DNA from: Phoronis australis | Taxonomy: Eukaryota > Animalia > Phoronida | Length of the DNA stretch: 64,000 bases | NCBI GenBank assembly: GCA_002633005.1 | Contig: NMRA01000177.1 | Span: forward strand, 697,942-761,941 | Direction: 5' to 3' | Part shown: in pieces, positions 1-64,000 of the stretch | Layout: every line of letters starts with the position of its first letter | How positions within the stretch are numbered: position 1 is the first letter of the stretch | The notes under the pieces: model-generated | Database searches by the model: none | What the model saw: the letters and a program-made list of their open reading frames with translations, nothing else | Told to the model about the DNA's origin: nothing | Translations under genes and position numbers: made by a program

Positions 1-729
1 GAGAGGCCATTTTTCGATATTCGATTTCGTAGCATTCAACAGTTTTTGAGCCATAGTTGAATGGCCCAATTTAATTAAAAACTGGCGCCTGCTGGGTTGG
101 GTAGGGAGTTTTAGTTGTGTGTTGCACGTGAATGCTACGATTGTAATTTGTTTGATTTTTGAGTCTGTTTTGGGTTAATGATTGCTAGTTGTTGACCGCC
201 CACATTTTGTTCAGTCGTGAATTTTCAAGTTCTCAAAATCTTTACCGCTTGCAAGCGGGAAGTTGAAACTTAGCACTAACTTAGCTACCCTCTAGACGCT
301 TTGGATTTGTAAAAAATCTGGCTGGTCGACACCCAGATTTAATCTAATTTCTATAACCTGAAGAGTTTTGGTAATCTGAATGCACTGTCTCTGAGTTAAT
401 AGACACGACCTTGACGGCACTTTCAGTAATCGTAAAAGATGGAAAATTGGCCTTGGAATTAGTTTCCATGGACCGTGTACAACTGAAGGTTTTTGTAGAC
501 TTTGACTTTAAGTATCGTCAGATTTTGTATGCCTGAGAAACATAGTGTTGGAGCTGTCAAGACCTGTTTTTTTCGAGCCCAAAATCAGCAAATTTTGTTG
601 AGTGCCACCTTTGACGAGGTGTATGCGCACCATTCTCGAGTTATTCGAGATTTTCTGTTCTGATGACTACTCTTGACTGATTCCGTAATACTGTTTTCTT
701 GGCTTATCATTCACTGTATTAGACCCTAT

Positions 730-965
730 CGTCATCATAGTTTTTCATCCATTTTCATCAAGTGTACAAGGTTGTGTTTCATAAAATCGATTTTGTTATA
801 GTTGTTCGTCGTCATTATCATGGTCACCATCATTTTCATTCATTTTCACCAATTTCGAGGACATGCATCGTTTATTTTCACCATCATCATCGTCGTCATC
901 GTCGTCGTCGTTGTCGTCGTCATAGGCATCATCATGATAATCATCATCATTTTCATTTCATCTTT
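730..965. repeat. Low-complexity (CAT/CGT)n trinucleotide-rich tract
   Basis: Degenerate catcatcat/cgtcgtcgt runs; explains the His/Arg-rich ORF 762-1043. Confidence 0.85.
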
Positions 966-1147
966 CCATTCACTTTGTTAATTTCGCCAAGTGTTTGCTT
1001 TTCAGAGCGCTTTCTTCGTTTCGATTTTCTTGTATCGAAGTAGAACATTGCGAGATAAAAGGAGACATTACCTTCACGTCATGAGGCAATCCTGACACTG
1101 CACAGCCGGGGATCCACGTGAGGTTCTCAGTGTCCGGTTGCATGAAA

Positions 1148-1548
1148 CAGTCCCAAATAGGGACTCAACTAAGTTCCCTAAATCTACTGCGCATTTTTGG
1201 ACTTGTGAAAACATCGATTGCCCTTTCTTGCATTTTTAGTTTCATAACTAAAAGACAATTTTTGACTTTGATTCAAACTGAGGGTGAACTGAACGTTGAA
1301 ATGTCAATGTTATCTAAAATAAGTAGGGATCTTTTCATGCAACACTCCCAATTTAAGGACTAAGTCCCTATTTAATTTCAATGATCTCTGTTCTCAGTTC
1401 TTAGTTATATTATTAGAAAATGTCTTTAATCAAAGACAAGCTAATGATAGAGATGAAATGATAGAAAAATATTGCATATGTGAGTCCATAAAGACACAAA
1501 TATGCACAAAGACTTAGGGACCTTAGTTGAGTCCCTCTTTGGCCACTG
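1148..1548. mobile_element. MITE with about 35-bp terminal inverted repeats
   Basis: cagtcccaaatagggactcaactaagttccctaaatct at the left; agacttagggaccttagttgagtccctctttggccactg at the right; AT-rich interior; no clear TSD. Confidence 0.65.
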
Positions 1549-3599
1549 GAGCTCACGCTCAGTGCTTTTCAGTTACGCGCAAGACTACAGACCTTGAGCG
1601 AGGTTAAGTATGGCGATTCTGTCCCACTCGTTTCATCCAAATTTCCAAACCTTTCAAAGCTTTTGTCACTTTTCGGTATTTGTTGTGCAACCACTGTAAA
1701 ACCAAGAAGGCATCCAGGTAAAAAGTAAAATCGTTTGTTATCACTTCAAACTGTCTTTTACATTCTGCCTTTCACTCGCAATGACCGAACCTCTTTCAGT
1801 AAAAATGAGACCTCACTCTTTCAGAGGCTCATCTTTCTAAGTGAACCTTTTGTAGGGAAAAAATCCACGAACGCACCCTTTCGGAGAAACTTTTTCGGCG
1901 AAGGTATTCTTACATGGCTTCATCCACCTTCTGAGTGGCAAGATTTATTAAAGCTCACAAGACCGATCTTAGCTGAAACGATAGTTCGACTGTCAATTTG
2001 CACACAGTGTGTTAATGTGAATCGTGAAGACTATTGTTTAACGAACATTAAACTATTTCACGGTCGAAAAACGCATTTTACGATCATCGCAAAATGGGAT
2101 AGACGTTTTTAAAGTTTTAATTAGCTTTGACCAGAGCTATAAAACAACAAGATCCGATTTTGTTAGAACTGCCCAATACTCGCCGTTGTCTTCCGGCATA
2201 TATTCGATGAAATTAAGACCGGTGACCAGCCAAATACGCTCACTGAAGGCTACTCTGCTATCTATCGAGAGAGGTTTAGCTCCAACAGCAGAGGTTTGAC
2301 TGCGACTGCGAGGGCTGCAGGGATCGTTTCCTCGCTGAAGGACATCTCAGAAAACGACTCTCGTCGATGATGTCCCTTTAACTCTGAATGTGGAAAATTG
2401 TTAACTTTACATCAGTTTCAACCATTTCGCAGTCCTGAAATCGTCACGTTTTCAATAAGTGATGCCCACAAATGTCTTAGCTACCGGGTCCCTAAAGAAC
2501 AGACAAAGACATTTTCATTCTAATACCAGTTATATTGAAGAAAAGTTACACCAATGTAAATAATACTCACTGAAGATGCCTCACATAGAATTTTGTGTTG
2601 TTTTTATTTTATTCTTTTTGCAGGGCGGTTTATTTACATTCCATCGTGACAGCATTATCGCAAACATTGACGTAGATTTATGTGTATTTGTTTGACCTCG
2701 AGATTTACTTATTAAAATCGAAGGTCACCAGGCAAAGTTTTCTTTAGCCACATATTACCTAACAATTTCTTGATTTGTAAATTCTTCTAATAGAGGCTTT
2801 CACTTATTTCACAAAATAATAATACGCCAGTCGGTATCATGTTGAGTCTAATCGGTATAGCTTTACTAGCGCTATCTATTGTGTGATTTCAGATCGTAAG
2901 GTCACCCAGTCATCAGGCGGCGAGACTGTCTCGTCTAGGAGTCGCCTAACCCAGGAATGAAAACAGCTTGTGGTGAAAGGCGGCGACATATCGATCAAAA
3001 CTAGTTCGACAGAGACAATTTCCGACAACGGGATAAAATGAAGCCCAGTTATCGAAAGTAGAAGTGGTCGCTTGTTTGATATTACAAGATTTATCGCGTG
3101 AAGTTGAAAATATCGCACATGATTATGAGAGATAATCTGAGCAAATCTAAGAAAGATAGCATACGACTGGGTTCCAACCTCCAGCGGGAAGTCGGCTTTC
3201 TGCAAGCCCAAAATGCAATCATGTTCCTGACTGTATTGACTTCCTTTTCTGATGTGGATGTTCACTAGAAATAGGTGTCGCATCAGTGCTCAGTGCTTTC
3301 TGCGAACTAAAACCTCCGCTACGTGGACAATAACTAACTATATGCTTCAGTTACCCAGCTGACGATTAACACAGAATTAAAAGAAAAAGAGAATTATTGC
3401 GAAGAGGAAAGTGACCAATCTGTGTCTTTGCTGGAAAGGCCAACCTTCGTCGTTAAGTTATTCGACGTCATTTTTATGATCAATCATGGGCCAGAATAGA
3501 TCGAAACCGACTAGTTTCTGCAGGTACTGCTCTATTGGTGGTAAAAGCATGACAGTTTTGCATGGTATCAAATTATAGAAAAAACTTTAAAAAGTCGAA

Positions 3600-4065
3600 T
3601 GGAATTTGCTTACAGAGGAAAAGGCTCCCAAGCGTAACAAATCAAGCGTAGTCTATGGTGTAAGTTCAGTGCAAGGACCCCCATTGCTCAGTCGCTATGT
3701 AGGTGAAACAAAATTAAGTCTTTAAAAATACAACATCGTCGCCGTAGTTACGAGGACACTTATGACTCGGCTATTTTTGGTCACTTATGCGCCACAGAAC
3801 ATGGTTTTGATACTGGTGTTGTCACTATTCTAGACTGTGAGGAAATTTAGTTCAGAAGGGGTGTCAAGGAAGCTCTACACGAGCGCCCCTCTCTGAACAT
3901 ACTGTCACAGCCTTATGGGATTGTGTCCTGATCTAGATGCCATGTCGTCTGGCTAAAACGCTACCTATTGACCAGAACGATAGTAACACCACTTGCGAAG
4001 CTTATGTCTGTGAGCGACGGACGCAACCGTCGCTCACTCAAGTAAGTAAATTCCAGTATTCGACT
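3600..4065 (+). mobile_element. Penelope-like retroelement remnant (degraded GIY-YIG endonuclease and 3' end)
   Basis: Interrupted translation SSVVYG...YVGETK...DSAIFGHLCATEHGFDT..VTILDCE..FRRGVKEALHER.SLN; homologous to 18655-18980. Confidence 0.8.
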
Positions 4066-5899
4066 TTTAATTTTTTTTCTATATTTCTTGTCAATTATTG
4101 GCTTACGAATTTTAATTATGAAATGGAAATGTCTCAGTGCTTTCTTGAACGGTACGCTATGCGTGTGCTTTGGTTTGGACGTTCGTCGTTAGCATATGAT
4201 GATCCGGAAAATCCTTTTGTTGTTTTCAGGGTTTGGTGCCTTGTAATCTTGTGTGCGTTAAAATACACGAATGATTGTTGAATGCACGGATTAAGTCTGT
4301 TCTTGTTGTATTATTCAAAGTGGCTCTCTGCCACTAAACAGAAGACAAACTGCTCATCAGGTATTTTTACGGATTGTTCGTAAAAAAAATCAAATTTCTG
4401 TTGACGTCAAAGCATTTTTCCTTTAGTTTCATCATAGAACTCTAGCCCTGGAATGCCAACTCTGATCTCGCGACCGCTCCGGTTGCGTCGCGCATGAGTG
4501 ATAGTTGTTTGTATTCGTTTGTTCCGGTGTGTATATTTGGTGTGGAAATTAATACTTTTCGTAACTCCGCCGTTTTTCAAAGGAATTGCATAAGAGCCAA
4601 ATCATTAGAAAGCCCTTTGTCAGTTCTTGATGATTATACCAGAAGCAAAAGATAAACAATTTAACTCATAAATAATTATCATTTCGCATACCGGACTGGT
4701 TTAGAAATGCTTTTTAATTCTAAAAACCAAGAGTGTTAACAAAATGGGAGAAATAACAGCGTGTAATAGTAACACAAAGAAGGAAATGAACCAGTGAGGT
4801 TATATAAATCATGAATAGTTAAAATATCAGGGAAATTTCATGATACAAAAGATTTCATCCCGTGTAAAGACAACGGTTTTAGAAAATGGATGCATGACAC
4901 TTGCTGTGGATAATTTAGCCAGGCATTCTTCCAAAATTATACACCTTTACATATCGTAATTGATTGGACTTATGGTGCCATTTGATACAATTATACTGAT
5001 AAACTACTCCAAGTATCTATCCGAAATTTTCAGAACTTGTGATAGATAAAAAAACGTGAAAATATCTATCAGGTAGTACTGTGGATAGCTCATCAAATGG
5101 GTTGCAGTGTAGGACTTCCCATAAAGATTAGAAATAAACTTTTTTTCTCCAAAAAGTAAATGTTAGTTATCCTGATACATGTAGTGTAAGTTACCGTAAA
5201 CACATTTTTACGACTGTTATGTTACTAAAGAAAGTGGACCCTGGACAATGATAGTAAAAGAGACGATGTTATTTTGAACATCTGTCGCGTACAGTAGTTG
5301 TCACGGTCAACATTCATGAACGAGAAAAACGGAACAACTTGATTGAAAAGCGGGACTTCAGGATAAAAAGCTGGACATCTAGGTCTAAGTCAAAACGTAA
5401 GGATGAAATGTGCTATATATCATTAGCGGCAAAATTGAAACAGTATTGGGATAAAAGAGTTTTTATCCCATACGCGTCGAATAAGTGGTATTGCTTTCCG
5501 TACTGCACTCCCGGGACTACTTTCAACAGTGCCCTCTATACTCTGATATGGAAAGTACTAGGGTACAAAAGGTAGGTCAAAGTCGACTCGACGTTGCAGT
5601 AAGTGGCTCTATGACTTCAAACTTTCCCAAAATAGTTTAAAGTGATACAGTTACAACAGCATAAATAACACTCAACATGCAGTCAGGTCACAAACTTACA
5701 AATGGTACAAATCAATTATATAACTCCTATGTCTCAATTTTATTTGCTAAAATATCATTACAGTTTTAGTGTTAAACCGACGTCATAACATTCAGCCATT
5801 CCCATTGGTTGAAATCTGGGAAACCCCTTTCAGTTTACTGGTACGTAATATAGCGACCACCTTTGATTTGAATAGTTGCAATTTATTAAAACGGGCAGT

Positions 5900-6030
5900 G
5901 ATCGAAGTAAATAAAATCAAGGAAATCCCAATCCAGTGGCTAAAGCCCAAACAAGTACAGTGCATAAAGGCGTGTGTAAGTGGTGGCGATGTGATTGGTA
6001 TTGGACGGAATTCCGTGTGTCGTTCATCAT
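5900..6030 (+). pseudogene. Fragment of a RecQ-like SF2 helicase N-terminus, probably transposon-derived
   Basis: LKPKQVQCIKACVSGGDVIG resembles the Q-motif region preceding Walker A; the frame is lost before a GKS motif. Confidence 0.4.
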
Positions 6031-9000
6031 GTTTCCACAGGGTCACTTTTCAGTGCAGGTGGTGCCGTGTCAGATGATAAAAGATCGTCTACAACTCAGG
6101 CCGGCACCGATTCCTCGAAAACTACAATGTTTAATATTCTTGCTATTTATTTTCAGAAATGTTACAAGGCTAATGCACAATTACCATTGTTATCTCTTTT
6201 CAAGTAATAATTAGTTACACTCAATACTGTTTTCTTTTACTGGAGTAACTATACTTATAAATTAACGAGCAAGTATTACGCTATAGGTTGTGATCCGTCA
6301 CGTGGGTTGCCAGTCTTGGTGAAGAATTAAAAAAAAATTAAAAGAAACTTAAGAATTCAAAGGGTATGGGACAAATACGATATCGGTCGATAGGCGGAAT
6401 AATTTCAAGTGGGATATTTCTTCATCTACGTCACTCTCGGTACGTTTTGTGTATGTATTTCTTCTGTCTTTCAAAAATAGTGAATCTGACAATTTTTCAA
6501 GTGATTCTAGTCGGTAAATCAACCCTTAAACAGAGCTGAGTATTGACTAAACAAACTCCTGCAATATTCAAACTGAATAATTCTCACATTAACATCCCCC
6601 AAGAAGCAGACTCGTCACGATCTGTTTAAAGGGTATTTTTACGAATTTTCAAGTTCCACACCTCTTTAAAAGCGTGGCAAATCCAATTTAAACCAATTAA
6701 CAGATATATGTAGCTCACAAGTCTTCTGTTATCACTATAGACTTGTCATTTGTCAGGCCAGTGAAGGTGGCCCCGAGGCAGAGGGTATGTTCGCTGGCTC
6801 CTCGAGCCAGTTTTTCATCGTCACCTTTACAAATTCCCATATCATGAACGTACGATTCTCTGTTGAAAAGCATCGCCTCTTGTCTCTGTCGAAGCGTTTT
6901 CAAATAGTGCAAAAACACTCATCGATTCCACCAGGAACGTCGTTTAGCGACAGTGTATTTGCCTCTGACATCTCGGCGGAGCTTGCGATAGGTCAATTCA
7001 CGCGGCGGACATTAAATCCAAAGCGAGGCTCACTGCGATAAACAAAGATTAAGTTGACCTTGCGTGAGTTAAATGGTCGGTCTTTCGAGTCCAACTTGGA
7101 TATTAAATCTTAAAAATGTGTCGATAATTAGCCAAAGAGACGTAGAAAAATATATCAGAGGACAAATCAATGGACCAAAGAGTTGTCTGACGAAAGGGTA
7201 TATTTTTTTTCCGGAAAACAAGGTTCGAAACATGGAAAGTAAATATGACTAAATTAAGGCGATCGCGTTAGGGATTAGGTATTATGCTGAATGCAGTGTT
7301 ACGCTTCTTCTTGTAAATCGTTGATAAAAATGCTTTCTACACGAACCAGGCCATCTGCTCGTATTTTGATGTCATGTGCAATTAGTCACATCTCGTTTAA
7401 TTTGTTGACAAAGAATATTAACATCAAGCATAGCCTAAGTCATGGTGAGGTCAGTAGTGACTACCGGGACTAATAGTTGATTTGTCATTGATCTGAAAGA
7501 ATAATTGATGTTATTAAATATATGTTTTATTAAAATAAAAAACCAGGCTCGTAATTGAAAATAAAAATTATTTGATCACCAGTTCTGCTTTCTTGGTGTT
7601 AAAAACTCTTACGTCTATTTCTTGTGTTAGGATTCAAATTTGGACCAAGTTGAATTTTAAAATCAAAACACCAAATTCGTTCGTCCAAAGCATATACCTC
7701 GTTTTAGAGCTCAATTTCAGTTAACTGGACAGAACAAGCATAGTTATCATGTTTCTTCAGGGGCCTCGTTTATCCGAGGGGAAAAGTGTTTGTGCCTTCT
7801 GAGAGGGCATTCTTTCGCCGAGAGTGAGGGGAAATCTACCTCCCGATCAACAGCACTCTCTCCCTGTTGCAAGCTCTCATAGGCTCTGTCTCACGTAGCA
7901 TTTTGTGCTCTTTCAAATTGTCACCTGTGTGGTTACAGGTGATTGCGGAGAGATTTTTTCAATCACTGTGGGGAATTTTTAGGCATCGTTGGGGGACTGA
8001 GCTAGGCTAGATACCATCTCCAACCTTAAATGCTAGAATGGCGTTAATCAGTCGTGTAAGATATCGGCTACAGGGGTCATCTTCCCATCTCGTTTTTGGG
8101 TTATAGAGTCGAACAAGTTGGGAGCAAGGGTAAAACGCCGTAATGAATTTCGCGTGATTTTTCTATATTTTTAAGAGGGAAATAGGGCCGATATTCGGTC
8201 CCAAAATCGAGAGATTGAGGTCCCTGTCCTTTTTGGAAAGAAAAATCATGTTTCAACCCGTAGCATGGACGGCGCGCANGGTCTATAGGCGGTGCACCAA
8301 GAGGGCTGAGGAGGCTTGAGCCCCCCACTTTTTTCAGTGCTGCGCCACCCATGCGTAGTCATGAAAACACAGTCTGGCTAGCAGAAGATTTTCCGGTCGT
8401 CGGGGTGCTATGATGTTCGGCAACCGAGATGCGACAAAATATGGCCTAACTTTTCGAAAACATTTATAAATTTTACACGGACATATTTTCCTTCGTCGCG
8501 GCGTATGGCAACGACCCGACGCTTCGAATCTCAACGTCCTTAGGGAGAACAGACAGTTGAGAGTCCGTATTTTTTCAAGCCGTTCAAGCAACAGGAATGC
8601 AACTCGATAAGCCAACAGAGCTATCGTAGCGAGCCTCGTTTTCGAACACGCCTCCTGTCGGCGTGAATTGGGTTCATGGTGCATAGCGCCCGTCTTCTTG
8701 TTTTCCTCGCGCCGAGACATTTTGCTACCAAAACGCATCACGCCCAACTTAACTAGTTGGCGGTCTGTTTGCGGACAGCAACTTGAATGTTACTTCCCCC
8801 CATTTGGTCGATTACTAAATGAACGCTGAAATAAATTTCGTGTCTTGCTAATCCCTAGTCAAGGCTATAGTTTTACTCGATCGAACGAAAATTCAACATC
8901 TCTTCTGTGAATATAATTCTGCAAATATTGAACAGGGGTGGAAATGTAGACCACAAACATTTTTGTGAATCTGGTCTGCACGTCACCTGGTGGCCACATC

Positions 9001-9493
9001 ATTACGTCACGTGATTTTGCCAACAGGTGGCGTGCAAACCAGGCTTACAAAATGTTTGCAGTGATCTTCGTGTGCGAGTGTTGCGAACAGAACATTATCA
9101 TCTTGTTCCAAAGGAGATGAGTGAACAGGAGTCCATTAACAGAGGATCACGTTTTTATAGGTATTTCAGACTCATGCTCAGACAATCTTTACATAAATGC
9201 GATCCACTGAAAGGTAAACTACTAACAGTCTTTGAATGTTTCTAAAACCGCTTAGACCTAAATAGTTGCGTGATTTTCGTTTTCTGACTAGCGAATGTTC
9301 GTAAATCGTGTACTCTTGCCGTAAGACAAAAAATCCAAAGATAATATATCAAGCTGTCAGGAATTGACATTGATATGATCGAGTGACGCGCGAAACTGTC
9401 ATTTATGAGCGCGCATTTTGAGACGCCACTTGTGTAGTTTTTTCTTTGATCGCTTGTTGCTTGTTCTTGTGTTGGATTTCAGGAACTGTAAAT

Positions 9494-12400
9494 ATGTTTA
9501 TTTGGGTAAGGTAAGATACTAGATTTCTTAGAATGTTTTGAATTTATTGTTACGCCGTTTTTGAAGAACATACTCTTCAGCATAATGCGTTAAAATTTCA
9601 AAGCTTGTAAACTGATAAATCGATATTGCTCTGTTGTTGTATTGACGCCTCTTTTAAGGAAAGTCTTTGTTGACCTTGTTAGTCGTACGTTTGATCGTCG
9701 CAACAAATCGCTTTCAACTTTATTCAACTTTGGTTGAAATGAGAAGATAAAATACCAATGGAAGCTAACGTTTTTCATCTTAATGACAACGGTTAGAACT
9801 CATCGTCGCAGCCACGACCTGTCGCACGACCATTGTTGTAGATCAATCCCAAGGCCCGCAACAGTGGTTGCAGTGGCGTTCGGGCCAAAACGTTAACAAT
9901 ACCCAAAGCAATAAGATCTAAACTTATTAAGACAATTATAAAGATTTCCGATAATACCCTGACCAGACATTTCTACAGATTTTCAATGACCAAACATGGT
10001 CTTCTCCAAAGTAATGCGTTTTCTGGGAAAATGTTAAATTTACAACACACCAGAAAACGTCGTTATGTCCTGTGAACAAAATAGCCTATGTAGATTTTTC
10101 TTTTTTGCCAGAGGTGCCTTTGTTCAAGGGGCTGTAAGGGAAAAAGGTAATTATGTGACCACTGTTTCTTTGTAGATTTGTAGTGAGCAATACAAAATAT
10201 GAAAATTTAAGAAACTAACGATTAAAACGTCATTTTTTTGCATCATTCTCAAGCTTTTGGTTGTGTAAAGTTGAAAACAAAACGCTCACGAGACTCTCAT
10301 GTGCCGTTTGCTCGATGTTTGCGACACGATAACAACTTCGCCGAAGGAATATTTGCCCGGAATTTTAGTTGACATGTAATGAAATATTAGAAACTAAAAA
10401 TGAAGGGAAATCAATTCTTGTAATTTGGTGTGAACAGTACGCCACCTTGTGGAAGAACAGCTGACTGAAGAATTGCTGTACGTGAACTTGGAATCCTGCT
10501 TAATCTCAAGATTAAGCGGAAGTGAGTGTTGCGTGAACTTGGAATACGCGAGGCAACTTGACAAGTTCACTCAAATAATCACGTTCATGTTCATAAAAAT
10601 TTTCACTGCACTAAATCAAGTTACATTTGAATAAAATAATGTCAATTTTAACCAACCTTTTCAACTACGGGCGATCAGTTTCACCAAACATTAATGGATT
10701 TAGCCGTTCACATATTCCTCCGGTTCAGTTACGGTAAAGGAGAAAATAGTTGACCGAAAGGCCAATAATTACAAACATTCTTTTCACCGAACAAAAATTT
10801 CCCCTTTTTACCTTAAAGGCGAAGGCAACCTTTTTCATGTCACTTTTAGAAAAAATAAGATTCGTTGATTATCCCAGACACATTTTTCACTTAATTACAT
10901 CTTTTCGTAATTTGATTAATTGCTCGTCTTCTACTCCGGAAGTGACGTTTTGGGAGGCAAGAGTTTCGCGCCAATTTCTTTTCATTAAAGTCTGACCGTG
11001 AGAGCAGTCGAGTCAGTCATTGTTCTACCTCGTTTATGATAAGTTCGGTCGTCGTTTGCTTTTGTTTACAAGTCAGTCAACATACCACGCTGTTGCTACG
11101 TGCCGGGATGTACTCATTATCGTCTCACACGCGCTTTGGGTACCTTGCGTCGCTTTCCGAAGGATGACACACGTACTTGGCTAGCTCGTTCATGTGAAGA
11201 ACGCAGCGCTACCCGTCCACGCAACGTACAAAGCAATGGAGGGTTACCGAGTGTCTGGCAAGCATTTTCTGCCGTCAGATTATGACAGATATGTACGCTG
11301 AATTGATGAAAGTCCCTGCGAAACAACGCCTGAAGAAGGGTACCATACCGTCGCTGTTGATTCCCGGCAGTGCCCCATCGCCAACCCCGAGAAGTGCGTT
11401 TTTGAAGCGAGAAGCCTCGCGAGCTGTGGCCACTATATACAGTGACTGGAAGCACTTCATCTACTGTTACCCGTGTCTCCGAACGTACCCCATTGCGTGC
11501 AATTCCGGGAACTAGCAGTGATTCGCCCTGTGCTCATCTCTAGCCCAGAGCCTATAAGCAGCCCTGCAGCGATGTTGAGTAGTGGGAGTGAATACAGGCC
11601 CAGTTCGACACCCAGTGAAGAGGACAGTTCGTCATCCAATGAACAGATCGGTGAGCCTAAGTTTGACAAAATTATTGTGGACTTGTATTGGAGCTATTTG
11701 GAAGGTGCCAGGTGTGTGGTGCGGGAGTCACATGGCGGGATGTAAGCAGTTTGGGTGCTCAGATGACCCTTCAGTGGGAGTGTGTCGCGGGACACTCGGG
11801 CAAGAGAGACAGTTCTTCCTCTGTACGTGAGACGATAATGAGTACACCCCAGTACGCAACAACAGCGTGGCATGTTGACTGACTCGTAAGCAAAAGCAAA
11901 CGACGATCGAACTTATCACAACCGAGGTAGAACAATGACTGACTAGACTGCTCTCACAGTCAGACTATATGAAAAGAAATTGGCGCGAAATTCTTGCCTC
12001 CCAAAAGCTCACTTCTAGAGTAGACGACGACTAATTAATTAAATTACGAAAAGCAATAAATAAGTGAAAATATGTCTCGGATAATCAACTAACCTTATTT
12101 TTGCTAAAAATGACAAGAAAAAAGGTTGCCTTCGCCTTTAAAGAATATTCAATTCCTAGTTCACGCAACACTCACTTCCGCTTAATCTTGAGATTAAGCA
12201 GGATTCCAAGTTCAAGCACAGCAGAATAACGCGAAAAAGAAACTGGCGAACAGGTGGCGCTTTATTTCATGGCGACGGAAGCAAATGCATGTTAGTATAA
12301 ACAATTTAGCAACAGAACAACGATATAACCGTAACTTTAGCATCCGTAACCTATTCGCTTTGCTTAAGAAAGATTGTAAATTTAATGACGTAATTGTTTT

Positions 12401-13358
12401 GATTCATCAGTTTTCTATTTTCTGTTCTATGTCGTAGTTATGGAGATGGTTGGAGAACAATTGTCAATACCAACTGCAGGTCAGTTCATATCCTTTACTA
12501 CTTGAAGAAACTACTGGAGATGAGTGGAGCGGTAGAGGTGGCGGAGAAGGAATTTGACTTCAAGGCGACATCTGAAGGCAGGTTTTATGAACTGGTTATC
12601 CAACTGCGTCACCCAGAATCAACGGGCACCAGCATGTTTTAGCATGTCAAAATACACTCTTCCTTGGGTAAAGAAAATAGCTCACGTGGCTAAAACTATC
12701 GTTATTTCATTACTTTGCTGCTCAATTTGTGGAGCCCAAATTGTTCGAGACCCATGCAATGTAGCCGATTTCTCAATCAACTTCTCGTTCCAGCAGGTTG
12801 TGTACGGTTTAGCTTACAACAAATTACCAGCAGCAGCGGCGGCGGCGGCAGCAGCAGCAACCGAGTCGAGTGAACATTAGACTAAACATGCATATGTTCC
12901 ACATCAGGGGTTGAGGCAGGGAACCAGTCAGCTGCAATGGCAGCTACCTTCATGATGAACTTAGCCTCAGAACAATGATGTATCAGCACTTTGACAAGGC
13001 CTACCTAAGTGTCTAAACCCAGCCCAAGTTGCTAGTGTATGAAAATTTGGTTGCCGTTTGGATTTTCTTCATGATTACATGCAACATACAATGTAAGTGG
13101 TAAACGCATTGCGAAAAGTCTAAGAATCATCACTGCCAGATCTTGAAAAAGGGAATATATTTTTCAGGCACCTTCGATCTGTCCGATTACAACGGCAACG
13201 TGGTGAATATGCCACTACACCAGTGGGAGCTGATGTCGCCATACCTGAAACCACGTGAGGAATACGTCGTCGTCTATACCCACCCGGTCGATGGAACCAT
13301 ACCGGTCTACTCTAAGGAGCAGAGTATACAGCTGTTCCCGCACTTTTTCGGTGTGTGA
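9494..13358 (+). CDS. CXorf65/C22orf15-like small protein (PF15874-type), 3 coding exons: 9494-9510, 12438-~12523, 13168-13358
   Basis: Spliced product MFIWVSYGDGWRTIVNTNCRSVHILYYLKKLLEM..TFDLSDYNGNVVNMPLHQWELMSPYLKPREEYVVV resembles human CXorf65 (MFIFIKHGD..FLVNTNC..LLYYI...IDL). GTAAGA donor at 9511, acceptors gtcgtag (12437) and ttttcag (13167); the exon 2 donor is uncertain. Confidence 0.7.
10470..12225. repeat. Inverted-repeat element whose two arms flank the Kolobok-type insertion
   Basis: gtgaacttggaatcctgcttaatctcaagattaagcggaagtgagtgttgcgtgaac (~10482-10538) is inverted at ~12158-12215; related sequence at ~25335-25430 and ~25660-25735. Confidence 0.7.
10817..12137 (+). mobile_element. 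Kolobok-type DNA transposon derivative with THAP-domain relic and about 315-bp inverted arms
   Basis: TTAA|AGGCGAAGGCAACC ... GGTTGCCTTCGCCT|TTAA; frameshifted THAP motifs PRCCYVPGC...RFPKD...W...RVSGKHF...RLKKGTIPS at 11082-11360. Confidence 0.85.
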
Positions 13359-13619
13359 GGAATAATGCACTCGGGTGATAAAATTGATACGATGTCTTTA
13401 GCGGTTGAAGGGAGCCATTGCACCTAGGGAGACAGTTGTTAAGTTTACTCGTTCGAAATGATGTAGCTTAGAACATTCCACATCTCTTAATTGCGATCCG
13501 TTTCATAAAAAGCGACTGAAAAAGCTGCTTTAAACAATATGTTCTGAGTGTTAAAGACTTGAACTTTCTTCAAAGGCGTATCTGGTCTCCCAAAGCACCG
13601 TTCGCTTTCTTACCCCTTG

Positions 13620-15021
13620 TTATGCACCCACGAGTGGGTTCAGCACCCACGAGGGGTTCAGCACCCACGAGTGGGTGCATTATGACGTCATCTCCGTCAG
13701 TCTGTCCGTCCGTCCGACGACCACTGCTGTATCTCAAAAAACCACCTGATGGATGTTCGTGACAATTTACTTGCAAGCTCACAACACAAAATGGGACGGC
13801 ACCAGCGGATTCTCGAATGAATGACAATTTTAGTGTTTACGCTTGACTCTGTGTCTTCGGAGTTCTTAGCGAATTTTCATGGAATTTAGTAAATAGAAAT
13901 TTCTTAAGGAGAGAACTATACCTTCTTATTTTCTAGCGGATTCAACTTGTTTTGCGCCACCTTGTGACCGTTTTTACTGTTTGCGAGTCTGTATTGTGGC
14001 GTCTGTCTCTCTACCGGCTAAACCACTCGAAGGATGTTCATGAAATTGGTGCATATATTCGTACTGGGAAGAGATCGACTGAAGATGATTTTCGGACGGC
14101 TCAGACTGCTGTGGCGCCTCCTAGTGTGAATTTTTTTTTCATTTGACAAGTGTATTTCAATGAAATTGACTGAGACCAGACATAGGCGACTTTCGGACAG
14201 ATTGGACTATGGATGTGCCCCTTGGTGGCAATATTTATTTTGTACGTTTTTCTCCATATCTGCGGAGTTCCATGACGGGTTTTCCTAAAATTTGTCAAAT
14301 AGGCTCTACTAAAGACACGATGACATCTTTCCATTTTCGGATGTTTTTTGCCGTATTCGTGTGCCAACTTGTGACAATTTTTATTATTTTTCAGTCTGTC
14401 TTTTTATCGGCCAAATCACACCAAGAATCATTTTGAAAACTGGTATATCTGTTTCTACTGGAAAGTGCATCACTCACGATGGATTTTTAACGGTTCCGAC
14501 TGCTGCGGCTCCCCTGTGTGGCAAGTCTATTTTTATATGTGGCTCAGTGGATCTCCAGAAATTTGGCATATGTTTCTATCGAGTAGATTGCATCCGACAT
14601 AGATTTTGGGACAAATCCGAATAATGCGGTGTCGCATATTGGCAGTATTTGTTTCCTTTTGCCTTTTCTTTGACGCGGACCAAGTTAATTAATGAATGTT
14701 CATAAAACTCAGAAAATAAGTTACTTTCACGTGGACAACAGAACCGATCCCGTTTCAAATGGATTTGACCTACGATGCGACCCAGTGGCCTTTCCTTTGT
14801 TTTGGTGTCCTTCGTCTTCTGCCTGCCTTATACTCCAAACTTGAAGAATCATGATGAAAGGTGGCAGGTGTGTTCCTATTGAGGAGAGCAGACTTGCTTT
14901 GCACTCCCCAGGGACTATTAATTTATTAAGTTTACTAACGTTGTTCCGTTTCACGGGAATGTTTAAAATAATGACCACGTGTTTTATATGCGCTGCATAT
15001 CAGCGCTCTGTGTTGCTCTTA
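13620..15021 (+). mobile_element. Non-autonomous Helentron/DINE-1-like element, copy 1
   Basis: 5' ttatgcacccac...gtgggtgcat inverted repeat, then a (GTCY)n-like microsatellite ccgtcagtctgtccgtccgtcc; internal degenerate modules; 3' tgcatatcagcgctctgtgttgctctt matches the 3' end of copy 2. Confidence 0.6.
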
Positions 15022-15639
15022 ACAAGTTTGAATTAAAAGTGGTTGCAATAAACCACTTGAAATTCTCTGACAGCTGTACAACCTTGGCGACTGCAACTAA
15101 CCAGCCGTGACAAACAACTCAATGGTCCAAAGAAATAATGACCTGATATTTCTTTTCAAGCTTGTCGTTTCTTATCTGAGTAAGAAAAACTAAACCGACT
15201 CATAACGGACTTAAGTCAAAAAGTTCTTTTTTGCCAGAAGGCGGCGCGGGTAATAGTAATAATTTATTCTGCTTGTTTAAAAAGCTTCCTCATACGGATT
15301 TTTGTTATAATTGCACTGTACTATCCAAATGGTCTCAGCGATAGTTTAGCAACACAAGAAAATGCGATTTAAATACTCAAATGCAGGCTCATCAACTGAA
15401 TGATAAGTGCTTTTTGGCACCACCTTGCGTCACTGTGAGAACTTCAGAAACCGAAGCAGATGTTGTTCCTAGCTGTTTGACTAAAGTGAGGCTTCTCACG
15501 GCGATGTACACGAAAGTCTATCAATAAGTCTAACCGTTCATTAGTTTTGACAACTGAAGATCTCACTGGTCAGAATTACATACATCGCTGGACGGTTGTG
15601 CTGTTATAACATTTGCAGAGCATACGATAGTCAGCAATA

Positions 15640-15800
15640 GCGATTGACCTATTGCAAGCTCCGCCTCCTGGCGTTATGTCGACAAACAAACAATAAGTTT
15701 TACCCGGCAACGTGTTGTTTGTCGGGTAAAATGGCGGCTTGGAAACGGAAGTGTGTCAAGAATGCTGTGTTCTGATTGGTCAGTTGAGCCGTCACTCAAA
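15640..15800. repeat. Dispersed repeat; inverted copy at about 37420-37580
   Basis: gacaaacaaacaataagttttacccggcaacgtgttg...aaaatggcggcttggaaac...tgtgttctgattggtcag versus its reverse complement in TRIP4 intron 7. Confidence 0.75.
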
Positions 15801-15801
15801 A

Positions 15802-15959
15802 TCCTGGCGCGCGTTCAGTAGACGCTAGGACCTACGCTAGGACCTAGCTAAAATCTAGTCAAAGTCACGTGTTCTTATTTAAAATACACGGCAATATCTC
15901 ACGAAATCTCGCGAAGTCTTGCTTTTTAGCGAGGTCCTAGCGTTACTGAACGGGAGGCT
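15802..15959. mobile_element. MITE of about 157 bp, copy 1 of 3
   Basis: gttcagtagacgctaggacct...aggtcctagcgttactgaac imperfect inverted ends; near-identical to 20747-20904 and 21305-21461. Confidence 0.85.
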
Positions 15960-16494
15960 GGCGATAGGTCGTAAGACAAGTTTTATGGCCAAAGTCGTCC
16001 GTCAAAATGTTTTTCGAAGTTTGTAGTCAATCAATTATTGAAAACCGACGTGTTGTCATTTTTGCGCATGATTCAATGCGTAGCTGTGCTCATCGTCATG
16101 TTTAGCTCGGCCGCACTTAAGACAAAAATCGAATTAAGGCGAAATGCACCATTAATAAAGCTCGATAGGTATGCAAATTTTATATGACCTTTTTCCAGAG
16201 AAACATGACTGTCTGGATGCCAGGTCTCGTAGTAGACTGGACGTCCGCTTAACGCCGCCCCGCCGAAAGTCTCACACATCAGGTCGCAAAACGTCATCAA
16301 GTCCCAGCAACCGGCATTTGCACAGTCGACATAAATCATCGAAGTCGCGAACGTGTATAGACTCGCACAAAAAACCCAAATCCAAGAGGCATTCGAGACT
16401 CCGTCCTGTGTAATTACATGAATTGCCTGGTTCTGGGAATGCACGCCCGCAAGCAGAAGGCAGTGACTGTCACTTTGGACGAAATGATACGACT

Positions 16495-17374
16495 NNNNNN
16501 NNNNNNNNNNNNNNNNNNNNNNNNNNNNNNNNNNNNNNNNNNNNNNNNNNNNNNNNNNNNNNNNNNNNNNNNNNNNNNNNNNNNNNNNNNNNNNNNNNNN
16601 NNNNNNNNNNNNNNNNNNNNNNNNNNNNNNNNNNNNNNNNNNNNNNNNNNNNNNNNNNNNNNNNNNNNNNNNNNNNNNNNNNNNNNNNNNNNNNNNNNNN
16701 NNNNNNNNNNNNNNNNNNNNNNNNNNNNNNNNNNNNNNNNNNNNNNNNNNNNNNNNNNNNNNNNNNNNNNNNNNNNNNNNNNNNNNNNNNNNNNNNNNNN
16801 NNNNNNNNNNNNNNNNNNNNNNNNNNNNNNNNNNNNNNNNNNNNNNNNNNNNNNNNNNNNNNNNNNNNNNNNNNNNNNNNNNNNNNNNNNNNNNNNNNNN
16901 NNNNNNNNNNNNNNNNNNNNNNNNNNNNNNNNNNNNNNNNNNNNNNNNNNNNNNNNNNNNNNNNNNNNNNNNNNNNNNNNNNNNNNNNNNNNNNNNNNNN
17001 NNNNNNNNNNNNNNNNNNNNNNNNNNNNNNNNNNNNNNNNNNNNNNNNNNNNNNNNNNNNNNNNNNNNNNNNNNNNNNNNNNNNNNNNNNNNNNNNNNNN
17101 NNNNNNNNNNNNNNNNNNNNNNNNNNNNNNNNNNNNNNNNNNNNNNNNNNNNNNNNNNNNNNNNNNNNNNNNNNNNNNNNNNNNNNNNNNNNNNNNNNNN
17201 NNNNNNNNNNNNNNNNNNNNNNNNNNNNNNNNNNNNNNNNNNNNNNNNNNNNNNNNNNNNNNNNNNNNNNNNNNNNNNNNNNNNNNNNNNNNNNNNNNNN
17301 NNNNNNNNNNNNNNNNNNNNNNNNNNNNNNNNNNNNNNNNNNNNNNNNNNNNNNNNNNNNNNNNNNNNNNNNNN
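16495..17374. other. Assembly gap (N run)
   Basis: About 880 consecutive n; ORFs spanning it are artefacts. Confidence 1.
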
Positions 17375-18654
17375 NCATTTGCACCCCCCGAACTGCCAAA
17401 TTGAATCTGGGAAAATTTTAGGGGGGCATGGCTCCCTTGGGCCCCCTCTAAATCCGCCACTGCTACAGTGAAGGCAGGTAGTGTGACCATGTGCTTGTAA
17501 TAACTTACATGACGATATCTCACGAATTAAAATCTTGCAATTTCTCCAGGCACTCACGTCCACAAACGCATGCCCACTTAGCCCAATTCTCTGTACCGCC
17601 CGGCTCCGTCAGTTCAGTAACCCTGTCACGGTGTCGTCCAGGACATACTTCTCGAGTTGAACGCCACTATACGTCCAGCCGGCGTCTTTTGCTTCTCAGT
17701 GTATTTTCAAAACAGTCAAAGCGTTCTTTCAACTGTGGAAACAAATCATCCCATCGTCACTTGTTGGAAATGACTCGTACAAAAAACTCAGTCTATCTTG
17801 TACCTGTGCCGCAACTATGTTTTTGTAGCAGTTTTGAAAACAAATTCTTTCCTACTGCTGTTGTCAGTGTTGCAGACAGGCTTCGAGTGAAACTGCAAAT
17901 GATTTAATTTTCCATGACTTGCTACGCAGAGAATCAAAGAGACAAAATTCTTTTCGGCGACTGCAATTTGGTACAAAATAACACTCTTGATTGTATAGAA
18001 TACAAGCATCAAAACAATCCGAATGCGAGAAACCATTCTCACGTCACGATTAAGTTTGGTGGACGCGTGGTGTTTACATGTACGTAACCCTTGCAAGCAA
18101 ACGCCTTGAGACTTTTCCTTGGTGTTCGATGACCTTCCGTCTTGGATGGGAAATGCCGAGATATCCCCAAGATACAAAAACAATCCCCGCTGTGGCATCA
18201 CTACTAAGGCTCCTAAATTTGTTTGAGGCAAAGATCTCTAGCAATTTAGTCAGTTTTTATGTGATCCAGAGTACAGCAATACGTAGAAGGGTACCAGTGA
18301 AACTGAGAAGCAATACTTGACTAACGACAATGTCTCCAACTTGCCAGTCACTCTGTCGACTCTACAGGATTCTCTTGTTTTTGAGAGGATTTTAGTAAAG
18401 ATTATGCATTTTACTTTGGCAACTTATCCAGCATTCACGAAAAGATAGAGGAGCAATTGAACTTATGACTAATTGTGCTCCTGGACATTTACCCAGATTT
18501 GCAAAAAAAAGCAGGAGAACATAAACGAAACGATTGTTAGTTCGACTAAACTGACAAATTATGCTTGCTTTCTGTATACAAGAGCTACCTGGAGTGTTGA
18601 AACGAACCTACGACTGCAACGCAATTCCGTTAGCAATTTTAGTCATAAAAACGG

Positions 18655-18980
18655 TCATTAGATGTCACATGTGCGCTACTGGACATGATTTTAATACGGA
18701 CGATTTTACTATCTTAGACTGTGAGGGAGACTGGTTCAAAAGGGGTGTAAAGGAAGTTCTCCATGAGCGCATTGAGAGTCCCTCTTTAAATAAAAGAGGC
18801 GGTTTACGATTCGATTTGTCACACGTATGGGATGGTGTACTGACGTCAATGCCGCGCCGTTTAGCCAAAACGCCACCAATTGGCCAGAATTACGATAACG
18901 TCACAAGCCAAGCTGAAGTCCGTGAGATGAGGACGCAACGTCGCTAATTTTTGTGAGTTTTTATTCCAGTATTAGACTCA
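18655..18980 (+). mobile_element. Penelope-like retroelement 3' remnant (GIY-YIG C-terminal part)
   Basis: HMCATGHDFNTDDFTILDCEGDWFKRGVKEVLHERIESPSLNKRGGLRFDLSHVWD is a typical PLE endonuclease C-terminus; a degenerate hammerhead-like segment follows. Confidence 0.85.
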
Positions 18981-19820
18981 AATTTGATCTATTGAAATAA
19001 CATGCGCAAAAGGTATTGCGTTAAAGCAAATACAAAATACGACTATATTATAAACCTACTAGCAAAATCTGGGATATCATGAACAGGCAAGGATATACGT
19101 ACTTTGCAGTATAGATCAATGACCCCATGACGCCCATACTACACTCATGATGACATTTCACCGTTCACCTACACAACACCATAATCCAATAATTTTCTAC
19201 AATGGCCCCTGTTCACGTAAATGTGTAATAAAAAATCCAAGCTGGTCTATCGTAGTCGAGTAAACACCGGCTTTTCAAAATTCGTTCCTTATCAAACAAG
19301 CAAACAATACCAAAATCTGGTTCAGACACATGCTAATGTTAATTAAAAAAAAATGCAGGTCTTGGAAAATTATTTAAATGTGCACATGGTTCTGTTCAGC
19401 TCAGACACGGTTGCGGTGTCGAAAGTAAGGTAAGCGATTTCATCAACAGATCGATGTATGTCACAGATTATCTCCACATACGAATTATTCAGACTTTCCG
19501 ATTTTTATATATTTTTCTTTTACAAGTGTCGACCAAAAGTGCGGAGGCTTGAATAGATAAATTTGGAACCCCATGAATACCAGATCTAAAGTGTTTCTTG
19601 AAATTATCGGCTTCGGCCTTATGTCGCTTCTGAGCTGCGACACCATCTTTTCATCAAGAACAGTAGGTGACTTCATCCGGGTTCTTTTTGGTTATATTTA
19701 AAAATTATTGCCTTGCATGTGAGCGTTGAATCGACGAGAAGACGAGAAAATCCCACAAGCGGTCGGAGTGTTGACCGACGCCAATGTTATTTTCAAGTGT
19801 CCTTACCTTTTTTCAGAATC

Positions 19821-22563
19821 ATGCTCAACATGAAAGTTGCCAGTTTAATCTTACTGTCAGCGTGCGCTGTCGTAAACGGATATCTCGGTTTGGATAGATT
19901 CGACGACAGCTTTATTAGAGGCATCAGCTCGATGTTCTATTATCGGGGACTACAGAATCACCAGTATGCCGTAGGCGTTTTAAACTCGGGAGGAGACTCT
20001 TCGAAAAACCCACTCCATCCTTGCTACAGGGAATCGGGCAGCAAATACCTTGACAAGGCCAGGTGGTACACTATGGATGCCCCCGTTCGCTGGCAAAACT
20101 TCTGGGCGCGCGAACGCATTAAGGGCGACGTGAACATCCATGCAGAGATTCAGGTTTTGGACGCCCTCCCTGGCGTAATGAGACAGTTTGGCGATACTGT
20201 GAAGTAAGTTGGGTATAACTAAACTATGGGCAATTAGACCCTTCCTGCAACAAAGAACTAATTTTTAATTCAGCGTTCACATGCCGTCTTATCAGGTCGA
20301 CTGATCTTCCACTTGTTCCAACAAAAAACAAATGCATTTCAATGATCGTCAGATCTCAGGGGCCCAATTCTCGAATTGTATACTGGCAAACGTTTGGGTC
20401 GAGTTTTTAACATCCAAACGAGCAGGCTAGAGATTTGAAATTTGCCTTCAGGTTTTAGGCAGGTTTTCAGAATTCTTACCTAAGCCTAATTAAATGAAAT
20501 CTGCGAGAAACAGCCGCCTACCATGACATCAATTGTTGCTATCGCCTCAGAGCGACTGATGATATCTATGGTGACAGTTTATGTCGTAAGAACCCCTGCT
20601 GATCTGTCATCCTATTGCCCAATCACATCGATCTTCTCCCTGTGATTTGTAGTTATGGGTCTCTTCATGTTCACGGTAATCGTTGTGATTGGCCAAAATA
20701 TTAATTTCAAGTAAAGCCGGAAACTAAGTAAGACGACTTTGCAAACCCTGGCGTGCGTTCAGTAGACGCTAGGACCTACGCTAGGAGCTAGCTAAAAGCT
20801 AGTCAAAGTCACGTGTTCTCATTTAAAATGCACGGCATTATCTCACGTAATCTCGCGAAGTCTTGCCTTTTAGCGAAGTCCTAGCGTTACTGAACGGGAG
20901 GCTGATTTTAACGTTTGGTCTGCCACATTTTAGAGCAATACCACATCCCATCGTGATATCATTAACATTTGAATAGCCGTGCGCGTCTGTGTCCTGCCTT
21001 TCGCTATCCAGGTGCTTCACGAATCACCACTTTTATTGCATGCCCACGATAATCGCACGTGATTGACCAGAATATTGACTTCACAGAAAGGCGGTAACTA
21101 GGTAGGACGACATTGTAAACTTGGTTTTAACGTCTCTTATCTTTTTAATCGAAATGGAACTCGAAATTATAGTGCCGTTTACACCAAAAGTTGACAAAGA
21201 ACTAGTTGTTTCAGTGTGAAAACGGCACTGACACGGAGCGAATTGACACCCCGGTGAAAACTTTTGCCACCCGTTTGTGAGGTGGAGCAATTTGCGCTAC
21301 AACACCTTGCGTGCGTTCAGTAGACGCTAGGACCTACGGTAGGACCTAGCTAAAACCTGGTAAAAGTCACGTGTTCTCATTTAAAATGCACGGCAATATC
21401 TCACGTAATCTCGCGAAGTCTTGCTTTTTAGCGAGGTCCTAGCGTTACTGAACGGGAGGCTTGCTTCGTGTCAATTATGTGTCTAAACGCGAAACTGGGG
21501 CAAGGCGGAAAGGATCATCTCTACTGCGCTTGTGTAATGACCTCAACATGGGTTCTTTGTCTCTTCAACTCCCGTGATTTCTAAACCTACGCATGTGTGA
21601 TACACTCTCCAGCCTACAATTTCCGTCTTGCCACAGTTAGTGAGTTTTGTGTGTGAACGGACGCTTGACACCGATCAATTTGCTCCGTGTCAGTTGCGCC
21701 GGGCCAAAAGTTGATGTCTAAAGGGGACTTATGTTTGGCATTTTCTACTCTAGGCCTACTTTTGTGCGAACTCAAGATAAGTGTCTATTATTCTATGCTC
21801 GATTACATAAGGAATTACGTGGATAATTTATATTAGTCCTAGTTTGCAGTTGATAAACCCAACATTAATGCTAAAATCTCGAGTTTTCACTCTAGTTTGC
21901 AGCACGAATATAAAGGTCTTCAAGTGCAAACGTGGACTAGAAACTCATGTGCATAAACTATAATGTATTCGAGTACAGTCCGATAACCAGCTATCGTGAG
22001 TTCGCACAAAAGGAGCAGAGAAATTGCCAGAAATAATTTCGAGTTCATTTCAAGTACAAAGATTAGAGACGGGGCCCCCTGGCACTCTCTCGTTAGAACC
22101 TGGAAACATCTTTACACACCAGGGCTGAGTTGCATAAAGCTTCAAAAGATATCCGCTGGATAAGTTTGATTGTTGCATGACGTCATGTGCATTGTTCAAC
22201 AATAACAACGTGTCGCGTGATAGTGCGACGTCATTGTTGCTATACGGCGTTTAACTTTTATGCAACTGGGCCCTGATATATTTCAGAGAAATCCACATGT
22301 ACACACAACTGTCACCGTGCGAGCGATGTACCAATCGTATTGAACAATTTGCAAGGGAACACCCGACTGTGAATTTCTATATTGGTTACGACTACGTATT
22401 CACGCACGAGGAAGACCCAACCGGCCAAATAGCTTTGGACTACGCTAAAGCACGCTTTAGACCCTTGAAGAACCTGTGGTTTGATCAAGTTGCTGATCCT
22501 ACTAAGGGACCAGGGATGAGTTGCAGCTATGTAACAGGACGCAATGAAAACACCGTGTTCTAA
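19821..22563 (+). CDS. Secreted AID/APOBEC-like zinc-dependent deaminase (SNAD-like), 219 aa, exons 19821-20203 and 22287-22563
   Basis: Phase-2 GTAAGT...TTTCAG intron joins ...NIHAEIQVLDALPGVMRQFGDTVK to EIHMYTQLSPCERC..., giving HAE-x28-PCxxC. N-terminal signal peptide MKVASLILLSACAVVNG; 660 nt open frame with no internal stop; splice acceptor just before the ATG (19816). Confidence 0.9.
20747..20904. mobile_element. MITE of about 157 bp, copy 2 (deaminase intron)
   Basis: Near-identical to 15802-15959. Confidence 0.85.
21305..21461. mobile_element. MITE of about 157 bp, copy 3 (deaminase intron)
   Basis: Near-identical to 15802-15959; lies between the arms of another inverted repeat (ctgacacggagcgaattga ~21228 / tcaatttgctccgtgtcag ~21676). 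Confidence 0.85.
22120..22275. mobile_element. Harbinger/Tourist-like MITE next to the deaminase 3' splice site
   Basis: cagggctgagttgcataaa ... tttatgcaactgggccctg inverted termini. Confidence 0.65.
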
Positions 22564-22582
22564 CGGAGTAAATTATTGAACT

Positions 22583-22588
22583 AATAAA
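22583..22588 (+). promoter_or_regulatory. Polyadenylation signal of the deaminase gene
   Basis: AATAAA 20 nt after the stop codon, followed by GT-rich sequence. Confidence 0.55.
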
Positions 22589-25500
22589 GTTGTTTGGGGT
22601 AAGGTAAATGTTCGTCATCTTCACCACTATAAAACAAATCAAAATGTTATGAAAATACACTACTACGTATTCTTTACTGTCTCCTAGCTGTGTTTTTCTG
22701 TCATTCAAGTGGGGGAATTTCAGCCGTACTTTTCGAAGGAAAAATGTTTTGTGTAGTCTTTTACTTTTACGTAGTTTTCGAAGGAAAATGTCTCCGTTTT
22801 GGCCTGGTAAAACAGGTTAATAACCATGATTCTTTTTGTGCGTCTGACATTTGTTTTTTTCACAACGTCATTCATTTAAATGCCTTAAAACAATGTAATA
22901 ATAGCACGAATTTTACCTATTCCCATTTATGTCGCAATCTGCAAATGCTGTGTGTTAAAACTGTTCTTCACACTGTGCGCATACAGTTACTTACCAACTA
23001 AGTCACCCAATGTCTCATTACATGATAGTGACATCCTAAACACAAAAAATATTTATTTACTGCTTGCCTAACATTTTACATCGAACCACTTATCTTGGAG
23101 TTAATTTTACTCCAGCCCATTATATTGATTTTATGCGCCCGCATTTTGGGTGCACACTTCGGTTGCATCTCATCAGATTTGTACCTCTGAAAGTGGGCGG
23201 TTGATTTTCAGTGTGTTTATACCCAATATAGTGTTACAACCAATATAACTAGGTGATTGAACTTATTTAGACTGAACCAAGTAACTCAAAATTTGGGACG
23301 TTCCTTTACCTTTTAAGGTCAAATGCCATTGAATGACTCGCTGTTTTTTGATCCATTATCCTTTTGGTACATTTGAGGGATTTGGAAGATACACGAGGAT
23401 AATGAGTGATGGCAGACACGTGGGTCAAAAAGACTTAAATGGGTCAAAAGTACCATCATGGGCCAAAAGAACCGTATAATCGACAAACAAATGTTGTGTT
23501 CCCTTTGATTGTAAGCAACGGTGTCTAGAGCACGTTCTAAAACGGATCGCTACTGAAGTTGCGGCAGCCGACACACGACCTGAGAGTTGTAATGAACTGT
23601 ATTTATTAATGGAGGTAAATCCACTTGACAGCAATAGAAACTGTTATAGTGTACAGGGATGCTATGTATGAATGAACTGGCAGTAGTTTGCAGAGCTTAT
23701 TTATTCGCAGATGTCCAACATGGAACGATAAAAAATTTGAACAGAATATATAACGATTTGCAGCACCGGTTTTCAACCGATTACTTGACGGCAATGAACC
23801 ATTTTATTAGCAAATCATTTACTTTGCTAATCAATTTACACAATCTATGTAAGTACACCCGGCTAAACAACAAGATATAACAGTGCAAAGTAGTCTTCAC
23901 AAGCAGAAATAATCAAAGGCACCTACTAACAAATAAGAATCAGGTTCTTTCCGGCTATCTCTAGATTAAAAAATCTTATTAGACTGGATTAAAAAATATG
24001 GCGCAATCATTACTAAAGCATAGACTGGGTCAATATAACAGTCATGAAGTAAACACCATACTAATCTAGGTTGAGTATTCTGTTATAGCAAACGGTGTCA
24101 TACCCAAACGGAAACAATCTGGCCGCCGTGCAACACAGGTGCGAAGGTCACCTGTAAGCAACTGCATGGTATGACAAGGTATGCAAAGTACAACAAACTG
24201 AGCCCACAATTCATATAGTATATGGACAGTTCCTCATACAAATACTAAATCAACTCAGAAGTAGACAAATTGCAAACCCCTCCTCAAATGACAACACACG
24301 TCCAGATCAGCAATGACACATCCTTTCCGAAGCGCAACAGAAATGATAATGCTGTCAAAAGCAGGTCGAGTTCAGTACCTCTCTTTGGCAAAATACAGAG
24401 CCGGTTCCAATCAGTGGCTTGCACATCTGCTATATTGTGAACATGAACTCACATAATAACATTCTAAAAGAAACAACACAGACCAGTGGCACACTCAAAC
24501 ACGACCCAAGAAAAACTACGTGACAACCTGGTTCGACCGAGCCCCCCATTTGACGAAGTGGACAAAAAGGTCCGCCTCAAAGAAACAAAAAGTCCCAGAA
24601 AACGAGACAAAAGTCCACTAAAAAGACGCAGACGCACGGTTCTGAAGGTGGCACCCCGTTTTTCGTTTTTTTTTTAATCATCCCGATGTTTTGTCAGCAA
24701 AAGGTCCACATCGACAGCAATTCGAGCCCCCCATTTTCAAGGCTGGGTGCGCGCATATACAGGAGGTCTATACGAAATCATAGAACTCTAAAAGCCAACT
24801 AAAGCCAACTCCCGCACCTGACCTACACGCATCTCAGTGGCGGAATTAAGGGGGGAGGGGGGGGGGGGNCGTAAAGCGCTGCCATTTGAGAATTTGACTA
24901 GCCAATCAGAAACGCCGGTGTAAAAATTTTTCCTGGGGAAAATGAAGTGATACCTGCGTGCTGGCTACCACCTAGCGGCACGCAGGGAATCAGCGAGGGG
25001 TTTAACTCGAGTTTAAAAACAAATGAAAAAATGAAACAGTGACATATTGTCAGTTCAATGAGATGATTTCGTTGTGGAAAATGATTTTGTTTTCTACTTT
25101 TATAACCGATTTATGCGATCGCCCATTTTAGGCCGATTTGGGGGTCTAAATTCACCCTCTTTCGGTGAAATCAAAACGAGACAACGCTAGAAAAAACGTC
25201 AGTGCCGAACATTGAATGCATTACAGCGGAACAAAAATTGGTGTCATTTATTTCTCCGATTATGCTTCAAGTAAGATTTTAGGTAATGTCCGATATTTAG
25301 GGTCCGTCCGATAATTAGGTACACTATGTGTAGATGTCGCAAATGGTTGCTTAATCTCAAGATCACTTCCGTGAACTTGGAATAGAAATTTATTCCAACT
25401 TCACGCAAGATTCCAAGTTCACGCACGGCACTATTAGCCAATCCACGCTGTTAATCCAGCTCATTGTCTCAGGTTTCCAGTCACGTCAACTCTTCGCCCA

Positions 25501-26690
25501 CCCACTCATCCCAGTGAACCACCCCCTAGTTTGACAATGGAAAGTCCAAAATCACATACAAAATGGAAACTAAAACTAATTAAAACAGAAAAAACAACTC
25601 TCGACCAACTCATGTCCACCATTCGAGTCATTGCGAAATTTTATTCAAAAGTTACTCACTAGATGTCGCAAATGCTTGCTTTATCTCAAGATGACTTGCG
25701 TTCACTCAAGATTCCAAGTTCACGTACAACACTATCACACATATCCATCTTGTCAGCTGTTTGTCGAATGACTGTAAGCGCATGCGCGCATTTATCATAA
25801 GTGTGAAGTAGATTAGAAACTTTGTGGTGACTACAGAATTTTTCCTTTGCACGTATTTCAAAAATCATGAATTTTGTGATCCTTTTTTGATAATTCTGGT
25901 AGCTAGACGTTGCGAGAACTAGGTACTTTCGCCAGGAATTGCTTAAAAGATATTTTGACGAGCTTTCACGTTCCATGTCTCTTTCAGAATCGGAGACCAT
26001 TTGCTTACCAAATTCAATTTATAAAATAGCTGCCTAAATTTCCCAAAGGATAAACTTGTCATAAATTAATTTACTCATGCCAATCTAATTGCATTTCGCT
26101 GCTGTACACCATGGTCCTTGATAGATGGGCTTTTCCCACAGTTGTGTAATTCGCTCAAAGCGTAGGTCACACTTGCCAGCTTAGCAGACTTTGAAAGGGG
26201 TTTTGCAAAATTTTGTCCAAACTTTTGAAAGTTGTCGCCGGGTTACAGAGCATTATTTTGTTTCATAGAACTTAGTGCCCGACTAGGATGGGAAAGTCGT
26301 TTGCTAGTAGACCAAAACCGGGTTTAGAATCTTTTAAAAATTCGTTAGAAAATACGAAGGTCCGATATGGCTGCAAAAATGTTTCTCTATCTTAACTTAT
26401 TTCTACATCATAACGTCGCTAGCCGGGAAAATGACGAATGAGCGTGGTAAAATCCGGCGGTCCATCGCCTTCGTTTTGTGATTTGAATTCTCGTTGAGGG
26501 AATAACTGCCAATGAAAAACTTTACAAAATATTTAAAAGAATTTCATTGTCACTTAAATTTAGCTTTGTATTTAATATTTAATCGCTGTTACTAGTTTTC
26601 TTTATTGTTGCCTACTCTGATAATCAGTGTTAGTAAGTGGGACTTGTTGGCGGCTTTCGTATCCTACCGCTAGGTGTCCCATTTTCCAAG

Positions 26691-29600
26691 ATGTCAGCGC
26701 CTGTGGTGAAATGGATTTGCCGACGTTTGACAAATTTATTGGGCTTTGAAGCTACTGAAGATGTTGCTAGGTGTGTGAATTAACGACGCGTAATTATACT
26801 CTCTGTACGATGCATACTTTGATGATAGATTTAACCGGACACAATTGACTAAAGCACCTGAACTGTTTCACATCCGTGACTAACTTTTCAGTATTGCACA
26901 ACATGGTGAAGACGAAGTGGAACTGAAAGATTTGGTAGCCTTAGTCTAGGAACCATATTGGTTCCTAGCCTTAGTTCAAAGCTGTGTATTGAATATAAAG
27001 CTTTGCGCAGATGTGGATACTGTCATTACTGTAATTGAAAACTGCACTCTTCCTTGAGTAAACAAAATTATTTACTGGTGTTACAGAAAAATGACGTTCT
27101 ATCGAATCTATCGTTATTCGACTGCTTAAGTTGTCGAACAGAGATGGCTGTGTGGGGTTTTGGCGCCATGAAATATAGAGTCACCTATTGGTCACTTTTT
27201 TATCAATCCTTCTGTCAACTGTTCTTCTTCCTCGAGGTTCCTAATGTGTCTCAACAAATTATCACAACTGGATTCTTTTCTTTGTATCTTTTGTATTTTA
27301 ATAAGCAAACCGAACAGAGTTTGTTGCTCCGAAGGTGCCATCATCTCCCGAGAGATGTCGCTAAAAATTAGGAAATGGCACGTGCATGTGTTCTGAGTGT
27401 AGGCCTACTGTTTTCAAAACGACAATGGACTTTTCTTTGTTTCAAAAGGTGGAGAATTATGGAAGAAAATGATGTTTATTAGATTGTTTTTTCACTTAAA
27501 TGGCTGCAACGGACAAGGTGAGTGTTGGTCCACTCTCAGATTTTGCGTGCACCCCCGCCGGTCGCTAGCTCTACATAAGTTTCACGATGAGGTGATGAGC
27601 ATAACTATCCAGGCGGTGTGAAATTTCAAAGTCTATTGTCCAGCTTAACATAATGGTTATAGTAGCTGTATTTTGACAATATAGCCTTCATACAGTTAGC
27701 TAGCTGGCTAACCTAACAGCTGCCGTATCTGGTTTTATTTTTGCCTGCATACTGTAGGTGAAAATCTGTTATTTTTAAAGGTATATTCTGGCCATAGAAG
27801 ATAAACAGGACCTTGAAGACTACTTATTGGAGCTGCTTGATGGAGGAGTTCCTGAGAACAGAACTTTCGTCAACCAAGTGCTGGCAAAGTGGACCCCTCC
27901 ACAGAGAGCTGTGGAAGTCCCACTTGAGGCTAAGGTACTCCCAACTAGTAATGTGATTGCCTATGCTTGGCATAATGCCAACTGGCCAAATGCGACCTGG
28001 CAAAATTCCCAGGTTGTCAAATGCGAAATGAGGTTTCTAAAACAACAACCCCTATGCTTAGCATATTGCCAACTGTCCTATGTTCCCGGGCAAAATTCTC
28101 TGGTTGTCAAATGCAAAATGATTTCTCTGAAACAAGGACACCCCTTTGCGCGCTGAATCCTTGGTGGGATAGGGCCATGGTGAAAACTTGACGTTGCTAT
28201 TAGCGTAGGTGAAGGGAAAATTTTTAAGTATTTTCATTGTTCATTGGCTCCTTTTTTCAATGCACAAACCTACTGTAATTGGCACAGGTTTCTGAAACAG
28301 TGATAGTTTTACAATTTTACGTCATGGTAAATGTACTGGAAAACAAATGCATAAAACATGGACCAAAAATGAGCTCTAATGTCCGTGATACAAATCAAAG
28401 CTCGGCACTAATGACTGTCTGACTGTCTTGGACAAGTAAACTTGTGATGCTGTTAATAAGTATTTACATACACGCGATGCTTAGTGAGAGGGAGAGAGAC
28501 CAGAAATCAAAACAGTTGGAGCTCAAATGAACCATGCTGAGCGTTACCTCAATAGAAATATTGGTTCATTTGAGCTCCAACTGTTTTGATGTCTGGTCTC
28601 TCCCTTTCACTACCAGTATATGCATTTTGACGTGTACCTGTACAGTCTCTTCTCTACCTGTGTCGCCTGTTTTGAGTCGGTGAACTGTTTCCTTGACAAT
28701 GATTTAGAGTAATAAACCGAAACGTTGGATAGATATATCGTTATTTACTTACACGCTAATTTTAAAGTTCGTGCTTCTGTTCTGGCCTAAATCAAATGCG
28801 AATCCTTGGAACAAAAATTTGCCAGGTCTCCTTTCTCGAGTTGGTCACGCTACACAAGCATCCTTAATTTCTGATTGTCAACAGTACACTATATATAATT
28901 AGTATTGTATATAGTGAATTGGCGACGATAGAAGCTAAGGACACTTGTGTCACATTAGAGAATAGACATTGAAAAATAAATAAGAATAGGTACCCCTAAA
29001 CTGCTGAAAACGATTAATGATTTAAAACTTTGTCAAGGTGAAATAGAGTTGTCAGGTAGTGACGCGATAATTAACTTTTGATGCCATGCTTGCAATAAGG
29101 GATAACCTGATAATCTGTTGCCATACCGACTACAGTTCTGTTGCCATACCGACTACAGTTCTGTTACCATACCGACTACAGTTCTGTTGCCATACCGACT
29201 ACAGTTCTGTTGCCATACCGACTACAGTTCTGTTGCCATACCGACTACAGTTCTGTTGCCATACCGACTATAGTTCTGTTGCCATACTGACTACAGTTCT
29301 GCTTTTTGGTCGAATATGGTGTACTGTTTGTAGAACAATGAAAATAGACTTATTGTTGGAAGTTGTCGTCGAAGTTTACCAAACGTGAATCGTACTGATT
29401 GGTCAGTTGGCGAGGTGACATTTGATGTTCAGATCAAAAGTGTAAATAATGGGAATGCTGACTTGAGTAACACTTCTATATGTTGGCAGCAAATGTTCTG
29501 TGCTGTTGAACAACACACTGGAATCTGCCAATTCTAGTTTCTTCAGAGTCCGCTCATGCGTTCGGAATCACCCACTTGTATAGGCACACAAGAATGAAGA

Positions 29601-32600
29601 GAACATAAACACATCAATACAAATACATCAAATACATTGATTTATTACTGGGTCTTCGATCAGACTCATCCATCATCGTCAAAGGAGAGAAATCACAAGC
29701 AACTGTCTCGAAAACATAGACACGTGTGAAAAAACGCAAACACGTAGAGACACCTTCCGATGCTGCTGAGAGCAAACACAAGGGACTAAGCAGTCAATGT
29801 GAATATGCGGTCTTGCCTAATGTGTGTTCACGGTTTGTGCACCTTAAGCACTGATTTTTAAATTTGAGTGAACAACCAAGACAAGGGGAAAGGACAGGGT
29901 CTGGTCTTCCATTTTCAAAAACGGAGAAATCATATTGGTGATACATAATTCTGTTTTTTATCATTTTTCATTCAGTCATATTACTATTTCAAAGTGGTTA
30001 ATGGCACAAGAGTAAGACTCAAGGTTGAAATGCACCCACTACTGCACGGATAGTTCTTGGCATTATTAAAATGGCCGCTAGATAAGAATGCGTTGAACAT
30101 GTATGAAAATGTGAAAGCATCGTTGTCTCCTTGATAGAAAAGTGTTTGCCACATTTCATAAAAATCTGTCAAGGAAATATAAAGATACACAGGCCAATTT
30201 TAAAAATGTAAAATGCCAATAGGAGGCACAACAGTAATCAGATCGCTCTACCTGTCGTCGAGTTCATAGGCATGCACTTGATCAAATTTCACAAAGAAGC
30301 CACGGGGTTTAGGAGATACAGCCACAGATGCGAAAATGCAACTAGGGGTCACCACCGTAGTCGCACTCTTCTGAAAATCACCACTCATGCTCTTGTCAGT
30401 AGGATCGCATTTACTTATTTTCATAATGATCCTATGAGCTGTTGGGTGCATACAGAGTTGGGCAACAAAAACAGACTAATAGCGAAAGCAACGTAAAGTG
30501 TTGAAATGCATCCCTGACTATACAGGAGTGTGTGTCATTCCAACTGATTACATAGAAGTCTTTGGCGAAGCTACAATCGGCAGAAGCCATTTTTTATGCG
30601 CCCACATATTTATATGTGGACGCATTATGCCGTCATCTCCGTCCGGGCGGCGTCCGCTGCTCTATCTCCAAAACCCTTTGACATACATTCATGAAATTTG
30701 GCACACATGTTCCATTCATGAATGGGACGGCATGAGCGAACTTTCGGACGGATCCGAGTACCAGTGTGCCCCAGATTTTCATGAAATTTAATATGTAGGC
30801 ACCTATTAGTGAGATGACGCTATCCTCCCGTTTTCTGATGGATTTGACGTAATTTGCGCTACCTAGTGGCCATTTTTACTGTTTTTGAGTCTGTTTTTTT
30901 GTGTCCACCCCTCTATCAACCAAACTGCTCAAAGGATGATTGTGAAAATTGGCATGTATGTGCTTACTATAAAAAGGACGGTTGACGATGATTTTTCGAC
31001 GATTTTGACTACTGTGGCACCTCCTAGTGGCAGTTTTGTTTTTGTTGCGTCTATGGCTGTATCTCCCAAAGCAATTTAGCAAGTGTATTTATATGATGTT
31101 GACTACAGATGACGACGACTTTTGGACAGATCTGAATGCTGCTGTGCCCCCTAGTTGCAATTATAGTTTTTTTACGTTGAACTCAGTATCTTCAAAGGTC
31201 CTCAACAGATTTTCATAAAATTTTAAGTATAGGCATTTAATGGTGTGACGACAATTTCATTTTATTCTGTTTTCCTTTGTTTCTCTGAAGTTCCTTGACA
31301 GATTTTTATGAAATATGGGAAGTTCCTGTTTTTGGATGGATTTTATGTTTTTGCGCCATCTCGTAACCATTTTTATTATACAAATAAATAACCCTAAAAG
31401 CACACCATTTGCAATGCATTCGTGGCTGCATTTCAACGCTCCGCGTTGCTCTTGTTTTCCAACAGGGCATGACCTGCGTAAATGTATAACAATTTCAAAA
31501 CAAAAGTTTCACACTGATTTTCAAAGATTTATCGTGTGGTTTTTTCTAGGTTTTCATCATGTTTTCAAAAAAAATGTAGAGTTTTTTCAAATGGATTGCA
31601 GCAATAACTGTGTACATTTAATGTGCAGGTTTACAGAAAGAAGGAAGCTGAAGACTTCATACCTGCCGCTAAGGACAAGGTCAGCTCTGCTGGTGGTACT
31701 GCCAGACAAAAGGTATGGATGACAGAATAAATGTATGGATGGCAGTAGATATCAAACAACAGTGGGTGGCTGGATTTTGCTTATTTTTAGTGGAGCATTT
31801 GAAGGGATCAGACTGATGCATTCTGTAGACACATGCTTAAACGTCCTTAAATTATGATTTGAGAAGTCAGAAAAATATGATGGACAAATCTCCCAGCCCT
31901 AATGTTGCAGACTACAAGCAATACATTCTATAAATAGACAGCTTAGTAGAGTCACGCCTGTTGACGAGGTGACAATTTTGATTAGTTGTTGTGAGATCCA
32001 CATGGTTGCAGCAACATTGCAACAGTTGGGGAAATAGAATCTTATGGTGATTTGTAATATTTTGCGACAGATGTTATGAGATTAAAAGGGCCAATGCGAT
32101 ATTCATTTTCTAACCAGCTAAACGTGGTGAAATGCATCTTTGATGAATATTCGTGTCGAAAGTCATTGAGTAAAGATTGATCAAGTTATGAATGATAACA
32201 CTGGTTTTTCCGTGAAAACTCTCAGGTCAAGTCGAGCCTTACCCAGGATGATGTACTGCCCTCTAGTGAGACTGGGGCAAGAAAAAAGAGCAAGTACGTT
32301 GCGCTCTACAGTCAAGAAGGAGTGGAGAAGACCACAGTGATGCTGAAAGGTCAGTCAGGGATGAGAAACCCAGAATTACAAATCGGGCTCAAAATGATTT
32401 ACCTTTACCCATTCATTTTATCAGTTTGCAAACAGTTTCACCAACATCTAAGTCACATTTTCATTTGTTCATATTGTCAACTTTTATATCATGAATACAC
32501 AATTTGAAAAAGTTCAGGTGAATGGTAGTTAAACTGTTAATTATTTCTTTTGGAAAATTTTGATTCTGAGAGGTCTAGTACACCAGGTTGGTACTCATAC

Positions 32601-35600
32601 CTTGTAATAACATTACATTGGCTGCTCAGCAAATTAAAAATGTCTGCCTTAGGTTTGCGTAAGACCTTATCGACAACTCTGTGTATGTTGCCAAGTATTA
32701 GCAAAACTATAGATTTTAACCCCGTAAAAATGCACATTTTCTGAAAGTAGAAAGCCTGTAAACATTATACCAATGTCCCACTGAGTGATGTGGCTTTGAC
32801 TTTTTAGTAAAATTTAAGCAAAAGAGAAAGATACGTTCATAGCAAAACAACGGTAACAATGCAACAAAATTTCATTAGATATAAATTTTCAAGATGAAAT
32901 CTCACAAATGGTGGTACATTTTTTACGTATTCTGTTTCTATTTTATGCAACTTTTGAGTTTTATCCAAACACTTTGGAGAACAATACACAAAGCATAATA
33001 TCTGAAAGTTATCCAGTCAGCCCTTTCTGATGTATGATGTTCCAAAAATAGTCAAGTTTGGACATTTTCCTATGGTCCTACGTATCCTCCTTTAAACTTT
33101 CTCTGTTCATTGCAGGACGGCATGTCTGCGAGTGCCAGTGCAGGAAACACAAGTTGATTAGCAACTGTCTGAAGTGTGGCCGTGTTGTCTGTGAACAGGA
33201 GGGCTCTGGACCCTGCTTGTTCTGTGGAACTTTAGTAAGGGATCATTGTTACCAATACAAACGTTTATAAAAAATAATTGCGTGCGGTCTGGCACACGTT
33301 GTACCAGACATGCACTAGCTGCTCAGGTGGGCTCATTGCACTGATCACCTGGATCCATTTTGATGCTTTATTTATATATGATTAAAACCAAGCTGAGGAG
33401 CTAGAGACATGACTCAATGGTCTAGCAATGTGCTCCAGTGGAACTTGAACCTAAGATCTTGAGTAACGAAAGTGGATACTTATCCTGCTACGCTGCACTG
33501 CAGTTATCAAAATAAACTAGACAACGTCAGTTTGATGTAGCCTTTACTTTTGCAGCTTAGCATCTACTTTGGTTTAGAATGAGACATTTAATTTCAGCTA
33601 AATGTTGTCGACACATCTTGTGTCAGGTTTTAATCTTTCAATTCGAAAATATTTTTGATATATTCCGTTCTTCTTTGGTACAAACTTAAAATACATATCT
33701 ATTGTTCTGTGCCTGAGAATATTGTAGATTATGCAAATGAGTGCGTAGCTCAAATTTGGACTTAATGACCCCTAAACTCCAGCTGCAAACTCTTGTAAAA
33801 ACCCCAAGTTTTGAGTAAAAAGATTAGATTCCGAGCACAGATATGTAAAATTTGTGCCTGTGTATCTAGTTATTTATTGTTGCATTTGGCATGTAAAGTG
33901 CATGTCTGTTGACTTCAGTTTTCAATATGAGCAGACTTGTTGCTCTTTCCAAGCCCGGGGGCCTTTTTCATGAAAGTGTTTTGAAACTAAAGTCAGAAGT
34001 TTGATCCCAGCACCCTCGATGACTCGATTTTGCAGCCGAATATTGACTCCTTTCCCGTATGAAATGTATTTAAAAGTCATGCGAAATTCCCCTCATGAGG
34101 CCCAAAAGTTTCCTTACAGTGATAAAAAAGTTGAGTGGTAGAATTTGAAATTGGCTGCTTAAGGCATTGCTGACGAGGGGTAGTGATTGAGTGATGTAAT
34201 TTGAAATTAGTGGTAACTAAGAGGTATTTCTGCTCAAGAAAAGTTCCCCTCAGAAGGCACAGGCACCTTTCTCCTCAAGTGACTGGTTGTCAAGCTGTTG
34301 TCGACCTGCCGGACAAATATTCGTGATGTGTGCTGTAAGTTCAGGGAATCGTAGCTGTTGTATGTTGCTCGTTTATAACCAAGACGGTGCATTTGTTGCA
34401 GTATGTGACATCAAACTGTTTCATCCCCGTTGTAAAACCAATGCCTTCACAACCNCCCAAGTTTTGAGTAAAAAGATTAGATTCCGAGCACAGATATGTA
34501 AAATTTGTGCCTGTGTATCTAGTTATTTATTGTTACATTTGGCATGTAAAGTGCATGTCTGTTGACATCAGTTTTCAATATGAGCAGACTTGTCGCTCTT
34601 TCCAAGCCCGGGGGCCTTTTTCATGAAAAGTGTTTTGAAACTAGAGTCAGAAGTTTGATCCCAGCACCCTCGATGACTCGATTTTGCAGCCGAATATTGA
34701 CTCCTTTCCCGTATGAAATGTAATTAAAAGTCATGCAAAATTCCCCTCATGAGGCCCAAAAGTTTCCTTACAGTGATAAAAAAGTTGAGTGGTAGAATTT
34801 GAAATTGGCTGCTTAAGGCATTGCTGACGAGGGGTAGTGATTGAGTGATGTAATTTGAAATTAGTGGTAACTAAGAGGTATTTCTGCTCAAGAAAAGTTC
34901 CCCTCAGAAGGCACAGGCACCTTTCTCCTCAAGTGACTGGTTGTCAAGCTGTTGTCGACCTGCCGGACAAATATTCGTGATGTGTGCTGTAAGTTCAGGG
35001 AATCGTAGCTGTTGTATGTTGCTCGTTTATAACCAAGACGGTGCATTTGTTGCAGTATGTGACATCAAACTGTTTCATCCCCGTTGTAAAACCAATGCCT
35101 TCACAACCACCCACTCTGCTCATCTATAGGTATGTACCAGGGAAGAGCGCGAGGTTTTATCACGTGGCTCTAAGAAGAGCGAGAAACTATATCAGCTTCT
35201 TACCAACAGCAAGCCTGAACTTGACACAGCGGTAAATCGCAAGAACAGATTGTTGGAGTATGACAGAACCTCGTAAGTGATCATGGGTTAAAAGTTGTCA
35301 GTGACATTGCATCTAGTACATGTATTCTCAAGTCAACTAGTTACATTGAATTACAATTGTGAACAGACATCAGTGGTCAGTCGCGGACTATCATTCTGTG
35401 CCACAAGTTTAATTTTCATAAGGATGCATCTTTCATAGCAGTTGAGAGCCCATGTTTACTCGATTACAAAATTTCCGATGAGCATCATGATGGGGTCACA
35501 TGAAACTCTTCAAATGCCTAGTTTTTCTGTACATGGCATAAGCAGATTGACTACTATATCAGAGACCATGGCCAATACTATGATCGGCTAACAATGATCA

Positions 35601-38600
35601 ATAATTAAGAAACTGTCAAGATACTGTACTCTCTACAAATACTTCCGTGCGGCAAACATTTTTTTTCTGACGCTTGCAAGCAGAATTTATTTTAAAATGA
35701 AAATATTGGTGTGCCAAATTTTGTAGAAGTAGGCAGTGATGGTAAACATGTTTATTTTACCTTACCTTATTTGCTAAATTAGAAGATGTGCTGTGGAGTC
35801 AACAACAATGCATGTTGTCACAAGTCGACATCGGTGTCTGGCTGAAGAGTATGAACATATTTGCCTAGCTGTGTCACTCAGATCAAAGAATTTTCACATA
35901 TGAAATACCGAATTTTCATGCTTGCCCTCCGCCACCGTGTGGATCCAGATACCTTGACATGTGTGTAATGCATTGGCCACAATCAATTTATGGTGTGGGG
36001 CGAAAAGCACAAGTCATTTACTTGGTAGGGTAGGATCTAGAATGGACACTTGTTGGGACCAGCTGAATACCTGGCGACATCTGCCCAATAGACGAATGAA
36101 TTTTAATCAATGGTTTGCAACAAGTTTCCTGTCAACTCGCTTTTTGTTGTGACAGTGTGAGGCGAACTCAAGTGATCGATGACGAGGCAGACTACTTCAC
36201 GACCGACTCCAACCAGTGGTTGAGTAAAGACGAAAAACATGCTTTGCAAAAACGGGAACAGGAGTTGCGCGAAAAACGTCACGCTTCGCGGCTGGACCGG
36301 AAGGTCACGCTAGACTTTGCCGGTCGACGTGTGCTGGAGGACAGTGAAACTGTGAACGTCTACAATCCTAAGGACGAAGTTGTGCTGCAGGTCTATAACA
36401 AAATGAACCCCGAGTTGTCTGGCGACAGGCTTGTCAATCCTTCACTATCACGAGAAGGGCCAGTGGTAGGTGGTGGTATAATTGTTGAATTATACAACTT
36501 GTCAGAGCTTAGAGCATGCAGTTTTGACAGTTAATTAGTTATACTTAGGGGGACAGGCATGTTGACGTGTCTGAGACTACAATTATCATTTGTCGAGCAA
36601 GTGAATTGTTAACAGCCATTCTTCAAATCAGCATTTCAAAAAAGCATGTCACAGTTTTCATTTCAAATTTCCAAAACTGGAAAATTCTCGATAAACATTT
36701 TGCATTACCCATGCTATAAGTCGGTCTCCTTATAAAAGTCTTCTGATGTAGATCACTCTTTGTTTTAAAATTTAAAAAAATAATCAAATTGTCAACTTTT
36801 TGTGAAGTCCTTTCGCATTTCATTTACTAACCTTTGACCTGTCCATTTCCAACCCATAAAAGTATACTAATAACATATGTTTTAGAATCCTTGATGACTG
36901 AGAGATCTTAATTCATACCTTAAAATGTGAGACAATCACTTGTAAGCACGTGACCGCCATTTTTGTTGGAAATCATGTTTACTTTTAACGTAAATTTCTA
37001 ACGCGTAACTTGCAGGAGAATTTATGTTTTAGCTGTATGTGTTCTTATTGGCAATACTTAGTGAGAGATCCCAGATTTTTATTTTAACCTCAAAATCAAT
37101 AATCGGAGAAATGGTTCCCATGGCAACAGACTATATTATAATTGCGCAAAATTTCATGCGAATCAACGTACTCTGTACAGAGTAATTGATGTTCAAAACT
37201 GTTAAAATTGCTGAAAATCATCAGCCCTGAAAATGGCTGAGGAAGATATACCGCAAAATTGAAGGTTTATTTTGATTGGCATTGGAACAAAAAGTTAGTT
37301 TTATGTGGTAATATTGTGAAAATTGCATTTTTGAAAAAAATCCAGTCGACCCCTCTGCCATTTACTTGAATTTTAGAAATTATTTCTGTGCTTAGGAAGA
37401 ATTAACACATCGCTTGGATTTTGAGTGATGGCTTAACTGACCAATCAGAACGCAGCATTTTTGACACACGTTCATTTCCAAGCCACCATTTTACCTGACA
37501 CACAACACATTACTGGGTGAAACTTATTGTTTGTTTGTCAATATTTCGCAAGGGGGTGCAGCTTGCGATATGTCAATTGACATCTCATTATTGGTATATA
37601 ATGAGACATGCTTTGACTTAATAAGGTTAATAGTGGCTATGGTCTAAGTTTTGATGTATTAAGATATTTGCGTACACAATCAGTAGTAAGTCTCTAATAA
37701 ATCGGCCGAAATATTTCATCATTGAGATTGCTATATTTGTTGTTGTTTTAGTTTGTTGACGCCACTTCTAAGCTGAAGAAGAAGAAGAAGACTAATAGTG
37801 TTGACTCCTCTCCTGAGAAGAGGTCACACATGCGTCTTCAGGATGCTGACCTGCATGAGATGTCTGATGAAGGCATGTGTCTGAGTATGCACCAGCCGTG
37901 GGCCTCGCTCCTCGTGCGTGGGATAAAACTGTGAGTTTCAATTGAACAATGAATTTCTAACTACAGTACGGTAATCCTTCAACTAGTTAGCACTCAAGAT
38001 GGCAAGCATGTGAAATTTCATTTTGTTGTTAAGTTGTTTACGTAACAACAGAAGTGTGGTGTTGTTAGAGTTGTAAAGTTTGATTCTTATTGTCCTGTGA
38101 TGTCAACTTTTTTAATTAATGTGAGAAGCTGTGAGAGAAGGTGTTGACATATGATTACTTAACATGATTGCTATTCTGAAGTGTCAAAGGCGGAGTTAAA
38201 ATGGTACAAAGAACTGAATGTAAACATAAGATAAGTTTCTTGAGAGGATGTTTAATGCGTTCCATACAACACAACAAGAGACCCTAGACTTAGCTGGTTC
38301 CAGTTTAAGTTGTTGAGGAGGATTTTGCCTACGAATTTCTTTCTAAAACTAATTCAAGTTACAAATGATGACTCTTGCCTTCTGTGGACAATATACAGAA
38401 ACTTTGAAGCACTTGTTTTGGGGCTGTGAAACCGTGAACCTATTTTGATGTGAAGACGTTGATTTTTTGGACGGATGTGACAACTTTGGCACCTCTTAGT
38501 GGTGATTTTGTGTTTTTAGCATCCTCGGCTGTATCTCCTTTGAAAGATCTTTGAAATTTTGCGGGTGTTTTCTATAGATGTGACTATGGCTGCCTACGAC

Positions 38601-41600
38601 CTTTCAACAGTTCTCACTACTGCTGTGCCTTCTAGTGGCAATTTTAGTTTTTAGGTTTGCCTTTGCATCTTCAAAGATTTTTGACAGTTTTTAGTGCGCC
38701 ACTTAGTGGCCATTTTGACACTAAGTAACACCCCTAGAAGCACACTCTTTGCATTGCAGCCGTGGGCGCATTTCAACACTCTTGTTTGTTGTAAAGGTAA
38801 ATGCCGTCCATCCTTCACTGGTATCATTTTACATAAAAACTCGTGTTCTTCCGTAGACATGAAGGTCGTACCTGGTTCACAACCCACAGAGGCAGATTGT
38901 GGATTGCTGCCACGGCCAAGAAGCCGTCACCGGAGGAAATAGTGGCGTTGGAACGACAATATCTGCTCATGTATCCAGGTAAGATTGTAGTGATGTTGCT
39001 GAGCGGTGCTTCATAAGTCTGGGGACCTCGGCAAGAAACAAGAGGTGCCCAGTGGCTGGGTTGCAAGTTGGCAAACTACAGAGCTTAAATTGAACGCTGG
39101 CTAAGGCTTGGCATTATTTTGCCAGTAGTCATTGCCTGCCAACAAGATACACGCCTTTGTCTTTCACCTCGATTTTTGTTTTTTTTGCAATTTTTGTGAT
39201 TTCTGCATTGGGGCATTACGATTTGTGTACCAGCACCAGCCCAAACTTCTTGCTGTGACTGGTGAACATAGGGTCTAGAGCAGTATGGAGATCCACCCTG
39301 TTGATGGGCACCCATGTGCGAGTGCTTTTGTGTTCATATTTTATGTAAATGTGATAGAAGGGTTTGGAAAATGTTAGATTAATGCAAAATATTATGATTT
39401 AATGAACATTGCAAACTTACATTTATCTCAGCATGCAAAATTTAGGTTAGTACAATAAGTACTTCTGAATGAAACGTAATCAATTCTAGGGACAAAAAAA
39501 TGCGTTTTCAGGATTATTGTTGGGTAGGGTAGACTTTTTGAAGCTAAGAACTTTGACCAGAGGTATAGAAGAGCAAAATCGGTTGCGTTTTAATGATTTT
39601 TTAAAAGTTGACCTTTCCATTCAGTCATTCAGTAAAGTTAACTGAATATGCTTAAAATAAATACCGGACTCATTGGCCTCACCAGATTTTAGCTCTAATG
39701 CAAAAGGGAAAACTTTGGACTGCAAGAGATGAGGTTGTGGGTTTGAATGCGTGTTAGGACTGATGTGAAGTACGCAGTGTTGTAATAATTTCAATTGAAT
39801 GTGCTAATACTNTCTTGCTGTGACTGGTGAACATAGGGTCTAGAGCAGTATGGAGATCCACCCTGTTGATGGGCACCCATGTGTGAGTGCTTTTGTGTTC
39901 ATATTTTATGTAAATGTGATAGAAGGGTTTGGAAAATGTTAGATTAATGCAAAATATTTTGATTTAATGAACATTGCAAACTTACATTTATCTCAGCATG
40001 CAAAATTTAGGTTAGTACAATAAGTAATTCTGAATGAAACGTAATCAATTCTAGGGACAAAAAAATGCGTTTTCAGGATTATTGTTGGGTAGGGTAGACT
40101 TTTTGAAGCTAAGAACTTTGACCAGAGGTATAGAAGAGCAAAATCGGTTGCGTTTTAATGATTTTTTAAAAGTTGACCTTTCCATTCAGTCATTCAGTAA
40201 AGTTAACTGAATATGCTTAAAATAAATACCGGACTCATTGGCCTCACCAGATTTTAGCTCTAATGCAAAAGGGAAAACTTTGGACTGCAAGAGATGAGGT
40301 TGTGGGTTTGAATGCGTGTTAGGACTGATGTGAAGTACGCAGTGTTGTAATAATTTCAATTGAATGTGCTAATACTCATTTCAGACAAAGAGCTAGATTT
40401 CCCCACAGAGTATCCGATCGGCTGCCTATTGGGTTGTGTGGACGTAAAAGACTGTTTACCACAAGAGGAATATGAGAAACAGGTAAAATCTCGTTGTTGA
40501 AACTGTAAATATACACGGTTAATATTGAGGTGTTGTGGGTGATATATCACTGGCGTCGCTGGTCTCGTTATGTGTAACGTATTTAGGTAGCCCCTTGACT
40601 AAATTTTAGAAAGTCTGAGAGTTTGGTGACTGATATGAAATATCCAAATCACCTTATTCATCATATGGAACTCCCAATGCCAATTAGATCAGTTTCTGTT
40701 TTGTAAAAAATCTTCAAGCAATCCAACTGTCAACACTCAAAGATTTCTCAATGGTAGAGGAATAGCAGTAACTTGAAATGCTTAAATGAAGTTGTGTATT
40801 AAATGCTTTGTCCATTGGTCCTGGACTGAGCAATAGACCAGTGTCAATGACGTTATGGTTTTGTTCACTTTGACAGGACAGACCAGATGTCCTGTTTGTA
40901 TTTTGCATCTTATTTGATTGTACATTGATTTGTTACTCACACTTAATGACCATCTCAGTAGGCAATAAATAAGGAAAGTGTCTACCAATTTGAGACGTAT
41001 TGTACTTACTGGTATTTGGTCTTTTTCATGATTGTTATTATTCTTAATATAATTCTTATAATACAATTATTGTGATTATGATTATGAATATATTATTCCT
41101 TATTGCAGTACCCTCGGGGTGAGTCGGGGTCACCATACGTGTTCATCTGTGAGAACCCACTGGAACTTGTGGTCAAGTTCCCCATGAAAGGCAAACATAA
41201 AATATGTAAGTTTCTTTCCGTCCCATCCTTCCCAGGATTTTCGTTGTTGATCATAACACTAAGACATTGATTTACACCTACCACACTTACAGCCTTCTGA
41301 AATAGGGTCATTAAATGCTCAGTTGACCTGTCATGTTTATTGTCACTGTCAAGATCTCGCCTGCACTGTCTTTGTCAGAAGCACAGATTTTGTAAAGAAG
41401 TTGACCTCAACGATTTTCTTTCCATTGTTCTAGAGGGTACAGTTCATTTGATGCAAACTGGTCAGTCAAAAGAATGTCCTAGGCCTGCTATCTACACCAC
41501 GATACTCTTTCCTTCACATTAAACTAGTATTTAGAATGCAGGTTGAGTTTCGTCAATCAAAAGTTGTCACTGAAGTATAAACAATTCGTAATTTTCAGCC

Positions 41601-42453
41601 CTGTTTGTGTTCGCCTTATTTTACTAAGTAATCTGTTTAAATTATTTTTGAAAAGTGGAGTTGGTTTCACCGGAGACCTCGTCACGCTCTACTGTGGCCA
41701 TTTTAGGTAGTGACTCACTACAAATATTTAAAATAAGAAATTCAAGTAAAAAAATCTTTAGTTAAGTTGAGTTAAGTTTGAAGATATTAATTAGTTGTGC
41801 TGAATTAGCATTATTCTGGGCTTAAGTTTCGACTAAATTAAGTTGTGTTAAAATTTGTTTAATCAAATTTTCAACTAAAAATGTATAGAGTATCTGTAAA
41901 AATCTGGGAAAAAGTTTGTAAAATGCAAATTGATGAAGCAGCAGAAAATGAGGTGCTTTCTTGGACCAGACTGTTAACTTCATGTGTGTACAGACATTGA
42001 GCGATTGAAGATTCCCATGTGGTCACCTAAAATTACATTTCATCTGCCTTTTCATTTTTCTTTTGTTTCTATCTGTGTCTCAATATTCACCGAAACGCTT
42101 AACATAATCTGTGAACAAGCAATGTTAGCATACAGTTTGATTTTAAAATTTTTTTCCATTAGAAATTGATGTCATGGTTTAGTCTGATGTTTTACATTAA
42201 TTTAATTTACTTACTGGATCATAGTTTTCAGAACTATACATTGTACTACACTCTGTAGTCTATGAATGCTTTATGACCTGTTTCTGTTGTAAAAAAAAGC
42301 TGTGTTTCTTAACTGACAAAAGGTCAATTACCATTCATGTACATAGATTACATAGATTTTATGCTGTTTTCTAATTGCTTGTTTGCAGATAAACTAGATT
42401 CATCAATGCATCAGGGTGCTAAAAAGGGACTTCGGTTTGCTTTGAAGAGTTAG
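26691..42453 (+). CDS. TRIP4: Activating signal cointegrator 1 (ASC-1). 12 exons: 26691-26770, 27781-27934, 31629-31712, 32226-32349, 33116-33234, 35130-35272, 36156-36465, 37752-37930, 38857-38978, 40385-40482, 41109-41205, 42389-42453
   Basis: All introns GT-AG with consistent phases. C2HC5 zinc finger GRHVCECQCRKHKLISNCLKCGRVVCEQEGSGPCLFCG; RRTQVIDDEADYF; ASCH domain CLSMHQPWASLLVRGIKLHEGRTWFTTHRGRLWIAAT...YPIGCLLGCV...KLDSSMHQGAKKGL; colinear with human TRIP4. Confidence 0.97.
28483..28770 (+). mobile_element. Penelope-like 3' fragment with an inverted duplication (about 50-bp hairpin arms), in TRIP4 intron 2
   Basis: Arms 28483-28534 and 28562-28611 are near-perfect reverse complements; LNRNIGSFEL resembles the PLE endonuclease tail; hammerhead-like ttgacaatg...accgaaacgttg at 28693-28727. 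Confidence 0.55.
29115..29301. repeat. Minisatellite, 23-bp unit x8
   Basis: CTGTTGCCATACCGACTACAGTT repeated head-to-tail with rare substitutions and no spacers. Confidence 0.97.
30590..31456 (+). mobile_element. Non-autonomous Helentron/DINE-1-like element, copy 2; an inverted fragment precedes it at about 30090-30490
   Basis: 5' tttttatgcgcccac...gtggacgcat plus ccgtccg; 3' sub-terminal repeat gtggctgcat, hairpin caacgc-tcc-gcgttg and ctcttgttt. Confidence 0.7.
38450..38787 (+). mobile_element. 5'-truncated Helentron/DINE-1-like element, copy 3
   Basis: Same internal modules as copy 2; ends aagcacactctttgcattgcagccgtgggcgcatttcaacactcttgttt. Confidence 0.65.
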
Positions 42454-45349
42454 TAAGTCATTGTGAACAGAGCATGTCGACCTCAGTGTGTCAACGTGAG
42501 ATGAATTAATTAACATCGGACAGGTACTGTTGCATTACCGTTGCTCAAGAACAGGGTTGCGTTCGCCGTCACAAGACAATCGCGAGACACTGCCGTTGAG
42601 AAATTGTTGCTTGTGAAACAGGAACGGTTGTTTTTCTCTCAAAATTTCGCATTCCAGTCTCACCTACCTATTATTTTGGTGACGGCCATTTTGGTAGTCT
42701 ACTTCTAGTAATGTTGAAACAGTTGCATTTCACTCTTGTGGTTTCACCAAACTCTCACGAAACTTACTCTACTGAACACACCCCATCGTTATGGTGGTGG
42801 TCACTTGAGCAATAACACCAATGTGTCGCTATGAGAGGAAACCATCACATATTTTTTTCATTAGCTTACCAAACTTATGTGCCGATAAGCTGTTCGTGTT
42901 TCTTTGTTCGTTGTTTGTGTACAGAAACAGATGAACAGTACGGACATATTCGTCTTATGGGAAGTTGGATATAAGTTTGCCAAAGCACCCCTTATGTTTG
43001 TATTTCCAAACTTTTCGTATTCTTGTTTGAATTTTATTTGTGAATGTTATGGAGCTCTTACTATTCAGGTTTGCACTCTTGTAGGGTGTTATGGACATAA
43101 CGGCCTATAAAAGAAGAATACTTGCTGGTAAAGCTCTCACATGTGAATGCTCAAATTTGTTGTTCAATGACTCTTAACCTTTTCCTTAGATGACATTGAA
43201 AGGTCAAACTCAAGTCGGTTACAGCTGTCATTGGGCTTGTTATAGAAAGATCAAAAAGCCGATTGGTTTTCAGTGGATTTAAGTATTGTGTTATTAGTAT
43301 CACAAAAAAAAACACAAATACCCCATTTGAAAATCTAAAAAACCTTGAAAATATAAATCATGAAGTAAATTTTTCTAGCTGGTAGTGAAGCACTATCCTA
43401 ACATATACTCCTGCCTAAGTAAACTTAAAGGATGATCAGTGGTTTTATAGGCTGTAAATCAGAACTGTGTCCTGTAAGTCATTCAAAACAATTGGAAAAA
43501 AAGTTAGTCATGAGCTTGTAAATTTCTGGCAAACTTAGGAGAGACCCCCGTGAGATGAATGTCATAGTGTTGTGCATTGATTTCCTTTTCAAAGAAACAT
43601 GGTCAACTTAAAAAAATTATGCGCCTACATGTACACATGTGAGTGGATATTGCTGCCATCTCCGTTTTGTGTCTGGCGATCTGAGCTGGATGCTCATTGT
43701 CTGTGGCTGTGGGTTTCTCCTTAATTCTTTTATGGAGTGTCATGAGAGTTGCAGGTGTGTTCCTATGAATATCTTGAAACTATGCTTGGAACATAAAATT
43801 AAATTGATCAGTGTAAGTGTAGCAGTTGCCAATGTGAGCTTTGTATTAATCACAGTTTCATTGCAAGACATAATACAGAGAAGTATGAGCAAATCAACAA
43901 ACTTAAAATATCNTCTTACTATTCAGGTTTGCACTCTGCTAGGGTGTTATGGACATAACAGCCTATAAAAGAAGAATATTTGCTGGTAAAGCTCTCACAT
44001 ATGAATGCTCAAATTTGTTGTTCAATTACTCTTAACCTTCTCCTTAGATGACATTGAAAGGTCAAACTCAAGTCGGTTACAACTGTTATTGGGCTTGTTA
44101 TAGAAAGATCAAAAAGCCGATTGGTTTTCAGTGGAGTTCAGTTTTGTGTTATTAGTATCACAAAAGAAAAAACAAACACAAATACCCCATTTGAAAATCT
44201 AAAAAACCTTGAAAATATAAATCACGGAGTAAATTTTTCTAGCTGGTATTGAAGCACTTTCCTAACATATACTCCTGCCTAAGTAAACTTAAAGGATGAT
44301 CAGTGGTTTTATAGGCTGTAAATCAGAACTGTGTCCAGTAAGTCGTTCAAAACAATTGGAAAAAAAGTTAGTCATGAGCTTGCAAATTTCTGGAAAACTT
44401 AGGAGAGACCCCCGTGAGATGAATGTCATAGTGTTGTGCATTGATTTCCTTTTCAAAGAAACATGGTCAACTTAAAAAAATTATGCGCCTACATGTACAC
44501 ATGTGAGTGGATATTGCTGCCATCTCCGTTTTTTGTCTGGCGATCTGAGCTGGATGCTCATTGTCTGTGGCTGTGGGTTTCTCCTTAATTCTTTTATGGA
44601 GTGTCATGAGAGTTGCAGGTGTGTTCCTATGAATATCTTGAAACTATGCTTGGAACATAAAATTAAATTGATCAGTGTAAGGGTAGCAGTTGCCAATGTG
44701 AGCTTTGTATTAATTACAGTTTCATTGCAAGACATAATACAGAGAAGTATGAGCAAATCAACAAACTTAAAATATCATGATTACAAGAATTATACCTATG
44801 CCAAAAATTTGGTAAAATACAAATAAAGTCTTTTCAAGGATACTTAAACATGGTTCCAAGGCGCACTGTGGGAAGCACTGGACACGGGATGTAAATCAAT
44901 AAGCAAAAATACAATCGTGCCCAAATGAAGATTGAAGTAGTAAGTATGAATACTTCTATCGAAAATTGAGTGTTAATTAACAGTTGTCACTTTAAACAAT
45001 CGGTGATCAATGCAATGGGCCCACATGCGCGGCCTGCGCACGTATGGAACAAGGTGTACCAGACCGCCTGCAATTATTTTTTTAAACAATCAAAACAACT
45101 GAAACAGTATATTCTTAATACTGTCTAAGAATTTGATACTAGTTAAGGTCTGTCAACAACTCTGGGTCAAGGTTTATAAATTTTAAGAAAGACTTATTCG
45201 AATGTAAAAATTAGACCCGTCTATAACAAATCTGTACAAAATTGAAGATAACATCTGCAAGTTTAATAAAATGCAAAATATTTTGTATTCAGGCATAAAG
45301 AATTACACCCTGCGAAGTCATGATTTAAAGTGTTATACAATTTGGCTTC

Positions 45350-46850
45350 AGTTATTTTCACTACAGCATCACTCTGTGTCTTCTTGGTCACTACTAACGT
45401 CTTCGGCAGAATCTAAAACCGGCATAGCATTCCCTGAAAACAGCAAAAAGCTACATGAACTGAACTGGCTGGTGGGCATGCTGCATACAGAATTCTTTTT
45501 TCTAGAGCCTTTTTGTTTCTTTTCTTTTTTGGAACAGGTTCATCATTATCATCACTAAAATAACATAGAGTCACAATAGGTATGTTACTGTCATGAAGCA
45601 TATCAAAAATTTGAAATGAATCTGATCAGCCATTTCTGAGATACAATGTTCCAAATTTAGGTTATTTACTAAAACTTGTCATACACTTCTTACTGTAAAA
45701 CCTACCTTTGTAAGTCATCAAAACGAGTGGGACTTTTCCACCTACAAATTAACACATAATACCATTAACTAAAAACCCAGGTAACGAATATATCAAAATG
45801 TTTGTGAACTCAGTTTAATGTAATGAAAACACCCAAGTGACTACACACACGTAAGTACATACAACCATATGATGTTTGGGTTAAATACACGAGTCTGAGA
45901 GTATACATACGTGAATGCACACGATCACATGACTTCCCTTATGAATATACACAGGTCTGAGAGTATACACACGTGAATGCACGCAATCACATGACTTCCC
46001 TTATGAATATACACAGGTCTGCGAGTATACACACGTGAATGCACACGATCACATGACTTCCCTTATGAATATACACAGCCAACTGGCTTCCTATATGAAT
46101 CCATAGGCTACCCTAAAGAAATTGTCAATCAAGGAAATGTACATATCTATGTTAAAATGTGTATCCTAACTGCCACCATTTGTAGTAGCACTTCGAACAT
46201 CAAGGACATTGATAAAATTGAGTTGATAAAATGGATTTATGCATATTGTCATTAAAAACACTATCTCCCTTATGAAACTCCAACCATGTTTTTCGTTTCA
46301 GAATGTTGCAGGAGTTTCTAAGAAATCACTCACGATAGAAGTGAATATTAAAAATTGCTCAACATAGAAAACTTAACCTCCTCTTTCCATCGTCATCAGT
46401 TGTGGCCACATCCGACTGCTCTTCGGCTTGACGCCATTTCCTTTCGCCTCGTAATTTTCTACATAAAGAACAGTAATTACTAAAAATGACACCACTTCTA
46501 AAAATTGAGAATTATTTTTAAAAAGTACAACTGATGAAGTTAGGCACTATAAAATGAATTGGTCAAGTTTCTCACAGCTATTAACAGAAGTTTAAACAAT
46601 TTCCAACTGAGATTTAAGCATGGACTTAATATTTTATAATTGCACTTACCGGTAGCACATGTAATTTCTGTAGGGTTTAAGGCCCAGTCCACCTCAGGCT
46701 GCCTCTTCTGTTCCACCCACTGCCTTTAAAAGTTCCATTCCTTTCAGAAAGCTGGAAGGTGGCCAACTGCAACTATCCCCTTTCACCCAACATATGGACA
46801 CTATTTCTACACTGCCCTCATCAGTGAAATACACAACGGCATACTTTCTG
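45350..46850 (-). pseudogene. Relic of a CACTA/EnSpm-associated accessory gene (DUF4806-type N-terminus), spliced
   Basis: Minus-strand exons KYAVVYFTDEGSVEIVSICWVKGDSCSWPPS (~46650-46848, with a stop/frameshift), NYEAKGKWRQAEEQSDVATTDDDGKR (~46378-46458) and DDNDEPVPKKKRNKK (~45500-45555), with splice signals. Confidence 0.55.
45885..46078. repeat. Tandem repeat, 62-bp unit x3
   Basis: atacacaggtctgagagtatacacacgtgaatgcacacgatcacatgacttcccttatgaat repeated three times. Confidence 0.95.
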
Positions 46851-47339
46851 AATGCCAACAACTATTAATCAGTAACACATTGAAATAGTTAAACTATGAC
46901 ATTGATGATACTGCTTCAGACCAAAAAGTCAAGAACAGTTTATAGGCAGAAAGCGGTTGATGAAAAAGCTTGCACCCGATGTACTGTAGGAACAAGATTA
47001 GATGATCTGTCAATACAATACGAAGGATATTCTACATAGCGACTGTTTATTGAACCATGTTTACAGAAATTTTTAAGTACACATGAATAAATGAATGATA
47101 ATGCATATCTAAAATCAACCACGGTAGTTTATGCCATACGTCTTGTTTTATTCAGTTCAGAAACAGTTACATAAATCTGCTTCTAAAGCTTTCTTTTCTC
47201 ACTACACAGCACTAATTTACATAATCCATAATATAAACTCAAAATGATTTTTTACAAAATCAGAAAAATCAAGAAGACGGAATCTGTAAAACGAAAAATT
47301 CGCCTTAAAGTTGCAAAATAGCAGTCTGTCAAGACCAGA

Positions 47340-47560
47340 AGTGGTGCCATAACTCCCAGTTTGATTGCATAGGAGGCAAATATACGGACAAGTCTTTCCT
47401 TGGCAACAAAACTACTTTAGCTGAAACTAGAGACAGCAAAATTTTCACCAATACCATGGCTAAGATTGCTAACAAGCCAAATGTTGAGTTTTCTTTAGTC
47501 GACAGGAAATTTAAAAGTCATCTTTGTCTCAAAACACTTGACAAATTATAATCAGTATCT
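47340..47560 (-). pseudogene. Possible C-terminal relic of a CACTA/EnSpm transposase
   Basis: Interrupted translation ICQVF.DKDDF..FPVD*RKLNIWLVSNL...AKVVLLP fits the remembered C-terminal pattern of animal EnSpm transposases and lies directly upstream of the accessory gene. Confidence 0.4.
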
Positions 47561-48460
47561 GGATAGCCAGATGTATGTTTTCGGCTCCATGATCAACCCA
47601 CTCGTACAGTTTTCCAACACCAAAAAAGACTGGAAGCTTTGCCAACGACTTCATCTCATGCCCTGTGTGCTCACACTGCTGCACTTTTTGCCACTAGTGA
47701 GGTCCCAGCATCAGGGTCTTTATTGGCAGCCGTCTTTGGATCCTGTTCATATGTGTAACAACTGAAAGACAAAAAATAACATGTACCTTACGGAAGATTT
47801 TACATGTCGATATCTTATAAAATAATCAATAGTTTATGATTTTCATTAGACCAGGGTCCACTGAAATCTTTGTACTCGAAATTGAAATTATTTTTGACAT
47901 TCCGTTTTATTTTTGAATGAACTCAATATAATGTATCTTATTATTCTGCGAAGCTGTCGGTAGCACTGTCGCCGACGCAAAACTTTCCATTGGCACTCAA
48001 AATAAAATATCCAATTCTAGACGAATGAGGCAAGATACAACACCAATATGGTAGATTCTGTCCCCCACGCGTGACGTCATAGGTGTTTACGACTTACAAC
48101 CGCCAAAAACACACTCGTGGACTATTAGACATGAGCAGTGGATCGTGGTAATGTTGGAAACACTGAGTGAGCACAGCTAAAACGAAATAAGCATAAGAGC
48201 CCCTACATAATCTTTTGTTCTATTCATGTTTAACCAATGAGCCAAGATTAAGACTTAGTTTCTTCATGTCATTAATCTTGCTTGCACGTTCTGTTATCTT
48301 CAATCAGAAACGGCATTGACGGAGGCTCAGCAAATATACGATTTTACCGTTGACATAACCAACCGCTGTGTTTATCTCGGGAGAAAATGCCTACTGGGGG
48401 AAAACCAGTGCACGAAAGTGGGACACATTAATTTATGTATTTAAGCCCTCGAAACTCTAA

Positions 48461-49390
48461 CAGCCGATTTCATAAAGGTGGTTTAACAAAACCAGCTTTA
48501 AGACTTAAACGTGGTCTTCCTTAACTTGGTCTAATTTTAGACCTGGCTTGCATTTCACCAACATGGTTTAATAGTGAAAGCCTGGTTTTGCTAGACCAGA
48601 GAGTCGGTTCAGTAAAACCAGGATTAAAGTATCAAAGGCAACCCACTGTGTCGTGCTGGGTAAACCCAACAAAGAAAATTGAAGTGCTTCAATGGAACTG
48701 TGATCACGTGGGTTTCAGTGACAGCTAGCACACAGTTGTTGGTAAAATCGGTGCAGTAGTATTTTCCTGATGGCTCTGGCATCAATAAAATGAGTAGAAA
48801 AAGGTCGGAAAACTTTTCTCCTGAGGAAAAAGTTTCCTCACAGAACTCATTGCAGAAAAATTTGGTGTCATAGAGAACAACAAAGTGACGCCAAAACAAG
48901 TGCTTATCTGTCGCAGACAGATAAGCACTTGTAGCTCTGGCGTAATACGTACTCTGGTTTCTCAGAGTTAGAGGTGCTAGTCGGTTTGTGATCAGTCTTA
49001 TGACGTCTCTCATTGTTTTGCCATTCGAAACCGGTTTTTGAAGTCTGTCTCGCTCTAAAATTGCGTCGGTGACGCACGCCGCGACGTCTTTCACCTGCTC
49101 GATAGAGCACATGTATATCTCTCAAGTCTGAGTCAGCCATCTTTAAAAGTGTTAAACCTAGCTCTGACCAGGTCTAAAGTTAAACCTGGTGTAAGGTCTT
49201 AATACATGTCTAAGAAACTGGTGAAATGAAAAGTGTCTTAGACCAGGTTTCAGCAGGAGTTAAATCAGGTTTTACTAGACCAATGGTCTAAAAGTTAAAC
49301 CACCTTTATGAAATGCGGGTTATCTTTAAACCTGGTCTAAGTCCACTTTAAGCCAGGTTTAACTTTAAACCACCTTTATGAAATCGGCTG
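48461..49390. mobile_element. Internally deleted PIF/Harbinger transposon
   Basis: TAA|CAGCCGATTTCATAAAGGTGGTTTAA ... TTAAACCACCTTTATGAAATCGGCTG|TAA. Plus strand: Myb/SANT-like start MSRKRSENFSPEEK..LTELIAEKFGVIENNK (48790). Minus strand: HARBI1-like start MADSDLRD...LAPLTLRNQS..PELQVLICLR (from 49140). Confidence 0.9.
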
Positions 49391-51366
49391 TAATAGTCCC
49401 TATTACGACTGGTTCATTATTGTGAACACGTCTCAGTGAGTAGGCCTTTAACCCATGCCCGGGTGTCTTATGTACTTACCGATAATATGGTGTTGTAAAG
49501 AAAAACTAAAGTGGTAATTATCCAATTACTAACAATCTTGTACTAGACTTTCTTAACACAATCTTTACTTCAAGCTATCACTCCTTGTGTTCCTCAGGGA
49601 TCACGTGATGGTTGCTCCACTTTCCTTTCTTGTCTAAGCACCAATCTTGAAATCACTGATGACGCTGCTCCACTCGTCCCAGGGCTTTCAAGTCAAACGT
49701 GTGGACTCCTATCCTTTGCAGTGTGTTTGAATGGCTTTCACCAAGTACCTTATATCGCTCAATACTCATAAACCACAAATTTGCACTGTTTGTGATTGCC
49801 AACTACGTCAGCAGCATCTCATTAACTCTTGCGTGAAATTTGCCCATCCTATGAGCGGAAGAGGTAGACGATTTTGTACATTTAAAGAGTATGGTTATCA
49901 GAACGTATGTAATGCAATGCAGTGAATCAGTACGGGTAGATGGCTGGTGGCGATGGCAAACCTCTCTAATATACAATGCTCGTCTCTTACTTTGTGCCTT
50001 ATTCAAATAGTTTCAGTTCATATAAACAAAATAAAAATTCACTTCCCTCAATCAAACATGTGCATGCATGCTGATGTGAAAATTTTAACACACAAGCATG
50101 TTTTTAAGTATCAAGTGATTTAAGTAAGTGAAATATGTCAGGTCAAAGCGTGATTATCTGACAACATTTTGACAACTACGTGCACTGGTTTTGGTCTGGA
50201 ACTCAACTCATTTTGAAATCCGAGCCCTACTTCGTGACTTCCGTAACCTTGATCAACTAAATCAGTTGGAAAAACAACTCCCATTTTGTTTGTAAGACCA
50301 AGACTACTCATTCATGAATAATATCTAATAATACTTAACACTCAAATTGAGCCCCCGAATTAGGACATTTACACATCCAAAAACATACAGTCTGTGGGAA
50401 AGGTAAAAAGAAATTTTCAAGGTTGTAATTTGTACAGAAGGTTGTAAAGAGTCTGGTGGAAGTTACCATACAAGTCAATAATTATGCATAAATTATGCTA
50501 ATTAGCCCATTAAAAGGAACAAGTCTGAATTTCAGTGATTTTCAATGATTATATTCAGCATAAGCACACAATTTGCTTTTAGACAGTTAAATTCCATTCT
50601 AAATAATTTGTCAATCATTTCTCAGGTCATTACTTGAATACTTGAAAAATATGCAAATTAGTAATCCAAACTGTCCATCCAAAAATTTCACAAAAATGGC
50701 CGTTTTCCTCTAACTTGTAGATAACTGGAAAGGTTTCAAACAAACAATAAGCAGACATTTACATAACAGATAGGTAAATATGAGGTTCATTTTAGCATAA
50801 TAAATTACTTTCAAGTGTTTTGACAACTTAATTTGCATATCATTAGCAATTCAAAATGGCCGCCGCATGACCCAGAGTGAAAAACATAGCACACTTTGAA
50901 ACGCTGAGGACTAAAAAGTATTTATCCAATCAATTTGAAACTTAGCAAACTGATTTATACTAACGAGCTGCATGTTTTGAACTAGAGACATTCCACTGGG
51001 TGTCTTTGCTCGGGAATTACACACGATATTTCATATTTCTGCTAAAAATATCATTCAACCCTCATTTAACCATAGCTGAAATGAAATTAGGTTGGACTTC
51101 ACTTTCAAACTTAGTTCATAACATGTAGAATAGTACTGTGAATCTACCCTGACAATTTCAAGCAATTAGCTTTCATACTTATTGAGATATGACGTTTCAA
51201 GTCTGCTTTGGTAGGCGAAAAATACAGTATGGCCAAAAATCGCTGTTAAAGTAAGAAAACGACAAACATGCGTATAAAAATGAACACAACAGCTTGTAAT
51301 CAAAGAAAGACCAAAGATTATGAGCAGCATTTGACAGTTATTAAATAAAATGTCCCAGTCTATGTC

Positions 51367-51912
51367 TCAGAATCCTCCTGGTATGTAATTATTGTCGCCA
51401 CGTTGCCCACGCGCTGCACGCCTCTGCCGAATAACGTCATTACGTCCAGCAATGTAGGCATTGTCAAGGCGGATACGGTCAATGTTTGCAAGCCCACTGA
51501 GAGTCCAGTAGCCAGGTATCAGGCCCAATGTTTCAAAAACATTCACTCTGCCTAATTCACCTTCATTATACACAATCGCTGCATCAAATACAGCCAGTTC
51601 AAGGCGCTTTCTACCAACGAAGGTAGTTTTGGGGCAACGCTCCCAAACCAGATTGTGGAAGCTTTCGTTGGCGTTCTGTGTGCCACCGTGAGCGCACTTG
51701 TGAAGTAACTCCATGTCAGACAAAGATACAAACACTGGCCTAATTGCTTCACAGACATAATGTGGTAAGGCATTAGCATTGGGATCACCGCGTCCAGATT
51801 TTGATGGGCACCAGTCACCACAGGCTTGATGATCACGATTGCGATGTCTAAATATTGCCCAGATGGCATTGTACATTGCCTGTACATTTCCAGCATTTTC
51901 GCGTATGGCAGC
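51367..51912 (-). mobile_element. Second copy of the transposase C-terminus (probable assembly overlap or allele)
   Basis: Highly similar to 52501-53046; truncated exactly at the single n (51913). Confidence 0.75.
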
Positions 51913-52500
51913 NAGGTAGGTTCATTTTAGCATAATAAATTGCTTTCAAGTGTTTTGACAACTTAATTTGCATATCATTAGCAATTCAAAATGGCCGCCG
52001 CATGACCCAGAGTGAAAAACATAGCACACTTTGAAACACTGTGGACTAAAAAGTATTTATCCAATCAATTTGAAACTTAGCAAAATGATTTATACCAATG
52101 AGCTGCATGTTATGAACTAGAGACATTCCATTGGGTGTCTTTGCTCCGGATTTACACACGATATTTGATATTTCTGCTAAAAATATCATTCAACCCTCAT
52201 TTAAACATAGCTAAAATGAAATTGGGTTGGACTTCACTTTCAAACTTAGTTCGTAACATGTAGAATAGTACTGTGAATCTACCCTGAGAATTTCAAGCAG
52301 TTATCTTTAATACTTATTGAGATATGACGTTTCAAGTCTGCTTTGGTAGGCGAAAAATACAGTATGGCCAAAAATCGCTGTTAAAGTAAGAAAACGACAA
52401 ACATGCGTATAAAAATGAACACAACAGCTTGTAACCAAAGAAAGACCAAAGATTATGAGCAGCATTTGACAGTTAATAATAAAATGTCACAATCTATGTG

Positions 52501-53780
52501 TCAGAATCCTCCTGGTATGTAATTGTTGTCGCCTCGTTGCCCACGCGCTGCACGCCTCTGCCGAATAACGTCATTACATCCAGCAATGTAGGCATTGTCA
52601 AGGCGCATACGGTCAATGTTTGCAAGCCCACTGAGAGTCCAGTAGCCAGGTATCAGGTCCAATGTTTCAAAAACATTCACTCCTTCTAATTCACCTTCAT
52701 TATACACAATCGCTGCATCAATTACAGCTTGTTCAAGGCGCTTTCTACCAACGAAGGTAGTTTTGGGGCAACGCTCCCAAACCAGATTGTGGAAGCTTTC
52801 GTTGGCGTTCTGTGTGCCATCGTGAGCGCACTTGTGAAGTAACTCCATGTCAGACAAAGATACAAACACTGGCCTAATTGCTTCACAGACATAATGTGGT
52901 AAGGCATTAGCATTGGGATCACCGCGTAAAGATTTTGATGGGCACCAGTCACCACAGGCTTGATGATCACGATTGCGATGTCTAAATATTGCCCAGATGG
53001 CATTGTACATTGCCTGTACATTTCCAGCATTTTCGCGTATGGCAGCGCCATAATGGCCTTGAATTTGCTTAATTCCTTTCTTTGTCAGTTTTCTTACTCC
53101 ACCAATACCTTTAGTCGTTCCTCCCCCACGCAGTCGAATCACTTTCTTCTTCAGTTCGCAAACTTTATCGCTTAGTCTTTTCCCCATCCGCTTCTGAATG
53201 TGACCAGTGCACTCCAGTTTACCAATATCAACATTCCCTTGGTAAACAGGAGGATCTGCAGATACAACAGGTTTGAATGACTTACTGTCCCCGTCCCTAA
53301 GTACTTTGTATATCGCACATTGTAGTTGGGCAGAGATCGACGGAAGATGGCAACAATTCCAGCTGGTTCCATCGCGCCAGCACTACCTTCATGATTTGAT
53401 TCACAGCCAGTATCCTTCTCCTTCCAGTCCTGAAAATCTTCCTCACTTTTTCGCTTCTTGTTTGTGCTAAAACTATTGCAGTAGTTGGACAAAGTCTGCA
53501 CATCAATCACTTTACTGCCATTTCCGTTCACTGAAAGAACAGTGGCTATTCCGTTCTTGCTCGAAAAACCTCTCCTTTGCCACGTACCGTCACACGATAC
53601 TGTTAGATCAACTACGTCATTTGATGAAGAGCCAGGGCTAGCAGTTGCCCTTGCTTCCACAATTGCACTTGAGAATGATCTCTGTGCTACACTTTCTGTT
53701 GCTCGTTGAATCTTGTTTTTGTGCTTGTTCCAAATTGACGGAGTCTGCGCAGGTGACATATTCATGTTTGTGATTGTTCT
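52501..53780 (-). mobile_element. Mutator-like (PF20700-type) DDE transposase, 5'-truncated, with one frameshift near 53296
   Basis: SCDGTWQRRGFSSKNG, YLG(DGDSKSF) restored by adding one G, KLECTGHIQKRMG, TQNANESFHNLVW; superfamily (Mutator versus Kolobok-H-like) not resolved. Confidence 0.85.
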
Positions 53781-55408
53781 CTGAGAGGTTTAGGACCTGG
53801 GCAAGTGTGGCCAACTGCTTCCTTAACTTGGTGGACGTGAGTAGTTGTGGTTGTTGCGAATCACACTGACTTGCCAGTCGCTTCCCCTGTAAGGGTGCAT
53901 GGCACTTCCCGGTTTAGCAAAAAGAAGATTGCCTGTCATTCCGGCAGCACTTCGATGGTCGACAAGGAAGTGCAAGTTGTCCATCATCCCTGTTGTCAGG
54001 ATGACAGTAGCGTTTCTTCCTCGCTTTCCAAGGGTTTCTATCCTGACGTGAGTTTAACAGAGTTGCTTTTCAAATGTGGAAAGAGTATTTCCCACCACAG
54101 GGTCTAGTGTTCTCTCAACAGTTGCCTGCTGAAAAGAAGACAGGGTCATTCGTTCAGACTCGCCTGTTCCTTTTCGATTGAATAGGATAACTTCAGCCAA
54201 ACAGAGTTTGGCAAGATTTCCATACGATTCTACACTTGATGACATGTTGCGGCGTTCCACCTTGATACGTTCTTTAATGTAGCTGCTCAGTTTAACTACG
54301 TCATCCACAAGAGGCAGCAACTGTTGTCTATTGTGCTTTTCGTGGGCTAGGGTGGACAGGGCTTTCGAGGACACAGCGTCTTCCCACCCAATTGAGTAGA
54401 GCTTCATGAAGGTATCTGCCCTCTTTTTCATCACCATGTCATCATTTTGAGAGCATTAAGGCTCTGTAATGAAGCACATTTATCAAGACTGTGGCCAATC
54501 TTGAGCGCAAGTGATGGTGTTGAGTATTTAGATGAAGCAGCCTGAAAACCAGCTACCTCTTTTGTGGCAGCTACCACAAAGTCCTAGTTTTGCTGCTCAA
54601 GACAGTCTTCTAGGCTTCCAATATTTGGAGACATCGTGCGAGCTTTTATTAGGAGACAGCCAAGCTCTCTCAACTTCTGCGATATGTAATTTATGCGTTG
54701 GCTGTGATGGCCGTGTTTGTCAAAATGAGAACCACAAGTTGTCTTTCTCGACAACACTTCGCATGCTGTCATTCTTCATTCACAAAATTACTCTCGTACA
54801 ATTCTTTACGCACACATTTTTTCATGGGCAGCAGCATCTGACCACTTGCTACAGCTCCACCTGGTTTCTGTTTGTCTGTTGAAGCATGTTTACAACGACG
54901 CTGGTGCTTCCATAGATGCTTGTATACATTCCCTTGCAGAACTGACAGGGGACAAATTTTCCACCACTTTCAGTGATTTTTCCAGTTGACCTATACTTCA
55001 GAGTGATATTACCCTTTCCTTTTTCTAGTACATCATAATTATGGTGGTAGTCGCCTTTTTTCACTACCACATCCCAAAGGCGCTTCCTTTCTTTTGACAG
55101 CTTTGGCAGTGCAAATATTTTCACCACTTGCGGATCATCTTTATGCATTATTGGTATGTGTCTTGCAATGTTGGGATACAGCTTTTCGCAAAAAAGACAA
55201 GCATGTCTTTTCTTGCCCTTCGTGCTAGTTGACTCCACAACAATTACTCGTGGTGAATTGAGCACTGGGATGATGTTGCTGGTCTCGCTGCCCTCGCTGT
55301 AGCTGTCTTCGACTCTTTCTTCTTTTGAGGCATGGTCTTCTGTCTCATTGTCATCGCTTTCAGTTGATTCAGAATCACTGCTCACTGTATATTCGGTACC
55401 AGAACTTT
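53781..55408 (-). pseudogene. Zinc-finger plus tyrosine-recombinase-like gene (PTHR33480-type metazoan mobile family), disrupted
   Basis: KRHACLFCEKLYPNIARHIPIMH...LPKLSKER...KGDYHHN...FVPCQFCKGMY; EVILFNRKGTGESERM; IETLGKRGRNATVILT; LLFAKP..PYRGSD; LLTSTKLRKQLATLAQVLNLSEN. Several frameshifts and stops; splice acceptor near 55409. Confidence 0.8.
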
Positions 55409-58334
55409 CTGAAAAAGAAAACTTTCAAAAGAAATACAATTAAAGTTGATTGGCAAATAGGAATTTTCCATTGTGTTTGGTCGAGGTTTTCCGTCTTTAA
55501 CCCAAGGTTGGTGATCATGAATAGACCCGCATGCATCGTATGCATGTTCTTGCCCTTGCGCCAAAACCCATTGCAATTCTACCCACAAATGGTCTATTCC
55601 AATTAATTGTAATAGATTTAGGTTACTGTGCATTGTGTAAAATGAACATCTAAGATGTCCAGAATACGGCTATGTGAAAAATTATTCACTGTTCATGGAA
55701 TGCTGGTAATTCACTATTCTTTGGACAAAGTTTGAACGAACAAATCAGTTCCATTTTGGTTTTAATTAAATGCCATAGTGGCCAATCCATAATTATTCAT
55801 ATAACTTGTCCCTATGGTCAAAGTCATGGTAGTTCCAGCATCCCTACTTACTACTGTTTGGTAATAACATTAAAGCAATGAAAACTCCAAGAAGCCGGGA
55901 ATCCCGATGAATAGTGCTGAATGTTTTGTATTGCTATCGAACTTTTCACATGTTGCTGTGAAATGATTCTTGTGGGTTATCAATTCAAGTGATGACTCAC
56001 ACGATTGTTTTTTCATTTCATAGTACACATTTTATGCGCCAACACTTCTCATCTTAATAGGAACAATTTGAGATCAATTTTATGGCAATACTGGTCTAAA
56101 TCAAAAGTTAGTTTCTTTGATGGAAAGCAGGTTTATTGCCGCTTTATGAATCAACAATTTACCGCAGTGTTCTCCACCATCTGGCACTACTGGTGCTTCT
56201 CGTTCACTACTAGCCTGGTCGCAACTTTTCTCCTGAAAGCCACAAAATACTTGACTACCTCGTGTGTCATTCAAAAGCGCATTGCATTATCAATGAAATA
56301 CGAGTAATTTTTGACCAACAGCAGATTGCCAATAATGCTTCTTCATGAAAAAATTGTTGTTGCAAATGAAGAAACTGCAATTCAGGTTATTTACTTTAAT
56401 TGTGCAGACTATATATCTATATCTATATATATGGTGTCCCACACTTTGAAGGGCTATTTTTCCCAAGTTTATTATTATAGAGCATTGATAATGTAATGTT
56501 ATATTAATATTTGGTGACAATTTCATTGCGACATGTTTTATATTTTTGATGGGAAAATTTTTTTAATAACTTGTATAATATAGCTGCATTTGCCGATATG
56601 ACCATCTAGAAAGGAACCTGTCACATGGGCGGCCTGAGTATTCTACTAAAATTGTTCCGGGGGGGNNNNNNNNGAGATGGTTACCTAATCCGTTATCAAA
56701 GAAAGACATGACATTGGTGTGTATGTGCGTGAGAGTACTTTTGTGTGCTCTTACATGATTGAGCGTGCACTTAGGCTCATTAACTTTGCGTCCAGAACTT
56801 AAGACTGACCTTTCAATGTTGTCAACAATATTTAGTGTAAACATTGTAAAAACTGAGGTCTTCAGGGTCGACTTGTGCATGTATTGTTCTCCGAAGAATT
56901 CGGGTTAGATTGTATTTCCATTCACTTTGACTACGAGCATTTAAATCCGGTGTTGGTTCGAAATGTATTGTGAATAACTGTATTGCATTGGTTGCACTGT
57001 AGGAATGTAAACAATAGTTACACTGATACATGTTGAATTTGTTACCTCCGTGACCAAGAAACATTTGAACAAAATTTTACTATTGTCATGTTGCTAAAGA
57101 CAGTGGACTCTGGAAAATAACGATATTCATAATAAAGAGAGAATGTTATTTCGTTCACCTTTTGCCTAGTTGTCATCATGAGAGATTGAAAAACGAGACA
57201 ACCAGACTGAAAAGTGGAACATCCGGATATATAGCGGGACATCTGGGCCTATGCCAAAAGGCAGGGTGAAATGAATGCCGCAACACACAAAACCTTTCGA
57301 CATCGTCTTTTTTCAAATGGGAAAATGCAGGTACAGCAAAAGTCCCTTTTTTCTTTTGGGAAATGGCTCGGAGCAATTACTGATTCGTTGTCTCGTTTTA
57401 GAATTCACCGCACAGTACCACCAATTGGTCCACTGTGACCACCTGCCATACATTTAATTATTAGAAGAGGGCAACAAGCTTTCGTTCTATGTAAAAAAGA
57501 CAATATTTTGTGACATAAATCGTTCATCAGCCTTATGAACATTCGACCATGCAGTGCTACGTGTGCATGTAGCACTGGGAAAATCCGCATTGATAAAAGC
57601 AGCTATAATGTGTTGAAGTAGTGAGCTACAGATAGTTGTATTCACCAGGAACCAGGAATCAACATTCTAATTTGGAAAGGAATGTGTACTTGCCGCCAGG
57701 AAATACGTGCCCTTTAAACAGCGAGGACTTTATTAGTGAGGGGTCTAATCCGCACGTGCTTTGCATTGCTACAAGTGGAAAGTTGAATTGCCAAGTATCT
57801 GGCGTTCGCCTTTCCCTGAAATAGTAGAAGGAGATCGTGTAAAAGAGAACTGTAGGTGATGTAAAGCAATAGCACGTCGCTATTCCAATCCAAAGAAGCT
57901 ATCTCATGCCAGTCAGGTTTCGCCTCCAATGAAATTCCGTAGTCGCTATACTGCAGCATTAAGTGAATTTCATGTTTTCTTGAACAGCGTTGTTATTTAC
58001 ATGTAGGTCTTCATACTTTAGTGTACCCATCTACTTTGTACGAATACAGCCGTCTCAAAACAAGAAACAGAATGCATTATAAATTTATGTGGCTCAATCG
58101 AAAGTTAGGTAGTCGAGATCACAGAAGGTTTGAATAACTGTTTTAATAGTAGCGCTTTTGATTTTTAAAACGCAGCTCACTGCCTAGCAACAGTATAACT
58201 TGTACTTTTGATTTCTGTCAGTAATGAATATTCTTTTTTATAATTGCTATATCTGCCTGCATAAAATGGTTTTGATCTGCATGCAGTAATCGTACCACTT
58301 CATGTATTATTCGTAACATTAATTAAACGGTTAA

Positions 58335-60033
58335 AGGAGAATTTCACCTAAAAACAACCTATTTTGTATCAATTTAGATCGAGTAATTCTACTCGATAAC
58401 GTCACGTTCGGTTGCGTTACCTGATACCTGACGGCAGACGGAGGTGCTGAAATTATCCAATGACGTCATTGGTTTCAGTCTGTTCAGCAGTTCACAACTT
58501 GGGTTACTGGTGTCAGCTTATCGCATGAATTCATCGTTTAACACCAATAAATCACCAGACTTCGATGTAAAACCCTTAAAAATACACCGAGTTCTTATAA
58601 AAACGTGTTGTTTTATTTCGCTGTTATGTATTTATTGGTGTTTGGACATACCGTAGGCTACAAAGTTCGGCAGGCCAATTTACCAGGCCGTAGCAGGAGT
58701 TTGGGGTCTGTTCGGAGATAAATTCGAAGTATTCTTCCTTGAAATACAGACAGGAGAACCTTGATCTGTGTTGTTTAGACTTGTGATTTTTTGAGTTCTA
58801 AACTCACAACACGCTCGTTATCCCAGCCAGTGGCTCGGAACCCGATCAGGCCCGTCGTGGCCGGACTGACTAGTTATCCCGGCCAGCCGCTCGGAACCCG
58901 ATCAGGCCTGTCGCGGCCGCCCGGACTGGCACGAACATAAAACAGCTTGAGTTGGAAACTAAACCTCCAGTCATTAAAAGACTATAATACTGAGCCAAAG
59001 AAATAATGTGCACGTTATCATTTATGGGAATTCATGTAGCCACGAAACTGAAAATCTATACTTACTTGTCGGGGGCCGCGAAGTCGGGTTCTCCTTTCAC
59101 AGACCGTCAGGGCAAAGGTTGTACAGAAACAATGCTTTGAATAATGTATTTGTATTTCTAAATAAAGATTCCCCTAACATGTGACCATATCATATAAAAT
59201 CGAGTAATTGTTTCACAACAGCTTTCTGTCAACAAACACTGAATGAGCTTGCGCTCACACGGCCTCGGGTGCCCGGTCAATTACCTTCATTGCCGGCATC
59301 AAAAGCCGGTAACGCAGTAGTTTCTTCATTGCAGGCTTCTCAACACGAATACGGCAAAGGCATTACGAATTGTATCTAATGAGACATACTTTGTTTCAGT
59401 TTTATATAAGCAGTGGTTAGGATGACACTAATTCATTTTGAAACAGAACGCAGAATAATAAACGTCTACATGGCAAATCGCCCAGCGCAAATCCCGACTT
59501 GGTCAAGAGCTCATCCGACAAACACTGGTCGGATCGTTAGTTTTAACAGGCTATAAGTTCGAACCGGAATACACTGATCAAGAAATACATGTACTAGACA
59601 GTCGCCGTGAACATGCACAGGCAACGGAACGTATGGATAGATCTTTGGTAAGCCGGAATTCGTCAGAGAAATCACTGTCGACGAAGTGCCGGCCACAGAC
59701 ACGGAGATGTTTCACGGCCTCGTACTTGCTATTAACAGCGTACCTTTTATTCTTCAATACCGCGAGCCACTTCCTAAGCATTTCGAGGAAGTCGTCAAAC
59801 GATATACCCGCTTTCTTCGCAGCTTCATACTGTAGTTCGGACAAGCGGGAGCGATGCGCCGCAATATAGCGGCATTCACTCTGCAGACGAACCACTGACG
59901 TCGCTGCGTCGTTTTTCACCTTCCTCTCAGGTTAACGCTACATCTCTCGGCAAGGTGAGGTCGACCGTATCAGAGGCGATGTGGATATATTAAGACGGTA
60001 AAAAAGACTAATTAAATCTGGTGGCATTCTCCT
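58335..60033 (-). mobile_element. Kolobok-type DNA transposon derivative with THAP-domain relic
   Basis: TTAA|AGGAGAATTTCACC ... GGTGGCATTCTCCT|TTAA; minus-strand ORF 59578-59919 GISFDDFL...KWLAVLK...LRVCGRHFVDSDF; internal duplication of about 55 bp at 58817-58928. Confidence 0.85.
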
Positions 60034-61078
60034 TTAAAGAAGCCCTGACCAGACGTTACGTTATATATTCACATGGGGTTGAAATAACCACTGCAGAATT
60101 GATTTCCATGAATACCCTTTCTTCCAGATTTTTGCAACAGCCCAGTCTCTGCGTCATTTACCAATAACACTGTAAAGTTGATGAAGAGCTACTGTAACTA
60201 CTTTGGAATTTGAAAAACGCACATTTTCGAAATTAGCTGTTGAACACGATGACATAGCACAATGTAAGAAACAACCTACCATTTCGTCAGGTGATCTTTG
60301 TTTGACCGCGGCAAAGTCGAGTAGCATGGTTGAGACAGCTGCGCTTTTGAAAGTTGAACATTGACGCGTCTGAGATGTCCTTCTGCTTACCCAAATGTCT
60401 GCAATACTAAAGGGGAAAGTTGGATTTTTGGTGATATCTGCTAGAAATCCCAGGTTAACTTAGAGATATCTCTCACTTATAATTTATGTTCCCAGGAAAC
60501 TTGGCGACGACCTGATTAGCGATATGGTCTAATCTGAACTTCGTGACCACTTTGGAGGGGGGTGGGTGGACAGTTGGGGGAAACTCAAATCAGCTTGTGC
60601 CACCTGCAATATTATTTACTTTTCTACGGGCTTGTTTTCAACATATTTCAACATATTTCTGTTCAACACTGAAGTCGGGAAGTCCAACCACGGAGTTTCC
60701 TGCAAATTGTTTCAGCATTTTCCTTCATTGAGCCAGTGCATTGACACTTAGCAGAGAATTTTTTCTGCCTACTGGTATGGCAAAATTTGCTATGGTTTTT
60801 AAGTATCGTTGATTCAGAAGGTTAAAAACGCTATACAAGAATGGACCGATTCCAAGGGTAATTTCATATGAACCGAGTGAGAACAATGTTGCAGCAAAAC
60901 GACAAAATTGCTGTTCTTCGGAGATTAACATGTTCTTACCTTCACTGAAGCACTGGGACTCTGTATTCGCTTTGTTGTCAGAGATTCGTGGTTTCAGTAG
61001 GCTGGTCGATCAGATCGCGAATAGCTACATGTGACGTGCAGGAAGCTTGCTATAATTCACGGCGTAGTCGTTGACATT

Positions 61079-63041
61079 ACACCAAAATGGAAGTTATCGT
61101 TCCTCGCTTCAGCCAGTTAGAGGACAGAAGCGTCAGTGGACGTGTATCAACGATGGCTATAGACTGGGAAACACTACTGACTAAATAACAAAACGAAACT
61201 TAGCTTTACCTTAACGTTCCAGGTTTCCACCAACGCGCATGCGTAGATGCGTAATCGGAATGTTGCATCACCGAACCGTGTACAAGCAGTCCATAGAAGG
61301 TTTGGAAAGAATTCTCGCTCGTTAGCAGCAACGTACATACACACATGCTCGGTCATCCAAACGAAGTTCACAGCGCACACGTTAAACACACGAGCACACG
61401 TTCATGAACATTCGATGTACACGTCACAGTATAAGTAGAAAATCATGAGTGTGTTATGAGATTGAAAGAAATGTCATAGATCAAATAACCAAAAAAAAAT
61501 TAACTGTTGCATACATCTACGGGTATTAACGCAATTATGTATCGGGTGTAAGTCGTGTAGATGTGCCGTACATGGAGTGTAAAGAAAACGCGACGTTATT
61601 CAGTTACTCGGGCTGTTGTTTCATTGCCAATCAAATGACATGATGGTTAAACTACAGGAGGGCATTTATTATATCTCCACAAGAAGACTGGTGACTTACT
61701 TGAACACTTTTCCACGACACAAACTGATATGTCCATGTCGTTTTCCTCACAACCGACACCTCCAAATGCTGGGGCTGGGTTCGTGCAGGTTCGAGTTCTG
61801 TTTCGAAATGAAAAACCGCATTCCGACGAGCAATTCGACCACTGCGACCATAAAGTCCAGTTTCCATTGATGGGGCACGGGTAAGTATTGCAGACGATAA
61901 GTTCAGAACTGTTTCCTTGGCAGTACAGCCCCCCATGTGAAGGTGAAGGACTCGAGCAATTCCTTGATCTGTTATATGACCCTCCGCCGCAAGAGACACT
62001 GCATGACGTCACATTTATCCAGTCGGACCAATGACCGTTCACTGGACAATGCGAAGTATTGCATGTGATCGTCTCCTGTGCGCTGCCTACGCAATCACGG
62101 CCGCCATTCATGGGATAAGGGTTCGTGCAGTTCCGCTTTCTAATTCGTGAACCTCCAGCACAGGTAAGTGAACACGCCGCCCAGTTCGACCAAGCTGTCC
62201 AACTCCCATCAACTGTTTTGAGGATAAGTCAAAGTAAAAACGAAATTCTCTAACGAACGCTGCAAGTGTCTGATTCTAGGTTTTACTGTCCGTGTTCGAA
62301 ATGGGCGGTGCAGCACTGAAAAAGTGGGGGCTATAGCCCCCAGCCCCATTGTGGTGCACCAGTATGGAACCATGGGTGGCGCAGGTCTGAAAAAAGTGGA
62401 GCTACAACTCCTAGCCCCTTATGGTGCACCACTCATGCTTTTCACCCTAATTTCGTCTATCTACCTGTTGCTGCTCAATTATACTACGCTAAGCGCCGAT
62501 TTAGCAGCATTTGTAAAGTTTAATCACACATGTTCACATATGCTGTGCGTTGACGAAAGTAACCGAGTGCTAAGTTCTTTCAAATATCTTGATGTTGTAG
62601 TCATAGAAATATATATTTACATGAACAGTGTCCCGTTACGTACACCGTGTCTCATGCAACACTAAAAACACGCGGGAAAGGTTTTCCTTCCTGGGTCTAC
62701 ATGTATTGCGTGTACCAGTAATGAAATGACGCAAGCACAAACCCCACCCCTGAATTCGAGGCTCACCACACACAATGAAATTCTGGTTCTTTGATGTTAT
62801 GTTTTGTTTTTTCATCGTGTGACCATTCTCGTTCATCAACAATATATCTACTGTATTGGAAAAATATGCCTACCGATTGGACAGTCCTTGTAAGATACTG
62901 GCGGTCCGAGGCAGTGCCGACCTGTTTGTGGCACCGGGTTCGTACAGTTTCGACTCCGAATTCGGGTAGTGTCGGTCGGCACAGTGCAACTCGACCAGGC
63001 TCCCCAGTGCGACCAACCACCATATTTACTTCTTGGAGCAT
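61079..63041 (-). CDS. Thrombospondin type-1 repeat protein (hemicentin/coadhesin-like), partial; exons 62874-63041, 61700-62212 and possibly 61079-61180
   Basis: Four TSP1 repeats (GGWSHWGAWSSC, DGSWTAWSNWAACSLTCAGG..R.RNCTNP, NGHWSDW..CSVSCGGG, NGNWTLWSQWSNCSSECG) on phase-1 GT-AG exons; 5' exons and true 3' end not resolved. Confidence 0.85.
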
Positions 63042-64000
63042 CTACAACAGCGAATGCGTGTAGGTAAGTTACAGCAAAAGTTACTAGGTCCATTAACAAC
63101 CTCTTTATAACATGTCAAGTTTATTATTCCACCAGTCTGTTTACATATATCCGTTTCGTTCCATCTGTGACATATTAGGTCGGCGGTTCTGGTACTAATT
63201 CTTAGGTGGCAATTCAAAGTACAACAATTTCTGTTTGCAAATTGTACTCTCACTCCTTCATAAACGATACTTTTCAAAAGCTTAACTGGCATTGACACTA
63301 CAAGTTACATTTACTTGAAGACTGTGGCGTACACTCGGAGGATCGCGATTCCCGCCCCACTAATGCGACCGTACCAGGAAAGAAATATAATTGCGTTACA
63401 GTCTACGAGTTGCACCGTGAGGCTTCTGAAATTAAAGTGGTCGGGGCCGGCCGGCGGTTGGTCGGGAGTTGGCGGCGATAAATTTTGGTGCAGTCTAAGA
63501 ACTAAACTGGCATAACGGTCGACAGTGTAACTGGTTTGCACAGAGGGTGGAATTGGTGACTAACACAGTTTGGTNGGCATTTTACTCAAAGGTTTGTGGA
63601 AATCTCAGGAATTTCCACCTATTCGAAAAATGAGGCGAGGTTTTTTGGGTCGGTCTATCACCACCAAACGCGATATGATTATCTCCAATCAGTTAAATCA
63701 ATTTAGGATATTTTCATATACATAGTTACTCAAAAAAGCATATACCTAAATTAGTAAATCTCATTCAAAATAACATTACAAGAACAATGAACTGGAGGTC
63801 AACATCATGCGGGTCTCGGACCTGATGCCACCTGCTTGGGTACTGTTGTCTGGATGAGCAAGGGTCAGCTTCTGTTGTTACATAATATGTCAACACAACT
63901 AACTAGATGGACACAAATCTTAAAAATAGACATTGGTTTATAGGACATGTTCCTCAAGACAGTCATTATGCCTGGACCTGTTTTAAAGTATAGTGCAACA

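Follow-up and report, generated by a model that had tools for sequence, protein, structure and literature searches.

A spliced and expressed gene of Phoronis australis probably encoding a secreted AID/APOBEC-like deaminase allied to SNAD1-3

Secreted AID/APOBEC-like deaminases (AADs) of the SNAD group have been assigned, in the available portions of the survey by Krishnan et al. (2018, PMC5889660), to vertebrates (SNAD1-3) and to sponges (SNAD4), with SNAD1 recorded from cold-blooded vertebrates, sharks and platypus, and with no AAD reported from cephalochordates or hemichordates. The same distribution is repeated in the accessible parts of PMC11004436 and PMC13402138, to which the accessible part of PMC9207270 adds shark plasma, and no invertebrate SNAD is mentioned in the available parts of PMC13428168, PMC9334734 and bioRxiv 2025.01.31.635879. 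A preliminary description of the DNA studied here had likewise given vertebrates and sponges as the known range of SNADs, in agreement with the available text of PMC5889660. From that survey's inference, in the same portions, of a SNAD split at the base of the animals, members would be expected among invertebrate bilaterians, where it found none. The literature searched, which comprised texts accessible in part, with subscription papers outside its scope, likewise gave no account of a secreted AAD from any invertebrate bilaterian.

The available part of PMC5956068 defines AADs by the zinc-site pattern H[AVS]E-x(24-36)-PCxxC, and that of PMC5889660 assigns to them three zinc ligands, a catalytic glutamate and an aromatic residue in loop 7 that selects cytosine. 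SNAD1 of fishes and sharks is found in plasma and responds to infection (PMC11004436 and PMC9207270, in their accessible parts), and the first of these sources records, in the same parts, no SNAD with demonstrated activity. We describe here a gene of Phoronis australis, lying in a window of 64 kb (the whole stretch of DNA that was analysed), whose product is probably a secreted AID/APOBEC-like deaminase of a new variant, allied by its sequence to SNAD1-3, and which probably fills the gap between the sponge and the vertebrate SNADs. Its features, in window coordinates, are as follows.

19416..19429, + strand: exon 1, non-coding; reads reach about 19416 and the 5' end is approximate
19430..19816, + strand: intron 1, GT...AG, 387 nt; donor at 19430, polypyrimidine tract, AG at 19815-19816
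19817..20203, + strand: exon 2; leader of 4 nt, then ATG at 19821; encodes residues 1-127 plus two bases of codon 128
19821..19880, + strand: predicted signal peptide, residues 1-20; K5, hydrophobic core 6-17, V18 and G20 at -3/-1
20204..22286, + strand: intron 2, GT...AG, 2083 nt, phase 2; joint 20203/22287 in runs X2 and X3
22287..22563, + strand: exon 3, coding part; residues 128-219 and stop
22564..22620, + strand: 3' UTR; AATAAA at 22583, end approximate

The gene is intact, has three exons, and is transcribed and spliced. The preliminary description had joined 19821-20203 to 22287-22563 as a stop-free frame for 219 residues, and the reading frame is as it proposed: the first stretch, of 383 nt, ends at the donor GTAAGT, the second, of 277 nt, follows the acceptor TTTCAG, and together they give 219 codons and a stop. 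The acceptor before 22287 is the sole AG in 22100-22330 that leaves the frame open to 22563. Junction-spanning reads had been set beforehand as a test capable of refuting the gene, and the exact joint 20203/22287 was seen in two of the four RNA runs mapped on 19500-23000 (the contigs of X1 and three raw-read runs, of each of which 18-19% was read): it is carried by 18 reads with 13 starts in X2 and by 15 reads with 14 starts in X3. No read with the exact joint was found in X4 or in the X1 contigs, both of which carry sister joints of divergent copies. Coverage in the raw-read runs is stranded on both coding exons and drops to zero just past the donor. Exon 3 runs to about 22600, with the AATAAA 20 nt past the stop codon, and read depth is close to zero beyond the bin ending at 22658. 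Intron 2 is full of dispersed repeats (a 162-nt direct repeat and two inverted-repeat pairs); the read pile-ups within it are unstranded and have loose ends.

The short first exon came to light in the loose 5' ends of the reads (median 13-22 letters), which correspond to the 12 letters 19418-19429, followed by the donor GTAAGC. From these ends we infer the joint 19429/19817; read depth within intron 1 is 0-3 over 19700-19813. A trans-spliced leader was considered as the source of the short piece and rejected, the piece lying in cis, 387 nt upstream, at a GT donor. There is no ATG between 19389 and 19429; exon 1 is non-coding in the part seen, and Met1 (Met4 in one read type), the first ATG of the messages observed, is the start. 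The point matters because an upstream coding exon would undo the reading of a signal peptide.

Elsewhere in the window a TRIP4 gene occupies 26.7-41.2 kb. Its long exon gave best identities of 53-56% among the 120 listed of 206 matches, and eight exon pieces gave 57-62%, with bivalves first. In a tree of 19 rows, 18 of them picked from those 120, with jawless fishes, cnidarians and further invertebrate phyla unrepresented, this TRIP4 falls on a long branch outside the jawed vertebrates (100/99) and weakly outside three molluscs (81/79). By itself this placement makes an invertebrate host likely and a bilaterian one less firm.

Exon 2 encodes the signal peptide, helix 1, strand 1 (QYAV), an insert bearing C68, strand 2, H107-A-E109 and helix 2, with the secondary-structure labels assigned by eye against the accessible Figs S1 and S15 of PMC5889660; exon 3 encodes strand 3 (YTQLSPC), C139/C142, helix 3, strand 4, loop 7 (YDYVF) and C207. 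The residues picked out at the outset are all as first described, namely H107-A-E109, P138-C139-E-R-C142, C68, C207, QYAV at 48-51, YTQLSPC at 133-139 and YDYVF at 162-166; there is a further cysteine, C15. The zinc site fits the AAD pattern, with C139 of PCERC 32 residues after H107. In the loop-7 aromatic column stands F166 of YDYVF, both by eye against the rows of Fig. S1 and in a pairwise alignment with the insect AAD P0002. The start of loop 3 has no clear asparagine, N105, two residues before the histidine, being K in most reads; in the SNAD1 rows available from PMC5889660 the asparagine position is variable too. An acidic run, E169-E170-D171, follows loop 7, and the 23 residues after the presumed strand 5 include one cysteine, C207, in S-C-S-Y. 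Single-sequence AlphaFold2 models of the separate halves had low pLDDT (32 and 38), and a Foldseek search with the low-pLDDT model of the second half returned no match.

An N-terminal signal peptide had also been proposed, and hydropathy, the -3/-1 pattern and the Met1 start given by the RNA reads agree in predicting one. Over 11-residue windows, hydropathy peaks at 2.4 near the N-terminus (window from residue 7) and never exceeds 0.97 in the mature chain; the hydrophobic stretch is of about 12 residues. Cleavage would fall between VNG and YL, after G20, to judge from hydropathy together with the small residues that occupy -3 and -1. Residues 1-20 would then route the chain to the secretory pathway, and the mature product would be a soluble protein of 23 kDa. 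The mature chain lacks any second membrane segment, any signal for retention and any site of N-glycosylation; its predicted pI is neutral (6.65), and it has neither a basic cluster nor a delivery domain.

The best profile matches are of AID/APOBEC type, as had been anticipated, and not to CDA, dCMP or TadA deaminases. With exon 3 alone, Pfam SNAD4 scored 32 bits (cut-off 27), NAD1 29.3, APOBEC1 27 and APOBEC_N 26.7, all above cut-off, against 24.1 for a toxin-deaminase and 15.8 for dCMP_cyt_deam_1. The SNAD4 model is unspecific, since it also gives the insect AAD its best score (108 bits), and automatic 'SNAD4' labels are common on invertebrate proteins for that reason. Exon 2 alone had no Pfam match; the two exons and residues 40-128, each scanned as a separate piece, had none to SNAD1 (PF18744) or SNAD2 (PF18745) at E 10; and NCBIfam returned no family for either exon. 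A sequence search of the PDB was led weakly by APOBEC3G/3F (E 0.02-0.1), two chitinase matches to exon 2 being dismissed as chance. In the ESM Atlas the top three feature matches to exon 2 were SNAD1/SNAD2 clusters (0.85, 0.83, 0.82), whereas exon 3 alone led to bacterial toxin-deaminase-like clusters (0.75-0.78) and not to SNADs; these are treated as leads only, because the scores lie below 0.9 and recognition (2175) is under the tool's mark of 2300.

Searches for homologues by sequence turned up no close relative in the collections covered. HMMER with exon 3 against 1.84 billion representatives returned three matches, of which one is real, the insect AAD P0002 (E 6.7e-5), itself with no evidence of secretion; the others, P0001 and P0003, were rejected as repeat proteins that lack the motif. 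A word-based search left none of six candidates at E 0.01 for exon 2 and none of 28 for exon 3 against longer proteins, and no SNAD sequence was returned by either the word-based or the HMMER searches. Translated scans of metagenomes kept none of 123 candidates for exon 2 and six of 210 for exon 3, and those of viruses none of two and one of nine, with one of 70 for prokaryote genomes, but every match kept was later rejected: L001-L007 have no HxE..PCxxC in the frame that matched (in L002 a short word is shared with a bacterial ORF that is otherwise unrelated), and L008 lies antisense to an unrelated ORF of 532 aa. With all eight rejected, nothing at this sensitivity points to a bacterium or virus as a recent donor.

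The gene is not the only one of its kind to be expressed. When reads were mapped a second time, on 19700-20260 at 80% likeness, those at least 99% identical numbered 166 of 1108 in X2, 113 of 829 in X3 and 38 of 1828 in X4, and those 95-99% identical only 14, 10 and 2; most fall at or below 95%, and the copies behind most of the reads share about 90% or less. The joint of exons 2 and 3 takes four forms, namely 20203, 20200 with three letters added, 20191 with twelve letters added, and 20202/22292; X2 and X4 each show three of these, and the intron position is kept in all. Since this is more than two alleles in one run, the forms imply paralogs, unless the samples are pools. The joint forms and the bimodal read identity point to a small family with at least four expressed sequence types; no paralog was found elsewhere in the 64-kb window. 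Summed over the copies, expression amounts to about 225, 189 and 428 reads per million per kb across the raw-read runs X2-X4, and that of the near-identical class alone to 34, 26 and 9.

Among the best-supported 40 of 95 exon 2 differences, residues 21-82 hold 10 replacement and 2 silent codons, and residues 83-128 (strand 2 to helix 2) 3 replacement and 10 silent codons (Fisher p 0.005, several copies being pooled). None of these 40 touches QYAV, C68, H107 or E109, and the changes at V18 and G20 are silent. This contrast shows that the core is constrained. As the test pools copies and uses the best 40 of 95 differences, it does no more than suggest diversification near loop 1.

In the reading that we prefer, and to which we give an even chance, the protein is an early-branching relative of SNAD1-3 that would be secreted and would convert cytosine to uracil where microbial or viral nucleic acid lies exposed as a single strand. 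The parts of this reading are not equally secure: that this is a real secreted AID/APOBEC-type protein is highly probable, common descent with SNAD1-3 is somewhat favoured, and a defence against foreign nucleic acid is evenly balanced. Secretion, activity and immune role are all putative. Residues 1-20 would direct the chain into the secretory pathway and then be cleaved off; from knowledge of the family, H107, C139 and C142 would hold the zinc and E109 would shuttle the proton; and the loop-7 aromatic (F166 by eye) would narrow the pocket to a pyrimidine. A disulfide between C68 and C207 may tie the insert to the tail and spare both zinc cysteines. Least secure is the target, which would be foreign single-stranded DNA or RNA in body fluid, mucus, phagosome or lysosome. 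The lack of a delivery domain together with the pI of 6.65 makes action outside the cytosol more plausible than self-delivery into cells, and entry into a target cell would need a carrier. Sites resembling kappaB were absent near the gene, and the window contains four against 4.05 expected.

Against this reading stands, as one improbable alternative, an AID/APOBEC-like gene of the intracellular type that gained its signal peptide independently, so that the likeness to SNAD1 would be convergence or chance and the product still a secreted deaminase. Helix 3 and strand 4 do align best with insect AADs and APOBEC3, and the Cx2C motif, the want of a Pfam SNAD1 or SNAD2 match and the missing SNAD1 cysteine signatures all fit such an origin; yet the N-terminal half keeps the order and spacing of SNAD1 (helix 1, the QYA strand and the insert, which is about 38 residues long), the marks by which the known invertebrate clades are recognised are either missing or could not be accommodated, and the ESM Atlas leads for exon 2 are to SNAD1/2. 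A different and similarly unlikely account accepts a secreted enzyme and denies it an immune role, making it a housekeeping or digestive deaminase that acts in gut or body fluid on free cytidine, on nucleotides of cytidine or on fragments of nucleic acid from the diet. It draws on the high and steady expression in all four runs, whose library labels name no challenge, on the neutral pI without a basic cluster or delivery domain, and on the consideration that small substrates are met more easily outside the cell than naked single strands. The family matches, however, are to polynucleotide deaminases and not to CDA or dCMP deaminase, and conflict is the better fit to several copies that diverge and whose replacements gather in the loop-1 region, an argument made in the available text of PMC5889660.

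Zinc-thiolate sites can oxidise outside cells, which would favour a protein that binds nucleic acid without catalysis and has merely kept the motif. We regard this as quite unlikely, along with the related possibility that the N-terminus is uncleaved and anchors the chain, keeping it at a membrane or within the ER. The four catalytic positions are all intact, and among the best 40 of 95 read differences there is no replacement at H107, E109 or the -3/-1 positions. Six fish SNAD1 are predicted to be membrane-anchored (PMC11004436, in its accessible part), but a hydrophobic stretch of about 12 residues is short for an anchor.

Should the bolder reading, of a stem member of the SNAD1-3 line in an invertebrate bilaterian, be true, secreted cytosine deaminases would be an old animal defence present in at least one invertebrate phylum, and not two isolated inventions of sponges and cold-blooded vertebrates. 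A short, cysteine-poor version would also make a convenient first SNAD for assay. It has just two cysteines that take no part in catalysis, and its natural copies vary in the loop-1 region, so that its preference for substrate and sequence could be tested directly; it would also offer a divergent deaminase for editing-tool screens.

How the protein relates to the described clades was judged by eye against the published alignments available from PMC5889660. The classical invertebrate AADs (Lop-Ech-Cni and Lop-Ech-Zn2; SpAIDL, Lingula AIDL) and the arthropod AADs share its HxE-x(24-36)-PCxxC spacing, helix 3 and strand 4 resemble those of the insect P0002, and the classical invertebrate AADs also show lineage-specific expansion; but the signatures of the lophotrochozoan-echinoderm-cnidarian clades (NYS before the cysteines, WP before strand 1, GLH together with loop-7 cysteines) are absent here, GLQ standing at 43-45, and there is no room for helices 5-6. 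In the accessible part of PMC5956068, neither a signal peptide nor secretion is mentioned for the sea urchin and brachiopod AADs. The secreted AADs of dictyosteliids, compared by description (Table S1), have a signal peptide, an insert after strand 1 and small expansions, as here, but differ in a C-terminal four-cysteine domain and a loop-7 tryptophan, both absent from the phoronid protein.

The back half is plain, with Cx2C, a short helix 3 and a strand 4 like those of insect AADs and SNAD4. SNAD4 (PF18750, sponges) also shares the signal peptide, the acidic run after loop 7 and the strand 4 consensus I-Y-l-G; it differs in its loop-7 tryptophan (F166 here), in a charged residue before SPC (Q-L-S-P-C here) and in having no long insert that parts strand 1 from strand 2. 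SNAD3 of ray-finned fishes is similar by eye in the QYA strand of one row, in Y/F-T before the cysteines and in an I/V-G-Y/F strand 4, but it has lost the signal peptide and acquired large N- and C-terminal additions.

The front half recalls SNAD1. Helix 1 follows a few residues behind the signal peptide, as in SNAD1, and strand 1 is followed by a cysteine (C68) in the next loop, again as in SNAD1; that QYAV recalls SNAD1 had been remarked at first inspection, and the word indeed matches the consensus Q-Y-A-h in the accessible Fig. S15 of PMC5889660, QYAV itself occurring in platypus and cyprinid rows of those alignments. From Q48 to H107 there are 59 residues, and the insert separating strand 1 from strand 2, at about 38 residues, is of SNAD1-like length, its helical nature and homology being judged by eye only; in classical AADs and in SNAD4 a short turn is found at this place. 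Among 200000 shuffles, 503 produced a word of the form Q[YF]A-hydrophobic at 45-75 residues ahead of the histidine, the motif having been picked post hoc. The SNAD1 consensus H-u-E and F-a-o-b-p-S-P-C is also followed, Y-T-x-x-S-P-C being found in all three SNAD1 and both SNAD3 rows of Fig. S1 (PMC5889660, as available), and one fish row, XP_018606707, aligns without gaps over helix 1-strand 1 and from strand 2 to I-H-A-E.

SNAD1 has Cx3C where Cx2C is found here, with no Cx3C anywhere in the protein, and of its two cysteines, one in the loop behind strand 1 and the other where strand 3 begins, the first (C68) is present and the second absent. The C---CxxC---C cluster carried by SNAD1 and SNAD2 in the neomorphic strands 6 and 7 is lacking too, although the single C-terminal cysteine, C207 in S-C-S-Y, may by eye match the first cysteine of strand 6. 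Because the cluster and the Cx3C are missing, the protein is not filed as SNAD1; on the sequence features compared, it is an AAD that resembles SNAD1 yet lies outside SNAD1, 2, 3 and 4 as defined. Somewhat tentatively, at a little under an even chance, the SNAD1-3 line may have here its first member from an invertebrate bilaterian, as a stem form whose front is that of SNAD1 and whose back is ancestral, in an abundantly expressed and diversifying family, in which features of SNAD1, SNAD3 and SNAD4 are joined in one chain.

Besides the deaminase gene, the window holds the features listed below.

Features of the window around the deaminase gene
11198-11515 (+), THAP-like fragment, recognised by eye only
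18555-18947 (+), ORF remnant, 470 nt upstream of deaminase exon 1
within 20742-22275 (intron 2 of the deaminase gene), two copies of a 162-nt repeat, 93% alike
within 20742-22275 (intron 2 of the deaminase gene), two inverted-repeat pairs
26691-41222 (+), multi-exon gene for TRIP4 (activating signal cointegrator 1)
43612-44826, tandem duplication of about 860 nt, with a pair of near-identical ORF-like stretches (43612 and 44476)
51367-53789 (-), pieces of a Mutator-like transposase
59578-59931 (-), THAP-like fragment, with a weak match to Pfam THAP (E 0.0002)
61647-63063 (-), exon encoding three thrombospondin type 1 repeats

The repeats seen in intron 2 are abundant in RNA, on both strands, and one of the inverted-repeat pairs, with arms of 26 nt, ends 11 nt upstream of the acceptor. 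The ORF remnant, for which Pfam scans gave no match, resembles by eye, in a motif, the end of a Penelope-type retroelement that carries the endonuclease. The C-terminal part of the Mutator-like transposase is near-duplicated (51367-51921 and 52501-53382, both on the minus strand). The thrombospondin-repeat gene extends beyond the edge of the window, and probably has further exons upstream; the TRIP4 gene was used only as a marker for the position of the host.

As seen in RNA reads, copies of the deaminase gene vary at the start, at window positions 19817-19832. In one type of read the first three codons are missing and translation would begin at Met4, and the leaders of other types are different; judging by the differences listed, a hydrophobic N-terminus is kept in all copies.

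The sixth row of the ESM Atlas search with deaminase exon 2 (score 0.78) is a 427-aa cluster that has neither a name nor a Pfam family. It comprises 62 eukaryote proteins, most of them from molluscs, and may be an unrecognised invertebrate relative, or a chance match. The insect AAD (AID/APOBEC-like deaminase) protein matched by exon 3, KAJ9578442.1, is a protein model from a cockroach. It contains two AAD domains, and behind each of them lies a hydrophobic stretch resembling a membrane helix; it is possibly a fusion of two gene models.
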